Source of the DNA: an uncultured Candidatus Saccharibacteria bacterium | GTDB taxonomy: Bacteria; Patescibacteriota; UBA1384; DTJR01 | Assembly: GCA_964580065.1 (NCBI GenBank) | Contig: CAZOJE010000001.1 | Span: forward strand, 23,717-87,716 | DNA: 64,000 bases | Direction: 5' to 3' | Part shown: positions 1-64,000 of the stretch, one piece after another | Numbering within the stretch: the first letter of the stretch is position 1 | Layout: every line of letters starts with the position of its first letter | Notes under the pieces: generated by a model | Database searches by the model: none | Seen by the model: only the letters and a program-made list of their open reading frames with translations | Told to the model about the DNA's origin: nothing | Position numbers and translations under genes: made by a program

Positions 1-180
1 AATCGCTTTAGAGATCGGGTTTTGTTATAGGAGAGATCATCAAACGAAACTGCGTGCGGTTAATCTTAGCTCGGATTCGGAGCTCCGAATCAGAAAAAGA
101 GATTAAAGGATTCTCCGATTTTGTTAATCGATCAAATATTTTTAGCACCCGTTTTGGGTGTTTTTTTGTTTGCGTAAATA

Positions 181-2373
181 ATGAAATATAAAATCCACAA
201 AAGATCGATCATTCTCTCGTCGCTGGCAATCGCTCTAATTGCCACTCTTGGCATTTCCTTGCTTTATAAAACCAAGAAAGCTGACGCGGTAGCTATAAAC
301 TTGGCTGGACGAGCCCAAATTTTAAACACAAACGGCTACCTTAACTTCACCGATTACTCTGCCAATGTCACAACTTCCAATATCAGCTGCACTTTCGACG
401 GCTATGGCTGGTCTTCTGATATCGGTTGGGTGGCTTTTGGCACGAGTAATAATCTCGACGGCCCCGTAACCTGTGATTTGACAACCGGCATTCTCTCGGG
501 GAAAGCCAGCATCATAAATGATGGCTCAATCATTGATTTTAACGTCGATCCATATCATAGCAATGTCCGTATCCTTTCTTCCGGTGACTTTACCGGTTAT
601 GCTTGGTCAACGACACTCGGCTGGATCAATTTCACCGGTGTTTCAGCCCCAGGAATGATCATCGGCCCTACTTCAAGCTCAACTTCCTCGCCAACAACCA
701 CTGATACGATTTTCACCGAGCCGGCTCCAGTTGATACAACTTCAAGCCCAACACCTGCTTCAAGTCTAACTTCCTCATCAGCGACTAGCACAATTTTCAC
801 CGATCCGGCTCCTGTTGCCATGACTAAAAAAGAAATAATTGAGTTGCCTGACTTCAAATTTTATTTTGTTTTAGAAAATGGAAATCTTGAGGTCAAAATA
901 AATGGCGAAAAAGATTTTGAGCTGGTAAAAAACTCCGAGCTTTTAATTGGGATTCCAGCTGATATTTTTGCCAAGGAAGTCAATGCTATCACCATCACTA
1001 CTGCCGATTCTTCTTATCCGATGAATTTTTTGGCTGACAAAAACAAATATCAGGCAGTCATTTCCGTACCCCAAAAAGGCGAATGCGAACTGCGTATCCT
1101 AATAGCTTACAAAGACGACACAATTCAGGAAATTAAAAAAACTATCCTCGTCGACCCTCAAGGTTATATTTTTACTAAAAGCTCTTCTTATTTCGGTTTA
1201 GGCAGAAAGCAAGAAATGAGAATTGAAGGCGCGGAAGTTACTCTTTATAAGCTTGAAAACGGTGAGTTCCAAAAATGGGATGCCAAGGAATTTAAGCAAA
1301 ATAATCCGGTTATTTCCGACCAGTCGGGGGAATACTCATTTTTTGTGCCCAACGGTGAATACTATTTAGAGGTCAAAAAAAGTGGCTACCGAGACAAGAA
1401 AAGCGATAATTTTAAAGTGGAAAATCAGGTTCTCAACAAAAATATTGAGCTTGAACCCAATATCAAGCCCTGGATTTGGGCAGTGATTATGGCTGTTTTA
1501 GCCGGAATTGTTTTGGTTTTTTTATTGATGAGAAAAAAATTTATATTGAAAATTAAAAAAGGAGTTCGTATGAAAAAACTAATTACTATCCTTGTCAGTG
1601 CAATAGTTTTAGCAACCGGAGTTTTGGTTGGCTCCAGTTATGTCTTGGCTGAACAGTCGGGTTCTTCACCCGAGTCTGGTGTTACAAGTTATTTCAAAGC
1701 CACTTACGACTCGATTGTGGCGCTTTCACACGGTTCGGTTGCAGCCGGCGCTTGGGGCGACTGGGGTGCTTACTGGAACCGAATCAGATCGGCCGCTGAA
1801 TGGGTGCCGTCTGGCGATGCAGCCGTCACCGACGTTGTGTCGGGCAAAACTTTTTACAAAGATTCCCGAACCAAAGCCACTGGAACCAAACTAGTGGTCG
1901 GCCCTTGCCCAACACAGGCCTATCACGACTCGCATGCTTTAGCTACTGCTCAAAATAACTGCTCTCAAACATGGGAAAGCGAAACAAGTGTTACCGGTTC
2001 AGAAAAAAAAGATCCTGTCACCGGTTTAATCTGGAGTAACTTGCTGGTAAATAACGCCGGCACTGTGGCTTTCAGCCCAAGCACTAACTCCACTTGGAGC
2101 TGGGACGCTTCGGCTGCTGCTAACGTGGCGGTTGGCAATAAAACAGCTTCACAGCTTTGTAGCGAACGCGGAGATGGTTGGCGCTTACCAATGCAGAAGG
2201 AGTTAATGCAGGCCTACATTGATGGTTCGACATGGAATCTGACTCAGTCTGCCAACTTCTTTTGGTCAGCTACGGAGACATATAGCACGCTCGCTTGGTA
2301 CGTGACCTTGAATACTGGCCTCACGCTCAGCACCGATAAGACGACTGTGTATCAGTTACGTTGTGTCAGGTAA
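181..2373 (+). CDS. secreted/membrane protein: signal peptide, GW-type repeats, CarboxypepD_reg-like beta-sandwich, TM helix, then a second signal-peptide-like segment and a C-terminal DUF1566 (Lcl C-terminal) domain; possibly two genes fused
   Basis: N-terminal hydrophobic leader. Repeated GYGWSSDIGWVAFG / GYAWSTTLGWINFTG motifs. GEYSFFVPNGEYYLEVKKSGY matches the carboxypeptidase-regulatory fold. C-terminus TGLIWS...GWRLP..EL...FWSAT...VYQLRCVR matches DUF1566. An internal MKKLITILVSAIVLATGVLVG sits after a TM helix at about nt 1570, with AAGGAG 5 nt upstream. Confidence 0.55.
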   Translation: MKYKIHKRSIILSSLAIALIATLGISLLYKTKKADAVAINLAGRAQILNTNGYLNFTDYSANVTTSNISCTFDGYGWSSDIGWVAFGTSNNLDGPVTCDLTTGILSGKASIINDGSIIDFNVDPYHSNVRILSSGDFTGYAWSTTLGWINFTGVSAPGMIIGPTSSSTSSPTTTDTIFTEPAPVDTTSSPTPASSLTSSSATSTIFTDPAPVAMTKKEIIELPDFKFYFVLENGNLEVKINGEKDFELVKNSELLIGIPADIFAKEVNAITITTADSSYPMNFLADKNKYQAVISVPQKGECELRILIAYKDDTIQEIKKTILVDPQGYIFTKSSSYFGLGRKQEMRIEGAEVTLYKLENGEFQKWDAKEFKQNNPVISDQSGEYSFFVPNGEYYLEVKKSGYRDKKSDNFKVENQVLNKNIELEPNIKPWIWAVIMAVLAGIVLVFLLMRKKFILKIKKGVRMKKLITILVSAIVLATGVLVGSSYVLAEQSGSSPESGVTSYFKATYDSIVALSHGSVAAGAWGDWGAYWNRIRSAAEWVPSGDAAVTDVVSGKTFYKDSRTKATGTKLVVGPCPTQAYHDSHALATAQNNCSQTWESETSVTGSEKKDPVTGLIWSNLLVNNAGTVAFSPSTNSTWSWDASAAANVAVGNKTASQLCSERGDGWRLPMQKELMQAYIDGSTWNLTQSANFFWSATETYSTLAWYVTLNTGLTLSTDKTTVYQLRCVR

Positions 2374-2434
2374 CTCCGTGAGGTAAACCCCATTTAATGG
2401 GGATGCCTTTCTTTGGCTGAAATGATGCCATACT

Positions 2435-2460
2435 GAACTTATTTCAGCATCTCACAACAC
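2435..2460. repeat. 26-bp direct repeat, copy 1 (GAACTTATTTCAGCATCTCACAACAC), flanking the GIY-YIG gene
   Basis: Matches the copy at 2849-2875 at 24 of 26 positions. Confidence 0.6.
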
Positions 2461-2478
2461 TTCAGTATCTAAAAAATT

Positions 2479-2709
2479 ATGATAATGAAAACATATTTCA
2501 TTTACATTTTGACCAATCAGACCAACACCACTTTATACATTGGTGTGACCAATAATTTGCAGCGGAGGATGTACGAGCATAAGAATGAACTGATAGATGG
2601 TTTTAGTAAGAGATATAAACTCAAAAAACTTGTATATTCCGAGCAGTGCGAAGATGTGCTGAGTGCAATTTCGAGGGAAAAGCAGTTAAAAAACTGGCAT
2701 AGGGACTAG
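2479..2709 (+). CDS. GIY-YIG nuclease superfamily protein (short, UPF0213-like)
   Basis: YILTN..TLYIGVTNNLQRRMYEHK...GFSKRY...LVY.E....AISREKQLKNW is a GIY-YIG domain signature. Confidence 0.7.
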   Translation: MIMKTYFIYILTNQTNTTLYIGVTNNLQRRMYEHKNELIDGFSKRYKLKKLVYSEQCEDVLSAISREKQLKNWHRD

Positions 2710-2848
2710 AAGCTGAATTTAATCAAAAGCATTAATCCTACATTTAGAGATTTATCAAAAGATTGGGAACGAGATCCCGAAACGAGTTCGAAATGACAGA
2801 TTGCACTTCAGTTCGGGATGACACAGCCGGTTGTCATTTTGTCATGGC

Positions 2849-2875
2849 GAACTTGTTTCAGCATCTAATCAACAC
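2849..2875. repeat. 26-bp direct repeat, copy 2 (GAACTTGTTTCAGCATCTAATCAACAC)
   Basis: Near-identical to 2435-2460. The two copies bracket the GIY-YIG ORF. Confidence 0.6.
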
Positions 2876-2879
2876 AGAC

Positions 2880-3251
2880 CTACAAACCTGGTGGATTGAT
2901 CGCTTTTATTGTTCGAAAATCGAAGATACGTGAAGTTTTGCCGCCGATGTGCTCGAACTTCTCGTCTTCGGGACGACATACCCCGAAAAGCAGTTCAAGT
3001 GCTCCATCCTCGCCCTCGGTCAGGATGTGCTGGACTCGCGCAGCCTCGTCTACGTCACCTGCCTCGCCGGCTGCCGTAGCCGGCGTGAGTTGGGCCTCGT
3101 TCCGCGCGGCGTTCGCTGGGTTCAGGACTGCCGCGTTCTCGCCTTTCGCAAGTAGTCGTCCCTTTGGCCTAGAGAAAGCCATCGGGCGAGGAGCCGTCCG
3201 GCCCCCACGCATGACGTTATATGCGCGGGGGCTTTTGTTTTTAAGAGGCAA
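2880..3251 (-). CDS. GC-rich ORF fragment with strong GC3 bias (hypothetical; foreign-looking). The true start is probably internal (MAFSRPKGRLL...).
   Basis: Local GC is far above the window background. Codons are dominated by G/C in third position (GAC GAG GCG GTC CAG CAC ATC CTG ACC GAG GGC...). No recognisable family. Confidence 0.3.
   Translation of the reverse strand: MPLKNKSPRAYNVMRGGRTAPRPMAFSRPKGRLLAKGENAAVLNPANAARNEAQLTPATAAGEAGDVDEAARVQHILTEGEDGALELLFGVCRPEDEKFEHIGGKTSRIFDFRTIKAINPPGL
3202..3242 (+). terminator. Rho-independent terminator (stem CCCCCACGCAT/ATGCGCGGGGG followed by CTTTTGTTTT)
   Basis: GC-rich hairpin followed by a T-run, read on the + strand. Confidence 0.6.
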
Positions 3252-3581
3252 GGTTTTACAAAATCTAACAATTATTTTATAATTTGTTTGTAAGCAAAAT
3301 TGTTTGCTTGCGTTTTTTTTGTGACTTTTTTTAGGAGGGGATATTAATCAGGAACGAATTAGCGAATTAGAAAAATCGATTGAAAGCGTACAAAAATCAA
3401 CACGAACATTTTTTAGTTTTATGAATAAGCCGCACAACTGGTTGCGGATGAAATCAAAGCACTATTCTATCTTTCTATCTGTTATTTTTTGATTTTTTTG
3501 CTATGATAAAAAGGTCTAATTTAGCTGCTAAAAAAGCAGCCGTTATTTGATAGAAAACTTAGTTCACAATGGTTTTGATAG

Positions 3582-3656
3582 GCGGGTATCGTATAATGGT
3601 TATTATGTCAGCCTTCCAAGCTGAAGATGGCGGTCCGATTCCGCTTACCCGCTCCA
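3582..3656 (+). tRNA. tRNA-Gly (anticodon TCC)
   Basis: Acceptor GCGGGTA/TACCCGC. Anticodon stem TCAGC/GCTGA with loop CTTCCAA. T-arm GGCGG-TCCGATT-CCGCT. Encoded CCA. Confidence 0.85.
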
Positions 3657-3800
3657 AAAATAGTAGGTTAGTAGGTTAGTTGTTAGCGGGTAGGGAAGAA
3701 GAAAACAGAAAGAATAGTAAGTTAGTAGGCTAGTAGTTAGTGGGTAGTGGTTAGGGAAAAAGAGAACAGAAAGGATAGTAAGTTAGAAGGTTGGCGGGTA
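3657..3800. repeat. about 2.5 tandem copies of a roughly 62-bp unit (TAGTAGGTTAGT...GGGTAGGGAAGAAGAAAACAGAAAGAATAGTAA)
   Basis: Unit A 3657-3716, unit B 3717-3782, partial unit C to about 3810. Unit B contains the left arm of an inverted repeat that pairs with 4195-4230. Confidence 0.6.
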
Positions 3801-3846
3801 GTTGTTGGGGCAAGCTAGCCAAAAGACTGTTTTGCGTCTAGGTAAA

Positions 3847-4194
3847 ATGTTCAATTTTGAGAAATTAACCGTATACCAACGATCGCTTATACTAGCAACG
3901 AATTTGTCGAGAGTTGCTGGTGGCTTTCCATTGAAATATCGACGCATACAAGATCAGTTGATAGGTGCCGCCATTTCGGTAACTCTCAATATAGCCGAAG
4001 GATCTGGAAGGTATGGCAAAAGAGAAAAAATACAATTCTATCGAACGGCGCAAGCATCTGCTTTTGAGATAATTCCAATTTTGGAGATATGTGATAATCT
4101 TAATTTGCTCAAGAAAAATGAGTGGGCAGGTGAGGTTGAGGAAATTTGCAAAATGTTAAGTTCATTAATAAAAAAATTGAGTACATCCGAGTAG
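3847..4194 (+). CDS. four-helix-bundle protein (23S rRNA intervening-sequence protein family, PF05635-like)
   Basis: MFNFEKLTVYQRSLILATNL...PLKYRRIQDQLIGAAISVTLNIAEGSGRY...FYRTAQASAFEI matches the family hallmark (F.FE.L.VYQ...L..Q...AA.SI..NIAEG). Confidence 0.75.
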   Translation: MFNFEKLTVYQRSLILATNLSRVAGGFPLKYRRIQDQLIGAAISVTLNIAEGSGRYGKREKIQFYRTAQASAFEIIPILEICDNLNLLKKNEWAGEVEEICKMLSSLIKKLSTSE

Positions 4195-4230
4195 CCCTAA
4201 CCACTAACCTACTAACTACTAACAACTATT
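4195..4230. repeat. right arm of a roughly 34-bp inverted repeat (CCCTAACCACTAACCTACTAACTACTAACAACTA), reverse complement of 3725-3758
   Basis: The reverse complement of this arm matches TAGTAGTTAGT.GGTAGTGGTTAGGG in the upstream tandem repeat. The two arms bracket the four-helix-bundle ORF. Confidence 0.6.
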
Positions 4231-4234
4231 TCAT

Positions 4235-4311
4235 GCGCCCGTAGCTCAGCTGGATAGAGCGGCTGCCTTCTAAGCAGCAGGTCACAGGTTCGAATCCTGT
4301 CGGGCGTACCA
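4235..4311 (+). tRNA. tRNA-Arg (anticodon TCT)
   Basis: GCGCCCG-TA-GCTC-AGCTGGATA-GAGC...GCTGC-CTTCTAA-GCAGC...ACAGG-TTCGAAT-CCTGT-CGGGCGT-A-CCA. Confidence 0.85.
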
Positions 4312-4399
4312 GAATTTTCAATTCACCCGTAAGGGTGTGTTGAAAATTGTTTGGGAGCTACAGGATTCGAATGCCGGACTGAATCGCCGATTAGGCGAT

Positions 4400-4447
4400 G
4401 AGGGAGGCGGGGGTTTCGAGGGTGGAACTCGAAACTGCGGCGCACTC
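4400..4447. repeat. 47-nt motif GAGGGAGGCGGGGGTTTCGAGGGTGGAACTCGAAACTGCGGCGCACTC, identical to 35829-35877; internal hairpin GTTTCGAG-GGTGGAA-CTCGAAAC
   Basis: Exact 47-nt identity between the two loci. Both copies lie 90-100 bp downstream of a tRNA or tRNA fragment and share an upstream TGCCGGAC(T/C)GA block. Confidence 0.7.
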
Positions 4448-4525
4448 CTTAAAATGACTCCAAACGAGGAGTGGAAAGCAATGAAGTGCTTGAAGTGTCT
4501 GTCGACGAGTTGTTAGAATAAATTT

Positions 4526-5038
4526 ATGAAACAAAAAGTTATTTTATACATGGCAATAAGTTTGAACGGAATTATTGCCAAGAGCGATGATGACACAAGC
4601 TGGATTTCAAACGAAGAATGGGATAGCTATAGTTTAGCCGTGCGAACTGCTGGAAATCTCATTGTCGGTCATCGCACATACAACATACTTACTAAACAGC
4701 CGGAATTTTCAGAATTTAAAGATGTAAAACTTGTCGTCGTCGCTTATGATGATTTTCAAACTTTAGCAGAAAATCATTTAGTCGCTCATTCGCCCAAAGA
4801 AGCGTTGAAACTTTTGAGCGATTTTGAGCAGGTGGTCGTTGCGGGCGGCGGAACTCTTAACGCTTCTTTCGTTGAAGAAAATTTGATTGACGAAATTTTT
4901 ATTGATATTGAACCGATAGTTTTAGGTCAAGGCATCCCACTTTTCAAAGATAAAAACTTTGAGCGTAACCTAAAATTGCTCGGGCAAAGACAAATAAGCG
5001 ATAATGAAATACAACTTCATTATGAGGTTTTGAAATAA
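4526..5038 (+). CDS. dihydrofolate reductase family protein (RibD C-terminal-domain-like)
   Basis: KVILYMAISLNGIIAKSDDDTSW...AGNLIVGHRTY...VVVAGGGTLNASFVEENLIDEIFIDIEPIVLGQGIPLF is a typical DHFR-like pattern. Confidence 0.8.
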   Translation: MKQKVILYMAISLNGIIAKSDDDTSWISNEEWDSYSLAVRTAGNLIVGHRTYNILTKQPEFSEFKDVKLVVVAYDDFQTLAENHLVAHSPKEALKLLSDFEQVVVAGGGTLNASFVEENLIDEIFIDIEPIVLGQGIPLFKDKNFERNLKLLGQRQISDNEIQLHYEVLK

Positions 5039-5204
5039 TATTGCAGCAATTCATAAAAAAGTTTGGCCAGAAATTTTATAAAAATTAACAAAACATAAAA
5101 TCAGCCCTATGGGTTGATTTTTTTATCATAATACGCTATAATTATTAGCTGTGTTGAAAGCGACATTAAATATGTTGTGTGAGAACATTGAAAATGAGTA
5201 GTTA

Positions 5205-5260
5205 GAAGCAGCTTAGTAAGCTATCCATTTATGATATTTTACTAAGCTGCTTCTGGCACT
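5205..5260. repeat. perfect 16-bp inverted repeat (AGAAGCAGCTTAGTAA ... TTACTAAGCTGCTTCT) with a 19-nt loop, at the edge of GC-rich islet 2
   Basis: Read directly from the sequence. A strong hairpin immediately upstream of the GC-rich segment. Confidence 0.7.
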
Positions 5261-5408
5261 TTAGTGTCGAAGCGGCGGCCGTCTCGCTAGAGCGAGCGGC
5301 AGTGTCTTCCCGAGATTTCGGGTTGCACAGGCACTACCTCAAAAGGAATCGGGGGTCCCAACCGATTCGCCACTTTAACAAAAGTGGAATCACCAGGAGG
5401 TGAGTGGG

Positions 5409-5834
5409 ATGTCTGGTTTCTACGAAAGCCGTAGAAGTGAATACCTCCAGGGCGCCAACCGGCGGCTGGAGGGGGAGTATGGCTTGTCGTTTTTTTTAGT
5501 CGAGGATCGCGTCCGGTGTCGCAAAGGCGCGACCTTCAACTTGAAGCTGAAGTTCAATGACGTGCCGCAGGTTGTCGAATTCGACATCCTGCTGGCACAG
5601 CCGCGGAAGCGGCTCCGCCGAGCGGTTGCCGCCGTCGAGCAGCACGGCCTTTTGGGCGTGCTGCTCGACCCAGAGACTTATCTCTGGGAGTCGATCCGCG
5701 ACGGAATTGTTTTTGGCCTGGAGCCGGCTCAATGGCTTCTTGAGCCGGTGCTTTCACGCGTCGCGCCCGAAGTTTGGGCGCAGGCGGTAGAGGGGGTCCG
5801 AGCTGACGCAAAAGAGCTCGGACGGGCGTGCTGA
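5409..5834 (+). CDS. GC-rich hypothetical protein (strong GC3 bias; foreign-looking)
   Basis: AGGAGGTG Shine-Dalgarno 6 nt before the ATG. Codon third positions are overwhelmingly G/C, unlike neighbouring genes. Followed by a terminator. No family recognised. Confidence 0.45.
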   Translation: MSGFYESRRSEYLQGANRRLEGEYGLSFFLVEDRVRCRKGATFNLKLKFNDVPQVVEFDILLAQPRKRLRRAVAAVEQHGLLGVLLDPETYLWESIRDGIVFGLEPAQWLLEPVLSRVAPEVWAQAVEGVRADAKELGRAC

Positions 5835-5861
5835 TGAGCGGGGGCACCGGGTAACACTTAC

Positions 5862-5897
5862 GGGACAGGTCGATGCGACCTGTCCCGTTTGCTTTTG
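5862..5897 (+). terminator. Rho-independent terminator (GGGACAGGTCG...CGACCTGTCCC followed by GTTTGCTTTTG)
   Basis: 11-bp GC-rich stem followed by a T-run. Confidence 0.65.
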
Positions 5898-5911
5898 CCA
5901 AAATTCTCACC

Positions 5912-6340
5912 TCAATTATTTCCCAATTTAGAAAGATATTGTTCCATTAGGTTTGCATCATTAATGTCTTTCTGGCGGCCTTCGCCATCTGCAATCCAGC
6001 GGCGTTTTACTTCAAGCAAAAACTTTATTGAATTATAACGGATACCGTCTATTATTGTTGAATGATTGAGCAAATCAGCAAATTCCCAAATTTTTCCAGC
6101 AACTATCCACTTTGTTCTGATTTCCAAAAAACCATCGGCTAAAACCTCGCACCCGTGATTTTGCTCTTTTGTAAAACGACCGCTGTCGAGAAGCTCTTAG
6201 TATTTTTCTTTTGTGACGATAACGTCAATGTCTCCGCTTTCGCGAAGATTGAGTGCATTTAAAATACCCGAGCCGATAACGACAGCATTGTCAGGGTCTA
6301 AGCCGAGGTTGTCAAGTTCAATCTTGATATTTTTTCATTC
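5912..6340 (-). pseudogene. nucleotidyltransferase-domain gene disrupted by an in-frame TAA (about nt 6196-6198 on the + strand) and a probable 5' frameshift
   Basis: The minus-strand translation reads ...LDNLGLDPDNAVVIGSGILNALNLRESGDIDVIVTKEKY*ELLDSGRFTKEQNHGCEVLADGFLEIRTKWIVAGKIWEFADLLNHS... in a single frame. The GSG...DIDV motif is typical of a minimal nucleotidyltransferase. The initiator ATG at about 6338 is out of frame. Confidence 0.45.
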
Positions 6341-6387
6341 GCCATATAAAAGCTATTTAAGAACTTTTTGCCGGTGATGCAAAATGT

Positions 6388-6960
6388 TTATTTTATTTTT
6401 AATCCGTCGAGAAAAATTGTACTTACAGTTGCGATAATTTTTGTTTTTGGGGTTTTAGGGCTAAAGATAATCCAGCGCAAACCGGTGGCAAAAACAAATG
6501 AAAAGAAAACGGTGGTTGTGATTTTAGGATCAATATTTTGTTTAAACTCTTTTTGCTTGATTCCTTCTTTAATTATCTGCGAAATGATTTTGGTATATTT
6601 ACCGTGAATTTTATCAACGCTTCTTTTCCAATAACTTTCAATACGCCAAAGTTCGGCGAAAATAACGCGGCAAATATCCCTATATTCCACTAAATAATCT
6701 AACTCAATCTCGATTATTTTTTCCATTTTTTCAGACGCATTTTGAAGATTTTTAGTGCCATCTTGGATTAACAAGAAAATATCGTCAATTCCTTGATCTA
6801 TGAGGGCAAAGAGTAGCTCTTTCTTACTTTTAAAATGATAATAAAAAGTTCCTTTTGCTGTTTTAGCTTCTAAAACTATTTCATCAACAGACGCGTTGTC
6901 AAAACCCTTTTGAGCGAATATTTTTGCCGCGGCTTTAAATATCCTATCTTTTGTTTCCAT
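6388..6960 (-). CDS. TetR/AcrR family transcriptional regulator
   Basis: N-terminal HTH: IFKAAAKIFAQKGFDNASVDEIVLEAKTAKGTFYYHFKSKKELLFAL. Confidence 0.85.
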   Translation of the reverse strand: METKDRIFKAAAKIFAQKGFDNASVDEIVLEAKTAKGTFYYHFKSKKELLFALIDQGIDDIFLLIQDGTKNLQNASEKMEKIIEIELDYLVEYRDICRVIFAELWRIESYWKRSVDKIHGKYTKIISQIIKEGIKQKEFKQNIDPKITTTVFFSFVFATGLRWIIFSPKTPKTKIIATVSTIFLDGLKIK

Positions 6961-8981
6961 TAGACTGCTAGATTAATTTTGCTTTTTCTTATCTTATCAA
7001 AAGATAAGACTAATGTCATAAGAAATGCAACAGCAATCACAACGATAATGATAAACTCCGATTTAATATTAGCCATATTGCCGCCAGAGATTATTTCTCG
7101 CAAACCTTTAACGGCATAAGTCATTGGCAGATACGGGCTAATTTTGCTAAAAAATTTCGGGGATGTTTCGATTGGGTATGTGCCCGAAGCCGAAGTCAAC
7201 TGAAGCATTAAAAGTAAAATGCCTAAAAATTTACCGCCATCTTGCAAAGCACTGATTAAAAACTGCAAAATTGCTAAGAAGCACCAAGATATGAGAATTG
7301 TGAAAAAGAAGAAAAGAATGTAATTAAGCGGTCGTAAGCCAAGAGCAAAAATCAGAACGAGATCTAAAATGATTGCCTGAAGGGCGCCAAATTTTATTAA
7401 GGTTAGATATTTGGAAAGCGCTAGGATCGAAGAGGGGATTTCTGCTTCTTCTTGATCTTTACCGTCAACTCTAATGATTAAAAACAAGACAAGAGCCCCA
7501 ACCCAAAGCGAAAGAGGAATAAAATATGGGGCGAAACCGGTGCCATAATTTTCAACCCTATCGACGGAAGCGTCTTTTAAATTAATGGGATCTGACAAAA
7601 CAGACAGGTTCTGCTCGCTGTTTTGACTGTTAGCGTTATTTTTTATCTCTTTTGCGCCGTCTGATAATTTGCTCGAAAGTGAAGCAGCGCCGTTTTGCAA
7701 CTGATTCGTAGCTTGGCCAACTGTTCGTTGGCCAGAAATTACAGAGCTTAATCCTGAATCAAGCTTGCTAGCGCCATTATCGGCCTTTGATAACGCTGTA
7801 CTAATTTGGCCGGAAGCATCGACTAATTGTGAGGTGCCGGATTTTATTTGCGTGCTAGCCGGCAGAATTTGATTTTTATATGACAAATCAAGCATCTCGG
7901 TCTTGTCTGAAAGATCTGACAGTCCGCTTTTGAGCTGTGACATTCCAGATTGCAAAGCGGCGATATTTTGTAAATTGCTGGCAGATTGGGCTTGATTAAC
8001 GATCGTTGAAAGCATTAGTTGGGCAACTTGTTTGTTAGTAATGCCGTAGGATATGTTTATAGTATCGGGACTATCTAATAAAGTATTTATTGTTTGCAAT
8101 GTGGTTATGGTTGCATTAGTGTTTTTAATTAATTGATCGACACCGTTTTTGGTCTCATCGGACGCAGTACTTAATTTTTGGGTACCGTCGGTAAGATTTG
8201 ATAACGAAGAAGAAACCTGCGAAAGGCCATTGTCTAATTTTTGAGAACCAGCGGCGAGGTCGCTTAATTTAGTCGTAACCGTGCCTGAACCGTTTAATAT
8301 TTGGTTAATTGCGTCTGACAAAATAACTGTCCCGGAATGTAAACCGACCGTTCCGTCTGCGAGCGATTGATTTGCTTGAGCGATTTTATTTGCGCCTTCG
8401 GCGATTTGGCTAGAGGCATCTGAAGCTTCATTCATTTTGTCCGATATCGAAGCGGTTTGGACAAAAATATTTTCGAAATAATTTTTTGATATTTTTGTAC
8501 TTAAAGTGTGAGAAATTTCGCTAGCGACCCGGTTGATCAACTGGGCGCCTATCATGCTGTTGGACTCTCTAGCGATAAAAATCAAATTAGCTTTTTTGGG
8601 ATTGTTAGTCCCAACCGAAATTGTTTTTTGTGAAAAATCCGCTGGAATTTTGATTTCAGCGTAATAATTATAGTTTTCCAAACCTTTCTTGGCTTCATTT
8701 TCGTTAGTAGAACAAAACTTTAATGCGTCGTTGTCTTCGAGTTCGTTTACAAGGTCGTTTCCAAGGTTTATTTTTTGGCTATCTTTTGATGTGCCAATGT
8801 CCTCGTTGACTATAGCAACGGGAATGTTGTTCACACGGCTTGATGGGTCCCAGAAAGCCCAAAGATACAAAACACCATAAAGAAGGGGAATAAGTGTAAC
8901 AACGGTAAGGGCAACACGAATAAGCCGGCTCGAAACAAGCTTCTTTATTTGTTTTTTAGAATGGAATGTGGCTGCTGTCAT
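6960..8981 (-). CDS. YhgE/Pip domain membrane protein (ABC-2-type permease-like, phage-infection-protein family)
   Basis: N-terminal TM helix, a long Ser/Thr/Gln-rich low-complexity extracellular region, and C-terminal multi-TM ABC-2 permease-like helices. It is translationally coupled to the TetR gene, a classic pairing. Confidence 0.8.
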   Translation of the reverse strand: MTAATFHSKKQIKKLVSSRLIRVALTVVTLIPLLYGVLYLWAFWDPSSRVNNIPVAIVNEDIGTSKDSQKINLGNDLVNELEDNDALKFCSTNENEAKKGLENYNYYAEIKIPADFSQKTISVGTNNPKKANLIFIARESNSMIGAQLINRVASEISHTLSTKISKNYFENIFVQTASISDKMNEASDASSQIAEGANKIAQANQSLADGTVGLHSGTVILSDAINQILNGSGTVTTKLSDLAAGSQKLDNGLSQVSSSLSNLTDGTQKLSTASDETKNGVDQLIKNTNATITTLQTINTLLDSPDTINISYGITNKQVAQLMLSTIVNQAQSASNLQNIAALQSGMSQLKSGLSDLSDKTEMLDLSYKNQILPASTQIKSGTSQLVDASGQISTALSKADNGASKLDSGLSSVISGQRTVGQATNQLQNGAASLSSKLSDGAKEIKNNANSQNSEQNLSVLSDPINLKDASVDRVENYGTGFAPYFIPLSLWVGALVLFLIIRVDGKDQEEAEIPSSILALSKYLTLIKFGALQAIILDLVLIFALGLRPLNYILFFFFTILISWCFLAILQFLISALQDGGKFLGILLLMLQLTSASGTYPIETSPKFFSKISPYLPMTYAVKGLREIISGGNMANIKSEFIIIVVIAVAFLMTLVLSFDKIRKSKINLAV

Positions 8982-9140
8982 TTTATGTACCGACTAGTCA
9001 GTATAATAAAACAAATCTGCAATTTCGTCAAGACCCTTGATGCTAATTATTGCTGTTAAGAACCAAATATGGTAAAATTTGTCATGTTAGTAGGAAGAAA
9101 TCGCTTAAAAACGATATATTTGGATCACTGATAATTTTAT

Positions 9141-9215
9141 GGCGGCCGTAGTTTAACGGTAAAACTCCAGTTTGTGGCACTGGTGTCGAGGGTTCAACTC
9201 CCTCCGGTCGCCCCA
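9141..9215 (+). tRNA. tRNA-His (anticodon GTG), including G-1
   Basis: Extra 5' G pairing with discriminator C. Acceptor GCGGCCG/CGGTCGC. D-stem GTTT/AAAC. Anticodon loop TTGTGGC. T-arm GAGGG-TTCAACT-CCCTC. Confidence 0.85.
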
Positions 9216-9222
9216 TCAATAT

Positions 9223-9717
9223 ATGATTTACAAATACTGTCCAGTTTGCGCTGGAGAATTAAAAACTAAAAGTTCATCCTGTCTCGTTTGCCAAAAATGT
9301 GGTTTTGAATTTTTTCAAAATTCCAAACCAACGGCATCAGGCCTTTTTCTTAACGAAAAGCAAGAAGTTTTACTTTTAAAACGCGCCATTTCGCCTTCTT
9401 TGGGGAAATGGGACATCCCGGGTGGTTTTTTAGAAAACGGCGAAGATCCGATTGAAGGATTAAGGCGAGAAATGCGCGAAGAGCTTTCCTCGGAAATCGA
9501 GCTAGGGCCGATTCTGACAATTTTTATAGACCACTATGGTAAAAACGAAGACGTGGTGTATACTTTTAATGTTTTTTACGAGGCGAAAATTTTATCTGAT
9601 GATATTAAACTAGATCATGAGAATTCCGAGTATAAATGGTTCGCTAAAGACGATATTCCGTGGAATGATTTAGCATTTCAGAACACTCATCACGCTTTGC
9701 ACGCTCTTTACAAATAG
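9223..9717 (+). CDS. NUDIX hydrolase with an N-terminal zinc ribbon
   Basis: CPVCAGELK..CLVCQKCGF is a zinc ribbon. GGFLENGEDPIEGLRREMREELS is a Nudix box. The track ORF begins inside tRNA-His; MIYKYCPVC is the first Met after the tRNA. Confidence 0.8.
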   Translation: MIYKYCPVCAGELKTKSSSCLVCQKCGFEFFQNSKPTASGLFLNEKQEVLLLKRAISPSLGKWDIPGGFLENGEDPIEGLRREMREELSSEIELGPILTIFIDHYGKNEDVVYTFNVFYEAKILSDDIKLDHENSEYKWFAKDDIPWNDLAFQNTHHALHALYK

Positions 9718-9724
9718 ATTTCAC

Positions 9725-9801
9725 GCCCCTGTAGCTCAACTGGATAGAGCGCCTGGCTTCGGACCAGGAGGTTGTGGGTTCGAGTCCTGCCAGGGGTACC
9801 A
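9725..9801 (+). tRNA. tRNA-Arg (anticodon TCG)
   Basis: GCCCCTG-TA-GCTC-AACTGGATA-GAGC-G-CCTGG-CTTCGGA-CCAGG...TTCGAGT...CAGGGGT-A-CCA. Confidence 0.85.
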
Positions 9802-9906
9802 GACAATTTGGTTCTTGGCGACCGGAATGCCGTCATCGCCAAAAATCGACAGGTTAACGACAAAAATAAAAAATGGCTCAAAAGCCATTTTTTATTTGAT
9901 CAAATC

Positions 9907-10458
9907 TCAAAGTAGCTTATTAGTCCTTAATAGCTTATCGATTGATGCCTTGCATCGCATTGCGAGTTCCTCGGCTTCAATTGCCAAACCATTATTTTCT
10001 CCGACAAGTCGTGAAATTCCAAGAGATGGTAGAGGCGATCTTATCCCAACATAAAGTCGGCTATATGGCGGCACACCGATAGGTGCAGAACCTATTGTGT
10101 AACCAATGCCAACTCGTTCGATATCCATATCCTCACTGACCGATGCTCGCTTGGGATCCAGCTTGAGATGCTTAGTTGCATTTGCCAGGTCTCTTGCCCA
10201 TCTGAGTTCAGGGTCTACTTGGTAATACTTATTTACAATGTTTCGTTTTCTTTTGGGAACGCTCGGATCTTTGGTTATCCAATCTCTCAAACTAAGGCAA
10301 TCTTGAAAAAAATGAATAAAATCATCCTCTACTATTTGAATATCTTTTTCAAAACCATAATATGGGAGCTTAGGCTCATCTCCCCATTGCGAATGAGCAA
10401 TGCACTTTTCGTATGAGCGTAACATTCGTTCGTATTGTTCTTTAAATCCTCGTTCCAT
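9907..10458 (-). CDS. hypothetical protein (island cargo)
   Basis: Uninterrupted 183-aa ORF adjacent to the recombinase. No recognisable family. Confidence 0.5.
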   Translation of the reverse strand: MERGFKEQYERMLRSYEKCIAHSQWGDEPKLPYYGFEKDIQIVEDDFIHFFQDCLSLRDWITKDPSVPKRKRNIVNKYYQVDPELRWARDLANATKHLKLDPKRASVSEDMDIERVGIGYTIGSAPIGVPPYSRLYVGIRSPLPSLGISRLVGENNGLAIEAEELAMRCKASIDKLLRTNKLL

Positions 10459-10524
10459 AAGATTAACTTAACAAAAGTACACCACTCTTAACAAGAGTTC
10501 GATTTCTTCTGAAGATTCGGTCTG

Positions 10525-11928
10525 TTAATTGATTACCGACAGTTCCTTATTTCTCAAGCTCATTTTGATCTTAAGGCAGCTCAGGAGTTCTCGTTTTTCC
10601 TCTCTTGCTCCCTCGCGAAGCACAAACTTTGAGTAGTCTCTAAGATCTACTTTGTTATCTAAATCCTTGCTGATTTTTTGTTTTAGGATTTTCGACATAA
10701 ATCTCTCGTATCTATTTATCTCCGACTGTAAATGCTTTTGAGTATTAAGCGTATCGACATTGATATCATCAATAATTTTACAAATTTGTTCTGTAATCTC
10801 TTCTTCTCTTACATACGGCTGTTTACAATTTCGGTCTTTGCCACCAGTGCAGTGATAGTAGACATATCTTCTGATTACGCCATTATCTTGCCTTTTGAAC
10901 TTTTCTTCAGCTGTAACACCTGATCCGCAAACTCCGCAGAAAATGAGCTTGGTAAAGTCAAACTCTTTAGTTCCTGGCTTGGCTCTTGGAGCTACCACTA
11001 ATCTTTCCTGAACTTTATCAAATAGCTCTTTTGTAATGATTGATTCATGTCCGGCTTGATACCAAATTCCAGCACCTCTCGGGTATTCAAATGAACCGTA
11101 GTAGTAATGATTATTCAAAATTGCATAAATTGAACTTAATACCACTGGTTTTCCTTGCCTGGTTCTAAAATTGATTGAATTAAGCCAGTTTAATATTGTC
11201 CGGCCACTTTCACCATTTAAGGATCGCTCAAAAATCTCATGAATTACTGGTGCACGTTCAGGATCTAAGAATATTTTTTTGTATCCCTTTTTACCGCCAA
11301 TTTCATTCACATATCCTAGCGGTGGAGCACAGGGTCTGAATCCCATTTCACATTTGGCCTTAAGGCCTCGTTTTACATTAATAACCTTGTTGTCATTTTC
11401 GAGCTTCGCTTGGCTTCCTAAAATCATCAATAAGAACTTGTCATTCGGTGAATTAGTGAATATTTGATTGTAAGTTCTTATCTCAACAAGATAATTTTGG
11501 TCCATCAGATCTACCAAGGTTCCCAAATCACCAGCGTTTCTGCTTAATCTATCTGGTGCCCAGGTCAGAATACCTTGAATCTTGTCAGCCCGAATATCTT
11601 TGATTATAGACATGAATACTGGCCGTTCGGCCGAGTTTTTAGCTGAATGACTTTCTTTTCTGATATCAGCAACCTCCAAGCCATCCCGATCGGCGACCGC
11701 TAACATCTCTTTGAGCTGAGAATCGATGGAAAGAGCCTGTAATTCGTCTCTTTCGGTTGATTTACGAGCATAAAGGCAGAACTTGATCTTCTTATTTCCT
11801 GGCAGTATTGCTTCCATGGTAGGAGGGAAGGTACCGCAAGGGCTGGGCATGTCAAGCTCATTAAATGACTTTACAACAGGAGTAAATCTGCTAACATTAA
11901 GGTTGTTAATTGTACATTTTGAATACAT
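10525..11928 (-). CDS. large serine recombinase (resolvase/invertase N-terminal catalytic domain + recombinase domain + zinc ribbon)
   Basis: FCLYARKSTERDELQALSIDSQ matches the catalytic Y-x-R-x-S-T ... S-x-x-x-Q motif. LTWAPDRLSRN. The C-terminus has C..C...C..C (CGVCGSG...YYHCTGG..C). Confidence 0.85.
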   Translation of the reverse strand: MYSKCTINNLNVSRFTPVVKSFNELDMPSPCGTFPPTMEAILPGNKKIKFCLYARKSTERDELQALSIDSQLKEMLAVADRDGLEVADIRKESHSAKNSAERPVFMSIIKDIRADKIQGILTWAPDRLSRNAGDLGTLVDLMDQNYLVEIRTYNQIFTNSPNDKFLLMILGSQAKLENDNKVINVKRGLKAKCEMGFRPCAPPLGYVNEIGGKKGYKKIFLDPERAPVIHEIFERSLNGESGRTILNWLNSINFRTRQGKPVVLSSIYAILNNHYYYGSFEYPRGAGIWYQAGHESIITKELFDKVQERLVVAPRAKPGTKEFDFTKLIFCGVCGSGVTAEEKFKRQDNGVIRRYVYYHCTGGKDRNCKQPYVREEEITEQICKIIDDINVDTLNTQKHLQSEINRYERFMSKILKQKISKDLDNKVDLRDYSKFVLREGAREEKRELLSCLKIKMSLRNKELSVIN

Positions 11929-12100
11929 TGCCTAAACCTTAGAAATTTTCTAAGGCATGGCATAAAATCCTTCGCAGATAATGAGCTCGTCGTCAGAGCA
12001 TCTGCGAAGGTTGTGATCCGAAAGGATTGCAGGTAGCCGTAAAAAGCTATCGCTGGCGGCGGGCTTTTTGTATCCGCTTCCGGTTAATCGAGGCAAGAAA

Positions 12101-13240
12101 ATGAAAATATTACATTTAAATCCGGATAAGAAATGGGTTCCGGTTGAAAAGCGATACTATAACGATGAAGCTCAACTTCAAGATCTCTTAACAAACGATG
12201 TTAACACTCTTCCGCTTGATGAAATAGGGTATGATTCCAAATTCGTCACAATAGGAAAGGAAGTAATCCTTCAAAATGGTGCGCTGGATGTTTTGGCGGT
12301 CAGTCCTCAAGGCCACATTGCTTTGATTGAAACAAAGCTCGAGAAAAACCCCGAAGTAAAGAGGACAGTCGTCGGTCAAATCCTCGGTTATGCCGCCTAT
12401 CTTTGGAATAAATCTTATGAAGAGATTGAAGGTAATTGTTTTAGAAAATTCCTACTCCAGCGTAAGGTCAATTTTCAAGGTTCGTTGTGTGAATATATGA
12501 AAGAGAAGATAGGAGAGGAGAATTTCTCAGAATCTGAATTCAAAGAAGGCCTGGAAAAGCGGCTTCGTCTCGGCAGTTTTACTCTTCTGATTGTTGTCGA
12601 TCAGGCCAATCAAGAGCTTAAAGATATCGCTAACTACCTGAATGATCGAACTGGGCAAGAAATCGACTTCTATGTGGTAGAGATGCAATTGGTTGGTGAT
12701 GAACAAGAGCATTTTTTGATACCCAGTCTAGCCAACCCTCCACGAAAAAATATTACCTACTCTGAGAAATCCAAGTCTAACGACAGCTATGATCGAACAC
12801 CGATTGCCAAAGAGGACTTTATAAAATTATTATCACAAAATGGCAAGAGAATTGCCGAAGCACTCCTTGGAAAATTTGAGGCAAGGGATGATGTAGATAT
12901 TGTTTGGCGCAAGAATGGATTCTCGCTGATGGCTAAGTATCCGAAGGATTTTGCCGTACCTGGTTATTCCACAAAATTTTCATTCTTATTTTTTAAGGCT
13001 CCTTCAAATGAACAAGACAGCGAGGAGCTTCAGTTTGGTTATTGCGAATGGCCCTATGAAAACATTCCCAAGCTCAAACCATTTATTGATGAATATGTTA
13101 GTTTCTATCGAACTATGCCTGGATACGACGCAAAACGTAAAACAACTAATGCGTTCAATGAATTTACCGTAGAACAGCAGAATAAATTTATTGGTCTCAT
13201 AGAGGAATCAGCTCGAGAATTAAAATCAAAAGTTTTATAA
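12101..13240 (+). CDS. PD-(D/E)xK nuclease-like hypothetical protein (NucS/DUF91-type motif in the N-terminal domain)
   Basis: ALDVLAVSPQGHIALIETKLEKNPEVKRTVVGQILGYAAYL fits the D...E.K core plus the Q-x-x-x-Y of NucS/DUF91-type restriction-endonuclease-fold proteins. The remaining 280 aa are unassigned. Confidence 0.5.
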   Translation: MKILHLNPDKKWVPVEKRYYNDEAQLQDLLTNDVNTLPLDEIGYDSKFVTIGKEVILQNGALDVLAVSPQGHIALIETKLEKNPEVKRTVVGQILGYAAYLWNKSYEEIEGNCFRKFLLQRKVNFQGSLCEYMKEKIGEENFSESEFKEGLEKRLRLGSFTLLIVVDQANQELKDIANYLNDRTGQEIDFYVVEMQLVGDEQEHFLIPSLANPPRKNITYSEKSKSNDSYDRTPIAKEDFIKLLSQNGKRIAEALLGKFEARDDVDIVWRKNGFSLMAKYPKDFAVPGYSTKFSFLFFKAPSNEQDSEELQFGYCEWPYENIPKLKPFIDEYVSFYRTMPGYDAKRKTTNAFNEFTVEQQNKFIGLIEESARELKSKVL

Positions 13241-13264
13241 ATAGTAATTAAGATTGGGGGAAAT

Positions 13265-13846
13265 ATGGCAAAGCAAACGTTTTCGAAAAAACAGCTTCTA
13301 ATAGCTGTAGGGGCAGCGGTAGTAATCTTTCTGATCGGATTTTATTCAGGAGATGCTTATCGCGTAAATAGAATTAAGAGTGCATTTAACAGCATCGGCT
13401 CGTTAGGCGAATCTCCCGATCTCAATAAAGACAAGAAACTGGTAGAAAAAAAGCTCGGGGAAGAAATCGATATTGTTAAGATGAAACTAACTGTTAATAA
13501 ATCCGAGGAAAAGAATTCCATATCAAGCAAATATGGTGATGCGAAGTCGGCTAAAGATAATGCAAAATTTGTCGTAGTAGATTTATCTGTTACAAACTCA
13601 ACTGATAGTGAATTTAACTTTTCTCCGAATAACACACTTCAACTGGTTGATAATCAGAATAGAAAGTATAAAACATACGACGACTCAATTGGCACAGTCG
13701 ACAACTATCTAGATGTGCGTGAACTATCACCAAGCATTGCCGAATCGGGCGTTCTCGTTTATGAGATTCCAAACGATGCCAGTAATTACTCACTTTGGAT
13801 CGATAAAGATGGATCTAGCGACAGATTCCAAGTCGGCCTAAAGTAA
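13265..13846 (+). CDS. membrane-anchored DUF4352-like protein
   Basis: N-terminal TM helix. KFVVVDLSVTNSTDSEFNFSPNNTLQLVDNQNRKY...GVLVYEIP pattern. Confidence 0.6.
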   Translation: MAKQTFSKKQLLIAVGAAVVIFLIGFYSGDAYRVNRIKSAFNSIGSLGESPDLNKDKKLVEKKLGEEIDIVKMKLTVNKSEEKNSISSKYGDAKSAKDNAKFVVVDLSVTNSTDSEFNFSPNNTLQLVDNQNRKYKTYDDSIGTVDNYLDVRELSPSIAESGVLVYEIPNDASNYSLWIDKDGSSDRFQVGLK

Positions 13847-13923
13847 CCGAGTCAGAAACCTCTTCCATACCTGTTACCTTGGTGATACTATTATATAAAT
13901 AATATCAACTTATTTATAATCAA

Positions 13924-16900
13924 ATGAAAGAAGAGCTAAAAGATATAAAAAGTAATATCGAGATTATGAATCTCATTAGGTATTGCCAAGGTTATATAAA
14001 GCTTGTTAATCCCTCGTTCAATAGATTCAGAATAAATTCTGACCCTATCGAAGAAAAATATCTAAGTACCGATATTCTATATCAAGACAGCGATGAGGAA
14101 GATGAATTTGAAATAAATCTGACAGAGTTTTACGAGAATGACCCTAAAAACGTTCCTGAAGAAGCAAAAGAAGAATATGCACAGCAAAAAGAACTCGCGC
14201 AACAGCTCGAGCAGATTAAGAATCGTTTTAATATAAGTGAGTACACAAAGCAGGTTAATCTCAATTTCGGATATTTTAAGGTAGAAGTGCCCGAACCGGA
14301 AGTAGATGAATTCTCTGAAGATGATACGGAGGAGAATAAGCCCAAGAAGAAAAAATCCGATATTTATCCATTATTCTCTTTACCAATTGAAGTTATAGTC
14401 GACAGGAAGTTTTCGATAAAATTGAAGGATGTGAATATTATTCCAAATATCGGTTTCTTATTCGATGTCCTTGGCGAAGAAAAATTTTATGAATTTGCTG
14501 ATTTTATAAACAAACAAGAGATAGAAGGAGCCCTCAGACTTCCGATACAAAAAAGAACTATCGATAACATATGGGCTGAGTTGAAAGCCAAACTTAAGCT
14601 TTCAGAAGCAATTTTTGACGAAAAGTCATTCGATCCTGATTTCTTTCTAGTTTCTCTTTCAGGCAAATCGAATTATTTCCTAGAGCAAGATTTTAATTCT
14701 TTGCTACAACTTGAAGAAACGGAATTTGAAGATACTTCACTGAGCAGCTGGAATACGGATGATCAACTATCAATAGATGAGCCAGTTAATGAACGAGACG
14801 GCGAATTATTTTTTCCATTTCCATACAATAAAGATCAGGTTGGCGTTCTATCTGCAATTAAAAATAAGGCTTGTATTGTAGAGGGACCTCCAGGCACAGG
14901 TAAATCTCAAACGATTGCAAATCTGTTGTGTCATTTTGCTGCAAATGGCAAAAGAGTGTTGTTCCTTAGCCAAAAAGCTCAAGCAATTAAGGTTGTGAAG
15001 GATTACTTAAAAAAACTAGATGTTCAATATCTTTATGGTTATATACCAAATAGATATTCCAGTCTCTATAATAGTGAAGAAGAAAGGGACGGTGCTTCAA
15101 TTTCATTACAATCAATTCATTTATATCTCAACTCATTAGCCTATGATGCTACTGATCAGACAGAAGAAGATCCAAGATCTATAAAATTTGAAGTTGAAGA
15201 TAAAATAAACGAAACCATAGAAATTGAAAGGAAAATTTACAGTACCTATCAAGAAAAAGAAGCATTAGAAAAATATAACATTGTAGCACTTGATTTTCAT
15301 AAGTTTAATAGCTCGGATGATGATGAAATATTACAACTTTTGGAATTAGATCAAACTATTGATGAGCTAAAGAGACAACTAGATAAATATTATTCGGAAA
15401 ATTCCAAGTATGTAATAAGGTTAAATAAATTGTTCGCAAATATTGATACGAACAATAGTCATTACTCTTTAGCAATCAACGGAGTAATAAACGATATACC
15501 GCAGAATGCATTTGAAAGGGATGGATTGATTCAAAATTTAAAAAAACAACTTATCAAGAACCATTTGAAAAAATATACAAATACCTTGCCGAAAGAAGTT
15601 TACAGTTTTTTTCAAGAGATAATAGATAAATCCACCTCAAGAGCAGAGAAGATAAAAGAACTAAATGGGTTAAAGGATTATTTCAGCTTTTGTGAAAATA
15701 CAATAAAGAATGAGTTGGATCATGTCGACTTTAATGGGCGACTAGAACGGATTGGTCTCAACCAGAAAAGTTTTAATAAACTTAAAAAAATTGTTAGCTC
15801 CGATCAGCATGGATTGGAAAATATACGAAGATACTCGCAAGTTCACTCAGAGATCGAAGAAATTAAACTTAGTAATCCGAATGAGCTAAATAAATATTTG
15901 CATAAAATACAGGATGCGGAAGGAAAGTATATTGCGAATTATCTTCAAAATATAATAATCAATAATCTTAGGGAGATCACTAAAAATGCGACGATCAAAG
16001 GAATCTTGGCAAGAATCGCTAAGAGCTTACAAAAGAGCAAGAAAGCATATAAGACATTCGACAAGTTTAAAAACGAGCCGATCAATTTTTATGTTATGAG
16101 AGAAGCGGTTCCTATCTGGATCATGGACTTGGAAGATGTAAGCAGGCTCATACCACTAGAAAAAAACTTATTCGATTATGTAATTCTCGATGAGGCCTCA
16201 CAATGCAATATCGCATATGCAATGCCTGCAATGTTCAGAGCAGAGAGAGCAATTTTGGTTGGTGATAGTGAGCAGATGAGGGACGACTCAGTAAGGTTTA
16301 AAACTAATAAGTCTTTGGAAATGCTGGCTAAAAAATTTGATATTCCCGACTTCTTGCAGATAAAGGCTATTGGAGATTCAGTTCAGTCAATTATTGATAT
16401 CGGTTACAAGAGAGGCTTTATGATGAAGCCATTAACTTATCACTATAGGTCGCCTAAAGAGCTTATCGGATTTTCAAACGATAATTTCTATGCGCCAAAA
16501 GGTAAAAAATTAAAGGTAATAAACACTAATTATCTGACCTATAAAGATACGAATAGAGTTTTAGTTAATCACATCATAAAACCAAGCAAGGAATTAGACA
16601 TTTCCAGCAAGTCGAATATTGCAGAAGCCAAATATATTTGCAAATTAGTAGAAGAGCTCAAAACAGATCCTAAGACAAAAAATAAGTCCATAGGGGTTCT
16701 ATCCTTCTTTGCTAATCAGGCAGCTCTTTTGAGAGATATGATAAAAGATGAAAAAATTAAAGTTTCTATTATTGAAGGAATCCAGGGAGACGAGAAAGAT
16801 ATAATTATTTACTCAATGGTAATTTGCGACCCAGGTCAAAAAAGAATGTATATTCCCCTAACTGGTGAAGGCGGAGAAATAAATAAAGGATTAAACGAAG

Positions 16901-18039
16901 GTCGAGTAAATGTTGCCTTTTCACGAGCAAGGCAGCAAGTTCATATCGTCACAAGTTTACCGGTAGAAAAATGGTCGGATGGAATCTGGATTAAAAGATA
17001 TCTTGAACATGTTCAAAAAAATGGCGAGGTAGATTTTTTTGAAACTGAGCTGAAGCCATTCGACTCTAAATATGAAGAAGATTTCTATCAAGAGATTTTA
17101 CGAGCCAATTTCACAAAAGGTTATATTATCCAAAATCAAGTTGAAAGCTGTGGATTTAAAATCGATTTCGTTCTAACAAATGTAGATAATGGAAAACAGT
17201 TGGCAATTGAATGTGACGGACCAACCCATTTTGAAAGTGAAGATGAAGGCGTTTATGTTCAGAGCGATTTCGAAAGACAGGCAATACTAGAAAGCGCCGG
17301 CTGGGTTTTTTATAGAACTAATTATGCCGATTGGATAAATAGGAATTTTAATCGAGCAACAATCACAGACGATATAAGTAGACACTTCGAGCTTTCAATA
17401 TTCAATAGCGAAGAAGATGAATCCACCAAACCGAATAAGGAAAGTGGCGATGAAGTAATCGACATAGATGTTGATGATTTAGAGGCACCCGATCAAAACG
17501 TAAAAGAGGGGAAGATATTCTCCGACACCTCAACTAAACTACCGGAAAAGGCTTTGCATCCCGTTGAGATGAAGATTGAAACAAAGAAAACTCAAAAAGA
17601 AAAATTAAGCGAGAAGAAAGATCGTCCGCACGCGAATAGTTTTAAAGATATATTTAAGTTTCCATTAGGTGGTAAAAGGAAACTTGTGGTTTCATCGTTT
17701 AATGATGACGAAGATTTAATAATTACAGAATATATAGAAACAGATTCCTATACAGGATATACACAGAAAAACATTGTTTTAAGTAAGAAAGACATTTTCC
17801 AGTTTGTTACAAAGTCTAGAGAGGTAATAAAGGACTCTGGAGAAGAAACGGTCCCTTGGCGAGGAAATGAAAAAGAAAAAATTATGATACGAATGATTGA
17901 TGATTCTACTATTGATGTCAGACAATATTTGAATACCAGTTGGTATTCTGGTTATACCAAAAAGGGGTTTAGGCTCGATAGTAAGACGTGGTCTAAATTT
18001 CTTGATGTATTGGAAAAAACAATAAGCCTCACAGAATAA
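13924..18039 (+). CDS. Upf1-like SF1 helicase (AAA_11/AAA_12, COG1112-type) fused to a DUF559/Vsr-like PD-(D/E)xK endonuclease domain, with a C-terminal extension containing a duplicated YTGYTQKNIVL / YSGYTKKGFRL module
   Basis: Walker A VEGPPGTGKSQT. Walker B VILDEASQ. Motif III/IV region YHYRSPKELIGFSNDNFY. Motif VI VAFSRARQQVHIV. Then KIDFVLTNVDNGKQLAIECDGPTHF...ERQAILESAGWVFYR is a DUF559-type nuclease. The acidic N-terminal region of about 300 aa is unassigned. Confidence 0.85.
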   Translation: MKEELKDIKSNIEIMNLIRYCQGYIKLVNPSFNRFRINSDPIEEKYLSTDILYQDSDEEDEFEINLTEFYENDPKNVPEEAKEEYAQQKELAQQLEQIKNRFNISEYTKQVNLNFGYFKVEVPEPEVDEFSEDDTEENKPKKKKSDIYPLFSLPIEVIVDRKFSIKLKDVNIIPNIGFLFDVLGEEKFYEFADFINKQEIEGALRLPIQKRTIDNIWAELKAKLKLSEAIFDEKSFDPDFFLVSLSGKSNYFLEQDFNSLLQLEETEFEDTSLSSWNTDDQLSIDEPVNERDGELFFPFPYNKDQVGVLSAIKNKACIVEGPPGTGKSQTIANLLCHFAANGKRVLFLSQKAQAIKVVKDYLKKLDVQYLYGYIPNRYSSLYNSEEERDGASISLQSIHLYLNSLAYDATDQTEEDPRSIKFEVEDKINETIEIERKIYSTYQEKEALEKYNIVALDFHKFNSSDDDEILQLLELDQTIDELKRQLDKYYSENSKYVIRLNKLFANIDTNNSHYSLAINGVINDIPQNAFERDGLIQNLKKQLIKNHLKKYTNTLPKEVYSFFQEIIDKSTSRAEKIKELNGLKDYFSFCENTIKNELDHVDFNGRLERIGLNQKSFNKLKKIVSSDQHGLENIRRYSQVHSEIEEIKLSNPNELNKYLHKIQDAEGKYIANYLQNIIINNLREITKNATIKGILARIAKSLQKSKKAYKTFDKFKNEPINFYVMREAVPIWIMDLEDVSRLIPLEKNLFDYVILDEASQCNIAYAMPAMFRAERAILVGDSEQMRDDSVRFKTNKSLEMLAKKFDIPDFLQIKAIGDSVQSIIDIGYKRGFMMKPLTYHYRSPKELIGFSNDNFYAPKGKKLKVINTNYLTYKDTNRVLVNHIIKPSKELDISSKSNIAEAKYICKLVEELKTDPKTKNKSIGVLSFFANQAALLRDMIKDEKIKVSIIEGIQGDEKDIIIYSMVICDPGQKRMYIPLTGEGGEINKGLNEGRVNVAFSRARQQVHIVTSLPVEKWSDGIWIKRYLEHVQKNGEVDFFETELKPFDSKYEEDFYQEILRANFTKGYIIQNQVESCGFKIDFVLTNVDNGKQLAIECDGPTHFESEDEGVYVQSDFERQAILESAGWVFYRTNYADWINRNFNRATITDDISRHFELSIFNSEEDESTKPNKESGDEVIDIDVDDLEAPDQNVKEGKIFSDTSTKLPEKALHPVEMKIETKKTQKEKLSEKKDRPHANSFKDIFKFPLGGKRKLVVSSFNDDEDLIITEYIETDSYTGYTQKNIVLSKKDIFQFVTKSREVIKDSGEETVPWRGNEKEKIMIRMIDDSTIDVRQYLNTSWYSGYTKKGFRLDSKTWSKFLDVLEKTISLTE

Positions 18040-18048
18040 AGGACAAAT

Positions 18049-18834
18049 ATGTGGTTCTGGATATTTGTAATCGGCGGCATAATTTTATATGCAATTGCTA
18101 ACTCTGGTAAGGAAAAGAGTAAACCAAATATTAGATATTCTTATAAAGTCAGTGAACCTAACTACAACACTGAATACTCATTTAAACCAGCGAAGCCGAG
18201 TGCGCTTCCAGAGAATGATCCCGTTATTGACGCACTGCGAGGATATATAGAGGCGGGCTGGGAAATAAAAATAAGATACTGCAATTCAAGCGGAACTACT
18301 ACTAGCAGAAGGATAAAACCTTTAGAAATTCTGGTATGGAACGGCCAGTATTATTTGAAGGCAGTCTGCCTATTAAGAGAGGAAGAAAGAACGTTTAAAA
18401 TTAAGAGAATACTCGCAATAAACGATGAGAGTATTGAAAAGAAAAGAGAGACAAAGGCTCAATTTATAAGAAGTAGGGTATTGCTTGTTGAAAAAAACGA
18501 GGAAATATTAGCTAGTTGTAAATCTTTTTTGAGAAAAAATAGAATTTCAACTTCAACCGCTCAAGATGGAATTTCAGCTTTAGACAAGGCCGAGAAAGGC
18601 AACTTCGATTTGATTTTCCTCAGTCAAAATATCCCATACGTTAGTGGAATTGAGGTACTCCGCAATATCAAAAAAAGAGGTTTGACTGGAGCGAAAGTAG
18701 TTATGGTAACAACTAAACCAGATGCAAAAATAAAGGAAGAGGCCGAGCGACTTGGTGTAAGCGACTACTTTGTGTTTTCGGATGATTCTAAGGAGGAGCT
18801 TACTTCTGCCCTGGAATATTTCTTATCACAATAA
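18049..18834 (+). CDS. membrane-anchored WYL-domain + response-regulator receiver (REC) fusion protein
   Basis: N-terminal TM helix WFWIFVIGGIILYAIA. WYL domain IKIRYCNSSGTTTSRRIKPLEILVWNGQYYLKAVCLLREEERTFKIKRI. REC domain with VLLVE, FDLIFLS (phospho-acceptor Asp), VVMVTT and KP. Confidence 0.75.
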   Translation: MWFWIFVIGGIILYAIANSGKEKSKPNIRYSYKVSEPNYNTEYSFKPAKPSALPENDPVIDALRGYIEAGWEIKIRYCNSSGTTTSRRIKPLEILVWNGQYYLKAVCLLREEERTFKIKRILAINDESIEKKRETKAQFIRSRVLLVEKNEEILASCKSFLRKNRISTSTAQDGISALDKAEKGNFDLIFLSQNIPYVSGIEVLRNIKKRGLTGAKVVMVTTKPDAKIKEEAERLGVSDYFVFSDDSKEELTSALEYFLSQ

Positions 18835-18840
18835 ATAATT

Positions 18841-20094
18841 ATGAATAAAATAATCCTACAAATATCTGAGCTCAATAAATTAATATCCGACCATATTAAT
18901 CATCTCGAGGAATTTGAGGTTGAAGCAGAAATTTCCGACTGGAGGCTGTTCGGTGGAAAGCTTTTCTATTTTAAGCTCAAAGACAAAAAATCATCCGTTT
19001 CCGCAATGACAAACATTTTTGAGTTAACAAACTGGAGAGATTTTGAGGATGGCATGTTGGTCCGCGCAAAAATTTCAATAAAGTTCAATCAGCTCAAAGG
19101 CACTCTCTATGCATGGGTCGAGGAAATGAACCCACACGGCGAAGGTGCTTTAAAGATAGCTTTCGAGAAGCTTAGAAAACGTCTCGAAACAGAGGGATTG
19201 TTTTCCCAAGAAAGAAAGAGGCATATTGTTCGTTACCCACAACGCTTAGGACTCATTACCTCCAAGGATGGTGCTGCAATCAAGGATTTCGAAAAGATAT
19301 TAAATTCGAGGATGGGAGGCCTGACTATTTATTTTCATCCCGTCAAAGTTGAAGGGAAAGATGCTGTTCCCAGCATTATTGAAGCTTTTTCTTATTTTAA
19401 CAATTTTAAAGAATCGCTTGATGCTATAGTTTTAATTCGAGGAGGCGGTAGTCTTGAAAATCTTCAGGTATTTAATGATGAGAGGATAGCCCGATGTGTT
19501 GCGGGTTCTCGTTACCCAGTCATTTGTGGGGTTGGCCACGAGCATGATGTAAGTTTGTGTGATTTGTGTGCTGACGTTAGAGCTTCGACACCGTCCAATG
19601 CAGCTGAATTGCTTGTCGAGAACAAGGTCCATACACAGAAGATTATAGACACATCGTTAGATAAAATCAGGGGCATCATCAAATTCAAAATTGGTGGAAC
19701 CTCCCAGCAAATAGAGAGCCATTTATTGTTAATCAGCCACTCCATCAAGAACGAACTTCAAAGTAAAAAACTTATCGTTATCGAAATTAATTCTTCGCTT
19801 TTTCGTTATAAATCACAATTTAGTAATTTTGAGCAACAAATTTCTCAATCAGTTGTATCGATATCAAGAGTATTTGTTCACAGATTAGATATTTCTAAAC
19901 AATACCTCGCTCAAACAGCTGTTTTTCTTAAATCGGTAAGTCCTAAAAATATAATGGCAATGGGATATTCTGTTGTCAAAGACGAAAAACAAAAAATCGT
20001 ACGAGACTCCGAACAGTTAGAAATAGAATCTAACTTATGCGCCTACTTTTTAAAGGGGTCTATTAAAGCTAAAGTAATTAAGAAAGGGGTATAA
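18841..20094 (+). CDS. xseA: exodeoxyribonuclease VII large subunit
   Basis: LGLITSKDGAAIKD...LIRGGGSLENLQVFNDERIARCVAGSRYPVICGVGHEHDVSLCDLCADVRASTPSNAAE matches conserved XseA blocks. Confidence 0.9.
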   Translation: MNKIILQISELNKLISDHINHLEEFEVEAEISDWRLFGGKLFYFKLKDKKSSVSAMTNIFELTNWRDFEDGMLVRAKISIKFNQLKGTLYAWVEEMNPHGEGALKIAFEKLRKRLETEGLFSQERKRHIVRYPQRLGLITSKDGAAIKDFEKILNSRMGGLTIYFHPVKVEGKDAVPSIIEAFSYFNNFKESLDAIVLIRGGGSLENLQVFNDERIARCVAGSRYPVICGVGHEHDVSLCDLCADVRASTPSNAAELLVENKVHTQKIIDTSLDKIRGIIKFKIGGTSQQIESHLLLISHSIKNELQSKKLIVIEINSSLFRYKSQFSNFEQQISQSVVSISRVFVHRLDISKQYLAQTAVFLKSVSPKNIMAMGYSVVKDEKQKIVRDSEQLEIESNLCAYFLKGSIKAKVIKKGV

Positions 20095-20095
20095 A

Positions 20096-20296
20096 ATGCC
20101 AGAAGAAAAGACTTTTGCAGAAAAAATGAAAGAATTAGATACTATAAAGGAAAAATTTGAATCGGGAAATTTCGATTTAGAGAAAGATTTGCCGTTATAT
20201 AAGAGAGCTGTTCAGCTTGCTACCGATTTAAAAGAGCATCTGAATAAGCTCGAGAATGAGATTATAGAGATCGAAGCAAAAAAGGAAAATGAATAA
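20096..20296 (+). CDS. xseB: exodeoxyribonuclease VII small subunit
   Basis: 66-aa coiled-coil protein FAEKMKELDTIKEKFESGNFDLEKDLPLYKRAVQL, immediately after xseA. Confidence 0.85.
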   Translation: MPEEKTFAEKMKELDTIKEKFESGNFDLEKDLPLYKRAVQLATDLKEHLNKLENEIIEIEAKKENE

Positions 20297-21830
20297 AAAA
20301 GATAAAAAGATAACAGCTTCCATTCTTTATGACTATGTTCAGTGCCCACACAAAGTATGGCGGGATGTTTATGGTCCACAAAATGAGAAAATCATCGAGC
20401 CAAATCCTTTTGTAGAGTTGCTATGGCGGAAGGGTATACAACACGAAAAAAGGGTTGTGTTGACCTTTGGCGAATATCTTGATTTAAGTAAGGGAACCCT
20501 GGATGAGCGAATCTCAAAAACCATCGAAGCTCTCAGGGATGAAGTGCCATTGATTTATCAAGGGGTATTAAAACATGAAAATTTACTTGGAATACCCGAC
20601 CTCTTGAAACGCCAGTCTGACGGATCATACATTCCTATCGACATTAAGTCTGGTTCAGCCTTTGAAGGTGGAAGTGATGATGGCGCTGGGGATGAGGGTA
20701 AACCAAGATTACATTATGCAATTCAGCTCTGCTTGTATAATGAACTGTTAAAGAAACTTGGATTTGCAGAGCATGATAAAGGTCAAGTGATCGATATACA
20801 TCACGACCAGGTTGAATATGATCTATCGGCGCCCAAAGGATTAAGAGATAAGACGACTTGGTGGAAAAATTACGAAAAGATAAAAACTGATGTTAGGTTA
20901 CTTATGCTGGACCAGACAAAAAATAAGCCGTCTTATTCGAGTAAATGCAAGTTGTGCCCCTGGTATCAAAGTTGCAAGAGGTGGTGCAAAGAAAATAATG
21001 ATCTGACGAATATTTTTGACATGGGAAGAGCTAGTAGGGATAGAATAAACGAAGACCTCTATATCGAAAATTTAAATGATTTAATGTCGATTGATATTGC
21101 TTCGATAATGCAACAAAAAGAACAAGAAAAAAAGGCAGGAAATAAAACTTTTCTATTTAACATTTCCGACAACACCCTGAAGAAGGCTGTTGAAAGAGCG
21201 AGAATCTCTTTAATAACTAAGATTCCTGTATTATACGAACCGATTGATTTTCCCGATGTGAGTTATGAACTTTTTTTTGACATTGAAGATGATCCGACTC
21301 AGGAATTTGTATATTTACACGGTGTCTATGAGAGAAGAAACGGCGCAGAGCGTTTTCTAGATTTTACGGCTAAAGAAATTAGTCCTGAGGCCGAAAAAGA
21401 GGCATGGGCCAACTTTTGGAAGTATATTGACTCGCTACCACAAGATGATTTTACGGTTTACTATTACACGCATCATGAAAAGACAACATATACCAAAATG
21501 CAAAAGCTCTATCCGGATGTGATATCAGCGGAAAAGATTGAGAATTTTTTTTCAAATCCTAACGTGATCGATTTGTACAAAGTTGTACGATCAAAGACAA
21601 ACTGGCCTGTACCAAGTTATTCACTCAAAGAGATTGCGGTTTACCTCGGCTTTGAATGGCGCGATGAAACACCTTCTGGCGCACTCTCCATCCAGTGGTT
21701 TAATGAGTATATAGAGAAGAAAGATCCTAAGATGTTGGAGAGAATACTGCTCTATAACGAAGATGACTGTAAAGCAACGTTAGTTATTAAGGATGCAATT
21801 AGTAAGTTAAATAATGAGTTGGCTAAGTAA
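20289..21830 (+). CDS. RecB-family nuclease, TM0106 type (Cas4-like PD-(D/E)xK N-domain with Cys cluster + C-terminal RNase H-like exonuclease-fold domain)
   Basis: YDYVQCPHKVW...IPDLL...IDIKSG matches the Cas4/RecB nuclease core. Cys cluster CKLCPWYQSC..C. C-terminal YNEDDCKAT. Confidence 0.7.
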   Translation: MNKKDKKITASILYDYVQCPHKVWRDVYGPQNEKIIEPNPFVELLWRKGIQHEKRVVLTFGEYLDLSKGTLDERISKTIEALRDEVPLIYQGVLKHENLLGIPDLLKRQSDGSYIPIDIKSGSAFEGGSDDGAGDEGKPRLHYAIQLCLYNELLKKLGFAEHDKGQVIDIHHDQVEYDLSAPKGLRDKTTWWKNYEKIKTDVRLLMLDQTKNKPSYSSKCKLCPWYQSCKRWCKENNDLTNIFDMGRASRDRINEDLYIENLNDLMSIDIASIMQQKEQEKKAGNKTFLFNISDNTLKKAVERARISLITKIPVLYEPIDFPDVSYELFFDIEDDPTQEFVYLHGVYERRNGAERFLDFTAKEISPEAEKEAWANFWKYIDSLPQDDFTVYYYTHHEKTTYTKMQKLYPDVISAEKIENFFSNPNVIDLYKVVRSKTNWPVPSYSLKEIAVYLGFEWRDETPSGALSIQWFNEYIEKKDPKMLERILLYNEDDCKATLVIKDAISKLNNELAK

Positions 21831-22785
21831 TTTATTTTCGAGCGAACCTGCTAAAACAAATCAAAACGCTGTTTGCGTTACTAAAAGCGAAATAATTGCT
21901 GGCTCGAGATTTTCTATACCCGAGCCAACTAGGTCGTTGGTTTTTGTAACTGATGATTCTCCCGATAAAGCCCAAGCTCTAGGGCCATCAATAAGGATTA
22001 CTTTCAATCTGGGTAGTCTTGAAACCGAACGGGAGGTTGAAGAAGGAAATATTTTTTCCGAACCTAGCCTAATATGGACAAGACTTCCAATAAAACCAAA
22101 TAGTGATTTAGAAGATAAGCCAATGTATTATCCATGCTATGTCCATCTAAATCCTCTGCAGAGATATCAGTATCTTAGTTGGCTTCAGGACGTTACCAAG
22201 AAGACAAATTTGAGCTATGTCTTTTTATATTATTATGGTCTCGAAAGGCACCTATTGATCGGTGACTATGATAAAGCAGTTGATGAAATACTTAGATTAA
22301 TTAAATATCATGATCATGATAAATTTCGCTACTATGTAATTACACCACTTATCGTTGCCAGCCTGTACAGAAAGAGGGTGGATGTATTCAAAAAGGCTGA
22401 CTTTTTGTCTCGCGAGGTTTCCAATGAAGCACTGATCATGCGAGCCCTACAGAATATTCACTTAAATGCTGATGACTTGATCAAATTATCTTCATCGGTC
22501 GGGTTTAGAAATAAGAGGTATATTCATCAGAAGCCAGAATTATTTAAAGAAATTCTGATTGAAAAAATGCAAGAAGATGAAGCAAAAAGCGTCCCCATTC
22601 TCAATAGGTTCGAAATAAGTCAGCTCCAAAAGGAAAAAATATCTGCTTTTTGCAATCTATCGATCCCGGAGAGATTCAAAAAGCTTGAGACTCCCCAGCT
22701 CTTAAGGAATAAGCGCTTTGAAAAATTAATTTTCAACTTAATAACCGAAACTCACGCAGAAGTGAAGATCAGAAAAGAAGTATAA
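21814..22785 (+). CDS. TerB-N domain-containing protein (hypothetical; conflict-system associated)
   Basis: YYPCYVHLNPLQRYQYLSWLQD...SYVFLYYYGLERHLL matches, as I remember it, the TerB_N signature (Y.FLYlYGLERR). Confidence 0.5.
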   Translation: MSWLSNLFSSEPAKTNQNAVCVTKSEIIAGSRFSIPEPTRSLVFVTDDSPDKAQALGPSIRITFNLGSLETEREVEEGNIFSEPSLIWTRLPIKPNSDLEDKPMYYPCYVHLNPLQRYQYLSWLQDVTKKTNLSYVFLYYYGLERHLLIGDYDKAVDEILRLIKYHDHDKFRYYVITPLIVASLYRKRVDVFKKADFLSREVSNEALIMRALQNIHLNADDLIKLSSSVGFRNKRYIHQKPELFKEILIEKMQEDEAKSVPILNRFEISQLQKEKISAFCNLSIPERFKKLETPQLLRNKRFEKLIFNLITETHAEVKIRKEV

Positions 22786-22814
22786 CCAATTCAAAGCAAG
22801 AACAGGAGTTAAAG

Positions 22815-24413
22815 TCAAGATCTCCTATATGGCAGCCCATCTGACCCGAACTCAATCGAAGAGCTTTTGCCCGGTCCCCAAGGATGGCGATTTAATCTCT
22901 TGAACATCTCTCGATCGTCTTTGTCTCCCCAATCCTCGCCTCGTCTTTTTCCTAAAGTTCCACTAATTAGGCCATTGGTCTCAACAAACAGGACGCCACA
23001 ATTACTTGGCATTTTCTCAATTAGTCCAAGAATTAAGATGCTAAATGCATCTGCCATGTCATCATGTCTTGTTCTACCGAAATCCACGAGTTGCTTGATC
23101 AGTTCTTCGCAGCCATTTCGGGGAAAATACACTTTGCTCTGGTAAACCTTATTGGCAGCAAGTTCGAGGCGTTCTCTTTTATCTTTGCCTCTAATTTTGA
23201 CTCCAACTGCATCGATGTTGCGCTCCCTTAACTGTTGAGTCACATAGCCCTGAAGCATCGTATCTTCAACATAAAACTTATTGCTGAATCTGCCATCGTG
23301 TACTTTGCAGATATCCTCGGCACGCTCCAGAATTTCAGTAAATTTCAGGCGTGCATTGACGGGGTTTGGCAAGATATAAACTTCAAAGTTATCGCCCGAT
23401 CCAACAACTTTTGCCGAAACAAGCGAGGTAAAATCAGCTGTCGCTTTTTCGCTAATTGCCAAGTCAATTCCGGTGGCGAAACTATAGGATTGATTTCGTA
23501 AGTTTTCTGGCAGTTTATCGTAGTATTGAATCTTGTCTTCGGTAATGACACGCTCTCTGTCATCAATAATGTGAAGCAGATATTCTTTATTCCATGTTTT
23601 TTCGTCTCCAACTCGGAGTCGTTCATCTTCGACTGCCTTCAAATCCTCGTACTTTCCAGGCCAGGCAATATTGTCATACTCATCAAGAAGCGGATATTTT
23701 CTGAATATTCCCGAGAGCTTCTCGTGGACAATAAGATTTTCAAGACGCTTCAGTAAGCTGTCTTCGTGAAGCAGATTACCGACTATTATGATTTTAGTTC
23801 CCTTATCACCGAGAGGGAACACTTCGCTCGTTAACCAGTTGAAAGTACTCTCTCTGGCTTCCTGTGTTTTCACCGAATCTGTGTTCTCAACATCGTCAGC
23901 TACTATCAGGTCCGGGCGATATCGGCCGTGTCTGATGCCGCGAAAACTTTGATCCTTGGATACGGCAATGATTTTGGCGTTGTACCGGGGAATAACTAAA
24001 CTACAATTATTCCACTCATCGGTTTCTTGAAAGGGACCAAGATCACGCTTCAATAAGTCGTTTGTTTCAAGCTCGCGTTTTAAGTTTTTGAAGTGAAGTT
24101 TGGCCTGTTCGGCAGTCTGCGAGATTAATACCACAAACTTCTTTTGTGGACGTCCAACAACGGCCCAGATTGGATAGCTTAGAGTCATAAGCGTTGATTT
24201 GGCTGATCCGCGAAAACTACATATAGCGGCGAGACTTATATCATCTCGCTCAGTAATCGCAAACATTTCTTTGTGAAATTCTGCAATTTTGTACTGAACG
24301 AATGAACTTAAGTAGGTGTGAAAGAACCATACATGGCTTTTCTTGGTTAGATCTGCCCTTGTTGCTTGGTTTTTGATGATTTTACTTATTTGGTTTTTCT
24401 TTTTTCTTTTCAT
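22815..24413 (-). CDS. phage terminase large subunit
   Basis: Walker A-like SFRGSAKSTL. Walker B LIVADDVEN. C-terminal RNase H-like nuclease ATGIDLA...RHDDMADAF. Confidence 0.85.
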   Translation of the reverse strand: MKRKKKNQISKIIKNQATRADLTKKSHVWFFHTYLSSFVQYKIAEFHKEMFAITERDDISLAAICSFRGSAKSTLMTLSYPIWAVVGRPQKKFVVLISQTAEQAKLHFKNLKRELETNDLLKRDLGPFQETDEWNNCSLVIPRYNAKIIAVSKDQSFRGIRHGRYRPDLIVADDVENTDSVKTQEARESTFNWLTSEVFPLGDKGTKIIIVGNLLHEDSLLKRLENLIVHEKLSGIFRKYPLLDEYDNIAWPGKYEDLKAVEDERLRVGDEKTWNKEYLLHIIDDRERVITEDKIQYYDKLPENLRNQSYSFATGIDLAISEKATADFTSLVSAKVVGSGDNFEVYILPNPVNARLKFTEILERAEDICKVHDGRFSNKFYVEDTMLQGYVTQQLRERNIDAVGVKIRGKDKRERLELAANKVYQSKVYFPRNGCEELIKQLVDFGRTRHDDMADAFSILILGLIEKMPSNCGVLFVETNGLISGTLGKRRGEDWGDKDDREMFKRLNRHPWGPGKSSSIEFGSDGLPYRRS

Positions 24414-24882
24414 TTTCCTCTCCTTTGGAAGTAATGAGCGTGGCCAGTTCTAGTGCTTTCATAATGCTCTCTTCCTGCTCCTTAGTTAACTCATCTTTTT
24501 TGATTTCTAGACCACCCGATACCTCAAGTTTATTCTTGTAGGCGTTGTGGCGGTGATTGAGCCAATACATCACAGCGGTCAGATTATTATCTTTCATCGC
24601 TGTAATGAGCTTGCTTTCTGCCAAATCATTTATGAATTGGCAACCCTCCTCAATTGCTTTATCACTTGAAGCAGCAAATTTTTTGCTTGCTTTTCGCCAG
24701 CGATAATATGTATTTCGACTGATACCAACTTTTTGGCAAGCGACTTCGATAATTGGGGTTTTGCTGAATTGCTCAACTAGGGTTTTTTGATTTTGCGCAG
24801 TTCTGATCTGAATCTTCGAATCTACATCACTCATTTTGCCTTCTTGATCAGCTCTGACTTTTGCCCGGTGAATTTTTCCCAA
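24382..24882 (-). CDS. putative terminase small subunit (HTH protein)
   Basis: Overlaps the terminase large-subunit start. HTH CQKVGISRNTYYRWRK. Position and size are typical. Confidence 0.5.
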   Translation of the reverse strand: MGKIHRAKVRADQEGKMSDVDSKIQIRTAQNQKTLVEQFSKTPIIEVACQKVGISRNTYYRWRKASKKFAASSDKAIEEGCQFINDLAESKLITAMKDNNLTAVMYWLNHRHNAYKNKLEVSGGLEIKKDELTKEQEESIMKALELATLITSKGEENEKKKEKPNK

Positions 24883-26159
24883 CGATTTCTAATCACCTCG
24901 GCATAGATCGGACACTTTTCCATTACATAACAGCGACGCTTGAGTGTTTCCGCAGCAATCAAGGTGCTTCCAGATCCGCCGAAGGGTTCGATAATAAGGT
25001 CATCTCTTTTGGTGAGAACCTTGATGTACGGAATGAGGATTTCAACAGGTTTTGTGCCGAAAATAATCGCTTGCCCCGTACTTTTCTCATCGCCAGCTTT
25101 CGATTCAATCACATCGGTGGGACAATACTGCTTGCCTTTTTCATATCCTTCCCACTGAGCATCGCCCGATGTGGCAAACAGTGCCGTCTGATACTCATTT
25201 TGCAGCAGCTCTTCTTCGGGTTCAAGATTCAACTGTTTACCGGGCGTTGTACCAACTACTGCGATGTCATATTTAGAGAAGAATTTGTGCTTAGCGGAAT
25301 ATCCTTGATTTCTATTTGGAATTTTCCAAATAATCATATTGCGGATAGTCCAAAATTTTTCCATCGCTCCCCATAGCTCACGGACATTTTTCCAGTTCTC
25401 AAAGGCAATGATATTGAAGTTTTCATTTTGGACCTTGGCAACGTTGGCCGTCCAGAGTTCAATGAAATCAGGCGGAAGCTCGTCAGTACCAATATATTTT
25501 CTGTTTTTCTTGGCTCCGAACCCGTCTGTCGGTTTGCCGTGACGCTTTCCCTGGAGGTAATTGAGAACATATGGCTCATCAGTGAAACACATGTCGGCTT
25601 TCTCGCCATTCATTAGCTTGATAATGTCATCTTCTACCATGCTGTTTCCGCACATCAACCTGTTTTTGCCGAGGATGTATGTATCTCCCGGTTCAATTTC
25701 TATCTTTGAAATCTTGAGCTTTTCAAGTTCACGATTTACGTCGAATTGTTCTGGCTCTGTTTCGATATCAAAGATATCGTCAAGTTCTTCCGAATCAAAT
25801 CCGACATCAGCTAGAAATCTTTCGTCAAATTCGGCGAGAAGTTTGAAGTCAAATTCTCCCGTGTTGCGATTTAATCGCAAGTTGAGCTCTTTTTCTTTTT
25901 CGATGTCTGCGATATCGACATAGACAACAGGAACTTTTTCAATTCCAATTTCTTTGGCTGCGACAACTCTCATGTGCGCACCAATTATTATATTCTTGCG
26001 ATTTGGATTTGAGTTGACGATCGCTGGATCAACGAATCCAAATTTCTTGATACTTTCCTTCAGGTCAGAAAGTTGTTTATCATTCCATTTTCTTGGATTG
26101 TAATCGCTAGCGATCAAATCCTTAGTTGATACATATTCTATTTTGTGTGTGTTGTTCAT
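24831..26159 (-). CDS. ParB-like nuclease domain fused to an N6/N4 DNA methyltransferase (beta class)
   Basis: ParB N-terminus LIASDYNPRK...L..SI...GFVDPAIV. Methyltransferase motif IV-like FTDEPYV and motif I EPFGGSGSTLIAA, in beta-class order. Confidence 0.85.
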   Translation of the reverse strand: MNNTHKIEYVSTKDLIASDYNPRKWNDKQLSDLKESIKKFGFVDPAIVNSNPNRKNIIIGAHMRVVAAKEIGIEKVPVVYVDIADIEKEKELNLRLNRNTGEFDFKLLAEFDERFLADVGFDSEELDDIFDIETEPEQFDVNRELEKLKISKIEIEPGDTYILGKNRLMCGNSMVEDDIIKLMNGEKADMCFTDEPYVLNYLQGKRHGKPTDGFGAKKNRKYIGTDELPPDFIELWTANVAKVQNENFNIIAFENWKNVRELWGAMEKFWTIRNMIIWKIPNRNQGYSAKHKFFSKYDIAVVGTTPGKQLNLEPEEELLQNEYQTALFATSGDAQWEGYEKGKQYCPTDVIESKAGDEKSTGQAIIFGTKPVEILIPYIKVLTKRDDLIIEPFGGSGSTLIAAETLKRRCYVMEKCPIYAEVIRNRWEKFTGQKSELIKKAK

Positions 26160-26185
26160 AGATACTCCTTATTTTTTAGTTAATA

Positions 26186-26216
26186 ACAAAAAACCCACAC
26201 TTGATGGTGTGGTTTT
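26186..26216. terminator. bidirectional Rho-independent terminator (AAAAAACCCACAC-TTGATG-GTGTGGTTTTGT)
   Basis: Stem CCACAC/GTGTGG flanked by an A-run and a T-run. Confidence 0.6.
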
Positions 26217-26366
26217 GTAGGCTCGACCCTTAAATACAAAAACACACCTAACTCGCGATAACTAAATTCGCCTTTAGTTGTGCTTTTGCAGTTCTGGGGT
26301 TTCCTTACTGTGCAAAAACTATTTTCTTAATTTTCAATTTACATTCAAATAATACTCTACTACTGC

Positions 26367-26537
26367 TTACCGTTTTTTGTCAAGTTTTTGTTTGCTAATA
26401 TTCTCAATGGCCTTAGTAAATATCATATCGAATGCTTGTTCGATGTTCCAGTCAGCCCTTGCTTTCTCTTCCGGACTTAAAGAGTCGTAAATATTTTCGT
26501 AAACGATTTCAAGTTTCTTCGGCTTTTTCTTTTTCAT
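26367..26537 (-). CDS. small basic hypothetical protein (56 aa, MKKKKPKKLEIVYENIYDSLSPEEKARADWNIEQAF...). It is not in the supplied ORF track.
   Basis: ATG..TAA ORF on the minus strand overlapping the upstream gene by about 29 nt. Protein-like composition. Confidence 0.25.
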   Translation of the reverse strand: MKKKKPKKLEIVYENIYDSLSPEEKARADWNIEQAFDMIFTKAIENISKQKLDKKR

Positions 26538-26769
26538 TTAAGTAGAATTTGATCGTTTTGCCTACAATCTCAATCTTGCCTTGATTCGTCAGTTCTTTGT
26601 AAGCATCCTGAAAAGTTATATTTTTTTCGACAATCATTTTGTTTAACATGTGATAAAGAGCGAGAGGAATTTCATATCCCTCAACTTTTAAAGCTTTATA
26701 CCACGAAGATGTAGTTTTATATTTGTCCATATCCATTTTTACATTATACACGTCTAGTATTTTATTCAA
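26509..26769 (-). CDS. hypothetical protein (prophage remnant)
   Basis: 86-aa ORF in the leftward gene string. Confidence 0.4.
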   Translation of the reverse strand: MNKILDVYNVKMDMDKYKTTSSWYKALKVEGYEIPLALYHMLNKMIVEKNITFQDAYKELTNQGKIEIVGKTIKFYLNEKEKAEET

Positions 26770-26796
26770 CCAAGGAGCTCAACGATATTGTTGTTC

Positions 26797-27315
26797 TTAG
26801 TTCGAGAAGGAAATACTAGAGAGAACCGTTTTAAGATCTCTGTCTATATTCCACCCTGAGAAATCATTGCTCAAAAAACTAATTTCATAGTATCCAGTAT
26901 TATCTGGAAGCTCATAAATGTAAGCATAGTAAAAAACTGCTGCGTCGCCATCGCCATACGCCAGAAATTTTTTATCACCAAAGATTGTGGTTATCAGATA
27001 CTCCTGTGGTAGTGGTCCGCCAGTTGTTTTAATATTTTCTTTATCAAAAGGTGAATCTTTGAATTCATAAGAAATACAATCATCAAGACCTTGCTTGTTT
27101 GGTTTAGAGCAAAGATATCTCGCCCCTTTAATTTCTTTGGAATCAACAAGGTGTTGTGGATATTTAAAGCTAATCAACTGATCAGAATAAGTTTTCCAAA
27201 AAAGTTGGGTATTTTGCGTCAATTCGAAATAAATAACATAAAGAAAAGCTATTGAGAGAATAATTATGCCGATAAATATAAACAGTGGTTGTTTTCTCAC
27301 ACTTCCATTATACAA
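26797..27315 (-). CDS. hypothetical membrane-anchored protein
   Basis: N-terminal TM helix LFIFIGIIILSIAFLYVIYF. Confidence 0.4.
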   Translation of the reverse strand: MYNGSVRKQPLFIFIGIIILSIAFLYVIYFELTQNTQLFWKTYSDQLISFKYPQHLVDSKEIKGARYLCSKPNKQGLDDCISYEFKDSPFDKENIKTTGGPLPQEYLITTIFGDKKFLAYGDGDAAVFYYAYIYELPDNTGYYEISFLSNDFSGWNIDRDLKTVLSSISFSN

Positions 27316-27356
27316 CTTTATTTGCCTGATTCTATTAAATCGCTTATGATTTACTT

Positions 27357-28412
27357 ATGGATCAAGAACAAGAAGGTAAAGTTAGTGAACAGCAGCAAAA
27401 ATGGAAGGCTCCGAAGTTTAAGCAAAGTCTTAAAATCAACCCCAAACTCCAGGTAGAAATTAAGCAGCAAGAAGAAAGACAAGAAGCAGCGGATCAGCTT
27501 AGGGCGGACGAGGTTCGTCGATCAATCGGACTACCAACAGTGGAAGCAGCACAGCCTCCAAAACCTAAGAGCCGACGGGACTTATTTGTCGAACAAATAG
27601 AGGAAGCGACACAAGCACCTGATAGTGCACAACGAATTGCACTGGCAAGGCAAGTAATATCAACAAGATTAGCTGAATTGAAGGATCATCAAATGGCGGT
27701 CGAGACCATACAGCCCGTATTTGGGACTATGAAAGGCGAAAAATTTAAATACGATGGTTTTATTGGAGAAACTACTAAGATTAAAAGAGGCGCCAGTGCG
27801 GAATTCCAGCTTGACGACGAGACGGCGTATTTAGATTTTGCCGACACCTTGCAAGAAGTAAGAGCTCAGATTGGAGATAAATCCATCGGAGATTATCTAC
27901 CTTATGCTGTCTTTAGACATATTGGAAAGTATTTTGGCAATTATGTTTCAAATAACCAAACCGAATCTTCAAATCAAGCATTTTATGCCGAACAGGCTGA
28001 TAAGATCGATCTAGGCGAAGCGGCAAAAACATCAATCAGTGATATGAAGGGAATGGGTATTGCGGTGTGTGCCGAAAAAGCAGCTTTGGCTCAAAACCTT
28101 TTCCAAATCGCTGGAATGGAATCGAAGCTGGTTTCGGGTGGCGTATCTGGCGGGCAAGAACAATCAGGCCTCGGGCATTATTATAATATTATCAGCTCCG
28201 AAAATGGGAGTTATCTGGTTGATGTGACAAATCCAGTGGTTTACAGTCGAGAAGGCCAAATGGTTAATTTTAACCCATCAATCTACCCGCTCACACAGGA
28301 TCAAATGGCTTCCCTGGAAGGCATAAAACCGATTGAGGTCACGCATACCGATTATGAAATAGGTGATGATAATTCTCTAACTCCGAGAGAAACAAAGCTT
28401 ACTTACTCTTAA
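27357..28412 (+). CDS. hypothetical protein; possible papain/transglutaminase-like Cys-His-Asp fold in the C-terminal half
   Basis: GIAVCAEKAALAQNLF ... GLGHYYNII ... LVDVTN has the spacing of a Cys/His/Asp triad. Weak. Confidence 0.4.
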   Translation: MDQEQEGKVSEQQQKWKAPKFKQSLKINPKLQVEIKQQEERQEAADQLRADEVRRSIGLPTVEAAQPPKPKSRRDLFVEQIEEATQAPDSAQRIALARQVISTRLAELKDHQMAVETIQPVFGTMKGEKFKYDGFIGETTKIKRGASAEFQLDDETAYLDFADTLQEVRAQIGDKSIGDYLPYAVFRHIGKYFGNYVSNNQTESSNQAFYAEQADKIDLGEAAKTSISDMKGMGIAVCAEKAALAQNLFQIAGMESKLVSGGVSGGQEQSGLGHYYNIISSENGSYLVDVTNPVVYSREGQMVNFNPSIYPLTQDQMASLEGIKPIEVTHTDYEIGDDNSLTPRETKLTYS

Positions 28413-28569
28413 TTCTGAATCTTTTTTTATACTGTAACATTGTGTAACATTTCGGATTGAAAAAATCGCCCCTATAAGGTATAGTGATTGAGGTATCAGT
28501 GCTAGACCGGAGTAGGGTACCATTTCTTATATAGTAAATTTTTCTTAAATTTTAACGGCAAGGAGAAGA

Positions 28570-29244
28570 ATGGGTGAATTTCTAACAGATCAGAGTCAAA
28601 GAGAGCTGTGGGAAAAACAGCATTTAGAGAGAGCGGAAGAACACGAGGAGCTTGAAGATACTCCAAATGAGTTTGGCAAAGAATGTGTACATCTTATTCC
28701 GGAAAATGGCATTGTTCTGGAAATCGGGGCGGCAAATGGCAGGGATGCAAGATACTTCGCAAAGGAAAAAGGGTGCAAAGTTGTTGCAACCGATTTTTCC
28801 GAAGTTGCTGCCGGCCATCTCAAGAGCGCAGCTACCAAGGATGGCACTGGCTCTCATGTTTATCCCGTAGTCGCAGATGTGAGAAACCTGCCCATAACTC
28901 AAAAAGAGAATTTCGATGCAGTATATGCTAGATCGTCGCTTCATCTAGATGATGAAGAATTAGACAGATTTTTGGATGAGGTTGCTGTAGTTCTGAAACC
29001 CGGCGGTTATTTAATGATAGAGGGGAAACCAAAAGAAGATCCAAAGATTTCACGAAGCGAAGAGGTTAAAGCAAACATGCACATGGATTATGACGGTCAT
29101 TTACGTCGTGCCTGGTCAGAGGAGGGAATTAAAAAAATCGTAGATAAATTAGGATTTGAGCTTGTTTCAATCAACCGCTCAACAGAAACATGGCATGGCG
29201 TCGAAACACATTTTATTAATTTTATAGCAAAAAAACATGAATAA
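28570..29244 (+). CDS. class I SAM-dependent methyltransferase
   Basis: Motif I VLEIGAANGRDARYFA. Acidic motif II VVATDFS. Confidence 0.8.
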   Translation: MGEFLTDQSQRELWEKQHLERAEEHEELEDTPNEFGKECVHLIPENGIVLEIGAANGRDARYFAKEKGCKVVATDFSEVAAGHLKSAATKDGTGSHVYPVVADVRNLPITQKENFDAVYARSSLHLDDEELDRFLDEVAVVLKPGGYLMIEGKPKEDPKISRSEEVKANMHMDYDGHLRRAWSEEGIKKIVDKLGFELVSINRSTETWHGVETHFINFIAKKHE

Positions 29245-29782
29245 TCTTGAATCAAGACCAATCATATCGGCAATATTATTAAAGTATGAAAACGGACAAG
29301 GTTTCGTTTATTTACAGGAACGATGGAAACCCAAAGTAAGTCCTACTTATTCGGGAATGCTGGAAATCCCTGCCGGTGGTATTGATGCATATGAGAATGT
29401 TTATGATGCACTCACAAGAGAGGTAGAGGAAGAGTGTGGCCTGAAGATCACTAAGATTATCGGCGATTATAAGAGTGAAATAATCCAGCCCAGAGAGAAA
29501 GACAAATCATTTGTATTCAAACCGTTCATTTGTCAACAAGTATTGGAAACAGACAATGGTTTGCCATGGATCGGTTTCGTATTTGTCTGCCTTACCGAAG
29601 GGGAGATAAAAATTAATCCAGACGAAGCGCGAAATCCTCAATGGGTTAGTCTGGATCAGTTGAAAGAAATGCTAGATAGAGATAAAACACAATTTTTCCC
29701 GCTCCAGTTGCCTGTCTTACAATATCTGTGCAAAAATATTGAATCGATATCTCAAGGACTCGGAGCCGACATAACAACCTGA
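29237..29782 (+). CDS. NUDIX hydrolase
   Basis: Nudix box GGIDAYENVYDALTREVEEECGL. Confidence 0.85.
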   Translation: MNNLESRPIISAILLKYENGQGFVYLQERWKPKVSPTYSGMLEIPAGGIDAYENVYDALTREVEEECGLKITKIIGDYKSEIIQPREKDKSFVFKPFICQQVLETDNGLPWIGFVFVCLTEGEIKINPDEARNPQWVSLDQLKEMLDRDKTQFFPLQLPVLQYLCKNIESISQGLGADITT

Positions 29783-30011
29783 ACTTGTCATTCAACCTAA
29801 AAGGGCTATGCGGGGTTTGCCCCGCAGAATATAACGGCGTGGGGTGTACCGTGAAAGTTTACTGAAGAGGTATATAGTGGTCAGCAAATTTTAAAACAAG
29901 AAAACTTGCGGAAGATTTTGAAAAGTATTTAAAAAGTTCATCAGGCTTTGCCTTTTGAAATAAAAGATTAATTTGACCCCACCCAGGAAGGTTGGAACTT
30001 TTTTCAAAAAT

Positions 30012-30043
30012 GAAAAGTCGGGCTGCAGTCCCGACTTTTTCAT
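30012..30043. terminator. bidirectional terminator (AAAAGTCGGGCTGCAGTCCCGACTTTTT) between convergent genes
   Basis: 10-bp stem with A-run and T-run flanks. Confidence 0.7.
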
Positions 30044-30045
30044 AC

Positions 30046-30576
30046 TTAACTACAAAACACGCCTCGCATTGGAGTGTCGCATTTCGGACATTTAGTTTGT
30101 GAGCAAGGAATCCCTCTGACGTGGGCAACTTTTTCGCCACAGTTTGGACAGGTGCACTCGGCGCTTCCGCCTGCTTTTCGTCCTAACGAATTTTGTCTTC
30201 TTCCTATCCCTCTACCGGCGCCCCTACCCATTCCTCGTCCGGTCATCGGACCTTGGCCTTGTGGCCCAGTTCCATCTAAATTTGGCATTATAATATCACC
30301 TCCCTTCAATTGAATACTTTTTCCAAATATTAAACTCGTAGCAACCTTTCTGTGTGCGCTATGCAAAACATTCAAATAAGTAATTCTGGCAATCCCCATT
30401 TTTTTTGATGCTGTTTCTTGGTCTAAATTTTCAATATCAGATAAACGCAAAGCTTCTACCTCGTCTAATGTCAGTACTTCCTCTTGCAGCTCGCGAAGTG
30501 GAATGCCCGCTGGTTTGAAATAGGTTATCTCGGGTATAAAACTTACAAATCTTTTTCTTTTTGGTCTGCCTCTCAT
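30046..30576 (-). CDS. DUF134 (sigma-70 region-4-like HTH) protein fused to a C-terminal DUF5320-like Gly/Cys-rich domain
   Basis: MRGRPKRKRFVSFIPEITYFKPAGIPLRELQEEVLTLDEVEALRLSDIENLDQETASKKMGIARITYLNVLHSAHRKVA is DUF134. MPNLDGTGPQGQGPMTGRGMGRG...CPNCG...CPKC is DUF5320-like. SD AAAGGAAAA sits before the internal ATG. The upstream 34 codons of the track ORF are probably not translated. Confidence 0.65.
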   Translation of the reverse strand: MRGRPKRKRFVSFIPEITYFKPAGIPLRELQEEVLTLDEVEALRLSDIENLDQETASKKMGIARITYLNVLHSAHRKVATSLIFGKSIQLKGGDIIMPNLDGTGPQGQGPMTGRGMGRGAGRGIGRRQNSLGRKAGGSAECTCPNCGEKVAHVRGIPCSQTKCPKCDTPMRGVFCS

Positions 30577-30824
30577 AATTTTCCTTTCGTGCAATACTAA
30601 TTTATAACATATGTCATAAATTATCAATAGTAAGCAGATTAGTAGGATAAGTTCTAATGCGATTTGTGGACGGAACACAAACCTAAACCTTTTTTAAAAT
30701 ATTGATCGCCGTTGCAAAAAACGACGAAAGAATTATTTCTTTACCGAGCCGTGGTATGCTTCAGACTAAAAATTAGCGTTTTGGGATTAGTTTCTGTGAT
30801 GGTAAAATAAAGATAAGGAGGATT

Positions 30825-31301
30825 ATGGGCGAAGAAAATATATTGGTCAAAAAAGGTATATCGATTGGAACGGTTGTTCTAATTATTGTACCTATCGCTA
30901 TTATTTTTGGCGGTGGCGTTTATGTTTATATGAATGATAAAGCAACAAAAGACAAAAATGATTTAAATTCCCAAATCAGTCAGCTGGAGAGTCAAGTTTC
31001 TGCCTTACGGACGACGGTAACTCCGGGTCCAGCTGGTACTGTTTCAGCTACTATTTCGACGACCGCGTCATCTACCTCGGCAGAGCTGACAAAAGACCAA
31101 GCGCTGGCAAAAGTTAAAGATTTGCCCGAAGTAAAAACTTATCTCGCGAAAAACAGTAAAAACGTCGCTGAATTTGATCATGAAGACGCGCCAACAAATT
31201 CTTGGGTGATACATGTTTTTTATAATGGTCCCGATTTAACAGCCACATTTAACTGGTATAGCGTAAATAAAGTAACAGGCGATATCACCAAGACTTTCTA
31301 A
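30825..31301 (+). CDS. membrane-anchored hypothetical protein
   Basis: TM helix ISIGTVVLIIVPIAIIFGGGVYVY followed by a coiled-coil and a Thr/Ser-rich linker. Confidence 0.5.
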   Translation: MGEENILVKKGISIGTVVLIIVPIAIIFGGGVYVYMNDKATKDKNDLNSQISQLESQVSALRTTVTPGPAGTVSATISTTASSTSAELTKDQALAKVKDLPEVKTYLAKNSKNVAEFDHEDAPTNSWVIHVFYNGPDLTATFNWYSVNKVTGDITKTF

Positions 31302-31430
31302 CAAAGGAAGAGTTCTTGGTGAAACGTTCCCTAGGATTTCTTTGTCAAAAGTATATTTGTTTTGATATAATAAAAACCAAAGAGCGATTGGAAATTTCGT
31401 TGAGATAATAATTTCAAGTAATGGATATCT

Positions 31431-34400
31431 ATGGCGAAATTTTATCTTAACAGAAATTTTAGCCAAGTTCTTAGTGTTTTTTTGGTGTGTCTCGTGGCAG
31501 CCGTTGTTGCTTTGTGGGCGATTCGAGGTACAAGGGCGGCAGATACTTTTACTTATTACGTGCGAACCGATGGGGCCGATACCAATGATGGCTTAAGTAA
31601 TAGTGCCGAAGGCGCTTTTAAGACAATTACCAAAGCTGCCGAGATAGTTAATGTCGGCGATACGGTTTTAGTTCAGGCGGGTACTTATGATGAGCAGGTG
31701 ACTCTTTCAAAATCAGGGACTGAATCAAGCCGGATTACTTTCGAGGGAGTTGGGGCGGTTATAATCGAAGGCGGCACACGAGTTAATGCGGTGGTAATTT
31801 CTGGTGCGTATAACACTTTCAAAAATATTGAAGTTCAACACGGCCAAACGGGAATTTCTGTTCAAAATGCTAATGTTACGATCGATGGCTGCCATATCCA
31901 TAACACTAGCTCTTCTTACTATGGTGCGATTTCGGGCGACAGCGCAACAATCGTTACAAACAGTGAGATAAACAACAATGTCAGAGTGGCTTTTTTTGAA
32001 AAATGGGCAGCTGTTTCCAATTGCAACATTCATGATAATACAGGCGGCCTTAGCTACCGACAATTATCAAGCTCGCCGAGAATAGAAATTAAGAATAATA
32101 TTTTCACTGACAACCAATGGACATTCAGCATTTATTCTGGCGATCAAAATAAAGATGTCCTATTTGAAGGCAATGAGTTTAATGGCGGCGGCGGATTTGA
32201 ATTTAGCAACGGTAAGATCACACTCATAGACAATTCTTTTCATGATATAAACGGCCCTGTTATAAATCTTGCCTATTACGGTACTCCTTCGGCGACAGAT
32301 GCTTTTATCGATCATAATCTTTTTGACAGCTGTAATCCGGTTCTAGCTATGTATAACGGAATTACTACGATGTTTAGTGATGACAATGTTTTTACTTCGG
32401 ACACGGTTATAAGCAATTGGCAATCACCGGAGGCGGCGGCTGGCAGCTGGACATCAGCTGAAGTTGGCACTCTGCCTGATTGGCAAACCAATTCCGGCCA
32501 GGATTCTAACAGCGTCATTGGCACCTCGCTATCCGACACAACCAAATCAACGGCTTACGTGACCAGTTGGACAGTTTCGCCCATACTGGATAGCAACGGC
32601 TTGAATATTAAATTTAGCGGCACAATGGCCAGCCGCGAAACTTTTACGGCTAAATTGCAATTTAGCGTCACAGATGAAAGCAATAATGTTTACACTGCCA
32701 CTGTCAATAATTTTAATTTGACTGCCGAAGAAAGTTCGAATTTTGATCAAAACGTGATAATTCCACAAATTACCGGCCAGGTGCTGTGCAAATTGGATAT
32801 TTTAGACGGTACCGATACGCGAGTTGGCGGCAAATTTAAATATTTAACTTCGCCCAGTGCTGTGGAGGTGGATTGGCTCAACCCCTCCTACCGCGCCAGC
32901 ATTTTTACCAGACAAACAGACAAAGAGGTAAGAGTAAAAGTTACTATTACCAGCGAAAATATTAATTTAAGCACTTGGTCTGTGCACGCCGGAATTCGGC
33001 TTAAGAATGAAGTTGACTGGCAACAGGAAAATATTTTTACCGCGGCGGCGGAATTGACGGTAAATTTACCGGGGGGTGGCTTGGCGATCGGTTCTTATGA
33101 ATTAGTCACTACTTTGTTGGATGATAGCAGCGTGAAAATCGATGAAACAATTATGGATCTCACGGTTTTGGCCCAGGCAGATAATGAGGTAAGAATCGAT
33201 GAAAACGGTACGATTTTAATTAACGAAGAGCCATTTTTTCCTATCTCAATTGACGGCGACACAAATCAAATTTCTGATTTTCTGTCTTTTGCCGATGCTG
33301 GCTTTAATGTGGCAAATCTTTACCGTTGGAATGGAGATAATAATTTTTGGAATGCCATTGATCAAACAGATTTAAAAATTTTATATATTGGCATTGTGGC
33401 AAATTTATTGACAGAAAGTCAATATACGACCGAGCAAAAACTTGAGTTTTTAAATTCAGCCGCAGATACCATCAATAGTCTTAAAAATCACACTTCTTTT
33501 CTTGGCTATCTTTGGGGTGAGGAATTGGTCTGGAAAAATGAATTAGTTAGTTTATATCAACAAAACGCTGTCCTGGATCCATATCATCCGGTAGCCATGA
33601 ACGGATCTTTTTCCGGTGCGAATTCACTTTACTATATTGCGGATATTATGATGAATCACCTTTATCCTTATCCTAAATATTCAGATAATGCGGCGCAAGT
33701 GGCAGCCAAAATTGGGAATATTGGCGATATTTCTGATGCGAATATTGCCGTCAGCAATGGTGAAGATATCGATGCCAGCTTCCCTGGCTTGCATTTGGCG
33801 GTAGGCAAGAAACCGTGGTGGATTTGGCCGCAATATTTTTATGGTGGTAATTGGGTCTCTGGCGGCGGCGGCCGTTTTTTGACTTTGACAGAAATGCGCG
33901 ATTATATCTGGACGGAAATTGCTCGCGGCGCCAAAGGTGTCCATTTTTGGGCTTATTTTCACGATTACACTAATCCTAGAATGAATCCAAAGCTGTGGGA
34001 AAGTGTTAGGGCAATTGCCGGAGAGGTCAGGTCATTGGAAAAAGTTTTGGTGCAAACCGATGCAGCGAATGTTGTGTCGGCAGATTCCACAACTGATTTA
34101 AGCATGAAGGTAAAAGAATATCAGGGAAATAAATATATTTTTGCGACTTATAACGGATCAACCGCTAAAAAAATTAAATTTTACTTTTCCAGCGCACAAA
34201 GCGGTAATATCGCGGTTTGGTCGGAAAACCGTACGCTTTCTATCGCCGATAATGCTTTTGAAGATGATTTTGAACCAACCAGCGTACATATTTATACTAC
34301 GGCGGCAGCCGACAATAATGTCAAAATGAAAAGTTTGCTGGCCGATTCATATTTTGCCGATAGATTATCATATCAAGCCAAAGCCGGTAATTTTGCCTCA

Positions 34401-35636
34401 AAACAAAGCGGGGCTACCGCTTCGAGTAGTAACTACTACTGTGGCTTGAATCATGGCACTTATGCCATCGATAGTGATCCGGATACAAACTGGTTCCCGC
34501 TATATGACGGCTCGATAATTCCGTCTTTTACCAACCCTACTGGTAATAATCCGGAATGGCTGCAGGTTAATTTTGCCAATGGAGCGACTAAAAATATTAA
34601 CCAAATTGTGGTGCGGTCGTATAAACCAAAATATTATGCCGATGCCAACGATGTGCTGGCGGATTTTGATTTACAATACTGGGATGGATCTGACTGGCAA
34701 CTCATAGAGAGTGTTACTGGTAATGATGATGAGAACCTGACTTTGGATTTTCCCTATGTAAGCACTAATAAAATCCGTTTAGTGGCAAAATATGGTTTGT
34801 ATGTTTCGGAAATTGAGGCCTATCACGTCAACTATACTCCAACACTTGATAATATCGGAAATAAAAATATTGTTGTCGGAGAGAATTTGTCTTTCAATGT
34901 TTCTGGCAGTGATCCCGAAGACGATACTTTGATTTATTCGGCCAGCAATTTGCCGGAAGGCGCCACTTTCGATGCTCTAACGCATAGTTTTTCCTGGGCC
35001 CCAACAGATTCACAAGTCGGCACTTATACGACAGTTAGATTTACCGTAAGTGACGGCACCGCTTCGGCTTCGGAAGATATCACTATTACTGTTTATGAAA
35101 ATGTGGCCGAGGCCTTAGCTGGTAATGATGACGCAGAAATAGATTTGTTCGAGAGTAGAAGCGTTGAATCGACAACGGAAAAAATAAATCTCGCTCCTAT
35201 CTTGTCGGCTATCGGTAATAAACGCGTAATGGAGCAGACTAGACTTTCTTTCACTGTATTCGCTTCTGATCCCGAAGGCGATACATTAACTTTTTTGGCT
35301 AGTAATTTGCCTCATGGCGCCCGTTTTGATACCGACAATCATAGTTTTTATTGGACGCCATCTGCTAATCAAGTTGGCGAATACGGCGCAGTCACATTTA
35401 CTGTCAGTGATGGACGAAAAAGCGTTTCTGAATCAATTAATATTACCGTTGAACCAAAAAGTATTGTTTCGGAAGTAATTTCTGGCATCAGTAAAATTTT
35501 TTCTCCCCAAAGTAATAACAACGGATCAGCCCAAGGTTCTAACAATGGTTGGATTGTTTTTGCAATCGCCGCTTTGCCGATAACAGGAGCACTTGTGACA
35601 GGGACTATTTATTTAAGGCGATTAATAATGCGATAG
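31431..35636 (+). CDS. giant cell-surface protein: signal peptide, right-handed beta-helix repeats, TIM-barrel-like middle region, F5/8 type C (discoidin) domain, two He_PIG/Ig-like repeats, C-terminal TM anchor
   Basis: Parallel beta-helix repeat motifs (NNVRVAFFEKWAAVSNCNIHDN...). Discoidin-like YYCGLNHGTYAIDSDPDTNWFP...NINQIVVRSY...IRLVAKYGLYVSEIEAY. Duplicated ...LSFNVSGSDPEDDTLIYSASNLPEGATFDALTHSFSWAPT...FTVSDG. C-terminal IVFAIAALPITGALVTGTIYL followed by RR. Confidence 0.75.
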   Translation: MAKFYLNRNFSQVLSVFLVCLVAAVVALWAIRGTRAADTFTYYVRTDGADTNDGLSNSAEGAFKTITKAAEIVNVGDTVLVQAGTYDEQVTLSKSGTESSRITFEGVGAVIIEGGTRVNAVVISGAYNTFKNIEVQHGQTGISVQNANVTIDGCHIHNTSSSYYGAISGDSATIVTNSEINNNVRVAFFEKWAAVSNCNIHDNTGGLSYRQLSSSPRIEIKNNIFTDNQWTFSIYSGDQNKDVLFEGNEFNGGGGFEFSNGKITLIDNSFHDINGPVINLAYYGTPSATDAFIDHNLFDSCNPVLAMYNGITTMFSDDNVFTSDTVISNWQSPEAAAGSWTSAEVGTLPDWQTNSGQDSNSVIGTSLSDTTKSTAYVTSWTVSPILDSNGLNIKFSGTMASRETFTAKLQFSVTDESNNVYTATVNNFNLTAEESSNFDQNVIIPQITGQVLCKLDILDGTDTRVGGKFKYLTSPSAVEVDWLNPSYRASIFTRQTDKEVRVKVTITSENINLSTWSVHAGIRLKNEVDWQQENIFTAAAELTVNLPGGGLAIGSYELVTTLLDDSSVKIDETIMDLTVLAQADNEVRIDENGTILINEEPFFPISIDGDTNQISDFLSFADAGFNVANLYRWNGDNNFWNAIDQTDLKILYIGIVANLLTESQYTTEQKLEFLNSAADTINSLKNHTSFLGYLWGEELVWKNELVSLYQQNAVLDPYHPVAMNGSFSGANSLYYIADIMMNHLYPYPKYSDNAAQVAAKIGNIGDISDANIAVSNGEDIDASFPGLHLAVGKKPWWIWPQYFYGGNWVSGGGGRFLTLTEMRDYIWTEIARGAKGVHFWAYFHDYTNPRMNPKLWESVRAIAGEVRSLEKVLVQTDAANVVSADSTTDLSMKVKEYQGNKYIFATYNGSTAKKIKFYFSSAQSGNIAVWSENRTLSIADNAFEDDFEPTSVHIYTTAAADNNVKMKSLLADSYFADRLSYQAKAGNFASKQSGATASSSNYYCGLNHGTYAIDSDPDTNWFPLYDGSIIPSFTNPTGNNPEWLQVNFANGATKNINQIVVRSYKPKYYADANDVLADFDLQYWDGSDWQLIESVTGNDDENLTLDFPYVSTNKIRLVAKYGLYVSEIEAYHVNYTPTLDNIGNKNIVVGENLSFNVSGSDPEDDTLIYSASNLPEGATFDALTHSFSWAPTDSQVGTYTTVRFTVSDGTASASEDITITVYENVAEALAGNDDAEIDLFESRSVESTTEKINLAPILSAIGNKRVMEQTRLSFTVFASDPEGDTLTFLASNLPHGARFDTDNHSFYWTPSANQVGEYGAVTFTVSDGRKSVSESINITVEPKSIVSEVISGISKIFSPQSNNNGSAQGSNNGWIVFAIAALPITGALVTGTIYLRRLIMR

Positions 35637-35728
35637 ATTTTTTTGTCTATTTTAGCGCACACATATTCATTTTTGTCCTGTTTTATGTTAAGATCTTCAC
35701 TGTAAAAGAGGGGAGAGTTGGTTTTTTT

Positions 35729-35781
35729 GGGCCAGTAGCTCACGGGTTGTGTCGGTTGCCTCTTAAGCAACTTGTCGAGGG
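35729..35781 (+). pseudogene. 5' fragment of tRNA-Lys(CTT) with a mutated D-arm (pseudo-tRNA, 53 nt)
   Basis: GGGCCAGTAGCTCAcGGGTtGtGtcGGTTGCCTCTTAAGCAACTTGTCGAGGG compared with the intact gene at 35952: identical except for the D-loop. Ends where the T-loop would begin. Confidence 0.6.
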
Positions 35782-35828
35782 CTTGAGTGGGTGGAACGCT
35801 CAAGTGCCGGACCGAGTGAGCTAGCGAA

Positions 35829-35877
35829 CGAGGGAGGCGGGGGTTTCGAGGGTGGAACTCGAAACTGCGGCGCACTC
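35829..35877. repeat. second copy of the 47-nt hairpin motif (identical to 4400-4447)
   Basis: Exact identity. Preceded by a related hairpin CTTGAGTG-GGTGGAAC-GCTCAAG with the same loop sequence. Confidence 0.7.
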
Positions 35878-35951
35878 GTTGACAAAAAAATATCGCGCCG
35901 ACTTGTGACCGATCCCCAAGGGGATCGAACATTATAAATATATGTTAGTTT

Positions 35952-36026
35952 GGGCCAGTAGCTCAGTGGTAGAGCGGTTGCCTCTTAAGCAACTTGTCGA
36001 GGGTTCGATCCCCTCCTGGCCCTCCA
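35952..36026 (+). tRNA. tRNA-Lys (anticodon CTT)
   Basis: GGGCCAG-TA-GCTC-AGTGGTA-GAGC-G-GTTGC-CTCTTAA-GCAAC-TTGTC-GAGGG-TTCGATC-CCCTC-CTGGCCC-T-CCA. Confidence 0.85.
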
Positions 36027-36062
36027 AGCAAGTACCCCACGCAAGTGGGGTTTTTGCTTGGA
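36025..36062 (+). terminator. Rho-independent terminator after tRNA-Lys (CCCCACGCAAGTGGGG + TTTTT, with outer CCAAGCAA/TTGCTTGG)
   Basis: Hairpin followed by a T-run. Confidence 0.6.
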
Positions 36063-36153
36063 GTGATTTTGGCGCGGGGATCGAAGGCCGCAGGGCTGAC
36101 TGAGTCCGAGGCCCGCCCCGAAGAAATTTCAGCAGAAATTTACTGAGGGGGAG

Positions 36154-36170
36154 CCCCTCCTGGCCCTCCA
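36154..36170 (+). repeat. 17-19 nt duplicate of the tRNA-Lys 3' end (CCCCTCCTGGCCCTCCAA); att-like remnant
   Basis: Identical to the tRNA 3' terminus, 130 bp downstream of the intact gene. Confidence 0.55.
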
Positions 36171-36427
36171 AACCTATTTTGCGCAAGCAAGGAGGTTTGT
36201 CCTCCGTCTTGTCTATCATAGCTTCATGCGAAGATGGAAGCTCTAAAGAGCGTAGGACGGACTACCCATAACCCATAACTTTACGTGAAGAAGAACATTC
36301 TAAACCTAGAGTTTGCCGCCTAATACAGATAGCTTTTTATTCGAGTAATTGGAGACAATGACCAAAATTTTTGAAAGTAAAAGGGACCTACTTAGTAGGT
36401 CCCTGTGTACAGCTTCTCGTGCTGCAA

Positions 36428-36778
36428 CTAGTCCTCGAACTCGAGGGCAACGCGCCTGATGCGGCGGAACCGGACGAACCGGAACCCTTGGCCGCGCGCG
36501 CCCCAGAAATCGACCTTGGCCGGATCGTTTTCTTCGACCGATTCCGACCAAAGCGGCTTGACACCCTCATGACAGAGCACCGCGATGACCGAGAGGGGGG
36601 CCACGACCACCAGATCGTCGAACCCGCCCTGTTCGTATCGGGTAGCAATCTGCCTAGCGTCATCGAACGGCTTCGAATCCTGTTCGATGATTGTATCGGC
36701 GCCGTACATCTTTTGCAGCGCCTTGATCTGTCGAGGGTGTGGCTTGTGTCGCGACATCCACAAGATCTTTTTCGACAT
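36428..36778 (-). CDS. GC-rich hypothetical protein (strong GC3 bias; foreign-looking)
   Basis: MSKKILWMSRHKPHPRQIKALQKMYGADTIIEQ...GGFDDLVVVAPLSVIAVL.... Third-position G/C dominates the codons. Local GC is above 60% against about 38% background. Confidence 0.4.
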   Translation of the reverse strand: MSKKILWMSRHKPHPRQIKALQKMYGADTIIEQDSKPFDDARQIATRYEQGGFDDLVVVAPLSVIAVLCHEGVKPLWSESVEENDPAKVDFWGARGQGFRFVRFRRIRRVALEFED

Positions 36779-36964
36779 CTGTGTCCCTCCGGTTCGACGG
36801 GTTTGTGCGTTTAGACAGCTAAAAATCTTACTATAAAAATAGCGTTTTGTCTACTTCGCGAATTAGATCATCAGAAATGTTACCGAAATGTTCGCCCGTT
36901 AGCTCATTAACAATGTTACCGTAATTTGGGATAATCTCCGGTCAAACAATCGATAAGACAGGAG

Positions 36965-37180
36965 ATGAAAATGATGAACAAAATGAGCAAAAGAGAGTAT
37001 TTGCGGGAGCTGAAAAAGAGATATCGTAAAGCAAGCAAGAAGCGCAAAACCCAGCTTTTGAATGACTTTTGTACGTTCACTGGCTATCACCGGAAATCAG
37101 CTTTGCGGTTGATTAATAATCGTTTACCAAGTCAATTAGGTAATTTTGTGAAATGTTTTAATTTGGGCGCTGATATTTAA
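36965..37180 (+). pseudogene. truncated transposase/integrase N-terminal HTH fragment (71 aa)
   Basis: MSKREYLRELKKRYRKASKKRKTQLLNDFCTFTGYHRKSALRLI resembles the N-terminal HTH region of DDE-type integrase-core transposases. The ORF stops after 71 aa with no catalytic domain following. Confidence 0.35.
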
Positions 37181-37226
37181 GCGCCTATTGCGAGTAAAAT
37201 TTTATTCGATAAAGTAAATTATAGAT

Positions 37227-37634
37227 ATGAAAAAAATTATTGTTTTTGGATCGTTCGACCCTCTCCATCAAGGTCATTTGAATTTTTTTAATCAGGCAAA
37301 AAAACTTGGTGATTATTTAATTGTTGTGGTGGCGCGAGATGAAAACATTAAAAAAAATAAGAATAGGGAAGTGAGATTTGGCGAAGATGAACGAATGAAA
37401 GCTGTTGAAGCAACACAAATTGCCAACGAAGTGATGTTGGGAGACGAGAGCGATAGCTACACAATCCTTGAAAAAATTAATCCTGACGTTATTGCTGTCG
37501 GTTATGATCAAAAAATCCCCGAGGTCTTGAAAAATAAGGTTAAAAAGTATAAAATTGTCACGTTGAAGCCGTTTAAGCCGGAAATTTTTAAATCGAGTAA
37601 GATGATAAATTCGGATAACGGCCCCATCGTCTAG
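37227..37634 (+). CDS. cytidylyltransferase-family nucleotidyltransferase (HxGH motif; RibL/TagD-like). Its 3' end overlaps tRNA-Glu by about 15 nt.
   Basis: IIVFGSFDPLHQGHLNFF...YLIVVVARDE. Confidence 0.75.
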   Translation: MKKIIVFGSFDPLHQGHLNFFNQAKKLGDYLIVVVARDENIKKNKNREVRFGEDERMKAVEATQIANEVMLGDESDSYTILEKINPDVIAVGYDQKIPEVLKNKVKKYKIVTLKPFKPEIFKSSKMINSDNGPIV

Positions 37635-37694
37635 TGGTCAGGACACCAGGTTTTCATCCTGGCAACCGGGGTTCGACTCCCCGTGGGGTCACCA
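37620..37694 (+). tRNA. tRNA-Glu (anticodon TTC)
   Basis: GGCCCCA-TC-GTCT-AGTGGTCAGGAC-ACCAGG-TTTTCAT-CCTGG-CAAC-CGGGG-TTCGACT-CCCCG-TGGGGTC-A-CCA. Confidence 0.85.
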
Positions 37695-37739
37695 ATTGAA
37701 TTCGTGAGAGGAATAGGTTTTTGTTCCACCCAAAAACCG

Positions 37740-37798
37740 CATCCTGGCAACCGGGGGTTTCGAGAGTGGAGCTCGAAACTATCCCCGTGGGGTCACCA
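37740..37798 (+). repeat. duplicate of the tRNA-Glu 3' half in which the T-loop is replaced by a GTTTCGAG-AGTGGAG-CTCGAAAC hairpin (a relative of the 47-nt motif)
   Basis: CATCCTGGCAACCGGGGG[TTTCGAGAGTGGAGCTCGAAACTA]TCCCCGTGGGGTCACCA compared with the tRNA CATCCTGGCAACCGGGG-TTCGACT-CCCCGTGGGGTCACCA. Confidence 0.65.
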
Positions 37799-37826
37799 GT
37801 TCGCCGCCTTTTTTGGCGGTTTTTTG

Positions 37827-39833
37827 TTAGACGGAAAATTGGCTTTTATAAAGCGATTCGTAAAACCCTTTTTGTGCCAAGAGCTCTTCGTGAGTGCCTT
37901 GTTCGATAACATTTCCGTCTTTCATTACTAAAATTAAATCTGCATCTCTTATCGTCGAAAGTCGATGCGCGATCACGAAACTGGTTTTTCCTTTCATCAA
38001 ATTGTCCATGGCTTTTTGAATAAGAATTTCAGTTCTAGTATCAACCGAACTTGTCGCTTCGTCCAAAATCAACATTGGTGTTTTTGCTAGCATTGCACGG
38101 GCTATGGTTAATAGCTGTTTTTCACCTTGAGAAATATTGCTGGTTTCTTCATTTAACTCCATATCATAACCTTGCGGCAAAGAATGAATAAAATGTTCGG
38201 CATGGGCCGCTTCGGCCGCTTCGATAATTTCTTTTTTGCTGGCGCGATCGTCGCTGTAGGCGATATTATCGCGAATTGTCCCGTTAAATAACCACGTATC
38301 TTGTAAAACCATACCGAAAAGTTGACGAACATCGGCGCGCTTCATATCGTTGATATTTATTCCGTCGATTTTGATTGAGCCGCCTTGAACATCGTAAAAA
38401 CGCATTAGTAAATTTACGAGCGTAGTTTTACCAGCACCAGTGGGACCGACGATGGCAACTCGGTCGCCCGGTTTAATTTTAGCGCTAAGACCTTTGATAA
38501 TAACTTTTTCTGGATCATAGCCGAAAACAACATTATCAAATTCAACTTGACCTTTAACAGTCGGTAATGAAACTAATTTTTCTATTTCAGCGCTTTCCTC
38601 TTTCTCGTTTAAAAATTCAAAAACACGCTCGGCTGCAGCCATGGTAGATTGAATAATATTAGCAATATTGGCTGTTTGTACGATGGGCTGGTTAAACTGC
38701 TGGACATATTGAATGAAGGCCTGAATATCGCCAATTTTAATTCTGTCTTTAATTGCCATCCAGCCACCCAAAACAGAAACACAAACATAACCCAGATTGC
38801 CGATAAAGCTCATGATCGGGAACATAAGACCGGACAGAAATTGCGATTTCCAAGCGCTGTCGTAAATTTTGTTGTTGATAAGGTTGAATTTATTAAGTGA
38901 TTTTTTTTCGCCGTTAAAGGCCTTCATTACAGCATGGCCACCATACATTTCTTCGATATGGCCATTGATTTCGCCAAGACTTTCTTGCTGACGAATGAAC
39001 TGAACTTGAGATTTTTTCATAATAACGCCAATGAGACCAAAGCTAAGTGGCAAAATAACAATGGTTACCAAAGTCAAAAGCCAGCTAATTGACAACATCA
39101 TTATCACAATGCCGACGATCGAAACAATTGACGTTATTATTTGGGAAAGACTTTGGTTGAGCGTTTGGCTGATTGTGTCAACATCGTTAGTGACACGGCT
39201 AAGCACTTCACCGTATGTTCTTTTATCGAAATATTCTAGTGGCAGGCGGTTAATTTTTTGGGAAATATTTCGTCGTAATTTTTGAGTTGCTTTTTGGGTG
39301 ACGCCAGAAATAATCCAACCCTGAACATAGGCAAAAATGGTGCTTAGAGCGTAAAGAACAATCAGAAACACCGCGATTTGTTTCATTTTATCAAAATGAA
39401 ATACCGGCCTTTCGGACATATCGAGATTTTTAATTTTCTCGAGAGTGTCAGAGGGGATTTTTTCTTTGACTTGAGGAGACATTTTTTTAATAAAATCTGC
39501 TCCAGTCGTACCTTTGGGCAATTTTGTGCCGGCAGGCAGTTGTGACATTATTTCTTCGTAAGCTTTAACATTGACGTAATCATCAACTATTTGATTAGTA
39601 ACCCGCCCGAGAATTTTAGGGCTGACAATCGAAAATATAGTGCTGATTGCGGCAAAAACTATAACGACAATAATTGATGTCCAGTATGGTTTGAGATAAC
39701 GCACTAAATTTTTAAAAGTGCCTTTAAAATCTTTGGCTTTTTCCGCTGGACCGCCAATGGGAGGTCCGCCAAAAGGTCCGCCCATTCTTTTGTTTGATTT
39801 TTGATTCATTTTAGTTGTTTCGTTTTCTGCCAT
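37827..39833 (-). CDS. ABC transporter ATP-binding/permease fusion (exporter, MsbA/MdlB-like), partner 2 of a heterodimer
   Basis: Six N-terminal TM helices. Walker A GPTGAGKTT. Signature LSGGQKQ (ISQGEKQ). Walker B ILDEATS. Confidence 0.9.
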   Translation of the reverse strand: MAENETTKMNQKSNKRMGGPFGGPPIGGPAEKAKDFKGTFKNLVRYLKPYWTSIIVVIVFAAISTIFSIVSPKILGRVTNQIVDDYVNVKAYEEIMSQLPAGTKLPKGTTGADFIKKMSPQVKEKIPSDTLEKIKNLDMSERPVFHFDKMKQIAVFLIVLYALSTIFAYVQGWIISGVTQKATQKLRRNISQKINRLPLEYFDKRTYGEVLSRVTNDVDTISQTLNQSLSQIITSIVSIVGIVIMMLSISWLLTLVTIVILPLSFGLIGVIMKKSQVQFIRQQESLGEINGHIEEMYGGHAVMKAFNGEKKSLNKFNLINNKIYDSAWKSQFLSGLMFPIMSFIGNLGYVCVSVLGGWMAIKDRIKIGDIQAFIQYVQQFNQPIVQTANIANIIQSTMAAAERVFEFLNEKEESAEIEKLVSLPTVKGQVEFDNVVFGYDPEKVIIKGLSAKIKPGDRVAIVGPTGAGKTTLVNLLMRFYDVQGGSIKIDGININDMKRADVRQLFGMVLQDTWLFNGTIRDNIAYSDDRASKKEIIEAAEAAHAEHFIHSLPQGYDMELNEETSNISQGEKQLLTIARAMLAKTPMLILDEATSSVDTRTEILIQKAMDNLMKGKTSFVIAHRLSTIRDADLILVMKDGNVIEQGTHEELLAQKGFYESLYKSQFSV

Positions 39834-39834
39834 T

Positions 39835-41676
39835 TTATTTTTTTATGTTGGAAATTGTCTTTAACTCTTTGTCGGAAAGTTGTGAAAAAGCAATTTCGCG
39901 ATAAACTTCATTAGTTTTTAGTAGATTTTCATGAGTTCCTTGACCGACAATCTTCCCTTCATCAATTACGATAATTTTATCGGCATTCATAATACTCCCG
40001 ATGCGCTGGCCGATAATTATTACGGTTTTATCCTTGGTTTGTTTAGCCAAATCAGCGCGGAGTTTGGCATCTGTTTTAAAGTCTAGTGCTGAAAAAGAAT
40101 CGTCAAAAATATAAACTTTTGCGTCTTTGGCTAAAGCGCGGGCGATCGAGAGTCTTTGTTTTTGACCACCTGAAACATTTGCCCCGCCTTGAGCAATGAA
40201 AGAATCGTATTTATCTTCGATTTTATCTATAAATTCGTCAGCTTGAGCAGTTTGAGCGGCTTGTTTAACTTCTTCGTCGGTTGTTTTTTCACGACCGTAT
40301 TTTATATTAGATTTGATTGTCCCAGAAAAGAGAACTCCTTTTTGTGGTACATAACCGAGTTGATTACGCAAATCCTCTAATTTAATGTCTCGGATATCAA
40401 CGCCATCAAGAAGAATTTGCCCAGCGGTTACATCATAAAATCGCGGAATCAAGTTAATAATAGTGGATTTGCCACTTCCAGTACTGCCAATAAAGGCGGT
40501 GGTTTGTCCCGGCTCGGCTGTAAATGAAATATCGGTTAGCACGGGCAAGTCAGCGTCGGGATAAGAAAAAGTGACTTCTTTGAATTCAACCAGTCCCCTG
40601 ACTCTACTGTTCATATTCACCGGTTTTTTCGGTTCTTTAATTGTTAGTGGAGTTTTGAGAATCTCGGCTATTCTCTTTGTTGAAACTGAGGCGCGAGGAA
40701 ACATAATAAAGATTATCGAAATCATCAAAAATGACATAATTGTTTGGATTGAATATTGCATGAAGGCCATCATGTTGCCGATTTGTAGATTGTTGGCATC
40801 GATTAGATGAGCGCCAAACCAAACAACTCCAAGTGTTGCGAAGTTTAAAATCAACATCATGATGGGCTGAACCATTGCCATGAGTCGATTAACAAACAAA
40901 TTCATTTTTGTTAGGTCGGTGTTAGCTTTCTCAAATTTTTCTTCTTCTTTAGCTTCATTATTAAAAGCGCGAATAACTCTTAAGCCAGTGAGGTTTTCGC
41001 GGGTGACCAAATTCAGCTTATCGACTAATTTTTGTAATAGCTGGAACCTCGGTATGCCAATGCCGAAAAGCGTAATAATTACACAAAACATGCAGACAAC
41101 GGCAACCACAATGAGCCAACTCATCGAAGGTGCATTTTGATAGGCCTTTTGAAGGGCGCCAACAGCCATGATGGGGGCCATTAAAACCATACGAAAAAAC
41201 ATTAGTGTGACGGTTTGGATTTGCTGGACGTCGTTGGTAGTTCGCGTAATTAAAGAAGCGGTAGAAAAATTATTGAATTCGCTTAAGGAAAAACTTTCCA
41301 CTTTGGCAAAAGTTTTCTCGCGCAGTGATTTAGAAAATCCTGTGGCAATACGGGCGGCCAAAAAACCAACGCCAACGGCGCAGACAACACCAATAAAAGA
41401 AACAGCAATCATCCTTATCCCGTCATCTATTATAATGGCGTTATCTTTAGCAACAATTCCTTCATTGATTATTTTGGCCATGTAATCCGGGAGACGCAAA
41501 TTCGCCATCACTTGAATATAAGTAAAGGCAATTAACACTAGAATGTGCCAAATATATGGCTTAAATAATTTAATTATTTTGTTCAATTTAGTACCTTTTT
41601 TAACCTTATGCGATATCAATCTCGCACATGACTTTAATATGTTGACATTTTCGATTACCCTTGTCAATGGTGGCAA
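39835..41676 (-). CDS. ABC transporter ATP-binding/permease fusion (exporter), partner 1
   Basis: Walker A GSTGSGKST. Signature VSGGQKQR. Walker B IFDDSFSALD. Confidence 0.9.
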   Translation of the reverse strand: MPPLTRVIENVNILKSCARLISHKVKKGTKLNKIIKLFKPYIWHILVLIAFTYIQVMANLRLPDYMAKIINEGIVAKDNAIIIDDGIRMIAVSFIGVVCAVGVGFLAARIATGFSKSLREKTFAKVESFSLSEFNNFSTASLITRTTNDVQQIQTVTLMFFRMVLMAPIMAVGALQKAYQNAPSMSWLIVVAVVCMFCVIITLFGIGIPRFQLLQKLVDKLNLVTRENLTGLRVIRAFNNEAKEEEKFEKANTDLTKMNLFVNRLMAMVQPIMMLILNFATLGVVWFGAHLIDANNLQIGNMMAFMQYSIQTIMSFLMISIIFIMFPRASVSTKRIAEILKTPLTIKEPKKPVNMNSRVRGLVEFKEVTFSYPDADLPVLTDISFTAEPGQTTAFIGSTGSGKSTIINLIPRFYDVTAGQILLDGVDIRDIKLEDLRNQLGYVPQKGVLFSGTIKSNIKYGREKTTDEEVKQAAQTAQADEFIDKIEDKYDSFIAQGGANVSGGQKQRLSIARALAKDAKVYIFDDSFSALDFKTDAKLRADLAKQTKDKTVIIIGQRIGSIMNADKIIVIDEGKIVGQGTHENLLKTNEVYREIAFSQLSDKELKTISNIKK

Positions 41677-41722
41677 TATTGTTTTGTTATGTGGTAGAAT
41701 TAAAAAAATAAACGGAGGGGAA

Positions 41723-42184
41723 ATGCCTAACGACGAAAAATCTAATACTTGGCGAGATACTATCTCGATTTTATCTTTACTGCTTTTAGCGACACCTTTT
41801 CAGGCAGTTGGGGTGATTATCATGTGGCTTATATCGCGATGGTCTTACATCACAAAGTGGATTGTTACGGCTGTTGTGATTATCAACCTTGGTATTTTCG
41901 GTAAATATAGTATTAATGCTTACAAATATTACGGGTATCAAAAAGCGTTTACGCCGCTTTTAAGCGTTCAGCAAGCTCTGGACATTTATGGCGTGGTCAA
42001 CGGCAAGTATCCTGACAAGGTCGATCAGCTCAAACCCAAATATATTTTATCGATTCCCGAAGGATACGATATTCAATATTCGCAATTAGAAGATGGAAAA
42101 AGCTATTCACTCAAAGCGAAAGTAAACGGCAAAGAAATAGAACTAAGGCCCTCGTTTACTCAACTTCCCGAAAAATCCTCCTAA
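41723..42184 (+). CDS. small two-TM membrane protein (hypothetical)
   Basis: GGAGGGG SD before MPNDEKS. The earlier part of the track ORF overlaps the ABC gene and was discarded. Confidence 0.45.
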   Translation: MPNDEKSNTWRDTISILSLLLLATPFQAVGVIIMWLISRWSYITKWIVTAVVIINLGIFGKYSINAYKYYGYQKAFTPLLSVQQALDIYGVVNGKYPDKVDQLKPKYILSIPEGYDIQYSQLEDGKSYSLKAKVNGKEIELRPSFTQLPEKSS

Positions 42185-42237
42185 ATAGTTGACTTTCAGT
42201 CTATAAAAAGCGAAAATTGTTCTTCGCAGGAAGAATA

Positions 42238-44223
42238 ATGTTTAAAGTTGTAAGCAAATATAAACCTTCGGGATCGCAGCCGGAAGCGATCAAGCAACTT
42301 GTTGATGGTGTTAAAAATGAGAAAAATCAACAGGTTCTTTTGGGTGTGACCGGAAGCGGAAAAACTTTTACAGTTGCCAATGTTGTTGAAAAGCTCCAAC
42401 TTCCGACACTAGTAATTGCTCACAATAAAACCTTGGCGGCGCAGTTAACGCAAGAATTCAGAGAATACTTTCCACACTCGGCGGTGGGCTATTTTGTCAG
42501 CTACTATGATTATTATCAGCCGGAAGCTTATTTACCCAATACTGATACTTATATAGAAAAAGAAGCGACAATCAACGAAGAAATTGAGCGCCTTCGCAAT
42601 GCGGCAACCGAGGCAATATTGAATCGTAACGATGTCATTATTGTTTCATCGGTTTCGTGCATTTATGGCTTGGGCTCGCCGGAATATTACAAAAATGCGA
42701 TCAGAGAATTTACTGTTGGGCAAAAAATTTCCCGAATGGAAGTGATGCAAAATCTGGTTGACTTGCTTTTTAGCCGAAACGATATTGAGTTAGCGAAAGG
42801 AACTTTTAGGTCGGTCGGCATGGGGATTGAGATTGTTCCCGCTAGCGAACAAAAAATTATTAAATTAAATTTTAAAGATGAGGCAATTGTCGAGATTGTT
42901 ATTTTAGACAGCGTAAACCGCGACGTAATTGATCGTTATGATAGAATTCAGATTTTTCCGGCCAAACATTATTTAGCGCCGGAAAATATAGTCAAAAAAG
43001 CTTTGAGTGAAATTGAACGTGATCTCGAAAAACGCTTGGCGGAGTTTAGAAAAGAAGGCAAAATTTTGGAAGCGGAAAGATTGAGTCGCAAAACCCGTTA
43101 TGATTTGGAGATGATTCAATCGGTTGGCTATTGCAACGGGATTGAAAACTATTCTCGATATTTTGACGGTCGCGCGCCCAACGAACCCCCCTATACTTTA
43201 ATCGACTACTTTAAAATGAAATACGGCGATGATTTTTTGCTTGTCATAGACGAGTCGCACGTAACTGTGCCGCAATTAAACGGTATGTATGCAGGTGATA
43301 AAAGCCGAAAAGACATGCTGATAAATTATGGTTTTCGTTTGCCAAGTGCCCGCGATAACCGGCCACTCAAGTTTGTCGAGTTTGAAAAAATGGTCAAAAA
43401 GGCAATTTACGTTTCGGCAACGCCCGCCAAATATGAAATAGAAAAATCAAAAGGTCAGATAGTCGAACAGGTTGTCCGGCCAACCGGTCTTGTTGATCCT
43501 CAAGTCGAAGTTCGCAAAACTGAAAATCAAATTAACGATTTGATTGATGAAATTCAAAAAACGATTGCCTCGAGTGAGCGAGTTTTGGTAACTACGCTGA
43601 CAAAAAAGATGGCCGAAGATTTATCTAATTATCTTAAAGAAAAAGATATTAAGGTCAAATATTTGCACAGTGGGGTTGAAACTATTGAAAGAATTCGCCT
43701 GATTAGCGCCTTGAGATCTGGCGAATTTGATGTTTTAGTTGGTGTCAATCTCTTGCGCGAAGGTCTCGATATGCCCGAAGTTTCTCTAGTGGCAGTATTG
43801 GATGCTGATAAAGAGGGTTTTTTACGCAGTGAGACTTCTTTGATTCAAACAATTGGGCGCGCGGCTAGAAATGTTAACGGTCGAGTGATTTTGTATGCCG
43901 ATAATGTAACGCGTTCGATGCAAAGTGCCATACTGGAAACTAACCGTCGTCGGAAGATTCAGCTGGCTTACAATGAAGCACACGATATTACGCCAAAAAC
44001 TATCGAAAAGGAAATAAAATCGATCGCTTCCGAAATAGGAGAGTTTGCGCTTGATGATGTAGAAAAGTCCTTGAGCGAAAAAGATTCAAAACGCTTGATT
44101 CGTGAAAAAGAACAACAAATGAAACAAGCGGCGCAGGAACTTAGATTTGAAGAGGCGGCAATTTTACGAGACCAAATTGCTTCACTTAAAAAATCGAGTC
44201 GTTTCTTTTCTAGGGTGAGATAA
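42238..44223 (+). CDS. uvrB: excinuclease ABC subunit B
   Basis: PSGSQPEAIKQL...GVTGSGKTFT, full-length conservation through the C-terminal UVR domain. Confidence 0.95.
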   Translation: MFKVVSKYKPSGSQPEAIKQLVDGVKNEKNQQVLLGVTGSGKTFTVANVVEKLQLPTLVIAHNKTLAAQLTQEFREYFPHSAVGYFVSYYDYYQPEAYLPNTDTYIEKEATINEEIERLRNAATEAILNRNDVIIVSSVSCIYGLGSPEYYKNAIREFTVGQKISRMEVMQNLVDLLFSRNDIELAKGTFRSVGMGIEIVPASEQKIIKLNFKDEAIVEIVILDSVNRDVIDRYDRIQIFPAKHYLAPENIVKKALSEIERDLEKRLAEFRKEGKILEAERLSRKTRYDLEMIQSVGYCNGIENYSRYFDGRAPNEPPYTLIDYFKMKYGDDFLLVIDESHVTVPQLNGMYAGDKSRKDMLINYGFRLPSARDNRPLKFVEFEKMVKKAIYVSATPAKYEIEKSKGQIVEQVVRPTGLVDPQVEVRKTENQINDLIDEIQKTIASSERVLVTTLTKKMAEDLSNYLKEKDIKVKYLHSGVETIERIRLISALRSGEFDVLVGVNLLREGLDMPEVSLVAVLDADKEGFLRSETSLIQTIGRAARNVNGRVILYADNVTRSMQSAILETNRRRKIQLAYNEAHDITPKTIEKEIKSIASEIGEFALDDVEKSLSEKDSKRLIREKEQQMKQAAQELRFEEAAILRDQIASLKKSSRFFSRVR

Positions 44224-44242
44224 GTAGATATACTTAAAAGTA

Positions 44243-45091
44243 GTGGCTATAAAAGAGAGAAAACCAGTTTTAATTATTAGATTGTACAAACGTCATATTT
44301 TGCTTATTACGGCACTGATTGTGACTGGATTTTTGGGATATGGCAGTTATTTTAGGCGTTATATGACCCTGCCGCAGTCGGCGATTAATATCGTGCAAGA
44401 AGTGCCATTTTCGGTTGAAAGCAAAAAAGTTTTAATTTTAGCGCCCCATTGTGATGATGAAACACTTGGTGCTGGCGGGTTAATCCAGAAAACTTTAAAA
44501 TCTGGCGGGCAAGTGAAAGTCGCTATTGTGACTGATTGCGATTATCACAAAACAGGAGCGACGCGGAGGAATGAATCGATTAGTGCCCTAAAACAACTTG
44601 GTTTATCGAAAGAGAATGTTAGTTTTTTAAATTTTCCCGAACGCGGTGAAAATATGCAGGGTGATATTAACGAAGAAACGAGCATCTCAAAATCCATTAG
44701 TCAGCTTGTTGATGGTTTCTCGCCTGACGTTGTAGTTTTGCCTCATCCTAACGATACACACAGCGATCATGCTATTACTGGCAAGGCGGGGGAAATTGTT
44801 TTAAGGGATAAAGACAATATCAAGATAATGTACTATTTAATTCATTATAATTTTTTGAAGTTTCCGTCGCCTTCGGGTTTTCGTCCAGACGGGTATTTGT
44901 TGCCGCCGGCGGCACTAATTAATTTTACCGATCTTTGGTACAAATTTCCGCTTGATCAAACTGACGAAGAGCAAAAGGAAATGGCAATTTTGGAATATAA
45001 AACACAGTTGCGCAAAACCAACCCCATACTTTATAAAATTATGTTCGATTTTGTTCGTCGCAATGAGCTTTTCATGATTAAAAGCAATTAG
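44243..45091 (+). CDS. PIG-L/LmbE family deacetylase
   Basis: LILAPHCDDETLGAGG and HPNDTHSDH motifs. Confidence 0.8.
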   Translation: MAIKERKPVLIIRLYKRHILLITALIVTGFLGYGSYFRRYMTLPQSAINIVQEVPFSVESKKVLILAPHCDDETLGAGGLIQKTLKSGGQVKVAIVTDCDYHKTGATRRNESISALKQLGLSKENVSFLNFPERGENMQGDINEETSISKSISQLVDGFSPDVVVLPHPNDTHSDHAITGKAGEIVLRDKDNIKIMYYLIHYNFLKFPSPSGFRPDGYLLPPAALINFTDLWYKFPLDQTDEEQKEMAILEYKTQLRKTNPILYKIMFDFVRRNELFMIKSN

Positions 45092-45140
45092 CGCAAGTGT
45101 CAAGAGGCATATTTTTTAAACCGATATTTGTTCTCAATGT

Positions 45141-48011
45141 TTGATTTTTGTTCGGTATTATAATAAAATGTTGTCTATGCAAAACGAAATGGATTATATT
45201 TTTGTTAAGGGAGCGCGCGAGCACAATCTCAAAAATGTTGATGTTAAAATTCCGCGCAATAAATTAGTCGTTATTACCGGTCTTTCAGGGAGCGGTAAAT
45301 CTTCGTTGGCTTTTGACACTATTTATGCTGAAGGCCAGCGTCGATATATGGAATCTCTTTCCAGCTACGCCAGACAATTTTTGGGGCAGATGGAAAAGCC
45401 GGATGTCGACTATATTGAAGGTCTTTCGCCGGCGATTTCGATAGATCAAAAGGCGGTTTCGAAAAATCCACGTTCCACAGTTGGGACGGTTACGGAAATA
45501 TACGATTATCTTAGGGTATTGTTTGCGCGTATTGGTAAGGCCCATTGTCCAATTGACGGTAAAAGAATTCAGCAATACAGCGTCGATGAAGTGGCTGATT
45601 TTGTTTTGGAGAATTTTGCCGACAAAGAAATCGCAATTCATTCACCGATTGTCCGTGGCAGAAAGGGCGATTATCTGACGTTGCTAACCGACTTGAAAAA
45701 GAAAGGGTACGAATTTGCTCGGATTGATAAAGAAACAATTAAGCTATCTGATGTTAAAAGATTGGAAAGGTATAAAGCGCACAATATCAGTGTTTTGGTT
45801 GATGAAATATCGATAAAAAAAGGTAATCAATCAGATGAGTCCAAGTCTCGTCTCTCTCAATCACTAGAAGAAGCTACGAAATTGTCGGAAGGTTTGGTTT
45901 TAATTATTTCAAACGACGAAGAAATTATTTTTTCAACAAGATTCTCCTGTCCTGACGGCCATGTTTTTGAGGAAATCGAGCCGCGTCTTTTTTCTTTTAA
46001 TAATCCTTATGGCGCCTGTCCGAGCTGTTTGGGCTTGGGCTATCACCAAGAAGTTGATCCAAGCTTGATTATTCCCGATAAGAATAAAACAATTGATGAA
46101 GGCGGCATATTGCCCTGGAGTTATTCCCATTTTAATTACTACGGTTCCATTATCCGTTCAGTAGCAAAGGCCCTCGGTACGGGTACAAGTGTGCCGATTA
46201 AAAATTTTTCGTCAGAAATTCTCGATTTTTTTCTCTTTGGCTCCAGCACAGAAGAATATTTACCGGTAACTTATTACTCTCAAGGCCGACCGATGCATTT
46301 TACAATAAAGTTTAATGGGCTGATAGATCTACTGGCAAAAAGATACGACAAAACTGACTCGGACGCAGTGCGCGAAGAAATCTCTAAATATATGGCAAAA
46401 ATGCCTTGCGAAACCTGTGGCGGAAGACGATTAAAACCGGAGGCCTTGGCCGTAACGATTGATAGAAAAAATATTGACGAGGTTGCCAATATGACAATAT
46501 CCCAGTTGCTAAAGTTTTTTACTAACCTTGATTTATCAGAAGAAGAAAAGTTAATTTCCGATCGTTTAATAAAGGAAATAATTGGTCGAGCAAAATTTTT
46601 AAAAAATGTTGGGCTTAAATATCTTACTTTGAGCCGATTCGCTAACAGTCTTTCTGGTGGTGAAACACAGAGGATTCGTTTGGCCTCCCAAATTGGTTCA
46701 GGGTTGATGGGAGTTTTATACGTTTTAGACGAGCCGTCAATTGGTTTGCATCAAAAAGATAACGCCCAGCTACTAAAAACACTAAGGGATTTGCGAGATT
46801 TAGGCAACACTGTTTTAGTAATTGAACATGATGAAGAAACAATGAAGCAAGCCGATTGGGTCGTTGATGTTGGGCCTGGGGCAGGCGAAAAAGGTGGACA
46901 TATTGTGGCAACTGGCACAGCGGAAGAAATCGCCCAAAATCCCGATTCAATTACAGGATCTTACTTGAGTGGACGTAAAAAAATTAAAGTTCCAGAAAAA
47001 AGAAGGCAGGTAAGTGGAAAATATCTTTCCATAATTGGCGCGGGGGCGAACAATTTAAAGGATATTACGGTTAAAATTCCGGTTGGCTCTTTTGTCGCAG
47101 TAACGGGCGTCTCTGGAAGTGGCAAATCCACGTTCGTGAATGATGTTCTTTACAAGGGACTAAAGAGAGAGCTGGGTCATGGTTGGGAGAAGCCCGGAAG
47201 ATACAAAGCGATAGAAGGAAAGGAAAACATTGATAAGGTAATTTGTATTGACCAATCGCCAATTGGCCGCACTCCAAGGAGCAACCCAGCAACTTATACG
47301 AAATCATTTGATATTATCAGGGACCTTTTTACTTTATCTAAAGAAGCAAAAATCCGCGGCTATAATCCCGGTCGTTTTTCCTTCAACGTTGCTGGCGGCC
47401 GATGTGAGAAATGCCGCGGTGATGGTGTTTTAAAAATTGAAATGCATTTTTTGCCAGATGTATTTATTCCTTGTGATGTTTGTAAAGGAGCGCGTTATAA
47501 TAGGGAGACTTTACAGGTTAAATATAACGGCAAAAATATTGCTGATGTTTTGGCGATGAGCGTTGATGAAGCAAGTGATTTCTTTAAAAATATTCCTAAA
47601 CTTTATGATAAACTGAAAGTTCTACAAGACGTTGGACTTGGTTACATTCGTTTAGGCCAACCGGCAACAACATTATCTGGCGGTGAAGCCCAAAGAATAA
47701 AGCTCGCCAGTGAATTGTCGAAAAGAGCGACTGGCAAAACACTGTATGTTCTTGACGAACCGACAACGGGCTTGCATTTTTATGACGTAGCAAAGCTTTT
47801 AGATGTACTCAATCGACTAGTCGATGCAGGAAATACGATAGTTGTAATCGAGCATAATTTAGATGTTATCAAAACAGCCGACTATGTAATTGATCTAGGG
47901 CCAGAAGGTGGTGACGAAGGTGGCAAAGTAGTCGCGGCTGGATCGCCTGAAGCTATTAGCGGTGTGGATGCCTCTTATACTGGACAGTATCTTAAAAAAA
48001 TACTAAAATAA
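45141..48011 (+). CDS. uvrA: excinuclease ABC subunit A
   Basis: Two ABC ATPase modules (GLSGSGKSS and GVSGSGKST), zinc fingers, LSGGE.QR signatures. The true start may be one of the nearby in-frame Mets. Confidence 0.95.
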
Positions 48012-48031
48012 GCGCAATCCTCTGAAGGGAA

Positions 48032-48262
48032 GTGGTTGCTATGCTGCTAATTGATATTGCCGCCTACAACCTGAGGGATCCGCGACAACTCATGCGGTTG
48101 TTCTGCAGAATTGTCAATGCAAGTATTTCGGAGTATCTGGCGATTCTTTCCGAGGTGAGGAAGGGGTTGATCGGATATGGGCTGCATTCAAGTATGGCTG
48201 AAAGCTTCATTAACGAGGCGGAAAGCGAGGCATGGGAGGTGATGGTAAATGAGGCCGGCTAG
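48032..48262 (+). CDS. small hypothetical protein in a moderately GC-richer segment
   Basis: 76-aa ORF followed by a strong terminator. No recognisable family. Confidence 0.3.
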   Translation: MVAMLLIDIAAYNLRDPRQLMRLFCRIVNASISEYLAILSEVRKGLIGYGLHSSMAESFINEAESEAWEVMVNEAG

Positions 48263-48270
48263 CAGTCTCC

Positions 48271-48309
48271 ATGCGCCGCCGGGGACAACATCCGAGCGGC
48301 GCATTTTTT
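48271..48309 (+). terminator. Rho-independent terminator (ATGCGCCGC...GCGGCGCAT + TTTTTT)
   Basis: 9-bp GC stem followed by a T-run. Confidence 0.7.
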
Positions 48310-48314
48310 AACTT

Positions 48315-49523
48315 ATGAAAAACTTAAAAACAAAGGTACTAAATTTTCCCGAAAAACCGGGCGTTTATATTATGAAAAACATTGCCGGGGAAATTATTTA
48401 TATTGGCAAGGCGACTTCGCTTAAAGAAAGAGTCCGCTCGTATTTTTCAAGTAATATTGCGCCAAAGACAATTCAGCAGATGCTTGAGGTTACTGACATT
48501 GAATATCAGCTGACGGAAAGTGCCTTCGAGGCCTTGGTGCTAGAATCGAACTTAATTAAAAAATACTTTCCCAAATATAACATCAGAGAAAAAGATGATA
48601 AAAGTCGATCGTATATTTACATTACTAATGAAAGTTTTCCGCGAATTTATATCTTAAGAGCCAGTGATTTGGCTAAAGAAAAATATTTAAATAAAAACTT
48701 GTTTGGACCATTTGGATCAGGCCATGTAGTTGGTCAGGCCTTGGATGTGATAAGAGAAATTGTGCCTTTTCGAACTTGTCGCATTATGCCTAAAAAGAAA
48801 TGTTTGTATGGGCGGCTTGGGCTTTGTGAGGCGCCGTGCGAAGGCAAAATAGCAAAAGATGATTACAATAAAAACATTAAAAGTATAAAAAATTTCTTAT
48901 CGGGGAAAAAAGAAAAAGTTCTTAATCAATTCAAAAAAGATTTAAAATTCTATTCTAAAAACCTTGAGTTTGAAAAAGCCGCGGAAATTCGCGATAGAAT
49001 TTTTGCTTTAGAGCATTTAAAGAAAGTTCATGTCGTCAGTGATTCGAATGCCACCGTGTACGATCGTATAGAAGGATACGACATTTCGAATATTTTTGGA
49101 GAATATGCTACTGGATCAATGGTGGTATTCATAAATGGTGAAAGTGAAAAAAGCGAATACAGAAAATTTAAAATTAAAACAGTCAAGGGTGCGAATGATG
49201 TCGCGATGATGAAAGAAGTGCTTGAGAGAAGATTCCGCAACAACTGGCCATATCCGGATTTAATTTTAATTGATGGCGGCCGACCACAGGTAAACGCGGC
49301 ACTGGAAGTTTTGAAAGAAAGAGGTCTAAATATTCCAATTGTTGGCCTTGCTAAGGGGCCAGATCGAAAAAAAGATGAAATTGTAGCAAGTAAAACCTTT
49401 CCACGAGACGAAATTAGTTTGCTTAAGCAAGTGCGTGATGAAGCCCATCGCTTTGCCAAAGGATATTACGAAAAACTACATCGTCGCGGCTTGCTTAGTG
49501 ATTTTACCGACAAAGCTCGTTAA
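48315..49523 (+). CDS. uvrC: excinuclease ABC subunit C, short form (GIY-YIG + Cys-rich + UvrBC-interaction + RNase H-like endonuclease; no C-terminal HhH pair)
   Basis: GVYIMKN..GEIIYIGKA is the GIY-YIG. FRTCR...C...C..C. UvrBC domain EKAAEIRDRIFALE. The endonuclease domain follows up to the stop at 402 aa. Confidence 0.85.
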   Translation: MKNLKTKVLNFPEKPGVYIMKNIAGEIIYIGKATSLKERVRSYFSSNIAPKTIQQMLEVTDIEYQLTESAFEALVLESNLIKKYFPKYNIREKDDKSRSYIYITNESFPRIYILRASDLAKEKYLNKNLFGPFGSGHVVGQALDVIREIVPFRTCRIMPKKKCLYGRLGLCEAPCEGKIAKDDYNKNIKSIKNFLSGKKEKVLNQFKKDLKFYSKNLEFEKAAEIRDRIFALEHLKKVHVVSDSNATVYDRIEGYDISNIFGEYATGSMVVFINGESEKSEYRKFKIKTVKGANDVAMMKEVLERRFRNNWPYPDLILIDGGRPQVNAALEVLKERGLNIPIVGLAKGPDRKKDEIVASKTFPRDEISLLKQVRDEAHRFAKGYYEKLHRRGLLSDFTDKAR

Positions 49524-49929
49524 TTTGCTGACCGACAATATTCAAGCCAACAGAATCAGCGTTTAGCTCGATGGCCTTGTCGGCTTTTGTTTTAGATTCG
49601 TAAGTTTTAGCTGGATTGGTTGGGTCTGGCTCAACGCTCATTTCTTTAACATCAACAATTCGACAACCGTCGAGAAAAACTATTTCCAAAGGGATCAGAG
49701 TATCCTTCATCCAAAAAATTTGAATGTCTCTTGTGCCAAAGAGAAAAAGCATTCCGTTATTTTGTTCAAGTGTCGCTCTGGAAGATAGCCCCTTTTTCCT
49801 TTGTTCATCGGTTTTGGCAATCTCTAAATTAAACGTTTTTCCATTGATGTGGACAGTTTGAAAATCACGATTATTCGTGCAACCGACTAAAAATAGAGCT
49901 ATGATAATAAAAATAAGAGACTTTTTCAT
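49504..49929 (-). CDS. DUF192 lipoprotein
   Basis: Lipobox LFLVGC. GLSSRATLEQNNGMLFLF...FWMKDTLIPLEIVFLD. Confidence 0.75.
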   Translation of the reverse strand: MKKSLIFIIIALFLVGCTNNRDFQTVHINGKTFNLEIAKTDEQRKKGLSSRATLEQNNGMLFLFGTRDIQIFWMKDTLIPLEIVFLDGCRIVDVKEMSVEPDPTNPAKTYESKTKADKAIELNADSVGLNIVGQQINELCR

Positions 49930-50025
49930 ATAATGAATTTATCATTTTTCCATATTTTTCTAATACGTTAAATCTAGTATAGATCATATAAAATAATAAT
50001 TTAAGCAATTTAATTAGGAAAAAAT

Positions 50026-51297
50026 ATGCAAGATAAACAAGAGTTCAAAAATAAATTCCAAATCGAAGCAAAATATGAAATTATCGTTCCCAGCCGAGTT
50101 AATCTAATTGGCGAACATTCGGATTATTTTGGTAATTTCGTCATGTCGATGGCTGTGGAAAATGTCAAAATGAAGTCGTATCTGTGCCCAAGAGATGACG
50201 ACAAGGTGCGAATGTTTTCTGTTAATTTATCTGAAAGTAAAGGGATAACAAACGGAAATTATAAGCCGTTCGAAGAATTTTCTGTTTTAGACGATCGAAT
50301 AAATGACCAATGGGTGCAATATGTTCAAGGGGCAATTGCGATGTATGCCGAAGAGTATACTAGACGTAAATTAAAAGGTTTTGATTTACTGATCGACTCA
50401 AGTATTCCGGTCGGCGGGGGGCTATCATCGTCTTCGGCGTTGACCATGACAGCCATTGTGGCTTTAGGCATTGCCAACGGCTTTACGGACGGGGCTAAAA
50501 ATTACACGCCGGAAGAAGGTCTGGCGATTTTGAACAAAAAAGACGACAGTGAAACGACTAAAAATCTTTTTCGCAAATTGTTTATGATGGGTTGCTGGAG
50601 CGAATATTGGTATGGCACAAGGGGCGGTTTCAATGATCATCTGGCAATGACCGTCGGTAAAAAAGGGGTGGCTTCTGTTTCGGATAATTTTAAAAAAGAT
50701 TATGAATACGTCCCCCTGCCGCGAGGGTTGAGTATTGTCATTTGCAATACTATGGTAAGACATAATCAGCTTTATTCTGAATATGATAATCGAAAAAAAG
50801 ATGCTTGGCATGGTTTTGCAAAATTAAACCATTACGTTCCTAGTGCTAAAAATGTCCGTGATATTTCTTTGGAATTACTCGAGGAACACAAGAACGAACT
50901 TACTGAAAATGAATACAAGAGATTGTTGCATCCGATTACCGAAAAACAAAGAGTATTTGATTTTATTGACGCTTTAAAGGAACGTGATTTTGCAAAAGCG
51001 GGCGAGCTTTTAAACAAAACTCACGAGAGTTTAAGAAGAAACTATGAGGTGTCGTGCAATGAATTAAATATTATGCAACGAGCGGCGGTGAATAGCCCCG
51101 GCTGTTATGGGGCGCGTCTTGTCGGCGGTGGGTTTGGCGGATGCGTCATAGCGCTAGTCGATGAGAGTAAAAAAAATGATTTTATTGTTCGTGTCAAAAA
51201 AGAATATGACAATGATCCGGAAATTTCAGCGTTGGAAATTGACAGTGAAATTTGGGAAGCTGTAAGTGGCGAAGGTATCTTAGTTAACGAGCTTTAA
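50026..51297 (+). CDS. GHMP kinase, galactokinase-like
   Basis: PSRVNLIGEHSDY matches the galactokinase signature. PVGGGLSSSSAL is the GHMP ATP-binding motif. Confidence 0.8.
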   Translation: MQDKQEFKNKFQIEAKYEIIVPSRVNLIGEHSDYFGNFVMSMAVENVKMKSYLCPRDDDKVRMFSVNLSESKGITNGNYKPFEEFSVLDDRINDQWVQYVQGAIAMYAEEYTRRKLKGFDLLIDSSIPVGGGLSSSSALTMTAIVALGIANGFTDGAKNYTPEEGLAILNKKDDSETTKNLFRKLFMMGCWSEYWYGTRGGFNDHLAMTVGKKGVASVSDNFKKDYEYVPLPRGLSIVICNTMVRHNQLYSEYDNRKKDAWHGFAKLNHYVPSAKNVRDISLELLEEHKNELTENEYKRLLHPITEKQRVFDFIDALKERDFAKAGELLNKTHESLRRNYEVSCNELNIMQRAAVNSPGCYGARLVGGGFGGCVIALVDESKKNDFIVRVKKEYDNDPEISALEIDSEIWEAVSGEGILVNEL

Positions 51298-51317
51298 TTT
51301 TTTTAGCTGAGAGCAAA

Positions 51318-52184
51318 ATGCCCGAATTGCCCGAAGTAGAAATCATCAAAAGAGGTCTCGAACAAAAGATTATTGGCAGAACCATTGCCTCTGTTGATGT
51401 ACGCGAGAGTAAAATTTTTCAGGGTAGAAAAGAAGATGTAGTTGACTCTAAAATTATTAACATCAAGCGGCGGGCCAAGATGATTGTGATAGAACTATCT
51501 AACCAAAAAAGTCTTTTAATCCATTTGAAAATGACCGGTCAGCTTATTTTCGATCGCAAACCAAACGACAAAACTACTCGGACGGCTGGTGGACATCCGT
51601 CTAAAGATTGGGTGGCTGATTTACCAAGTCAATTCACGAGAGTGATTTTTGTTTTTACAGATGGAAGCGTTTTGTATTTTAACGATTTGCGTAAATTCGG
51701 CTATATTAAAGTCTATAAAAGCTCTGAAATTGATGATCTCAAAGTTTTGCGTGAGCTTGGGCCGGAGCCATTTGATAAAGAATTTACGGCGGAATATTTA
51801 TTACGCTGTTGTGATAAAAAACCGCGAACAAAAATAAAACAACTTTTAATTGATCAAACGATAATTTCGGGCGTTGGTAATATATACGCCGATGAGTCGC
51901 TTTTTTGCGCCCATATTTCGCCTCTGCGGTTAGGGCGCGATATTAAATTATCGGAATTAAGAAAGATTGCAGAATGTGTCAAAGAAGTTTTAACGAAAGC
52001 GCTTAAAATGGGCGGTTCAAGCGAAAATACTTTTGTCGACGTTGAAGGAAAAAGGGGACAAATGCAAAACCATTTTTTGGTATATCGTCAAACAGGAAGA
52101 AATTGTCCGAATGGCTGTGGAAAAATAATGAGAACGACTGTGGGAGGCAGAGGAACGCATTATTGCCCAATTTGCCAAGTTTAA
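51318..52184 (+). CDS. mutM: formamidopyrimidine-DNA glycosylase
   Basis: N-terminal MPELPEVE. H2TH region. C-terminal zinc finger CPNGCG...C..C. Confidence 0.9.
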   Translation: MPELPEVEIIKRGLEQKIIGRTIASVDVRESKIFQGRKEDVVDSKIINIKRRAKMIVIELSNQKSLLIHLKMTGQLIFDRKPNDKTTRTAGGHPSKDWVADLPSQFTRVIFVFTDGSVLYFNDLRKFGYIKVYKSSEIDDLKVLRELGPEPFDKEFTAEYLLRCCDKKPRTKIKQLLIDQTIISGVGNIYADESLFCAHISPLRLGRDIKLSELRKIAECVKEVLTKALKMGGSSENTFVDVEGKRGQMQNHFLVYRQTGRNCPNGCGKIMRTTVGGRGTHYCPICQV

Positions 52185-52407
52185 TTAATTTGATAAGGAT
52201 AAAAAAACTGTTATTATAAAAATATGTTAACCGAATTAATAAATAAGACCTTTGCATATTGGTTTTTTACCGACTCTCACAGCCGGCGTTTTTAGTTATT
52301 TAAAATAATCAAAATAAATTTAGCCGGCTGAAGAGCCGGTTTTTTTGTGTTTAGCTGCTAACTTTCGATTTTCGAAGGTTGGCACATTGAACACAAGGGA
52401 GGCAGAA

Positions 52408-52593
52408 ATGGACGCTCAAGAGGTGTTCTTTAAAAGGGCGCTTGTCTGGATGCAAGCATTGGAGCGAGCAAAAATGTCGGGAATCCAGTCGTGGATAAAC
52501 GACTGTGAAGAACAGGTAAGAAGGGCAAAAGAAGAAGCCGAGAGAGCCGGCTACCCTGTACCGATTCAAGAAGTGCCCAATCGCACCGCGTAA
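52408..52593 (+). CDS. small hypothetical protein (61 aa)
   Basis: GGGAGG SD before MDAQEVFF. Terminator downstream. Confidence 0.4.
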   Translation: MDAQEVFFKRALVWMQALERAKMSGIQSWINDCEEQVRRAKEEAERAGYPVPIQEVPNRTA

Positions 52594-52745
52594 CTGGTCT
52601 GCGTCGAATTTAGTTTGTTGAGAGGACCCTGCCTTTTGTGTTTTACGGGGTTGGATTTATTTGCAAGATCCAACCCTTATTTTTTTATTCAGCAATTTTG
52701 TCAAATCTAAGATGATTATTAGGCCTTGCGCTAACATAACGATTG

Positions 52746-52774
52746 TTGACCAGAGAAAAAATATTTGCTACGAT
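52746..52774 (+). promoter_or_regulatory. sigma-70-like promoter TTGACC-17 bp-TACGAT
   Basis: Both hexamers are a good match with canonical spacing. The putative +1 coincides with the ATG of a 27-codon ORF. Confidence 0.45.
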
Positions 52775-52781
52775 TTAACCG

Positions 52782-52865
52782 ATGAAAAACTTAGTTGCTA
52801 GCGCATTCGTATTATCGCTTGGTCTACTACTGGGCGACTCTTTACCTTTGCGGCGGGCACGCTGA
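52782..52865 (+). CDS. putative leaderless small hydrophobic peptide (27 aa, MKNLVASAFVLSLGLLLGDSLPLRRAR); could instead be a small RNA
   Basis: ATG about 7 nt downstream of the -10. The ORF is followed by a terminator. Confidence 0.25.
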   Translation: MKNLVASAFVLSLGLLLGDSLPLRRAR

Positions 52866-52894
52866 GTTTTTAGCACCTTTCAATCAATAAATAG

Positions 52895-52920
52895 AAAAGC
52901 CCCGTCGCAAGACGGGGTTT
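52895..52920 (+). terminator. Rho-independent terminator (AAAAGCCCCGTC-GCAA-GACGGGGTTTTTC)
   Basis: Stem CCCCGTC/GACGGGG followed by a T-run. Confidence 0.7.
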
Positions 52921-52999
52921 TTCTATTCCCTTTCATTTTTGGGCGTTCCTGCCTTTGTCGTATTTACTGCAAGGGCGCGACGCGCCCAAAAAGGAGAAA

Positions 53000-53380
53000 A
53001 TGAGAATGAACGAGTTTACTTTGGACGGAGCATGGATGAACGGCAATCAAACGTTTGCCGTCAGAGTGAGGACTCTCGATGGCATCGTCGTATCTGACGC
53101 TGCATCTAGCTCAAACTTGTTCGAAGCTATATCGAAGGCGTTCCAAAGAACGACGGGGGTTGACTTTTCGATCACATCTCTTGTGGTCGATTCGAGGTTC
53201 GAGAGCAACTCCGTGTCGTTCAAAGTCCATCTTTCTGTTGTTGCTGATGGGTTTTGGATGGCGAAAACCGAAGGAGAATCCAGCAACTTGGTCGAAGCGA
53301 TAGCGAGCGCGGCTTTGGCCGGTGTCAACATGCGTCTTCGGTACACTGCGGCCGCTCCAGCACCCGCTTCAGTTGCCTAG
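53000..53380 (+). CDS. hypothetical protein with an internal duplication (SSSNLFEAISKA / ESSNLVEAIASA)
   Basis: AAGGAG SD. Two repeated half-domains. Moderately GC-richer than surrounding genes. Confidence 0.45.
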   Translation: MRMNEFTLDGAWMNGNQTFAVRVRTLDGIVVSDAASSSNLFEAISKAFQRTTGVDFSITSLVVDSRFESNSVSFKVHLSVVADGFWMAKTEGESSNLVEAIASAALAGVNMRLRYTAAAPAPASVA

Positions 53381-53547
53381 TGTGGCAGCATCCGGGGCCT
53401 TGGCAGAATTTTCTGCCGAGGCCCTTGATCGTCAGGAGGGATTTTGATATTTTATATTCATATAAAATGTTTAGTTTAAACCAAAATATTATTGCTATCA
53501 TTATTACTCCGCCGACGCGGTGGTAGCTTAAAGTATCTTGAAAAACA

Positions 53548-53577
53548 AAGCTCCCGCCGCAAAACGGCGGTTTTTTT
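53548..53577 (+). terminator. Rho-independent terminator (CTCCCGCCGCAAAACGGCGG + TTTTTTT)
   Basis: GC stem followed by a T-run. Confidence 0.7.
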
Positions 53578-53645
53578 GTCTGCTGGATTGATCAAGAACG
53601 ACCATTTTTGGTCAGAATCAGCAGACAAAAAGGAGATGAAAGAAG

Positions 53646-53996
53646 ATGGGTGAAGTAACCGAAGGACTGGCCAACGAGCTGAAGCCGCTTTTTGAGAGGG
53701 GCGAGACTCTCATAGACAGCGAGGAGGAAAAGGCGCGTTTCTTGAAGGAAGCCAGGATTCTCTTCAGTGTAGAGATTCGCTGGGGACATTCTGCCGGTAG
53801 AGACTACTGGCTTCGTGCAGGTCATACCGAGTTCATCACATCTTGCGCCACCTCGCTGTCTCGCCAAGATGCCATTGGGAGGGCAATCTGGTGGCTAGAC
53901 AGAAAACCTTACTTCCAGTCGGAGTTCTTCAAAACCCATCGGAGTGAATTGCTTCAACACCCGGGGGTTCCTCTAATCCGTCGCGGGTTGATCTGA
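53646..53996 (+). CDS. hypothetical protein
   Basis: AAGGAG SD. 116-aa ORF. Terminator downstream at 54001-54035. Confidence 0.4.
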   Translation: MGEVTEGLANELKPLFERGETLIDSEEEKARFLKEARILFSVEIRWGHSAGRDYWLRAGHTEFITSCATSLSRQDAIGRAIWWLDRKPYFQSEFFKTHRSELLQHPGVPLIRRGLI

Positions 53997-54000
53997 CATT

Positions 54001-54035
54001 CCGGGCGGCCGCTTTTTGCGGCCGCCCTTTCTCTT
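54001..54035 (+). terminator. Rho-independent terminator (GGGCGGCCGC-TTTTT-GCGGCCGCCC)
   Basis: 10-bp palindromic GC stem. Confidence 0.65.
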
Positions 54036-54090
54036 ACTCCTTGATTCTGTTTACTCTTGTTTTTGTTATATTTTAGATTATATTTGAAAC

Positions 54091-54855
54091 ATGATTAACA
54101 ACAAAAAAGTTTTTGCAATTGTGATGGCGGGCGGCAAGGGCACGCGCATTGGCGCTACAGATTTTCCAAAAGTAATGTTTACCGTGGCGGACAAACCAAT
54201 TATTGAATGGGCTTTGCGGCCGTTGGAGCAGTTAAAAAAAGACGGCCTGATTGATCGCATTCTTGTTATCGTTGGTTTTAAAGGCGACAAAATTATTGAT
54301 TATCTCAAAGATCGTGTTGAATATGTTTGGCAAAAAGAACAGTTGGGAACGGCGCACGCTGTGCAAATGGCCGAAAATTTATTGGCTAACGAAGAAGGAA
54401 TTACAGTCATTGTCAACGGTGACCATGCCCTTTATTCAGCAGCTACTTATGAAAAAATGCTCAAAACTTATACTGACAAAGATTTGACGCTGGCATTTGC
54501 CACAGTTGAATCGGCTAGCCGTTTTGATTCTTACGGACGAGTGCTGCGCGGCGATAAAGGAGAAATAAAAGGTGTGGTGGAAGTTCCCGAAGCCACCGAG
54601 GCCGAGCTGAAAATAAAAGAAAAGAGTATCAATTTATACGCGGTTGACAATGAGTGGCTTTTTGGCGTTTTGCCGGACATTAAGCAAAGCGCGGCCAAAA
54701 AAGAATATTATATTGTGGATATTGTTAAAAAAGCTATTGATCAGGGCAAAAAAGTAGCAACGGTTGGAGTTGACGACGAGGACGAGGCCTTGGGCATTAA
54801 TACTTTAGACGACCGAGCGGAAGTTGAAGGAATTCTGCGCGCCAGACAATTTTAA
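54091..54855 (+). CDS. sugar-phosphate nucleotidyltransferase (GlmU N-terminal-domain-like; no acetyltransferase domain)
   Basis: AIVMAGGKGTRIG...QLGTAHAV matches the nucleotidyltransferase signature. Confidence 0.8.
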   Translation: MINNKKVFAIVMAGGKGTRIGATDFPKVMFTVADKPIIEWALRPLEQLKKDGLIDRILVIVGFKGDKIIDYLKDRVEYVWQKEQLGTAHAVQMAENLLANEEGITVIVNGDHALYSAATYEKMLKTYTDKDLTLAFATVESASRFDSYGRVLRGDKGEIKGVVEVPEATEAELKIKEKSINLYAVDNEWLFGVLPDIKQSAAKKEYYIVDIVKKAIDQGKKVATVGVDDEDEALGINTLDDRAEVEGILRARQF

Positions 54856-54932
54856 AAATTAGTGAGTTTCAGAATTTAATGCAACATTTTTGAGCTTTGT
54901 TTGTATTCTTTCAATAACTCGCTGATCTGATA

Positions 54933-54961
54933 TTGACAGTCTACCCTTATCGGGGTAGAAT
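54933..54961 (+). promoter_or_regulatory. strong sigma-70-like promoter TTGACA-17 bp-TAGAAT. The spacer contains the palindrome CTACCC..GGGTAG.
   Basis: Consensus -35 and a near-consensus -10 with 17-bp spacing, at the start of a 630-bp non-coding interval. Confidence 0.55.
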
Positions 54962-54967
54962 TTTAAA

Positions 54968-55466
54968 CGTGAATACAAACCTGACAATAGATCAAAAGCA
55001 AACAGCCATTTATTTTGGCAGTTTTTGCTTTTCTAAATGGATGACCGGAGAGCGGTTTTGAGGTAGAGATACATAATTTCCCCTCAAAACCGCTCCGCCC
55101 CACGGAGCGGTTTTATTTTGACAAGGGGGGTGGGACAGTGGCCGGCTTTACTTAGCCGCACATGGCTCTGCTTCTCTAGCAGAGCCGGGGGTCAGCCCCT
55201 TATAGCTGCGTTCGTTGAAAACGGGTTCGCCCGTGCACTTTTCAACCATGTTTCTTCCTTTTAGCCGACGTATGAAGCAAGGGGGAAGGTACGTCTAGGA
55301 CTTCGGTCCTCGGTTGATTCGTGCGATAGCGAGTGGGAAAGGGTCCGGGTCTCTGCCCTTCCCTTCGGCTTCGGCCGAAAAAAGAGACCCCCACGGGACG
55401 GTGAGGTTTCCGCCTCACCGTCCCGACCAGTTTACCAGACGAAGACCCCGTGGGTCTTTTTTTGTT
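54968..55466 (+). ncRNA. candidate structured non-coding transcript of about 500 nt (unidentified). It begins with an attenuator and contains UUCG tetraloop hairpins; a terminator closes it at the 3' end.
   Basis: No plausible ORF. GC-rich stem-loops include GGACTTCGGTCC, GGCTTCGGCC, GGGACGGTGAGG...CCTCACCGTCCC and GGCTCTGC...GCAGAGCC. A terminator (AGACCCCGTGGGTCTTTTTTT) at 55443-55466 closes the region. Does not match the RNase P, tmRNA or SRP consensus as I recall them. Confidence 0.3.
55045..55118 (+). promoter_or_regulatory. terminator/antiterminator-type alternative hairpins. Segment 1 CCGGAGAGCGGTTTTGAGG and segment 3 CGGAGCGGTTTT are both complementary to segment 2 CCTCAAAACCGCTCCG.
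   Basis: Pairing 1:2 is a 14-bp perfect stem. Pairing 2:3 is an 8-bp stem followed by a T-run (terminator). The two pairings are mutually exclusive. Confidence 0.45.
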
Positions 55467-55491
55467 GGAATTATTTGTTAACTTTTAATCA

Positions 55492-56226
55492 ATGAAATCT
55501 TATTCGACTTATGGCATTATCATTAAAAAAAGAAATTTTCTTGAAAAAGACCGGATTTTAACTATTTTTTCCCGAGATAGGGGAAAAATCGAGATTTTAT
55601 CCAAAGGTTGTCGTCGCCCGGGGTCGAAATTGTCCTATTGTTCGGATTTGGGTGTGGTCGGTAGATTTTTTCTCCATGCCGGCAAAAGTCTGGATATTTT
55701 AACGGATTTTCAGCCGATTTTTTATCCTCAAGAAATTACTGGCGATTATGAAAAAACTAATTTCATGGGTGCGATTTTTTCGATCGTCAACAAGCTTTTT
55801 GAGTTTGATCAGCCCCACCGTAAAACTTATGCGTTATTGTGCGAAATCGTGGAAAATTTGAACGAAACTTCGGTTAAATTGAACGGAGTTGTTTTTTGGG
55901 CTAAATTAAGCGAAGATTTGGGCATCAGGCCGAATTTAAACACTTGCCCTGTTTGCAAAGATAGCATCAATTCTCGGGACGATTTATGTTTCAATGAGGA
56001 AGGAGAGATTTTTCACCGCCATTGCCGCGATTTGAGCAGAAAAATTTCAACAGATGCGGTTAAGTTTATAAAATTACTTTTAGATAAAGACTTATTTTTT
56101 ATCCGGCGGATTAAAGCTAGTGCAAATGTTTTAACCGAAGCCGAGGATTATTTTGAAACATATTTTGTCTGGCATTTTGGTAAGATTATTAATGAAGCGA
56201 CATTAAGACATTTTCGGTTAATATGA
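55492..56226 (+). CDS. recO: DNA repair protein RecO
   Basis: N-terminal OB-fold region (YGIIIKKRNFLEKDRILTIFSRDRGKI) and a C-terminal C..C...H.C zinc motif. Confidence 0.75.
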   Translation: MKSYSTYGIIIKKRNFLEKDRILTIFSRDRGKIEILSKGCRRPGSKLSYCSDLGVVGRFFLHAGKSLDILTDFQPIFYPQEITGDYEKTNFMGAIFSIVNKLFEFDQPHRKTYALLCEIVENLNETSVKLNGVVFWAKLSEDLGIRPNLNTCPVCKDSINSRDDLCFNEEGEIFHRHCRDLSRKISTDAVKFIKLLLDKDLFFIRRIKASANVLTEAEDYFETYFVWHFGKIINEATLRHFRLI

Positions 56227-57317
56227 ACGAAATAGAAATAAATTTGAACGCGATTAACGCCAACGTAAATTATTTTCGTGGTTTGTTGGAGACGGAAACA
56301 AAACTCATCGGCGTAGTGAAAGCCAACGCTTATGGCCACGGTCTCGTGGAGACGGGGAGGGTTATTTGGACGTCGGGGGCGGATATTTTGGCAACGACTT
56401 CTGTGGCTGAAGCGGTTATGTTGAGATTAGAAAAAATCAAAGCGCCAATCATTGTGTTGGGTGCGATCGAAAAAGGAGATTTTCAGAGAATAATTGATTT
56501 TGATTTAACGGTGACTATATATGATTTTGAAACGGCTTATCAGCTGGCCAGAGCGGCTAAAGCGGAAAATAAGTGGGTGAAACTTGATTTAAAAATTGAT
56601 ACGGGTCTTAGCCGTTATGGCTTTAAACCGCCGGAGTTGCTTGAAAATTATCGCAAAATTAGTGCTCTTGAGCATGTTAAAGTAGTGGGGATTCATTCCC
56701 ATTTTGCCAATGTATCTGATAAGGATTTTTCTAAAGAACAGATTAAACTAATGCAGGCGGTGCTGTTCTCTTTTCAGCAAAATTCTCTTGAAATTCCGAT
56801 GACGCACATGGCGGCAACTGATGCAACGGTGAATTTTCCCGAAGCTCATTTTGACGCAGTCCGAATCGGCATTGGCCTATATGGCTATGGAACATTTGAC
56901 GGTTATGGGGAGGCGCTGAAACCGGCTCTTGAGCTAAAAAGCACAATTTCTTGCATAAGGATTGTCGGCAAGGGAGAAACGGTGGGCTACAGGCAAACCT
57001 ACAAAGCCAAAGAAGCAATCAAAGCGGCGGTGATTCCACTGGGTTATTTTGACGGTTATCCCAGGGCCTTGTCGAATAAGGCGGAGGTCTTGATTGGCGG
57101 CAAAAGAGCTAAAGTGATCGGATTGGTTTGTATGAATGCCATGTTGGCTGATGTTACAGGTATTAAATGCGCTGTTGGCGACGAAGTTACTTTAATTGGG
57201 CGACAAGGTAATGAAATGGTCACGGCAATGGAATTAGCCCATAAAATAGATACTATCCCGCATGAAATTTTGTGTCGCTTGCCGGAACATTTACCAAGAA
57301 AACACTGTTTTAAATAA
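56223..57317 (+). CDS. alr: alanine racemase
   Basis: PLP-binding VVKANAYGHG. Full-length conservation. Confidence 0.9.
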   Translation: MNEIEINLNAINANVNYFRGLLETETKLIGVVKANAYGHGLVETGRVIWTSGADILATTSVAEAVMLRLEKIKAPIIVLGAIEKGDFQRIIDFDLTVTIYDFETAYQLARAAKAENKWVKLDLKIDTGLSRYGFKPPELLENYRKISALEHVKVVGIHSHFANVSDKDFSKEQIKLMQAVLFSFQQNSLEIPMTHMAATDATVNFPEAHFDAVRIGIGLYGYGTFDGYGEALKPALELKSTISCIRIVGKGETVGYRQTYKAKEAIKAAVIPLGYFDGYPRALSNKAEVLIGGKRAKVIGLVCMNAMLADVTGIKCAVGDEVTLIGRQGNEMVTAMELAHKIDTIPHEILCRLPEHLPRKHCFK

Positions 57318-57369
57318 GAACTATTTAGAAGTTTTTCGATCGTGTTTTTTGTTCGTCTTTTGTTCTATC

Positions 57370-57429
57370 TTGACACCTTATTCCAACAGGATTAATATGG
57401 GTCAAGTGGAATAAGGTGGGGAAAAGTGG
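57370..57429 (+). promoter_or_regulatory. mraZ promoter (TTGACA-17 bp-TAATAT) followed by three GTGG direct repeats at exact 10-bp spacing (MraZ operator)
   Basis: AAGTGGaataAGGTGGggaaAAGTGGtgaa immediately upstream of mraZ. This matches the known MraZ autoregulatory arrangement. Confidence 0.65.
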
Positions 57430-57442
57430 TGAATAAACGAAG

Positions 57443-57874
57443 ATGTTTATTGGGCAATACGAACATTCTGTTGATCAAAAAGGGCGGGCGGCTGTACCCG
57501 CAGAATTCAGGAGACACCTTGTTGATGGCTCGATTATTACTAAAGGGCTTGATGGGTGCCTTTTTCTTTTCCCCAAAAATAAATGGCAGTCATTGGCAAA
57601 AAACATTGGTGAATTGCCGATAAGCAAATCGGCGGCAAGGTTATACGCCCGATTAATCTTAGCCAATGCCAGCGAAGTGGAATTTGACAATCAGGGAAGA
57701 ATATTAATACCCGCCTACCTTCGAGGGTACGCAACAATTAAAACAAAAATAATCTTCACGGGGGTTTACGACCGTATTGAAATATGGGATAAGCAATCGT
57801 GGAAGAAGTTATCTGAAAAAACAGATAAAAGCGTCGGCGAAATTGTCGAACAGCTGTCGGAGTTGGGGGTTTAA
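57443..57874 (+). CDS. mraZ: transcriptional regulator MraZ
   Basis: Duplicated SpoVT-AbrB-like halves with DxKGR (VDQKGR / DNQGR). Confidence 0.9.
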   Translation: MFIGQYEHSVDQKGRAAVPAEFRRHLVDGSIITKGLDGCLFLFPKNKWQSLAKNIGELPISKSAARLYARLILANASEVEFDNQGRILIPAYLRGYATIKTKIIFTGVYDRIEIWDKQSWKKLSEKTDKSVGEIVEQLSELGV

Positions 57875-58064
57875 CTCGTGGCTAGAGGCGTGAGGTGTTG
57901 GCCCCAGGCCATCTGCCCGCGAGAAATATTTGTATGAGCGGTGTGCCGACACATTGCAAAATGTAGAGGAGGGGAAGCTTTTCTGAAGGAGGGTTAACCC
58001 GGATTTGGAAAAGTATCGTCAAACACATCGCTCATACAAAACAATAAGGTCATTGATATTTTCC

Positions 58065-58940
58065 ATGCACCACATACCCGTTTTGTTAAATGAAGTTATC
58101 CAATATTTAGAACCCGAGAACGGGGACATATTTGTGGACGCAACGTTTGGTTTCGGCGGCCATTCCAGAGAAATTGCTTCGCAGTTGGGGCCAAATGGCC
58201 GGATAATCGGTATCGAAAAAGACTTTGCCGTTTATGATATCGATTGTGCCGACAAAACTTTGAGCGACCATCGGCTCACGCTGGTCAGAGATGATTTTAA
58301 AAACATTGATTTGATCCTTGAAAAGGAGGGGGTTTCTAAAGTAAATAAAATCCTTTTTGATTTGGGCGTTTCTTCTTATCATTTTGACGAATCGGAAAAA
58401 GGTTTCAGTTTTTCCGGCGACCAACCGCTTGATATGCGCCTAGATACACAAAGTGGTGTTACCGCTCAAGATTTGATTAACGGTTTGACGGAAAAAGAGC
58501 TGGCTGACTTGTTTTATAATCTTGCCGACGAAAGAGCGTCGCGGCAAATCGCCAAACGGATCATTCTGGAGAGAAAAAAGGAAAAAATTGCCTCAACAGC
58601 CAGATTAGTTGAAATTGTTTCGAAAGCAAAAACTGGCGGGAGGATCAATCCGGCGACAAAGGTTTTTCAGGCCTTGAGAATGGCAGTCAATGACGAGCTT
58701 GGCGTAATCAAAGAAGCTCTGCCGAAGGCGATAAATTTATTGGAAAAAGGGGGGAGATTAGCGGTTATTAGTTTTCATTCGGGAGAGGACAGAATCGTAA
58801 AAAATATTTTTAAAGATTTTGCAAAAATTAATGAAGTAAAAATTTTAACAAAAAAACCGGTTTCAGCGAGCATAACAGAGATTCGTCAGAATCCACGTTC
58901 TAGAAGCGCTAAACTAAGGGTTGTAGAAAGGAATACATGA
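58065..58940 (+). CDS. rsmH: 16S rRNA (cytosine1402-N4)-methyltransferase
   Basis: HIPVLL.EV...L.......VDATFGFGGHS matches the MraW signature. Confidence 0.9.
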   Translation: MHHIPVLLNEVIQYLEPENGDIFVDATFGFGGHSREIASQLGPNGRIIGIEKDFAVYDIDCADKTLSDHRLTLVRDDFKNIDLILEKEGVSKVNKILFDLGVSSYHFDESEKGFSFSGDQPLDMRLDTQSGVTAQDLINGLTEKELADLFYNLADERASRQIAKRIILERKKEKIASTARLVEIVSKAKTGGRINPATKVFQALRMAVNDELGVIKEALPKAINLLEKGGRLAVISFHSGEDRIVKNIFKDFAKINEVKILTKKPVSASITEIRQNPRSRSAKLRVVERNT

Positions 58941-59245
58941 TAACAGTTGGCCAAAGAGACATCAATCTAGGACAGAGAAAAAGAGGAATTTCGCGTAAAG
59001 TTGTCTTTGGTCCAGGATCACTTAAGGTCATCGCCTTTATTATTTTGGCGGCATTTTCATTTTTTTATTTATCACAATCGAGTCAAAGTGCGACCAAAAC
59101 AATTCAGGTTTCGGATCTCGAACAAAAAGAAAAAGATATTACAGCAGAAAAGGAACGCTTAGAAGTAGAATCAAGTCGTTTAAAAGCGCTGTCGGTTATT
59201 CAAGAAAAAGCCAAGGAAAAGGGCATGGAGCAAGTCACCCAATAA
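58937..59245 (+). CDS. ftsL: cell division protein FtsL-like (TM + coiled coil)
   Basis: Single TM helix, short coiled coil, positioned between rsmH and ftsI. Confidence 0.6.
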   Translation: MITVGQRDINLGQRKRGISRKVVFGPGSLKVIAFIILAAFSFFYLSQSSQSATKTIQVSDLEQKEKDITAEKERLEVESSRLKALSVIQEKAKEKGMEQVTQ

Positions 59246-59251
59246 AATATT

Positions 59252-61015
59252 ATGAAGGTGACACAATCTCCAATGAACACTGAAAATATCCGACTAGGAG
59301 TGGTCTCCTGGGTTTTTTTAATTCTGACCTTAGTTATTTTAGTGCGGCTTTGCGATAGGCAATTAATCAGACGTGATACCTATGTGGCAATGGCCCAAAA
59401 ACAGTATTATACCGAGACAAAGCAAGAAGCAAAAAGGGGCAAAGTTTATATTCAAGATAAAGATAGCCAAGATCTCATTGATGAATCGAAGTCGGGACTT
59501 TTTTCTGTAGCAACAGATTTGGAACTTTTTAATCTTGTTATTGTGCCAAAACAAGTTAAGGACAAGCAGGTGGTGGCGGATAAACTATCAGGAATAATTG
59601 GTGAAGATGCTAAGGCAATTTTCGACAAGATAAATTGTGACAAATGGTATGTCCCCCCGATTAAGAAAAAAATTCCTAAAGAAACGGCCGATAAAATTGA
59701 CAATCTTAATTTGGCGGGCGTTTTTCTTCAGGGGGAATATTCGCGATTTTATCCGGAAAATGATTTTCTTTCTCAAGTTCTTGGTTTTGTTGATTATCAA
59801 GGCGATGGCAAATACGGTATCGAAGAATACTATGACGGAATACTTAAGGGCGAAGGTGGCACGATCAAGGGGCTTAAGGATAATAATGGCCATGTTATTA
59901 AACAGGAAGAAAGTGATCCGGGCAAGGACGGCTCGGATATTGTTTTAACGATCGATCGCAGTGTCCAATATATGGCGGAAAAAAAACTCAAGGAAGGAAT
60001 CGAAAAGTATGGGGCGGAGGGTGGTTCGATTGTAATTATGAATCCCCAAGATGGCAGCATTTTGGCGATGGCCTCAAATCCGTCGTACGATCCAAATAAA
60101 TTTAACGAAATTAGCGGTGACGGGCAAAGCATCTTTTTAAATCCCGCTTCATCGCTAGCTTGGGAACCCGGGTCAATTTTTAAGCCAGTTGTAACGGCGG
60201 CGGCCATTAACGAAAAGAAGGTTGATGTTGATTCTAAACCAGATGAAATTCCAGGCGGATTTAAAAATTCTATTACGGTCGACGGCTATGAAATTCACAA
60301 TTCTCAAGATAAATCCTTTGGCTACGAAACGGTAATGCAAATATTAGAAAACTCGGACAATGTTGGTATGGTTTGGATTGCAAATAAACTTGGCAATGAG
60401 CTTTTGGGCAATTTTATTAAAAAAATGGGATTTGGTACCAAGACCGGACTCGATTTAGCGGGTGAGTCAACGGGCAAAGTGAGTCCGTCAAAGCAATGGC
60501 GCGATGTTAACCGTGCCACTATTTCCTTTGGCCAAGGTATAACGGTTACTCCAATTCAAATTGTTAGTGCTTACAGCGCCATTGCCAATAAAGGAAAATA
60601 CGTTAAGCCACATCTTTTGGATAAAATTATTGATCCCAATGGCAACGAAAAAAAAGCCGATTCCGGTCAAGGAGAGCAAATGCTTTCCGAAGAGGACTGC
60701 AACAAGGTCACGCAAATGCTTATTTCGGTAGTGGAAAATGGTCACGGTAAAAAAGCGGCGGTTAGCGGCTTCAAGGTGGCGGGTAAAACCGGTACAGCCC
60801 AAGTTGCCAAAGCTGAAGGCGGCTATGAAGAAAACGCCTTCATCGGATCTTTTGCTGGCTACGCGCCGGCCTATGATCCTAAATTTGTAATGCTGGTAAA
60901 ATTAAATAAACCAAAAAATGTGGAATGGGCAGAAAGTTCGGCGGCGCCAATTTTTGGTGAAATGGCTGATTGGTTGCTTAATAGTTATTATCGAGTTCCC
61001 AAAACGGAACAATAG
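59252..61015 (+). CDS. ftsI: penicillin-binding protein (FtsI/PBP2-type transpeptidase)
   Basis: N-terminal TM. SIFK (SxxK), SDN and KTGT motifs. Confidence 0.9.
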   Translation: MKVTQSPMNTENIRLGVVSWVFLILTLVILVRLCDRQLIRRDTYVAMAQKQYYTETKQEAKRGKVYIQDKDSQDLIDESKSGLFSVATDLELFNLVIVPKQVKDKQVVADKLSGIIGEDAKAIFDKINCDKWYVPPIKKKIPKETADKIDNLNLAGVFLQGEYSRFYPENDFLSQVLGFVDYQGDGKYGIEEYYDGILKGEGGTIKGLKDNNGHVIKQEESDPGKDGSDIVLTIDRSVQYMAEKKLKEGIEKYGAEGGSIVIMNPQDGSILAMASNPSYDPNKFNEISGDGQSIFLNPASSLAWEPGSIFKPVVTAAAINEKKVDVDSKPDEIPGGFKNSITVDGYEIHNSQDKSFGYETVMQILENSDNVGMVWIANKLGNELLGNFIKKMGFGTKTGLDLAGESTGKVSPSKQWRDVNRATISFGQGITVTPIQIVSAYSAIANKGKYVKPHLLDKIIDPNGNEKKADSGQGEQMLSEEDCNKVTQMLISVVENGHGKKAAVSGFKVAGKTGTAQVAKAEGGYEENAFIGSFAGYAPAYDPKFVMLVKLNKPKNVEWAESSAAPIFGEMADWLLNSYYRVPKTEQ

Positions 61016-61023
61016 GCAAATAA

Positions 61024-62178
61024 ATGAAAGATTTTTTTAGATATTTTCTTGAATCAGAATTAAAGTTTTTTGCGGCTAAGTTAATTAAAAAATTTAAACC
61101 GTTCGTAATTGGTGTGACCGGCAGTTCTGGGAAAACTACGGTCAAATATATGATTGGCGAAATGATGAGAGCATCTGGGAAAAAAGTTAGAGCCGGAGCG
61201 TCTAATCTAAATACGGAAACCGGACTACCTTTGGCGATTTTAGGATATGAACAGGCGCCTGAAACGATTTTGCAATGGCTGGCTGTGTGCCTGGGTGTGC
61301 CGTGGAGGTATTTATTTACCAGCCAACTGCCAGAATTTTTAGTTTTAGAATATGCCGCCGACAAACCGGGTGATATTAAATATTTAACCAGCATTGTTCG
61401 GCCGCAAATAGCGGTTATCACTAATATTGGTGTTGCTCATATTGAAATTTTTAAAACGGTCGACAAAATTGCGCGGGAAAAATGGAATTTAGCCTCGGCA
61501 GCTGAAGAAAAAATCATTTGTTTTAAAAAGGATTACGCCAAAGTGAGCGATCATGCCGCGCGAGCCGAGCTTATTTTGGTCGAAGAAGGGCCGATTAAAA
61601 TTACCGCCGTTAAATATTTGCCCAATCAAACGACGATGAATATTGGTCTTTATGGCGATATAATTTCGACACAAACATCATTTTTAGGCGAACATAATAT
61701 TGCTAATCTTCAAATTAGCTTAATCGCTTCTTATCTCGCCGGAGGCGATTTTAAAAAAATTGTTCGAGCGGTTGAAACAATCAAACCGCAAGCCGGCCGA
61801 GGGATGAGGATCATCGGGCGCAACGAGGTTGTTATAATTGATGAAAGCTATAACGCTAACCCACTGTCGATGATGGCGGCTTTAAGTAATTTAGCTAATG
61901 TTAAGTATTCCCGCAAAGTGGCCGTGCTGGGGGAGATGATGGAGATTGGCCCTGTCAGCCAGAAGTCTCATCACGAAGTGGCTAAATATGCTCGCGAAGT
62001 GGCTGATTTCATTGTTGGCGTAGGCGGCAAATTCAAAGAGGAAAAACTTGATCTCTGGTACCCTAATGTGACAGAATTAAGCAAGATGGCCGAAGATATA
62101 ATCAAGAAAGGCGATATTGTGTTGGTTAAAGGTTCTCACTCTAATCGTCTAGATAAATTTGTGGAGATATTAAAATAA
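61024..62178 (+). CDS. murF: Mur ligase family protein, MurF-like (short; N-terminal domain reduced)
   Basis: VIGVTGSSGKTT P-loop. Mur ligase middle and C-terminal domains. Position before mraY. Confidence 0.65.
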   Translation: MKDFFRYFLESELKFFAAKLIKKFKPFVIGVTGSSGKTTVKYMIGEMMRASGKKVRAGASNLNTETGLPLAILGYEQAPETILQWLAVCLGVPWRYLFTSQLPEFLVLEYAADKPGDIKYLTSIVRPQIAVITNIGVAHIEIFKTVDKIAREKWNLASAAEEKIICFKKDYAKVSDHAARAELILVEEGPIKITAVKYLPNQTTMNIGLYGDIISTQTSFLGEHNIANLQISLIASYLAGGDFKKIVRAVETIKPQAGRGMRIIGRNEVVIIDESYNANPLSMMAALSNLANVKYSRKVAVLGEMMEIGPVSQKSHHEVAKYAREVADFIVGVGGKFKEEKLDLWYPNVTELSKMAEDIIKKGDIVLVKGSHSNRLDKFVEILK

Positions 62179-63200
62179 TGAACAGTTTTTCTGTCAACAG
62201 CACAGATCTTTTTAGTATTTTGGTTTATTTTTCAATATCATTTTTGATCGCTTGGTTTGCCACGCCATTTTTAACGGATTTTTTGTACAAAAACAGGATT
62301 GGCAAGAAAATTCGCGATGTCGATTACGCCGGTAAGAAAACGCCAATTTTTTCCAAACTGCATCAAGCAAAAGAAAATACACCAACTTTGGGCGGAGTTT
62401 TAATTTGGGGGACTGCTTCGATTGTTACATTTGTGGCAAATTTCACGCGAACAGGAACACTTTTGCCAGTTTTCACCTTAATCGCTTCTGGCGTTATTGG
62501 CGCTATCGACGATCTGATGAATGTTTTCGGTGTCGGTTTTGCCCGTGGCGGTATGAGATTTAGAACGAAATTCGTCTTTTATTTTCTTGTTTCGCTGGCC
62601 GGCGCTTTGTGGTTTGCTTTTAAGCTTGATTGGATTAACCGATCTTTTGTTTTTGGGCCGGGCAGTGTTGTTTTGGGATATTATTACATACCAATTTTTA
62701 TTCTTGTGGCTATTTTCACCGCTTTTTCCGCCAACCAGACCGATGGTTTGGACGGTTTGGCTGGCGGGGTTTTCGCCTTTGCTTACGGGGCTTATACTTT
62801 TATTTGCCTGCTGAAAGGCAATTATTCCTTGGCTCTTTTTTGCGCCACGATTATGGGCAGCATCCTCGCTTTTTTGTGGTTTAATATTTATCCTGCCCGT
62901 TTTTTTATGGGTGATACGGGAGCAATGAGTTTGGGCATGACGCTGGCGGTTATTGCCTTTTTGACGAATACTGTTTACGCTTTGCCTTTTATTGGCTTAA
63001 TTTTGATAGTGGAGGCGATTACGACAATTATTCAGATTATCAGCAAGAAAGTTTTTAAAAGAAAAGTATTTCTGGTTGCCCCAATCCATCACCATTTCGA
63101 AGCAAAGGGTTGGCCGGAAACCAAGGTGACAATGAGGTTTTGGATTGTTTCAGCGGTTTCCACGGCAATCGGACTATGTATGGTTTTGATATATGGCTAA
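62178..63200 (+). CDS. mraY: phospho-N-acetylmuramoyl-pentapeptide transferase
   Basis: Ten TM helices. NQTDGLDGLAGG. Full-length conservation. Confidence 0.9.
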   Translation: MNSFSVNSTDLFSILVYFSISFLIAWFATPFLTDFLYKNRIGKKIRDVDYAGKKTPIFSKLHQAKENTPTLGGVLIWGTASIVTFVANFTRTGTLLPVFTLIASGVIGAIDDLMNVFGVGFARGGMRFRTKFVFYFLVSLAGALWFAFKLDWINRSFVFGPGSVVLGYYYIPIFILVAIFTAFSANQTDGLDGLAGGVFAFAYGAYTFICLLKGNYSLALFCATIMGSILAFLWFNIYPARFFMGDTGAMSLGMTLAVIAFLTNTVYALPFIGLILIVEAITTIIQIISKKVFKRKVFLVAPIHHHFEAKGWPETKVTMRFWIVSAVSTAIGLCMVLIYG

Positions 63201-64000
63201 TTTAGAAATCGATACATTGAGGCAGAAGAAAATTGCTATCTTGGGATATGGCGTTGAAGGTTCGGCTCTAGCAAATTTTTTGCGCTCTCACAAGGTTGAA
63301 AATATTTTGATTTTTGACGAAAATGCGTCTGCTCTCGAAAATGTTGACTCTGTTTTCGAATGCACTAGCGATTCTACAAAATTAAATGAATTTGCTCCGG
63401 AAATTGTTTTTCGTAGCCCGGGCTTTCAATATAAAAAAGCGGCCGAGCTTTTACCGAACGCTTTTATCACAAGCGGCACGGATCTTTTTTTGTCTTTAAA
63501 AAAAGGAACGGTGATTGGAATTACAGGAACCAAGGGCAAATCGACAACAGCCAACCTAATTTATGCCATTTTAAAAGCCAATGGCGAAAAAGTATTTTTA
63601 GGCGGCAATATTGGCAATTCTCCCCTGGATTTTGTTGGTGAACTAGATGAACGATCGTACACCATAATGGAATTATCAAGTTTTCAGTTGCAAGAAATGA
63701 AAAATTACCCCGAAATAGCAATAATTTTGCCTATATCATCTGACCATTTAAATTATCACGAATCAATCGAAGAATACCGTCAAGCAAAAATGAATATTAT
63801 TGCGCCCGAAGGTCAAGAGCAGATTGTTGTGATGCCGTATGATCTTCGCGAACAGGTTCCGTCAGATGACAAGAAAAAAATCGTTAGCTATTCACTTGAT
63901 AATCAAGCGTCTGACTGTCATTTGACTTCGACTGATTTCATCTGTCGTGAAAATAAAATTACAGAAGATTTTTTGAGTTTAGCAAAAAAACTGGCCACGC
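63193..64000 (+). CDS. murD: UDP-N-acetylmuramoylalanine--D-glutamate ligase (partial; continues past the window end)
   Basis: IAILGYGVEG...VIGITGTKGKSTT. No stop before nt 64000, which is why it is absent from the ORF track. Overlaps the mraY stop. Confidence 0.8.
   Translation, partial: MANLEIDTLRQKKIAILGYGVEGSALANFLRSHKVENILIFDENASALENVDSVFECTSDSTKLNEFAPEIVFRSPGFQYKKAAELLPNAFITSGTDLFLSLKKGTVIGITGTKGKSTTANLIYAILKANGEKVFLGGNIGNSPLDFVGELDERSYTIMELSSFQLQEMKNYPEIAIILPISSDHLNYHESIEEYRQAKMNIIAPEGQEQIVVMPYDLREQVPSDDKKKIVSYSLDNQASDCHLTSTDFICRENKITEDFLSLAKKLAT

What the first reader, a model, noticed from the sequence alone, without database searches (positions are those of the whole stretch)
13924..22785. 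Six tightly coupled + strand genes interleaving Exonuclease VII (xseAB) with a helicase-nuclease, a WYL-REC protein, a Cas4-like RecB nuclease and a TerB-N protein
The inter-gene distances are 10, 7, 2, -8 and -17 nt, so all six genes are almost certainly one operon. xseAB is normally a housekeeping ssDNA exonuclease. Here it is sandwiched between a candidate defence effector with its regulator and a TM0106-family nuclease plus a TerB-N protein. The TM0106 nuclease has a Cys-cluster PD-(D/E)xK N-domain and an RNase H-like C-domain. TerB-N is a domain from Ter-type stress and conflict systems. Either Exo VII has been recruited as the degradative arm of a composite defence or DNA-processing system, or a defence module has inserted into the xse operon. 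Either would be new.
Basis: inference. Interest (0 to 1): 0.8.

Follow-up and report, generated by a model that had tools for sequence, protein, structure and literature searches.

The report
Exonuclease VII genes inside defence island
The six tightly packed genes are real, but comparison with related genomes shows an ordinary Exonuclease VII gene pair sitting in a spot where interchangeable anti-phage gene cassettes keep being swapped in on both sides, not a fixed six-gene machine.

Summary
In detail: six intact + strand ORFs (13924-22785) with junctions of 9, 6, 1, -8 and -17 nt and the stated domains.

The window is a chromosome segment of a Patescibacteria (Berkelbacteria-like) bacterium. 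The array breaks into three separable units:
- **A:** a PDC-S37/Hhe-like SF1 helicase with a Vsr-fold nuclease, plus a WYL/pseudo-receiver protein. This pair recurs at 68-74% identity without xseAB (L041, L042).
- **B:** canonical xseAB with its catalytic residues intact.
- **C:** a TM0106 nuclease, plus TerB_N in 3 loci. It is 55-77% identical across phyla. It lies beside restriction or defence-type genes in most of 24 contexts. xseA is nearby in only 3 of them.

In xseA's closest relatives the gene ending 10 nt or less before xseA differs from genome to genome: type I RM, type IIG RM, or other helicase-nucleases. One relative has no defence genes at all. Three other Patescibacteria have xseAB in plain housekeeping settings, one with a 9-nt junction to hexokinase.

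The best reading is a long-lived defence and mobile-element hotspot (tRNA, serine recombinase, LOOT sRNA) built around native xseAB. Co-transcription is likely. Obligate recruitment of Exo VII is not supported, but it is not excluded.

The parts
13924..18039 (+). Unit A effector: a 1371-aa SF1 (Upf1/Dna2-like) helicase. It has Walker A GPPGTGKS (aa 321-328), DEAS (aa 756-759), a Vsr-fold MTES_1575/DUF559 nuclease (aa ~1054-1140, ECDG motif) and a C-tail with a weak PC4-like signal.
   Evidence: Pfam. NCBIfam ProA 1.5e-69 and Hhe 1.5e-39, both far below their cutoffs. PADLOC PDC-S37 9e-69. Motifs read from the sequence. PC4 E=0.0024. Orthologues at 74% identity (L041) and 68% (L042).
18049..18834 (+). 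Unit A partner: a 261-aa protein with an N-terminal hydrophobic helix, a WYL domain (aa 59-124) and a degenerate receiver domain (aa 144-241) that lacks the acceptor Asp. No HTH.
   Evidence: Only 3 relatives were found among 5.8 billion proteins. The two whose contigs were long enough to read both lie directly downstream of the same helicase type.
18841..20094 (+). xseA, the Exonuclease VII large subunit (417 aa): OB fold plus catalytic core. The residues equivalent to E. coli D155, R205, H238 and D241 are conserved.
   Evidence: TIGR00237 319.6 bits, above the cutoff of 180. Pfam. Alignment to 8TXR. The nearest relatives form one small clade at 58-74% identity; everything else is at 43% or less.
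20096..20296 (+). xseB, the Exonuclease VII small subunit (66 aa).
   Evidence: TIGR01280 44.6 bits, above the cutoff of 35. 74-88% identical to the xseB of clade relatives.
20289..21830 (+). Unit C: TM0106-family nuclease (513 aa). The N-terminal half is a Cas4-like Fe-S PD-(D/E)xK domain (C19, C220, C223, C229; D104, D118-x-K120, Q146xxxY). The C-terminal half is an RNase H-like/DEDD domain (FDIED).
   Evidence: TIGR03491 243.8 bits, above 97.45. Pfam. Motifs. More than 120 clusters at 58-77% identity across phyla. 24 distinct contexts examined.
21814..22785 (+). Unit C partner: TerB_N-domain protein (323 aa). Its start overlaps the end of TM0106 by 17 nt.
   Evidence: Pfam TerB_N 5.8e-14. 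PADLOC SngA 4.6e-13. 45-46% identical homologues directly follow TM0106 in L025 (same 17-nt overlap) and in L035.
9725..11928 (-). Left backbone of the hotspot: tRNA (9725-9798, + strand), a 183-aa ORF (9907-10458, -) and a large serine recombinase (10525-11928, -).
   Evidence: 73% nucleotide identity over 2.1 kb to L008-L010, where the same trio precedes a type IIG RM gene and xseAB.
11929..12051 (+). LOOT small RNA (RF03000). It abuts the start codon of the recombinase gene.
   Evidence: 93.6 bits against a gathering score of 46.4. LOOT also lies near xseAB in L001, L006, L008 and L023/24. It was not found in any TM0106 locus scanned that lacks xseAB.
12068..13846 (+). Two co-directional genes upstream of the helicase: a 390-aa protein with no family match (a homologue follows LOOT in L023/24) and a DUF4352 protein (matches phrog_806).
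   Evidence: The 390-aa protein is 29% identical to its L023 homologue.
22815..26159 (-). Convergent phage-derived remnant: large terminase (22815-24413), a small-terminase-like HTH protein (24382-24882) and a ParB-N6/N4 DNA methyltransferase (24831-26159). No structural genes follow.
   Evidence: phrog_38 4.4e-77, phrog_4102 and phrog_498. Pfam. No relatives in IMG/VR. Homologues of the ParB-MTase and the HTH protein lie about 1-3 kb upstream of TM0106, on the opposite strand, in L018.

Best explanation
The six genes form a mosaic, not a conserved system. They sit in a long-lived defence and mobile-element hotspot of a Berkelbacteria-like Patescibacteria chromosome. The hotspot's recurring landmarks are a tRNA, a large serine recombinase, the LOOT small RNA and the native Exonuclease VII genes.

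**Shown by comparison**
- xseAB is lineage-specific and is conserved in place. The genes touching it on both sides are replaced from genome to genome.
- Unit A (SF1 helicase/Vsr-fold nuclease plus a membrane-anchored WYL/pseudo-receiver protein) is a self-contained pair found elsewhere without xseAB.
- Unit C (a TM0106 Fe-S PD-(D/E)xK plus DEDD nuclease, here with a TerB_N partner) is a horizontally spreading cassette. It attaches to many different restriction or defence systems.

**Inferred**
- All six genes are probably transcribed together from the AT-rich 77-nt gap upstream of 13924, because the junctions are 9 nt or shorter.
- Unit A acts like single-protein helicase-nuclease defences such as Hhe and PDC-S37. 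The motor translocates on invader DNA and the Vsr-fold domain nicks or cuts it. The WYL domain would sense a DNA or nucleotide cue.
- TM0106 trims the resulting ends in both polarities. Its fusion to SF1 helicases in proteobacterial plasmids (a Dna2-like layout) argues that it works alongside such a motor.
- Exo VII does its normal housekeeping job of degrading single-stranded DNA. It may opportunistically help clear unwound strands, but neither flanking unit requires it in cis.
For: **xseAB is the conserved anchor and its neighbours vary.** Relatives of XseA at 58-74% identity show a different upstream neighbour in each genome:
- L006: type I hsdM-hsdS-hsdR, then xseAB, then an OLD/AriA-like ATPase.
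- L008-10: serine recombinase, type IIG RM (934 bits), xseAB, then PycTM.
- L001: a PDC-S37-like helicase (427 bits), TM0106, a 194-aa gene, then xseAB.
- L007: the L001-type helicase (70% identical), then xseA directly.
- L004: TyrRS, ArgRS, DUF5677, then xseAB, with no defence genes.

In the blastn alignments, homology to relatives begins 6 nt before the xseA start (L008-10) or within its first 21 nt, and ends within about 15 nt of the xseB stop.

**Unit A occurs without xseAB.** L041 has the helicase at 74% and WYL-REC at 60% identity, with neither xseAB nor TM0106. L042 has the helicase at 68% and WYL-REC at 41%, followed directly by TM0106 at 67%.

**Unit C is independently mobile.**
- It is 55-77% identical in proteins named from many phyla.
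- Across 24 distinct contexts it sits beside Eco57I/MmeI-type RM, McrBC, a type III Res helicase, RmuC, PLD-HTH, SIR2, DUF3644 and MBL-fold genes.
- xseA is present in only 3 of those 24 contexts.
- TerB_N follows TM0106 in 3 of the 24, with the same -17 nt overlap in L025.

**Vertical versus horizontal signal (window against L023).** XseA 32%, XseB 38% and the 390-aa neighbour 29% identical, against serine recombinase 55% and TM0106 58%.

**Baseline.** Three other Patescibacteria have xseAB in housekeeping contexts. In L040 a hexokinase gene ends 9 nt before xseA.

**Enzyme integrity.** The XseA catalytic residues are conserved.

**Helicase link.** TM0106-SF1 helicase fusions occur on proteobacterial plasmids.
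Against: - A large restriction-type or helicase-nuclease gene ends 10 nt or less upstream of xseA in 5 of 6 clade members. A purely random hotspot need not give such uniform junctions.
- Helicase-nuclease + TM0106 + xseAB recurs in three lineages (window, L001, L023/24) with three barely related helicases (24-27% identical). This could mean selection for the combination.
- In L042, WYL-REC is followed directly by TM0106. In the window, xseAB therefore sits inside what may be one A+C operon.
- LOOT lies upstream of xseAB in the window but downstream in the four relatives. The block has been rearranged, and it could itself be mobile.
- Whether a second xseAB exists in this genome is unknown: only 64 kb of a 155,876-nt contig was visible.
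- Base composition and codon usage do not separate native genes from acquired ones.
Confidence: 0.62

Rival explanations
1. Functional recruitment. In this CPR clade, Exo VII (with TM0106) serves as a fixed downstream 'exonuclease slot'. It is co-expressed with whichever restriction or helicase-nuclease module sits upstream. It finishes the degradation of unwound or cleaved invader DNA, a clean-up role that (from general knowledge of E. coli, not tested here) RecBCD performs after restriction.
For: - In 5 of 6 clade genomes a defence nuclease or helicase gene ends 2-10 nt before xseA on the same strand.
- The helicase + TM0106 + xseAB trio recurs in L001 and in the distant L023/24.
- Five consecutive junctions of 10 nt or less are denser than the window's norm of 29%.
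- There is a precedent for housekeeping Exo VII serving a defence system: it matures retron msDNA (bioRxiv 10.1101/2023.03.15.532788).
Against: - Units A and C occur without xseAB in most of their loci.
- L004 and three other Patescibacteria have xseAB with no defence neighbours.
- A 9-nt junction to an unrelated hexokinase gene shows that tight spacing is not evidence of function in these genomes.
- xseA carries an in-frame TGA in L008-10 while the flanking RM gene is intact.
- No PADLOC model matches XseA or XseB.
Confidence: 0.15
2. Element-borne copy. The whole stretch from the tRNA at 9725 to about 27 kb is one integrated serine-recombinase element or degraded prophage. It carries its own xseAB as cargo, and the host's housekeeping copy (if any) lies elsewhere.
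For: - A large serine recombinase lies next to a tRNA on the left. A terminase, a small-terminase-like protein and a ParB-methylase lie on the right.
- Recombinases of this family overlap tRNA 3' ends in other TM0106 islands.
- The position of xseAB relative to LOOT differs between the window and L008, as expected if the block moves.
- XseA homologues do occur in phage records, for example Gordonia and Klebsiella phages.
Against: - XseA has few close relatives, all from one clade. It diverges in step with non-mobile neighbours and far more than the recombinase or TM0106.
- xseAB-LOOT linkage persists down to 32% XseA identity, while LOOT is absent from TM0106/recombinase islands that lack xseAB.
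- There are no phage structural genes, and the terminase points toward the recombinase.
- No att-like repeats were found.
- XseA, TM0106, the terminase and the recombinase have no relatives in IMG/VR.
Confidence: 0.13
3. Repair operon, not defence. The helicase-nuclease, TM0106 and Exo VII together form a DNA-end resection and repair pathway, perhaps in place of RecBCD/AddAB in a reduced genome.
For: - TM0106 fused to an SF1 helicase has a Dna2-like layout.
- UniRef names one TM0106 cluster after the YprB ribonuclease H-like domain. From my own knowledge, B. subtilis YprB is the repair exonuclease MrfB.
- The window also carries uvrABC, fpg and recO further downstream.
Against: - The helicases at this slot are only 24-27% identical between genomes whose XseA is 66-68% identical. 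That is the turnover pattern of defence genes, not of repair genes.
- Their best matches are PADLOC defence candidates.
- TM0106 sits beside RM, McrBC, SIR2 and ubiquitin-like (Bil-type) defence genes.
- Recombinases and phage remnants surround the locus.
Confidence: 0.07

Closest known systems
Defence islands and integration hotspots flanked by core genes (tRNA- or recombinase-associated variable regions)
   Same: The flanks are conserved (tRNA-183aa-serine recombinase, xseAB, LOOT) while the content between and beside them is entirely different. That content is mostly defence-type: type I and IIG RM, PDC-S37-like helicases, an OLD/AriA-like ATPase, PycTM, TM0106.
   Different: The anchor gene pair lies inside the co-directional array, not at its edge, with junctions of 10 nt or less on both sides. 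The hotspot appears to persist down to 32% XseA identity and is marked by the CPR-specific LOOT small RNA.
Exonuclease VII (XseA/XseB) of E. coli (PDB 8TXR) and Thermotoga maritima
   Same: Both subunits exceed the NCBIfam equivalog cutoffs. XseA has the OB fold and catalytic core, and the D155/R205/H238/D241 equivalents are conserved.
   Different: No functional difference is evident. Only the genomic setting is unusual. The clade lacks a PF01336 hit but keeps the PF13742 OB fold.
Single-protein helicase-nuclease defences: Hhe (Gao_Hhe), NCBIfam ProA and the PADLOC candidate PDC-S37
   Same: An SF1 helicase of the AAA_11/AAA_12 type followed by a Vsr-fold MTES_1575/DUF559 nuclease. The alignments cover aa ~690-1227.
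   Different: The scores are far below family cutoffs (234.9 against 1500 for ProA; 135.3 against 2000 for Hhe). No DUF4011 N-domain was detected. The helicase is paired with a WYL/pseudo-receiver gene and carries a PC4-like tail.
TM0106-family RecB-like nucleases, including Dna2-like TM0106-SF1 helicase fusions on proteobacterial plasmids
   Same: A full-length TIGR03491 match, a Cas4-type 4-Cys cluster and an RNase H-like C-domain. It lies close to SF1 helicases, as in the fused forms.
   Different: Here it is a stand-alone 513-aa protein from a subfamily that is 55-77% identical across phyla. It is paired with TerB_N, and its biochemical function has not been tested.
Shango (SngABC) and Ter-type TerB-N conflict systems
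   Same: The last gene matches the TerB_N part of SngA (4.6e-13).
   Different: None of the other five genes matches an SngB or SngC model. The partner here is a nuclease, not an ATPase or helicase pair.
Retron msDNA maturation by housekeeping Exo VII
   Same: It is a precedent for native XseAB being used by an anti-phage system (10.1101/2023.03.15.532788).
   Different: There, xseAB acts in trans and is not linked to the system. There is no reverse transcriptase or ncRNA of that kind here.

Membership tests
Exonuclease VII (XseA/XseB) | XseA and XseB exceed the curated equivalog cutoffs | tested here: met
   TIGR00237 319.6 bits against 180; TIGR01280 44.6 bits against 35.
Exonuclease VII (XseA/XseB) | Catalytic residues equivalent to E. 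coli D155, R205, H238 and D241 | tested here: met
   The alignment to 8TXR shows ...AAIKD......IRGGGSL... and ...GHEHD... at the corresponding positions. The PDB chain has GAETD, apparently an H238A variant. Residue roles are taken from my recollection of PMC3439923, which was listed but not opened.
Exonuclease VII (XseA/XseB) | ssDNA-specific, bidirectional exonuclease activity | not testable with these tools
   Needs biochemistry.
TM0106 family RecB-like nuclease (TIGR03491) | Full-length match above the cutoff, with a PD-(D/E)xK N-domain and an RNase H-like C-domain | tested here: met
   243.8 bits against 97.45, covering aa 8-502. PDDEXK_1 and RNase_H_2.
Cas4 (CRISPR-associated) | Score above the TIGR00372 cutoff | tested here: not met
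   40.9 bits against a cutoff of 65. The 4-Cys motif is present.
Cas4 (CRISPR-associated) | Adjacent CRISPR array and cas genes | tested here: not met
   The tandem-repeat scan of the window found no array, and the Rfam scan found no CRISPR repeat family. No cas families appeared among the flanking genes scanned.
Hhe / ProA / PDC-S37 helicase-nuclease defence proteins | Curated whole-protein score | tested here: not met
   ProA 234.9 bits against 1500; Hhe 135.3 against 2000. The matches cover only the helicase C-half and the nuclease.
Hhe / ProA / PDC-S37 helicase-nuclease defence proteins | SF1 helicase followed by a Vsr-fold (MTES_1575/DUF559) nuclease | tested here: met
   AAA_11, AAA_12, MTES_1575 and DUF559. 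Walker A, DEAS and ECDG motifs.
Hhe / ProA / PDC-S37 helicase-nuclease defence proteins | DUF4011 N-terminal domain (Hhe) | tested here: not met
   No DUF4011 hit in the window protein. There is a weak hit (E=0.0075) in the L001 helicase only.
Shango (SngABC) | A TerB-type SngA together with SngB and SngC partners | tested here: not met
   There is an SngA-like match (4.6e-13), but none of the other five genes matches an SngB or SngC model.
WYL-domain transcriptional regulators (BrxR/CapW/PafBC type) | N-terminal (w)HTH DNA-binding domain followed by WYL | tested here: not met
   WYL is present (9.4e-13), but no HTH family hit was found. Residues 1-20 are hydrophobic.
Two-component response regulators | Phospho-acceptor Asp, the acidic pair and the conserved Lys of the receiver domain | tested here: not met
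   Aligned to PorX (8p6f): the acceptor D is S, DD is EK, and K is F.
Defence island / integration hotspot | Variable, defence-enriched gene content between flanks that are conserved in related genomes | tested here: met
Conserved multigene defence system (the six genes as one unit) | The same gene set co-occurs across independent genomes | tested here: not met
   No other locus has all six genes. Unit A occurs alone (L041). A+C occurs without xseAB (L042). Unit C occurs with many other partners. xseAB occurs with RM systems or with nothing.
Intact prophage | Terminase together with portal, capsid and tail genes, and att sites | tested here: not met
   Only the terminase, the small-terminase-like protein and the ParB-MTase were found. 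No att-like repeats. No relatives in IMG/VR.

The most novel reading that the evidence does not exclude
In a clade of ultra-small CPR bacteria, Exo VII (together with the TM0106 nuclease) may have become the permanent, shared 'clean-up exonuclease' of a swap-in defence operon. Whatever restriction enzyme or helicase-nuclease lands in the slot immediately upstream would then be transcriptionally fused to xseAB and would depend on it to destroy the unwound or cut invader DNA. This would be a modular effector-plus-common-exonuclease architecture that has not been described for any defence system.
Probability: 0.12. Interest if true: 0.7.

Novelty: new variant of a known kind. Interest (0 to 1): 0.35.

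Why it matters
As it stands, this is an example of a defence-island hotspot in a poorly studied phylum. It is useful mainly because it flags two untested candidate modules:
- an SF1 helicase-nuclease paired with a rare membrane-anchored WYL/pseudo-receiver protein;
- a TM0106 + TerB_N nuclease pair from a subfamily that is spread across phyla and lies beside restriction or defence-type genes in most of the contexts examined.

If the minority reading were true, with Exo VII as a shared degradative arm, it would show a housekeeping nuclease being built into immunity operons in organisms with reduced DNA-repair gene sets. That reading is directly testable by reconstituting the cluster with and without active xseA.

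Tried and rejected
- **Nucleotide search against phage records.** Megablast of the whole cluster found no match.
- **Protein searches of annotated phage and plasmid records.** XseA matched phage records only distantly, at 38% identity or less. TM0106 had no phage match and only distant plasmid matches at 21-24% identity.
- **IMG/VR scans.** XseA, TM0106, the terminase and the recombinase found no relatives. The 'intact prophage' idea was dropped.
- **GTDB genome scan with XseA.** It returned only an unrelated Bacteroidales locus. The second-copy question could not be addressed.
- **Exact cluster look-up.** It gave no accession or organism name.
- **Composition.** GC, GC3 and codon-usage distance were tested as a native-versus-foreign discriminator and were uninformative.
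- **Search for att-type repeats.** Direct and inverted repeat searches around the island gave only chance-level short matches.
- **Promoter and terminator scan.** Counts equalled those in shuffled sequence.
- **Literature.** I found no paper describing Exo VII as part of a defence locus, other than retron msDNA processing. Two hits were only library-preparation methods. No paper on this TM0106 subfamily or on ProA was found. The LOOT motif is not discussed in the main text of its source paper.
- **Cas4/CRISPR reading of gene 5.** Rejected: the score is below the cutoff and no array was found.
- **Classical two-component or WYL-HTH regulator reading of gene 2.** Rejected: no acceptor Asp and no HTH.

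Full report
**1. The observation**

The six + strand ORFs are present exactly as described. They are separated by 9, 6 and 1 nt, and then overlap by 8 and 17 nt.

The domain assignments hold:
- an SF1 helicase (AAA_11/AAA_12) with an MTES_1575/DUF559 Vsr-fold nuclease;
- a WYL + receiver protein;
- xseA (TIGR00237, 319.6 bits, cutoff 180) and xseB (TIGR01280, 44.6 bits, cutoff 35);
- a TM0106-family nuclease (TIGR03491, 243.8 bits, cutoff 97.45; PDDEXK_1 + RNase_H_2);
- a TerB_N protein, which also matches the TerB_N part of Shango SngA at 4.6e-13.

The sequences look catalytically intact:
- The helicase has GPPGTGKS, DEAS and an ECDG nuclease motif.
- TM0106 has the Cas4-type C19...C220-x2-C223-x5-C229 cluster, D...D-x-K, QxxxY and a DEDD-type FDIED motif.
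- XseA keeps the equivalents of E. coli D155, R205, H238 and D241 in the alignment to 8TXR.

Elsewhere in the window only 11 of 38 same-strand junctions are 10 nt or shorter. Five in a row is unusually dense, so co-transcription is plausible. The promoter and terminator scans are no better than shuffled sequence.

Two details in the finding need correcting:
- The WYL-REC protein begins with a hydrophobic helix, has no HTH, and its receiver domain has Ser for the acceptor Asp, Phe for the Lys and EK for the DD pair when aligned to PorX. It is a WYL/pseudo-receiver protein, not a classical regulator.
- The TM0106 protein is Cas4-like in fold and Cys cluster, but it scores below the Cas4 cutoff. 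The window has no CRISPR-like repeat array.

**2. Setting**

The rest of the window is ordinary chromosome: uvrB, uvrA, uvrC, fpg, recO, alr, a PBP and ABC transporters. The XseA relatives that carry names are Patescibacteria, with the nearest named one from Candidatus Berkelbacteria.

The region around the cluster is rich in mobile-element genes.
- To the left lie a tRNA (9725-9798), a 183-aa ORF, a large serine recombinase (10525-11928, minus strand), a LOOT small RNA (11929-12051, 93.6 bits), an unknown 390-aa gene and a DUF4352 gene.
- To the right, converging on the cluster, lie a large terminase (phrog_38, 4.4e-77), a small-terminase-like HTH protein and a ParB-methyltransferase. No structural genes follow them.
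- No att-type repeats delimit an element.
- None of these proteins has relatives in IMG/VR.

**3. What related genomes show about xseAB**

XseA's closest relatives form a small clade at 58-74% identity. Everything else is at 43% or less. The locus of each clade member was fetched and compared.

| Locus | XseA identity | Gene order around xseAB |
|---|---|---|
| L006 | 70% | type I hsdM-hsdS-(protease)-hsdR, xseAB, OLD/AriA/GajA-like ATPase |
| L008-10 | 74% | the same tRNA-183aa-recombinase trio as the window (73% nt identity), one type IIG RM gene (934 bits), xseA, xseB, PycTM |
| L001-3 | 66% | a different serine recombinase, a PDC-S37-like helicase-nuclease (427 bits; 24% identical to the window's), TM0106 (76%), a 194-aa gene, xseAB |
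| L007 | 68% | the L001-type helicase (70% identical to L001's) ending 5 nt before xseA, with no TM0106 |
| L004 | 58% | TyrRS, ArgRS, DUF5677, xseAB, with no defence genes |

- In the blastn alignments, homology to these relatives begins 6 nt before the xseA start (L008-10) or within its first 21 nt. It ends within about 15 nt of the xseB stop.
- Three more distant Patescibacteria have xseAB among metabolic genes. In L040 a hexokinase gene ends 9 nt before xseA. Tight junctions alone are therefore not evidence of shared function in these compact genomes.

**4. What related genomes show about the flanking genes**

Unit A: helicase + WYL-REC
- WYL-REC has only three relatives among 5.8 billion proteins. 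The two whose contigs were long enough to read both follow the same helicase.
- L041 has the helicase at 74% and WYL-REC at 60% identity. Small ORFs and DUF881 genes follow, with no xseAB and no TM0106.
- L042 has the helicase at 68% and WYL-REC at 41% identity. TM0106 (67%) follows 24 nt later, again without xseAB.

Unit C: TM0106 (+ TerB_N)
- TM0106 behaves very differently from XseA. More than 120 protein clusters are 58-77% identical to it. Their names include Berkelbacteria, Gracilibacteria, Peregrinibacteria, Moranbacteria, Nitrospirota, Marinobacter and Alphaproteobacteria. This implies wide horizontal spread.
- I examined 24 distinct contexts. In most of them it sits directly beside a restriction or defence-type gene. 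These include Eco57I/MmeI-type RM with M.Eco57I, another IIG-type methylase-nuclease, McrBC, a type III Res helicase, RmuC, PLD-HTH, SIR2, DUF3644, an MBL-fold gene, and SF1 helicase-nucleases.
- xseA is nearby in only 3 of the 24 contexts (window, L001, L023/24).
- TerB_N follows TM0106 in 3 of the 24 (window, L025, L035), with the same 17-nt overlap in L025.
- Serine recombinases of the window's family lie in 8 or 9 of the 24 contexts. In L014, L015 and L016 the recombinase gene's 3' end overlaps a tRNA 3' end by about 9 nt, and in L001 by about 60 nt.
- On proteobacterial plasmids, distant TM0106 domains form the N-terminal half of proteins of about 1120 aa. The C-terminal half of those proteins is an SF1 helicase. 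This Dna2-like fusion argues that TM0106 works with such helicases.

**5. Vertical versus horizontal signal**

L023/24 comes from a distant lineage and reads: TPR protein, helicase-nuclease, TM0106, HRDC-XseA, XseB, serine recombinase, LOOT, then a homologue of the window's 390-aa gene. Against the window:

| Protein | Identity to the window |
|---|---|
| XseA | 32% |
| XseB | 38% |
| 390-aa protein | 29% |
| Serine recombinase | 55% |
| TM0106 | 58% |

- This fits xseAB, LOOT and the 390-aa gene being old chromosomal neighbours. The recombinase and TM0106 would be the parts exchanged horizontally.
- LOOT lies close to xseAB in the window, L001 (57 nt after xseB), L006, L008 and L023/24. It is absent from every TM0106 locus scanned that lacks xseAB.
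- One oddity is unexplained. LOOT lies downstream of xseB in the four relatives but 6.8 kb upstream of xseA in the window. The block has been rearranged at least once.

**6. Interpretation**

- The best-supported account is that native Exo VII genes lie inside a persistent defence and mobile-element hotspot. The window's array is then a mosaic of unit A, xseAB and unit C.
- Probable co-transcription and the mechanistic roles of A and C are inferences from domain content, from the behaviour of related single-protein helicase-nuclease defences, and from the TM0106-helicase fusions.
- Three rivals remain: functional recruitment of Exo VII, an element-borne xseAB copy, and a repair operon. I give them about 0.15, 0.13 and 0.07.
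- The main support for recruitment is that 5 of 6 clade genomes place a large nuclease or helicase gene 10 nt or less before xseA. The helicase + TM0106 + xseAB trio also recurs with three barely related helicases.
- Against recruitment, both flanking units usually occur without xseAB, xseAB occurs without them, and xseA carries an in-frame TGA in L008-10 in three independent assemblies.

**7. Comparison with what is known, and novelty**

- xseAB and TM0106 are members of their families by curated score.
- The helicase is architecture-level kin of Hhe, ProA and PDC-S37, but it fails their cutoffs.
- Gene 6 resembles SngA but has no Shango partners.
- Gene 2 is neither a WYL-HTH regulator nor a phosphorylatable response regulator.
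- I found no report of Exo VII as a component of a defence locus. The only link found is housekeeping Exo VII maturing retron msDNA.
- The organisation as a whole is a variant of a known kind, namely a defence island at a recombinase/tRNA hotspot. The helicase + WYL/pseudo-receiver pair and the TM0106 + TerB_N pair are untested candidate modules.

**8. Limits**

- Only 64 kb of the contig was available, so a second xseAB copy and the genome's complement of other exonuclease genes could not be checked.
- The contexts come from metagenomic contigs, some of them short.
- The counts are small, and some loci were found through TM0106 itself, which biases co-occurrence estimates.
- Nothing about transcription or activity was measured.

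Noticed in passing
window 11929-12051 (+); L001 11512-11634; L006 13935-14049 (-); L008 10947-11069; L023 10690-10816: A LOOT small RNA (RF03000, 70-94 bits) abuts the start codon of the serine recombinase gene. It is syntenic with xseAB across genomes down to 32% XseA identity. It lies downstream of xseB in the four relatives but 6.8 kb upstream of xseA in the window. It may mark an integration site.
   Followed up: partly
window 20289-21830; loci L013-L037, L042, L045: This TM0106 subfamily is 55-77% identical in proteins named from many phyla. In most of the 24 contexts it sits directly beside a restriction or defence-type gene (RM, McrBC, Res, RmuC, PLD, SIR2). This looks like a promiscuous accessory nuclease of defence systems.
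   Followed up: partly
L043 5971-9327 (Phenylobacterium plasmid pA); L044 5971-9381 (Pseudomonas luteola plasmid): Distant TM0106 domains form the N-terminal half of ~1120-aa proteins whose C-terminal half is an SF1 helicase (GPPGAGKT...DEAGQ). This is a Dna2-like layout. In L043 it lies next to a ubiquitin-like (E1/E2/multiubiquitin) gene set.
   Followed up: partly
window 18049-18834: The WYL protein has an N-terminal hydrophobic helix, no HTH and a receiver domain that lacks the acceptor Asp, the Lys and the DD pair. Only three relatives exist among 5.8 billion proteins. The two with readable context both follow the same helicase type.
   Followed up: yes
L008 8060-8062 (also L009, L010): xseA is interrupted by an in-frame TGA in three independent assemblies, while the neighbouring 1018-aa type IIG RM gene is intact. 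This is either a pseudogene or a recoding event.
   Followed up: no
L023 7499-9010: The XseA of a distant lineage carries an N-terminal HRDC domain (2.4e-20). Its gene lies between TM0106 and xseB, with a serine recombinase and LOOT following.
   Followed up: partly
L014 53-124/116-1681; L015 2278-2349/2341-3813; L016 9312-10778/10770-10840; L001 192-265/203-1909: Large serine recombinase genes of the window's family end inside the 3' end of a convergent tRNA gene: by about 9 nt in L014, L015 and L016, and by about 60 nt in L001. This suggests tRNA-targeting islands that carry RM and TM0106 cargo.
   Followed up: no
window 22815-26159 (-): A large terminase (phrog_38, 4.4e-77), a small-terminase-like HTH protein and a ParB-N6/N4 methyltransferase converge on the operon. 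No structural genes follow. Homologues of the methyltransferase and the HTH protein lie about 1-3 kb upstream of TM0106, on the opposite strand, in L018.
   Followed up: partly
window 17650-18036 (helicase aa ~1245-1371): The helicase C-tail contains two similar segments with a weak PC4 (ssDNA-binding) match (E=0.0024, below the cutoff).
   Followed up: partly
window 13847-13923: The 77-nt gap upstream of the helicase is AT-rich, with a TATAAT hexamer ending 3 nt before the ATG and no Shine-Dalgarno sequence. The start of the operon may be a leaderless transcript.
   Followed up: no
window 3661-3790: A 61-nt tandem repeat (2.1 copies, TAGTAGG-rich) lies immediately after the tRNA at 3582-3653.
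   Followed up: no

Follow-up and report, generated by a model that had tools for sequence, protein, structure and literature searches.

The window analysed here, a 64,000-nt stretch of DNA from an uncultured Candidatus Saccharibacteria bacterium, carries on its forward strand a gene for a protein that joins a predicted membrane anchor, a WYL domain and a receiver-fold domain, and that directly follows the gene for a large helicase-nuclease. The features of the region that bear on its interpretation are the following.

9725..9801, tRNA-Arg, beside the serine recombinase
10525..11928, minus strand, large serine recombinase (Pfam Resolvase, Recombinase, Zn_ribbon_recom)
13924..18039, plus strand, partner gene for a 1371-aa Upf1-like SF1 helicase with an MTES_1575/Vsr-like endonuclease (Pfam AAA_11, AAA_12, MTES_1575)
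17644..18036, plus strand, C-terminal extension of the helicase, tandem Whirly/PUR/PC4-like, putatively binding single-stranded nucleic acid (AF2, Foldseek)
18049..18834, plus strand, whole gene of the membrane-anchored WYL/pseudo-receiver protein, 261 aa plus stop (ORF list)
18049..18105, plus strand, N-terminal hydrophobic helix, aa 1-19, MWFWIFVIGGIILYAIANS, predicted single-pass anchor, N-out/C-in
18106..18219, plus strand, tether, aa 20-57, low-complexity and poorly conserved (AF2, alignment)
18220..18423, plus strand, WYL domain, aa 58-125, helix and five-stranded Sm/SH3-like beta-barrel (Pfam PF13280, AF2)
18424..18474, plus strand, helix linking WYL and receiver domains, aa 126-142 (AF2 helix 127-139, with a pLDDT dip at 130-135)
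18475..18831, plus strand, aspartate-less pseudo-receiver, aa 143-261, (beta-alpha)5 fold (Pfam PF00072, Foldseek)
18841..22785, plus strand, xseA, xseB, a TM0106-type RecB/Cas4-like nuclease with an RNase H-like domain, and a TerB_N protein (Pfam, NCBIfam)

The helicase-nuclease gene ends with its stop at 18039, and the reading frame of the WYL protein starts 10 nt later, after a 9-nt spacer, with an ATG that has an AGGA motif 7 nt 5' of it; the coordinates, strand and spacing given in the original prediction were verified, and the WYL peptide strings quoted there are present in the 261-aa protein, which has an identical record in NCBI and Logan. That prediction had also named a frameshifted fragment of a longer gene as the finding that would undo it. 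We can rule out such an artefact, since both genes align end to end with their homologues and the WYL frame has no alternative in-frame start ahead of the WYL domain. Promoter and terminator scans stayed at chance level and were uninformative. The Pfam domains together with the hydrophobic N-terminal helix bear out the proposed order of transmembrane segment, WYL and receiver, and the proposed lack of a recognisable DNA-binding domain held as well, with no such family, HTH included, at E <= 0.1 in the Pfam scan of the protein. The architecture had been put forward as undescribed, which is consistent with the literature: we found no account of a TM-WYL-REC fusion, and the papers that name both domains describe other arrangements. 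An AF2 model of the whole protein has a pLDDT of 84.6 and a pTM of 0.50, the arrangement of the domains relative to each other being uncertain.

Hydropathy, charge bias, conservation and the modelled helix agree in predicting that the N-terminal segment is a membrane anchor, as had been proposed for the region ahead of the WYL domain. Kyte-Doolittle hydropathy averages 2.2 across 17 aa and 1.76 across 19 aa, a net charge of +4 (aa 19-35) comes just after the hydrophobic segment, and a hydrophobic segment is kept in all six full-length members of the family. In the AF2 model, residues 2-18 form a helix with a pLDDT of 84-90. The AxA-like 'AIA' is not conserved in the family, which argues against a cleaved signal peptide. 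Between anchor and WYL domain lies the tether, which is variable in length, shares 19-36% identity between members and appears disordered over aa 23-40, where the pLDDT falls below 50.

The WYL domain was recovered by the HMM check, with a Pfam match to PF13280 over aa 59-124 (E 9.4e-13, 48.4 bits against a curated cut-off of 21.8), and the PADLOC WYL models match the protein at E 1e-16. AF2 places a helix at 58-69 and five strands within aa 73-124, with a pLDDT of about 90. In the description of Makarova 2014, a WYL domain is an Sm/SH3-like barrel with a basic ligand groove and frequently a Cys, and barrel, groove and Cys are all found in the model and alignment of the window protein. Against solved structures, the WYL profile matches PafBC (6sj9, 1.7e-9) and DdPif1 (8bnv, 5.8e-8). 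Residues R87, C107, R/K110, R114, K117 and R120 are kept in every member in the family alignment; R87, R110, R114, K117 and R120 align with R464, R491, R495, R498 and R501 of DdPif1, the named ssDNA contacts of its Pif1-fused WYL (PMC9964779). Judged from these alignments, the WYL domain appears intact and its set of ssDNA-binding residues complete. WYL fusions to SF1 helicases are on record (PMC4012209, PMC9964779). TePif1 needs its fused WYL to bind ssDNA with high affinity, and the same domain ties ATPase activity to unwinding (10.1101/163188), and the WYL of CapW binds ssDNA as well (PMC11662680). Because the window WYL most resembles the ssDNA-binding WYL of SF1 Pif1 helicases, the original framing of the protein as a ligand-sensing WYL regulator needs adjusting.

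The receiver-fold domain also passed its HMM check, with PF00072 (Response_reg) matching aa 144-241 (E 1.6e-16, 60.9 bits against a curated cut-off of 30.2), and the Foldseek comparison of its model gave TM scores of about 0.8 to Spo0F, VicR, PmrA and CheY. We set the catalytic columns by HMMER alignment to PorX (8p6f/8ted) and Spo0F (6ifh), together with alignments of the family. The acidic pair is represented by E148-K149, the acceptor by S192, the Thr by T221 and the Lys by F243, so that three of the five catalytic residues are gone, with T221 and one acidic residue (E148) retained. The acceptor Asp, the Thr and the Lys had all been taken as conserved; measured against solved receivers, this holds for the Thr and fails for the other two. 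An aspartate, D187 in 'FDLIFLS', lies five residues before the acceptor column and is probably the one that had been seen. Across the seven members, the acceptor column reads S/N/D/N/N/N/N and the Lys column F/F/Y/I/F/Y/Q. With the Asp lost in six of the seven and the Lys in all of them, the domain is an aspartate-less pseudo-receiver and a phosphorelay input is not supported. [quoted passage not shown] Among solved pseudo-receivers, 15 structures are dimers without phosphorylation (PMC12632262).

A genuine response regulator, phosphorylated by an orphan histidine kinase and signalling to the helicase-nuclease, would agree with the canonical fold, with the PF00072 score above cut-off and with the retention of T221, E148 and the switch residue Y240. 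One member, L016, even has the acceptor Asp, and some members may thus retain a degree of phosphorylation, although the L016 receiver is without the Lys and the second acidic residue. Yet the window protein has Ser, Phe and Lys at the acceptor, Lys and second acidic columns, five other members carry at the acceptor an Asn, the classic non-phosphorylatable replacement, and a Lys at the canonical position is missing from every member. Moreover, the residue after the Thr is Thr, Asn, Ser or Glu in the family and never the small Ala or Gly that is typical of active receivers (PMC12632262). Neither a histidine kinase nor an HPt protein was found among the 48 proteins scanned within the window. Residue-level alignment to solved receivers thus rules out a canonical response regulator, we regard phosphorylation by an orphan kinase as very improbable, and the phosphorelay coupling of the original prediction is not supported. 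A relation to cRec, the sole published receiver-type domain linked to WYL, is ruled out as well, as the Pfam scan of the window protein gave no match to PF20274 at E <= 0.1 and the aspartates are lost.

The family is very small. Searches of about 15 billion proteins yielded seven sequences, six of full length and one fragment that is truncated by the end of its contig, the other members being free of frameshift or truncation; two of them were obtained by walking homologues of the helicase. A profile search run exhaustively against 1.84 billion representatives returned no further WYL-REC lineage, its matches beyond the family being receiver-only. Ten proteins of some 260 aa, each matched in two stretches, were REC-REC tandems without exception, and a further candidate (L015) was rejected as an unrelated protein with a merely similar N-terminal anchor. 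No additional usable members came from genome_contigs, scanned twice, or from metagenome_contigs and viral_contigs. The small size of the family and the loss of catalytic residues are what one would expect of a chance fusion in decay, with a dead receiver and without a current role. However, all three modules are maintained across the members at 38-61% identity, 19 receiver positions are invariant in the seven sequences, the WYL contact residues are conserved throughout, the AF2 model is confident, and truncation is confined to the single contig-end fragment, and we give the idea of decay very little credence.

The partner helicase resembles several defence proteins, at scores far below the curated cut-offs of their families. 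PADLOC assigns it a PDC-S37 match of 230 bits, together with Hhe and MkoA/C matches, and the NCBIfam models give 234.9 bits for ProA against a cut-off of 1500 and 135.3 bits for Hhe against 2000, with the ProA and Hhe matches spanning only its C-terminal helicase half and the nuclease. Since the partner remains far below these cut-offs, a defence function is an analogy only. A literature search on 'PDC-S37' and on 'ProA' as an anti-phage protein returned nothing useful. The C-terminal extension of the helicase, which had no match in Pfam or PDB sequence searches, is modelled with confidence (pLDDT 89.8, pTM 0.81) as two beta4-alpha units, for which Foldseek finds MRP1/2 (E 1e-4), PURA repeat I-II (TM 0.60), Whirly and Sub1/PC4. 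We counted this Whirly/PUR-like module of the helicase as support for a single-stranded nucleic-acid substrate.

The linkage between the two genes is strict. In each of the five loci whose helicase-nuclease is at least 68% identical, the gene of the WYL–pseudo-receiver protein lies 7-38 nt downstream, and this co-occurrence with Upf1-like helicases, which had been suggested as a check, supports the proposed functional coupling to the adjoining enzyme, with which the protein may interact physically. Between loci, the WYL-protein gene has diverged faster, at 41-60% identity, than the helicase, at 68-74%. As it always stands directly after one helicase-nuclease, the protein looks like a dedicated partner; as the gene is missing beside most helicases of the family, those at 43-49% identity among them, the partner would be inessential to the core activity of the helicase. 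The nearest relatives of the WYL domain point the same way, as they are stand-alone proteins of 87-113 aa encoded 3' of Upf1-like helicases in defence islands. An AAA_11/AAA_12 helicase gene precedes each of the three closest by 4-12 nt, and two of these three belong to Type I R-M operons that include McrB or GmrSD.

The serine recombinase adjoining tRNA-Arg identifies the region as a mobile element that has integrated, and the window also holds a terminase and a ParB-methyltransferase; a search for att-site direct repeats flanking the island returned short chance pairs only. At two of the other loci, the helicase is preceded by an HTH_17 gene, accompanied by a serine recombinase in L003 and by a reverse-transcriptase gene in L016. 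Downstream of the pair, the genes at 18841..22785 are packed with gaps of at most 6 nt or with overlaps, xseA and xseB following 3' of the pair after a 6-nt gap. This string is context and no conserved part of the module. The TM0106 nuclease occurs directly after the pair in L004 too, with 67% identity, xseAB is missing from the other four loci, the genes 3' of the pair differ in L003, L016 and L017, and the helicase is the sole invariant neighbour. The TerB_N protein is not shared with the 321-aa downstream protein of L004 and hence lies outside any conserved module.

Two alternatives draw on this neighbourhood. One is that the protein regulates its operon in the manner of BrxR, CapW and PafBC without their HTH, for example by sequestering a DNA-binding partner at the membrane and releasing it upon ligand binding by the WYL domain. 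Most characterised WYL proteins do regulate defence or DNA-damage genes (PMC4012209, PMC11662680), the WYL gene heads a tight six-gene string in the window, and HTH_17 genes stand ahead of the helicase in L003 and L016. We consider this quite unlikely, however, for the protein has neither wHTH nor WCX nor any other DNA-binding domain, its WYL subtype is nearest to helicase-fused and minimal stand-alone forms, the downstream genes change from locus to locus while the helicase stays, and the pair in the window is without an adjoining HTH_17 gene. The other alternative is that the helicase-nuclease, the WYL protein, ExoVII (XseAB) and the RecB/Cas4-like nuclease together process ssDNA intermediates in repair or recombination, serving the host or the mobile element in its own replication or recombination. 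The packing of xseA and xseB behind the pair and the recurrence of the TM0106 nuclease in the window and L004 are in line with it, as are the wealth of repair genes in the window (uvrABC, fpg and recO), the action of PafBC, DriD and Pif1 WYL domains in DNA-damage or replication settings, and a helicase that scores under the cut-off of every named defence family. This explanation strikes us as unlikely, if less so than operon regulation, because xseAB does not accompany the pair elsewhere and the other loci show neighbours of mobile or defence type (recombinase, reverse transcriptase, and Type ISP R-M near more distant helicases). Furthermore, a patchy, lineage-restricted distribution with fast divergence of the WYL gene is more typical of conflict systems, and a membrane anchor is unusual in repair factors.

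We therefore consider it reasonably probable that the protein is a dedicated, phosphorylation-independent, membrane-tethered ssDNA-binding accessory subunit of a defence-like helicase-nuclease. It would then act as a subunit of the upstream enzyme instead of as a transcription factor or a two-component response regulator, with the single anchor and the flexible tether holding the complex at the cell membrane. The cytoplasmic WYL domain would bind single-stranded nucleic acid, either the strand made by the helicase or ssDNA of an invading or damaged genome, and the pseudo-receiver, not being phosphorylatable on aspartate, may provide dimerisation or docking, as WCX does in HTH-WYL-WCX regulators. 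Candidate-phyla bacteria harbour the pair on integrative mobile elements, and it most likely serves in defence or in conflict between elements. A more specific possibility, which we offer tentatively, is that the two genes form an unrecognised immune module, in which an envelope sensor of single-stranded nucleic acid, such as incoming phage or plasmid DNA, switches on or recruits an Hhe/ProA-like helicase-nuclease without phosphorylation. Such a module may be the elaborate end of an undescribed class, that of Upf1-like helicases with a downstream mini-WYL in R-M islands.

The catalytically dead receiver corrects the phosphorelay reading of this locus, and the combination of anchor, WYL and pseudo-receiver adds to the repertoires of both WYL and pseudo-receiver domains, the switching of pseudo-receivers being a recognised question in the field. 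Beyond sensing by transcription factors, our results support the view that WYL domains may act in trans as ssDNA-binding subunits of SF1 helicases, and the recurrent helicase/mini-WYL pairs in R-M islands suggest that this could extend past one rare family. With just two genes, and from candidate-phyla bacteria that have been little studied, the pair is a compact candidate system for asking how helicase-nuclease defence enzymes are controlled.

The partner enzyme shares its Upf1-like SF1 core and C-terminal Vsr/MTES_1575-type nuclease with the defence candidates Hhe, ProA and PADLOC PDC-S37 and with Mokosh helicases, whose models match it best, but Hhe, ProA and PDC-S37 are described as single proteins, Mokosh is described with a PLD nuclease, and all of them are without a WYL partner. 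The receiver domain is like the aspartate-less or pseudo-receivers of FrzS, RitR and the KaiA N-terminal domain (PMC4395418, PMC12632262) in that the acceptor Asp and other catalytic residues are missing, and such receivers are expected to function by way of their conformation, of dimerisation or of binding to a partner. Unlike the window domain, none of the described pseudo-receivers was found joined to a WYL domain or to an anchor in such an arrangement, and WYL is not mentioned in the 2025 pseudo-receiver review (PMC12632262). With cRec (PF20274; Iyer et al. 2021, PMC7824862), it shares a divergent receiver outside two-component systems and an association with WYL-containing conflict systems; in cRec, however, the catalytic aspartates are retained, and its proposed activity is that of a cyclic-phosphate phosphoesterase (PMC7824862).

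For the WYL domain, the regulators with a wHTH-WYL-WCX architecture (BrxR, CapW, PafBC, DriD) are comparable in having a WYL, in the likelihood that ssDNA is the ligand, and in their occurrence in defence or DNA-damage loci. They carry a dimerising domain after the WYL, a position taken here by the pseudo-receiver. In contrast to them, the window protein is without wHTH and WCX, is predicted to be anchored in the membrane, and is linked to a single enzyme gene rather than to a regulon. Closer in sequence are the C-terminal WYL domains of Pif1 (TePif1, DdPif1 8BNV and SsPif1 8BNS), which are of the same subtype, with the motif C-x-x-R-x-[DE]-E-R-x-F-[KR]-I-x-R-I (profile E 5.8e-8), keep the five basic ssDNA-contact positions and likewise have an SF1 helicase alongside. 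The WYL is fused to the helicase in Pif1, whereas here it is a separate polypeptide encoded downstream; the partner is Upf1-like (AAA_11/AAA_12) with a nuclease, and the WYL bears an anchor and a pseudo-receiver. A WYL protein that works in trans is WYL1 of Cas13d (type VI-D CRISPR), which differs in being soluble, in its RHH domain, in binding ssRNA and in its RNA-guided HEPN nuclease partner, and which has neither a receiver fold nor a helicase as partner. WYL1 is reported to act directly on the neighbouring nuclease effector and not via transcription (PMC5935466), and it is the nearest precedent in function for a WYL protein as accessory subunit.

The original prediction placed an open reading frame directly after the gene for the Upf1-like helicase-nuclease (13924..18039, plus strand), and this position proved exact: a 9-nt spacer separates the helicase-nuclease stop codon from the downstream gene, which begins with ATG and has an AGGA motif upstream. 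The expected WYL and receiver domains were both recovered by Pfam above cut-off, and the Pfam scan found no DNA-binding family in the protein even at E<=0.1, as had been anticipated. The parts of the product are listed here, with structural elements from an AlphaFold2 model of the 261-aa protein (mean pLDDT 84.6).

18049..18834, plus strand: WYL-pseudo-receiver ORF, 261 aa
aa 2-18: helix (AlphaFold2)
aa 23-40: disordered tether (AlphaFold2)
aa 58-124: helix and five-stranded barrel (AlphaFold2)
aa 59-124: WYL domain (Pfam, E 9.4e-13, 48.4 bits, cut-off 21.8)
aa 127-139: linker helix (AlphaFold2)
aa 143-260: canonical (beta-alpha)5 fold (AlphaFold2)
aa 144-241: Response_reg domain (Pfam, E 1.6e-16, 60.9 bits, cut-off 30.2)

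Strong hydrophobicity marks the N-terminal 17-19 residues (over 17 aa the Kyte-Doolittle mean is 2.2), and net positive charge follows; with the modeled helix, these features agree with the transmembrane helix predicted ahead of the WYL domain and suggest that the protein inserts into the membrane. On a metagenome contig (L015, 475-1338), an unrelated protein of 287 aa opens with a nearly identical hydrophobic anchor (MWFWVFVIGG...); the likeness ends after residue 27 and is probably due to chance. Foldseek matched receiver domains only (target TM about 0.8, query TM no higher than 0.41), indicating that the two-domain layout of WYL and receiver is absent from solved proteins. Both this gene and the upstream helicase gene align end to end with homologues, which rules out an origin of the former as a frameshift fragment.

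The receiver domain was expected to retain its phospho-acceptor Asp, Thr and Lys. When the catalytic columns are read from HMMER alignments to the solved receivers PorX (8p6f/8ted) and Spo0F (6ifh), only Thr221 of these three is kept: the acceptor column holds Ser192 (DLIFL-S-QNIP vs DIVFL-D-ENMP), the Lys column Phe243 (DYFV-F-S vs DYLI-K-P), and the acidic pair reads Glu148-Lys149. Over seven family sequences the acceptor column is S, N, D, N, N, N, N, the Lys column F, F, Y, I, F, Y, Q, and the second acidic column K, P, S, A, T, A, T. According to a recent review (PMC12632262), loss of any one of five catalytic residues makes a domain a pseudo-receiver, and loss of the Asp makes it an aspartate-less receiver; judged from its sequence, the domain falls under both definitions. 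Because the catalytic residues are lost and no histidine kinase or HPt protein occurs among the 48 window proteins scanned, a phosphorelay input is not supported, and the proposed phosphorelay coupling to the helicase-nuclease is refuted. A phospho-regulated response regulator, which would draw on the preserved receiver fold and Thr221, is accordingly very unlikely. One member, from a related locus (L016, 10133-10906), keeps the acceptor Asp (DFIFI-D-QEIP) yet lacks the second acidic residue as well as the Lys, and may represent either a family part-way through loss of receiver chemistry or a reversion. That the whole protein is a decaying fusion seems hardly credible: residue loss is what such decay would produce, but the gene is intact and six of six full-length members keep R87, C107, R/K110, R114, K117 and R120 in the WYL domain.

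These conserved WYL residues fit the ligand groove described for WYL domains, which is lined by basic residues and a Cys (PMC4012209). A profile of the WYL region, searched against solved proteins, retrieved first PafBC (E 1.7e-9) and then 8bnv/8bns (E 5.8e-8), the Pif1 SF1 helicases of Deferribacter and Sulfurihydrogenibium, to whose C-terminus a WYL domain is fused (PMC9964779). In DdPif1, ssDNA contacts are assigned to five basic residues, R464, R491, R495, R498 and R501; in the profile alignment these correspond to R87, R110, R114, K117 and R120, and by these alignments the WYL domain appears intact and of the helicase-associated type. In TePif1, high-affinity ssDNA binding needs the WYL domain, which couples ATPase activity to unwinding (10.1101/163188), and the WYL domain of CapW also binds ssDNA (PMC11662680). 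We consider an HTH-less regulator working by sequestration improbable in view of the missing DNA-binding family, the helicase-type WYL domain and the linkage described below.

The family is tiny and restricted to a narrow lineage. A word-indexed search of 5.8 billion clusters returned an identical copy and three homologues (41-60% identity), and two members missed by the index were reached through helicase homologues (L016, 10133-10906; L017, 4450-5256). No further full-length lineage emerged when 1.84 billion representatives were searched exhaustively with a HMMER profile; outside the family, the matches were one 125-aa fragment and receiver-only sequences. Ten look-alikes of about 260 aa were rejected as REC-REC tandems. 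The gene co-occurs with the Upf1-like helicase: it lies 7-38 nt downstream of the helicase-nuclease in all five loci with enough sequence, whose helicase-nucleases are 68-74% identical to that of the window. The helicase belongs to a large family, which gave over 2,000 matches in candidate-phyla bacteria, DPANN, Asgard archaea and others; NCBI gives the name Candidatus Berkelbacteria to a fragment with at least 90% identity to the window helicase. The gene is absent beside helicase relatives at 49% and 43% identity, indicating a lineage-specific accessory of one helicase subclade. It diverges faster than the helicase (60% vs 74% identity to L003, 41% vs 68% to L004, both loci carrying the pair), and its tether region is almost unconserved (19-36% identity).

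The 1371-aa partner combines an SF1 core (AAA_11/AAA_12) with an MTES_1575/Vsr-like nuclease. Its best models are defence-related (PDC-S37, 230 bits; ProA, 235 bits; also Hhe and MkoA/C), but membership in these families was rejected, as all scores lie far below curated cut-offs. Its C-terminal 130 residues form a conserved, unannotated tandem duplication:

17644..18036: motif I-D-[IV]-R-x-Y ... Y-[TS]-G-[YF]-T-K-[KR]-G-[FI]-R

The duplication has no Pfam match and no PDB sequence match, and is predicted to fold as two beta4-alpha units (pLDDT 89.8, pTM 0.81). Fold matches are single-stranded nucleic-acid binders of the Whirly/PUR/PC4 class (MRP1/2, PURA repeat I-II with TM 0.60, Whirly proteins, Sub1), and the model therefore points to single-stranded nucleic acid as the likely substrate of the system. 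Most of the large helicase family carries the duplication, with or without a WYL partner, and the L004 helicase lacks it while its WYL partner remains, so the two are independent features.

The window is bacterial chromosome (uvrABC, fpg, recO, mraZ/W and mur genes), and the region around the pair looks like an integrated element:

9725..11928: tRNA-Arg, 183-aa ORF, large serine recombinase
12068..13846: 390-aa protein and 193-aa DUF4352 protein, just upstream of the helicase
18841..21830: xseA and xseB (exonuclease VII, ssDNA-specific), then a TM0106-type RecB/Cas4-like nuclease with RNase H-like domain, gaps <=6 nt
21814..22785: TerB_N-domain protein, 17-nt overlap with the end of the RecB-like nuclease gene
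22815..26159, minus strand: terminase small and large subunits, ParB-N6/N4 methyltransferase
L003 1153-5829 and L016 654-5962: mobile-element-like block upstream of the helicase, common to both loci

The pair thus has the serine recombinase on one side and the terminase-methyltransferase block on the other. Direct repeats of >=16 nt that could mark att sites were not found at the borders of the presumed element. The 390-aa protein matches the PADLOC candidate PDC-S11 (62 bits), and the DUF4352 protein (phrog_806) has an N-terminal hydrophobic segment; both may be further defence cargo of the element. The TerB_N protein has a weak match (47.6 bits) to the Shango protein SngA and is not homologous to the protein in the same position in L004. 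The L003/L016 block comprises genes for proteins of roughly 172, 508 and 65 aa and for DUF5659, with HTH_17 as the last gene before the helicase; a 778-aa reverse transcriptase (RVT_1) in L016 stands in place of the 363-aa unknown protein of L003, and L003 also has a serine recombinase. NUDIX hydrolase genes (9172..9717 and 29237..29782) flank the presumed island; the first, as listed from a TTG at 9172, overlaps tRNA-His (9142..9215), so its real start is probably further downstream. DNA-repair genes (uvrB, uvrA, uvrC, fpg, recO) are unusually dense at 42217..56226, with xseAB separate at 18.8-20.3 kb.

Genes after the pair vary by locus: xseA/xseB in the window, a TM0106-type nuclease (67% identical to the window's) directly after the WYL gene and no xseAB in L004, small ORFs in L003 and L016, and an unrelated secreted or membrane protein in L017. 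The window xseAB may be a host housekeeping copy or element cargo. A repair or recombination accessory tied to ExoVII and the RecB-like nuclease would suit the window's gene order and, given this variation, we hold it to be possible but unlikely. We lean modestly towards an anchored accessory of the helicase-nuclease, perhaps with a role in defence. The anchor would hold the protein with its WYL and pseudo-receiver domains facing the cytoplasm; the WYL domain would bind single-stranded nucleic acid, and the pseudo-receiver would provide phosphorylation-independent dimerisation or docking, occupying the place of the WCX in HTH-WYL-WCX regulators. In combination they would modulate, recruit or restrain the upstream-encoded helicase-nuclease, possibly through physical contact.

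Outside the family, the WYL domain has its nearest relatives in stand-alone proteins (76-113 aa) that share the motif C-x-L-R-x-E-E-R-T-F-K-I-x-R-I. Each of the three closest genes lies 4-12 nt downstream of an AAA_11/AAA_12 helicase, and two of them lie within Type I R-M operons with McrB or GmrSD. Loci in which the gene for a stand-alone WYL (87-113 aa) follows that of a Upf1-like helicase (AAA_11/AAA_12) at a distance of 4-12 nt are:

L008 2643-6264
L009
L010 2639-6279
L005 3212-6342

Some of these helicases are NERD-fused, and the L008 and L010 pairs are each an insertion in a Type I R-M operon, with hsdR on one side and hsdS on the other. More distant stand-alone WYLs accompany HSP70 and a UvrD-like helicase or form part of a DarT/kinase island. 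In their motor domains the partner helicases share only about 30% identity with the window helicase, and they score best against Mokosh helicase models and the uncharacterised PADLOC candidate PDC-M16A; the PADLOC model RTasWYL-YodC, which is linked to defence reverse transcriptases, also hits the mini-WYL relatives. These loci reveal a recurrent order of Upf1-like helicase then WYL gene, which may constitute an undescribed two-gene module, and of which the window family is an elaborated form with an added anchor and pseudo-receiver.

As originally supposed, the architecture appears to be undescribed: in the literature we found no account of a WYL-receiver fusion, a membrane-anchored WYL of this kind or a pseudo-receiver joined to WYL. 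The sole receiver-type domain that we found linked to WYL is cRec (PMC7824862), an identity ruled out here because cRec keeps its aspartates and PF20274 is not matched. With phosphorelay control of the nuclease refuted, the value lies in the combination of pseudo-receiver and WYL and in the wider pattern of helicase plus mini-WYL; each single part is of a familiar type, and there is established precedent for WYL modules that serve SF1 helicases.

Follow-up and report, generated by a model that had tools for sequence, protein, structure and literature searches.

A TM0106-family nuclease and a TerB_N protein at the end of a six-gene operon, a candidate helicase-nuclease defence module carried within a terminase-recombinase cassette in an uncultured Saccharibacteria genome

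What is a RecB/Cas4-like nuclease gene doing in overlap with a gene for a TerB_N protein, and convergent with a phage-type terminase, in the genome of an uncultured Candidatus Saccharibacteria bacterium? An earlier note, made from the sequence alone, had read the two genes as a plausible two-gene defence module at a prophage junction. We examined the identity of the proteins, the extent of the unit and its setting in the window, that is, the whole stretch of 64,000 nt analysed (contig CAZOJE010000001.1, positions 23,717-87,716, forward strand). The features discussed are collected in Table 1.

Table 1. Features of the operon, its flanking cargo and the cassette, in window coordinates
Feature	Position	Strand	Evidence
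Large serine recombinase, last gene of cassette	10525..11928	-	Resolvase + Recombinase + Zn_ribbon_recom
LOOT RNA (RF03000), between recombinase start and first cargo gene	11929..12051	+	93.6 bits vs gathering score 46.4
PDC-S11-like protein, candidate defence gene; first gene of plus-strand cargo block	12068..13240	+	PADLOC PDC-S11, 62 bits
DUF4352 protein	13265..13846	+	PF11611, 57 bits
SF1 (Upf1/Dna2-type) helicase fused to MTES_1575/DUF559 restriction-endonuclease-fold domain; operon gene 1	13924..18039	+	AAA_11/AAA_12 + MTES_1575
WYL + receiver-domain protein (WYL-REC), hydrophobic N-terminus, putative regulator	18049..18834	+	WYL 48 bits, Response_reg 61 bits
XseA, exonuclease VII large subunit	18841..20094	+	Exonuc_VII_L, 229 bits
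XseB, exonuclease VII small subunit	20096..20296	+	Exonuc_VII_S, 39.4 bits
TM0106-family dual nuclease, 513 aa	20289..21830	+	TIGR03491, PF13482, AF2 model
TerB_N protein, 323 aa	21814..22785	+	PF13208; SngA model; family alignment
Terminase large subunit (TerL), cassette clade	22815..24413	-	phrog_38, 261 bits
Terminase small subunit-like HTH protein (TerS)	24382..24882	-	HTH_Tnp_1_2; several terminase-small-subunit PHROGs
ParB_N + N6_N4 DNA methyltransferase, first cassette gene	24831..26159	-	phrog_498, 268 bits

Judged by its profile match, the nuclease is a full-length member of TIGR03491 (243.8 bits, cut-off 97.45, E=3.7e-72; residues 8-502 on profile positions 1-460 of 462). The three motifs previously quoted for it (YDYVQCPHKVW, CKLCPWYQSC and YNEDDCKAT) were all present, with their key residues invariant in 21 homologues. 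The invariant positions were the Cas4-type cysteines (C19 and C220-x2-C223-x5-C229), the PD-(D/E)xK residues D104, I119 and K120, together with Q146 and Y150, and the exonuclease residues D331/E333, H396/E397, D428 and D492/D493; D118 was nearly so. The N-terminal part of the protein is a Cas4-like PD-(D/E)xK domain bearing the four Fe-S cysteines, the C-terminal part an RNase H-fold (DEDD/PolB-exo-like) domain; PF13482 (RNase_H_2, 97.2 bits) and PF12705 (PDDEXK_1, 28 bits) both matched. Foldseek analysis of an AF2 model (pLDDT 86.7) returned the Cas4 structures 4r5q and 4ic1 (prob 1.00), further matches to the nuclease domains of Dna2, Exo5 and AdnAB, and the family-B polymerase 6wyb and RNase H structures, as fits the C-terminal domain. 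A PDB sequence search gave no match. The protein was rejected as a CRISPR-associated Cas4, TIGR00372 scoring only 40.9 bits, below its cut-off of 65; an Rfam scan of the window found no CRISPR repeat families, and no cas genes occurred among the neighbours. The DUF2779 (PF11074) profile weakly detected TM0106 proteins, and the same two-domain architecture is shared by the TM0106 (TIGR03491)/DUF2779 'solo Cas4 + DEDD' nucleases (PMC13621843).

The overlapping reading frame matched PF13208 in part, over profile positions 23-152 of 207 (52.8 bits, cut-off 25, E=5.8e-14), and both domain assignments of the earlier note were thus upheld by profile search. The TerB_N domain was reportedly defined in a 2012 paper by Anantharaman, Iyer and Aravind. 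The start of the protein is conserved, homologue N-termini reading MxWL..LF, and the string NLSYVFLYxYGLER was invariant in 24 homologues. The protein, of approximately 320 aa, belongs to a CPR-wide family, with 498 clusters at E<=1e-30. Its AF2 model (pLDDT 83.8) gave no Foldseek match with E<=0.001 in the PDB or BFVD, nor did a PDB search with the TerB_N profile. The nucleic-acid sensing suggested earlier for TerB-N proteins is hypothetical. For the window protein and 10 longer members of its family, TerB_N was the sole domain identified, with neither TerB (PF05099) nor TerB_C, and no ter genes were present in the window neighbourhood. By these sequence features the protein falls outside the TerB/tellurite-resistance proteins. 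The PADLOC SngA model did match, at 47.6 bits (query 71-283 on profile 63-247 of 528).

The two genes are the last of a six-gene operon, in the order SF1 helicase-REase, WYL-REC, XseA, XseB, TM0106 and TerB_N; 9, 6 and 1 nt lie between the first four genes in turn, and the next two junctions are overlaps, of 8 and 17 nt. The 8-nt overlap between the TM0106 start and the xseB stop, read from the sequence and absent from the earlier note, indicates that the nuclease/TerB_N pair is the end of a longer operon. The 17-nt overlap, with the ATG of the TerB_N ORF inside the nuclease ORF, bore out the coupling of the pair. Both exonuclease VII (ExoVII) subunits scored above their Pfam cut-offs and are adjacent, 1 nt apart; the WYL-REC protein, 9 nt from the helicase gene, matched the PADLOC CRISPR-associated WYL model. 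Promoter and terminator scans gave the same counts as shuffled controls, so that operon boundaries were not assignable from them.

Much of this gene set recurs elsewhere. Helicase homologues lie just upstream of the nuclease/TerB_N genes in L009, L015, L049, L051, L053, L060, L067, L068, L193 and L198, and xseA is also part of the module in L009, L049, L193 and L198. The order in L198 is recombinase, then, divergently, helicase, TM0106, TerB_N, XseA and XseB, with a 1-nt overlap of the TM0106 and TerB_N frames. The same part list occurs in L049 and, minus TerB_N, in L193, where a 194-aa protein after TM0106 was ruled out as a degraded TerB_N (hhalign probability 0.7%); L009 has helicase, ExoVII and TerB_N without the Cas4-type nuclease. 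The two-gene module as first proposed was therefore drawn too narrowly: the unit comprises at least helicase, ExoVII, TM0106 and TerB_N, parts that recur in L198 and L049. The helicase matched the PADLOC models PDC-S37, Hhe and Mokosh MkoA/C. Its helicase-REase half aligns with the PADLOC candidate PDC-S37 (230 bits) and with the single-protein helicase-nuclease defence genes Hhe (135 bits) and ProA (235 bits). These matches are partial, being confined to the C-terminal two thirds, and their scores fall far short of the NCBIfam cut-offs (1500-2000 bits).

The SngA match invites comparison with Shango, which consists of the TerB-like protein SngA, the ATPase SngB and the helicase SngC (Millman et al. 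2022 preprint 10.1101/2022.05.11.491447; Johnson et al. 2023, PMC10250203). In both, a defence island holds the gene for a TerB_N-type protein together with that for a helicase. However, the window protein resembles only the N-terminal half of SngA, approximately 250 of the 528 profile positions; none of the ten window proteins scanned with PADLOC matched SngB (a BrxD-like ATPase) or SngC (a BrxH-like SF2 helicase), the window helicase being SF1 with an REase domain; and the dedicated nucleases TM0106 and ExoVII have no counterpart described for Shango in the literature searched. With SngA partial and SngB and SngC missing, the operon is not Shango as far as sequence can tell. A true Shango operon was found in an Omnitrophota MAG (L018; SngA 284.6 bits over positions 24-524, SngB 613 and SngC 935 bits), and an IMG/VR scan for the CPR TerB_N family returned only relatives of 27-29% identity and a true Shango operon. 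The HamA nuclease and HamB helicase of Hachiman (PMC12278908) offer a possible mechanistic model, a helicase and a nuclease effector in one complex, but their PADLOC models matched none of the ten proteins scanned, the helicase is of a different type, and the window adds TerB_N, ExoVII and WYL-REC. RecBCD, AddAB and AdnAB likewise combine an SF1 helicase with a RecB-type Fe-S nuclease. The window helicase, however, is Upf1/Dna2-like (AAA_11/AAA_12) rather than UvrD-like, and the window parts are separate polypeptides of different families with an accessory distribution.

To quantify the association of the two genes, adjacency was counted across 53 dereplicated lineages of the window's TerB_N family, taking as nuclease either TM0106 or its analogue DUF2779 (Cas4+exonuclease). 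The nuclease lies immediately beside TerB_N in 11 of the 53; among the 16 lineages whose locus contains such a nuclease, these 11 compare with 3.2 expected (P≈5e-6). The adjacency is thus recurrent and non-random, in support of the pairing proposed earlier. Both gene orders occur, TM0106 and DUF2779 partners are intermixed on the TerB_N tree, and the slots are interchangeable, with TM0106, DUF2779, DUF2130 or XseAB as nuclease and SF1-MTES, SNF2 or HKD-SNF2, or UvrD as helicase. The pair is sporadic, with approximately 17 CPR loci in 185,579 species genomes, and not universally conserved. Neither outcome named in the earlier note as refuting it, a missing TerB_N match or a universal single-copy pair, was thus obtained. 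In the searchable literature, no link was reported between TM0106/DUF2779 nucleases and TerB_N, SF1 helicase or ExoVII. Since TerB_N and TM0106 are each also found without the other, in highly variable neighbourhoods, they might be independent single-gene functions that meet by chance in a variable island. We consider this very improbable, given the overlapping frames in the window and L198, the excess of adjacent pairs, the two distinct nuclease families in the same slot, and the presence of DUF2779 directly downstream of the Shango operon of L018, in a different phylum.

The terminase lies, as had been noted, immediately downstream and convergent, 29 nt from TerB_N, and its Walker A/B and nuclease acidic residues were invariant in 7 homologues. 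It belongs to a four-gene cassette of ParB-methylase, TerS, TerL and large serine recombinase, found in approximately 45 loci, many with ParB-MTases 59-68% identical. The operon is cargo between TerL and the recombinase, which stand approximately 10.9 kb apart in the window; the recombinase homologue directly follows TerL in most of approximately 35 IMG/VR loci (recovered with an alignment-based TerL query, a single-sequence query having found nothing) and in L001, L006, L014, L046 and L058. The prophage junction of the earlier note did not hold. No PHROG structural match (portal, capsid or tail) occurred in ORFs flanking the window terminase, in agreement with the Pfam-annotated contexts, and portal, capsid and tail genes were absent beside the cassette in the approximately 45 related loci, in most of which cassette-clade TerL is followed by the recombinase, not a portal gene. 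A portal-cluster gene was found downstream only for distant TerL relatives of approximately 34-42% identity (L138, L143 and L144). TerL spans of approximately 3 kb, considered as inteins, proved to be two complete tandem TerL genes. The LOOT RNA recurs in L001, L006, L009, L015 and L193, near TerB_N, the recombinase or the module; a role as leader of one conserved downstream gene was rejected, as the downstream genes differ. Literature searches on the cassette and on LOOT function returned nothing relevant.

A tRNA gene lies 105-152 nt beyond the recombinase of the cassette in L124, L129, L135, L116 and L015, and within approximately 1 kb of it in L118, L142 and the window. Searches around cargo and cassette for att-like repeats, direct or inverted, gave matches at chance level only. 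The GC content of the cargo region is 0.33-0.38, versus approximately 0.40-0.45. R-M systems of Type I and Type ISP, reverse transcriptases and PIF1 helicases are repeated neighbours of the cassette or lie between its TerL and recombinase genes, and helicase-nucleases also recur alongside it. PDC-S11-like homologues adjoin TerL in L136 and L140, and among the genes of related loci are R-M systems, a reverse transcriptase, AbiE and Gabija-like genes. Together with the SngA, PDC-S37, Hhe, Mokosh and PDC-S11 matches of the window, these give a defence-like setting, in support of the defence reading made earlier. Phage satellites and prophage hotspots (P4-like, PICI) carry defence cargo. The cassette resembles them as a compact, integrase-bearing element with packaging genes and a variable defence slot. 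It differs in that its recombinase is of the serine rather than the tyrosine type and that it encodes TerL in addition to TerS; genes for replication, regulation or capsid remodelling were not recognised in it, and its mobility is putative.

Its position between TerL and the recombinase raises the possibility that the module serves the element itself, in DNA processing for excision, replication or packaging, or in interference with a helper phage as in satellites. TerB_N lies less than 10 kb from the cassette in 7 of the 53 lineages, in three different orientations, DUF2779 is near it in L113, L121, L133 and L147, and helicase and recombinase are divergently oriented in L198, while in L193 the recombinase lies approximately 2 kb upstream of the helicase on the opposite strand. 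Against this, none of the approximately 35 IMG/VR cassette loci contains TerB_N, most TerB_N loci are without the cassette, and the other cargo at this position consists of typical defence genes; we judge such service improbable. Still further from what we would expect is nucleotide scavenging, in which a sometimes membrane-tethered TerB_N, with helicase and exonucleases, degrades imported DNA for salvage. CPR bacteria are not known to synthesise nucleotides, the operon is rich in exonucleases, and an N-terminal hydrophobic anchor was predicted in 37 of 115 close TerB_N homologues. Salvage should be widespread, however, whereas the family is sporadic; the window protein has no anchor, and the context is that of an island and of defence.

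On our reading, the operon is an accessory, horizontally mobile DNA-degradation module that most likely acts in anti-phage or anti-plasmid defence; this reading, of a Shango/Hachiman-like helicase-nuclease defence module, has, in our estimate, about an even chance. From the observed gene identities, catalytic residues, overlaps, recurrent adjacency and island context, we infer complex formation, substrates and a defence phenotype as follows. The helicase would load on foreign or damaged DNA and unwind it, and the single strands would be degraded by TM0106, through its Cas4-type 5'-3' Fe-S nuclease and RNase H-fold 3'-5' exonuclease, and also by ExoVII. TerB_N, which translational coupling would keep at a constant ratio to the nuclease, may serve as a subunit for regulation, sensing or localisation, on the pattern of SngA in Shango, and WYL-REC might tune expression or activity. 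Defence is supported by the SngA match and the Shango-DUF2779 adjacency in L018, by the PDC-S37, Hhe and Mokosh matches of the helicase, and by TM0106 genes that elsewhere adjoin Gabija-like OLD+UvrD and GmrSD genes. An accessory, mobile character is supported by the sparse loci, by TM0106 identities of 59-77% between bins labelled as different phyla, by the low GC and by the R-M, reverse transcriptase and PIF1 neighbours. The operon packing, adjacency statistics, interchangeable partners and recurring part list also speak for the reading as a whole.

Some observations weaken the defence reading and favour a housekeeping DNA repair or end-resection operon, with helicase, TM0106 and ExoVII as a RecBCD/AddAB-like set for a reduced genome, TerB_N as accessory factor and defence not primary. 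XseAB is normally a housekeeping repair enzyme, and both genes are embedded in the operon and recurrent there. The TM0106 model matches Dna2, Exo5 and AdnAB nuclease domains, and TM0106 adjoins rpsF-ssb-dnaB in a Nitrospirota-labelled bin (L194) and lies near ImuB/UmuD-like genes in L197. Solitary TerB_N genes occur between core genes (MurJ/LepA and DnaE/ThrRS), and the minimal cell JCVI-syn3.0, which is free of phages, has the analogous DUF2779 nuclease as a quasi-essential protein (PMC13621843). The absence of SngB and SngC, and the match to only half of SngA, also weaken the case for defence. A repair operon would nevertheless not be expected to be so sparsely distributed, to show between-phylum identities resembling horizontal transfer, to sit in low-GC cargo between terminase and recombinase, to have R-M, Abi, PIN or STAND genes as repeated neighbours, or to match PADLOC defence models. 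We therefore regard a primary role in repair as rather unlikely, and defence as the better account.

More tentatively, and with some doubt, the cassette may be the backbone of an integrative element that occurs across CPR bacteria and has not been described before, either a minimalist satellite that packages itself or a mobile defence island. Such an element would carry defence genes from one candidate-phyla bacterium to another. The helicase/TM0106-or-DUF2779/TerB_N set (± ExoVII, ± LOOT RNA) would be a new multi-component defence system spread by it, and TerB_N the common sensor or adaptor, which also links the set to Shango.

No biological role assigned to TM0106 or DUF2779 was found in the literature. 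CPR bacteria rarely carry CRISPR, and their phage resistance is largely unexplained (PMC6509639). If the defence reading is true, the operon would supply a concrete, recurrent gene set for CPR defence, would link two widespread orphan nuclease families to a genomic partner for the first time, and would give access to the TerB_N/SngA component of Shango. If the cassette is mobile, it would represent a new vehicle of defence-gene exchange in an uncultured radiation, and would serve as a practical marker for locating defence islands in CPR bacteria.

The nuclease of the pair is a full member of the TM0106 family. It matched the TIGR03491 model over its whole length, with 243.8 bits against a cut-off of 97.45, and HMM searches placed both a PDDEXK_1 and an RNase_H_2 domain within its 513 aa. 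All nuclease motifs quoted in the earlier note were present, and their functional residues were invariant in an alignment of 21 homologues. These comprised the Cas4-type cysteines (C19 and C220-x2-C223-x5-C229), PD-(D/E)xK residues D104, I119 and K120 together with Q146 and Y150 (D118 was nearly so), and the exonuclease acidic residues D331/E333, D428 and D492/D493. The AF2 model (pLDDT 86.7) matched the Cas4 crystal structures 4r5q and 4ic1, and additionally resembled the nuclease domains of Dna2, Exo5 and AdnAB. Matches to a family-B polymerase (6wyb) and to RNase H structures were consistent with the C-terminal RNase H-fold domain.

The second protein matched the Pfam TerB_N model PF13208 (52.8 bits, cut-off 25), as had been proposed. 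The 17-nt overlap of the two ORFs could be read straight from the sequence, and the TerB_N start inside the nuclease ORF coincides with the conserved N-terminus of its family. Proteins of this family are about 320 aa long and well conserved, with 41-57% identity and 48 invariant residues among 24 aligned members. Those members for which a name is given are Patescibacteria/CPR (Shapirobacteria, Roizmanbacteria, Dojkabacteria, Saccharibacteria, Paceibacterota and others). When 1.84 billion representatives were searched with a family profile, 498 clusters scored E<=1e-30. The window protein carries TerB_N but neither TerB nor TerB_C, and these two domains were absent from all 10 longer members tested; longer members have extensions without a Pfam match, or ankyrin/HEAT or TPR repeats. 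In 37 of 115 close homologues (P0006, P0009, P0015, P0021 and others), the N-terminus is extended by about 140 aa that include a strongly hydrophobic, probably membrane-spanning segment; the window protein is not extended in this way. A few of the extended homologues carry CxxC pairs. The AF2 model of the window protein was confident (pLDDT 83.8, pTM 0.79), and neither PDB nor BFVD yielded a structural neighbour.

The proposed two-gene module was not borne out. The pair instead forms the end of a longer operon, in which the xseB stop overlaps the nuclease start by 8 nt and the gaps further upstream are 1 nt (xseB-xseA), 6 nt (xseA-WYL-REC) and 9 nt (WYL-REC-helicase). The helicase is a 1371-aa SF1 protein fused to an MTES_1575/DUF559 endonuclease-fold domain. 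It matched the PADLOC PDC-S37 (230 bits) and Mokosh models, and the anti-phage proteins ProA and Hhe gave partial matches to it. The WYL-REC protein has no recognisable DNA-binding domain and is thus built unlike most WYL regulators.

Table. Coordinates of features in the window and in homologous loci (L numbers).
Feature	Sequence	Coordinates	Strand	Remarks
TM0106-family nuclease	window	20289-21830	+	513 aa
TerB_N protein	window	21814-22785	+	323 aa
WYL + receiver-domain (WYL-REC) protein	window	18049-18834	+	hydrophobic N-terminal segment (MWFWIFVIGGIILYAIANSG)
PDC-S11-like protein	window	12068-13240	+	first cargo gene; PADLOC PDC-S11 match
Terminase large subunit (TerL)	window	22815-24413	-	phrog_38, 261 bits
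ParB_N-methyltransferase/TerS/TerL part of cassette	window	26159 to 22815	-	
Large serine recombinase	window	11928-10525	-	cassette member
tRNA-Arg	window	9725-9801		
Terminator-like hairpin	window	26195-26212		bidirectional
Small ORFs	window	26509-27315	-	
LOOT RNA (RF03000)	window	11929-12051	+	
Terminator-like hairpin	window	12050-12062		at LOOT 3' end
LOOT RNA	L001	9729-9870		
LOOT RNA	L006	5751-5869		
LOOT RNA	L009	15147-15274		
LOOT RNA	L015	11058-11175		
LOOT RNA	L193	10639-10761		
Tandem TerL genes	L117	1620-4813		
Tandem TerL genes	L120	3809-6938		
Tandem TerL genes	L123	3035-6318		
Tandem TerL genes	L141	3668-6812		
Shango operon and DUF2779 nuclease	L018	3527-11032		
TM0106/Gabija-like region	L196	5559-13578		946-kb contig

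Pairing was examined in 101 fetched loci with TerB_N homologues, in which all ORFs were clustered without prior labels. Dereplication at 85% identity left 53 informative lineages, of which 16 had a nuclease of Cas4+exonuclease type in the locus and 11 had it as the immediate TerB_N neighbour. Random nuclease position within the locus would give 3.2 adjacencies (P≈5e-6), so the neighbourhood statistics support the association. The neighbour was TM0106 in five lineages (window, L004, L026, L042, L049) and the analogous DUF2779 family, of about 490 aa, in six (L015, L041, L051, L053, L056, L057); gene order was not fixed. The two nuclease types were intermixed on the TerB_N neighbour-joining tree, with L004 sister to L041, for example. 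They share an architecture (PMC13621843), and since TM0106 proteins give weak hits to the DUF2779 profile, we regard them as distant homologues.

The TerB_N neighbourhood holds other genes as well. The SF1-MTES helicase was found near TerB_N at about nine loci, SNF2 or HKD-SNF2 helicases in L001/L103 and L057, UvrD in L044, and DUF2130 in L060 and L067; XseA-XseB immediately precede TerB_N in L009. Searching from TM0106 homologues added two loci with the same parts. L198 has a recombinase and, divergent from it, a series of SF1 helicase, Zn-ribbon protein, TM0106, TerB_N (673 aa, 48% identical, 1-nt overlap), XseA and XseB. L193 reads helicase, TM0106 (a homologue labelled Berkelbacteria), a 194-aa protein, XseA, XseB; its recombinase is encoded on the other strand, some 2 kb upstream.

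Counter-evidence to the pairing comes from loci with one partner. A solitary TerB_N gene is flanked by MurJ and LepA in L010/L087 and by DnaE and ThrRS in L037, and TM0106 occurs without TerB_N beside rpsF-ssb-dnaB, within phage DNA, and alongside Gabija-like OLD+UvrD genes. In L196, a TM0106 homologue has a DNA_pol_B_exo2 protein on one side and a Gabija-like pair of OLD-TOPRIM ATPase and UvrD helicase on the other; DUF2130 comes next, and GmrSD is nearby. This region resembles a defence island and lies outside the setting of the CPR module.

A link to the anti-phage system Shango was found in L018, an Omnitrophota MAG outside CPR. There, a DUF2779 Cas4+exonuclease nuclease lies 120 nt after a canonical Shango operon (SngA 285, SngB 613 and SngC 935 bits), on the same strand. 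The arrangement suggests that some Shango systems may have this nuclease as an accessory that has gone unrecognised. The window operon is not a Shango member: its SngA match is partial, with positions 63-247 of the 528-position PADLOC model aligned to TerB_N residues 71-283, and SngB and SngC are absent. By analogy, Shango may serve as a precedent for TerB_N acting with helicases.

The convergent terminase beside the pair was confirmed, 29 nt from the TerB_N gene. No portal, capsid or tail genes accompany it, and the locus is not the prophage junction it had been taken for. What stands of the earlier note is its observation and part of its interpretation. An alignment of TerL homologues, in which Walker and nuclease motifs were invariant, was used to retrieve 80 IMG/VR loci. 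A four-gene cassette of ParB_N-methyltransferase, TerS-like HTH protein, TerL and large serine recombinase was common to about 35 of these, eight TerB_N loci and the window (about 45 loci: window, L113-L148, L001, L006, L008, L014, L046, L047, L058), with no portal or capsid gene in it. A portal-cluster gene followed only in more distant TerL relatives (L138, L143, L144; ~34-42% identity). Some cassettes (L117, L120, L123, L141) contain two complete tandem TerL genes; in alignment each copy covers almost the whole of the window TerL (44-48% identity), so an intein or split gene was rejected in favour of duplication.

The recombinase usually comes no more than about 100-150 nt after TerL, with inserts of 1-8 kb in some loci. 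Genes beside the cassette or between these two include Type I R-M (HsdM/R/S), Type ISP enzymes, reverse transcriptases, ResIII+TnsA-like and PIF1 helicases, HKD-SNF2 with an Eco57I-type methylase, DUF2779 and PDC-S11-like genes. In the IMG/VR cassette loci L136 and L140, a PDC-S11-like protein of ~370-390 aa directly adjoins TerL on the opposite strand. The window insert is 10.9 kb of plus-strand cargo ending with the pair, at a GC content of 0.33-0.38 vs ~0.40-0.45 in most of the window. Past the recombinase 3' end there is a tRNA gene at a distance of 105-152 nt in five loci (L124, L129, L135, L116, L015) and within about 1 kb in three (L118, L142, window); the tRNA identities vary, and such genes occur there more commonly than tRNA density would suggest. 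This position is consistent with an element boundary beyond the recombinase; no att repeats were found around the cargo and cassette. We infer that the cassette may be mobile, and it may be the backbone of mobile islands or satellites in CPR bacteria. The hairpin just upstream of the ParB-methyltransferase start may separate the cassette from small minus-strand ORFs.

LOOT RNA occurs in six loci of the TerB_N/TM0106 module (window, L001, L006, L009, L015, L193). In some it adjoins the recombinase start, in others it directly follows TerB_N or xseB or precedes TerB_N; none of the 11 IMG/VR cassette loci that were tested has it. Because the downstream genes differ among loci, the idea of a leader specific to a single gene family was rejected. 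At the 3' end of the window copy there is a terminator-like hairpin.

No more than ~17 CPR loci came up in a pattern scan that covered 185,579 species genomes, a rough lower bound because the scan relies on two invariant peptide motifs. TM0106 homologues from bins labelled Berkelbacteria, Gracilibacteria, Nitrospirota, Pseudomonadota and Alphaproteobacteria shared 59-77% identity, which suggests horizontal spread, though MAGs can be mislabelled. Combined with the island setting, these data favour an accessory module. In such a module, target DNA would be unwound by the helicase, and single strands would be removed by ExoVII and by TM0106 (Cas4-like 5'-3' and RNase H-fold 3'-5'). Translated together with the nuclease, TerB_N would regulate, sense or localise, and the WYL-REC protein would supply control. 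Hachiman offers a precedent for a helicase-sensor/nuclease-effector complex (PMC12278908). The main rival is a role in repair or resection, to which the xseAB genes, the Dna2/AdnAB-like fold matches of TM0106 and the quasi-essentiality of DUF2779 in JCVI-syn3.0 all point.

In the searchable literature, we found no description of the four-gene cassette or of the association of TM0106/DUF2779 with TerB_N, for which the 2012 paper defining TerB-N may hold related neighbourhood data. The main results are the statistically supported coupling of nuclease and TerB_N across lineages, its extension to a helicase-ExoVII module, the Shango link in L018, and a terminase/recombinase cassette that was not expected and beside which defence cargo recurs. 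The operon would belong with the TerB_N-containing helicase/nuclease systems, which are defence-like.
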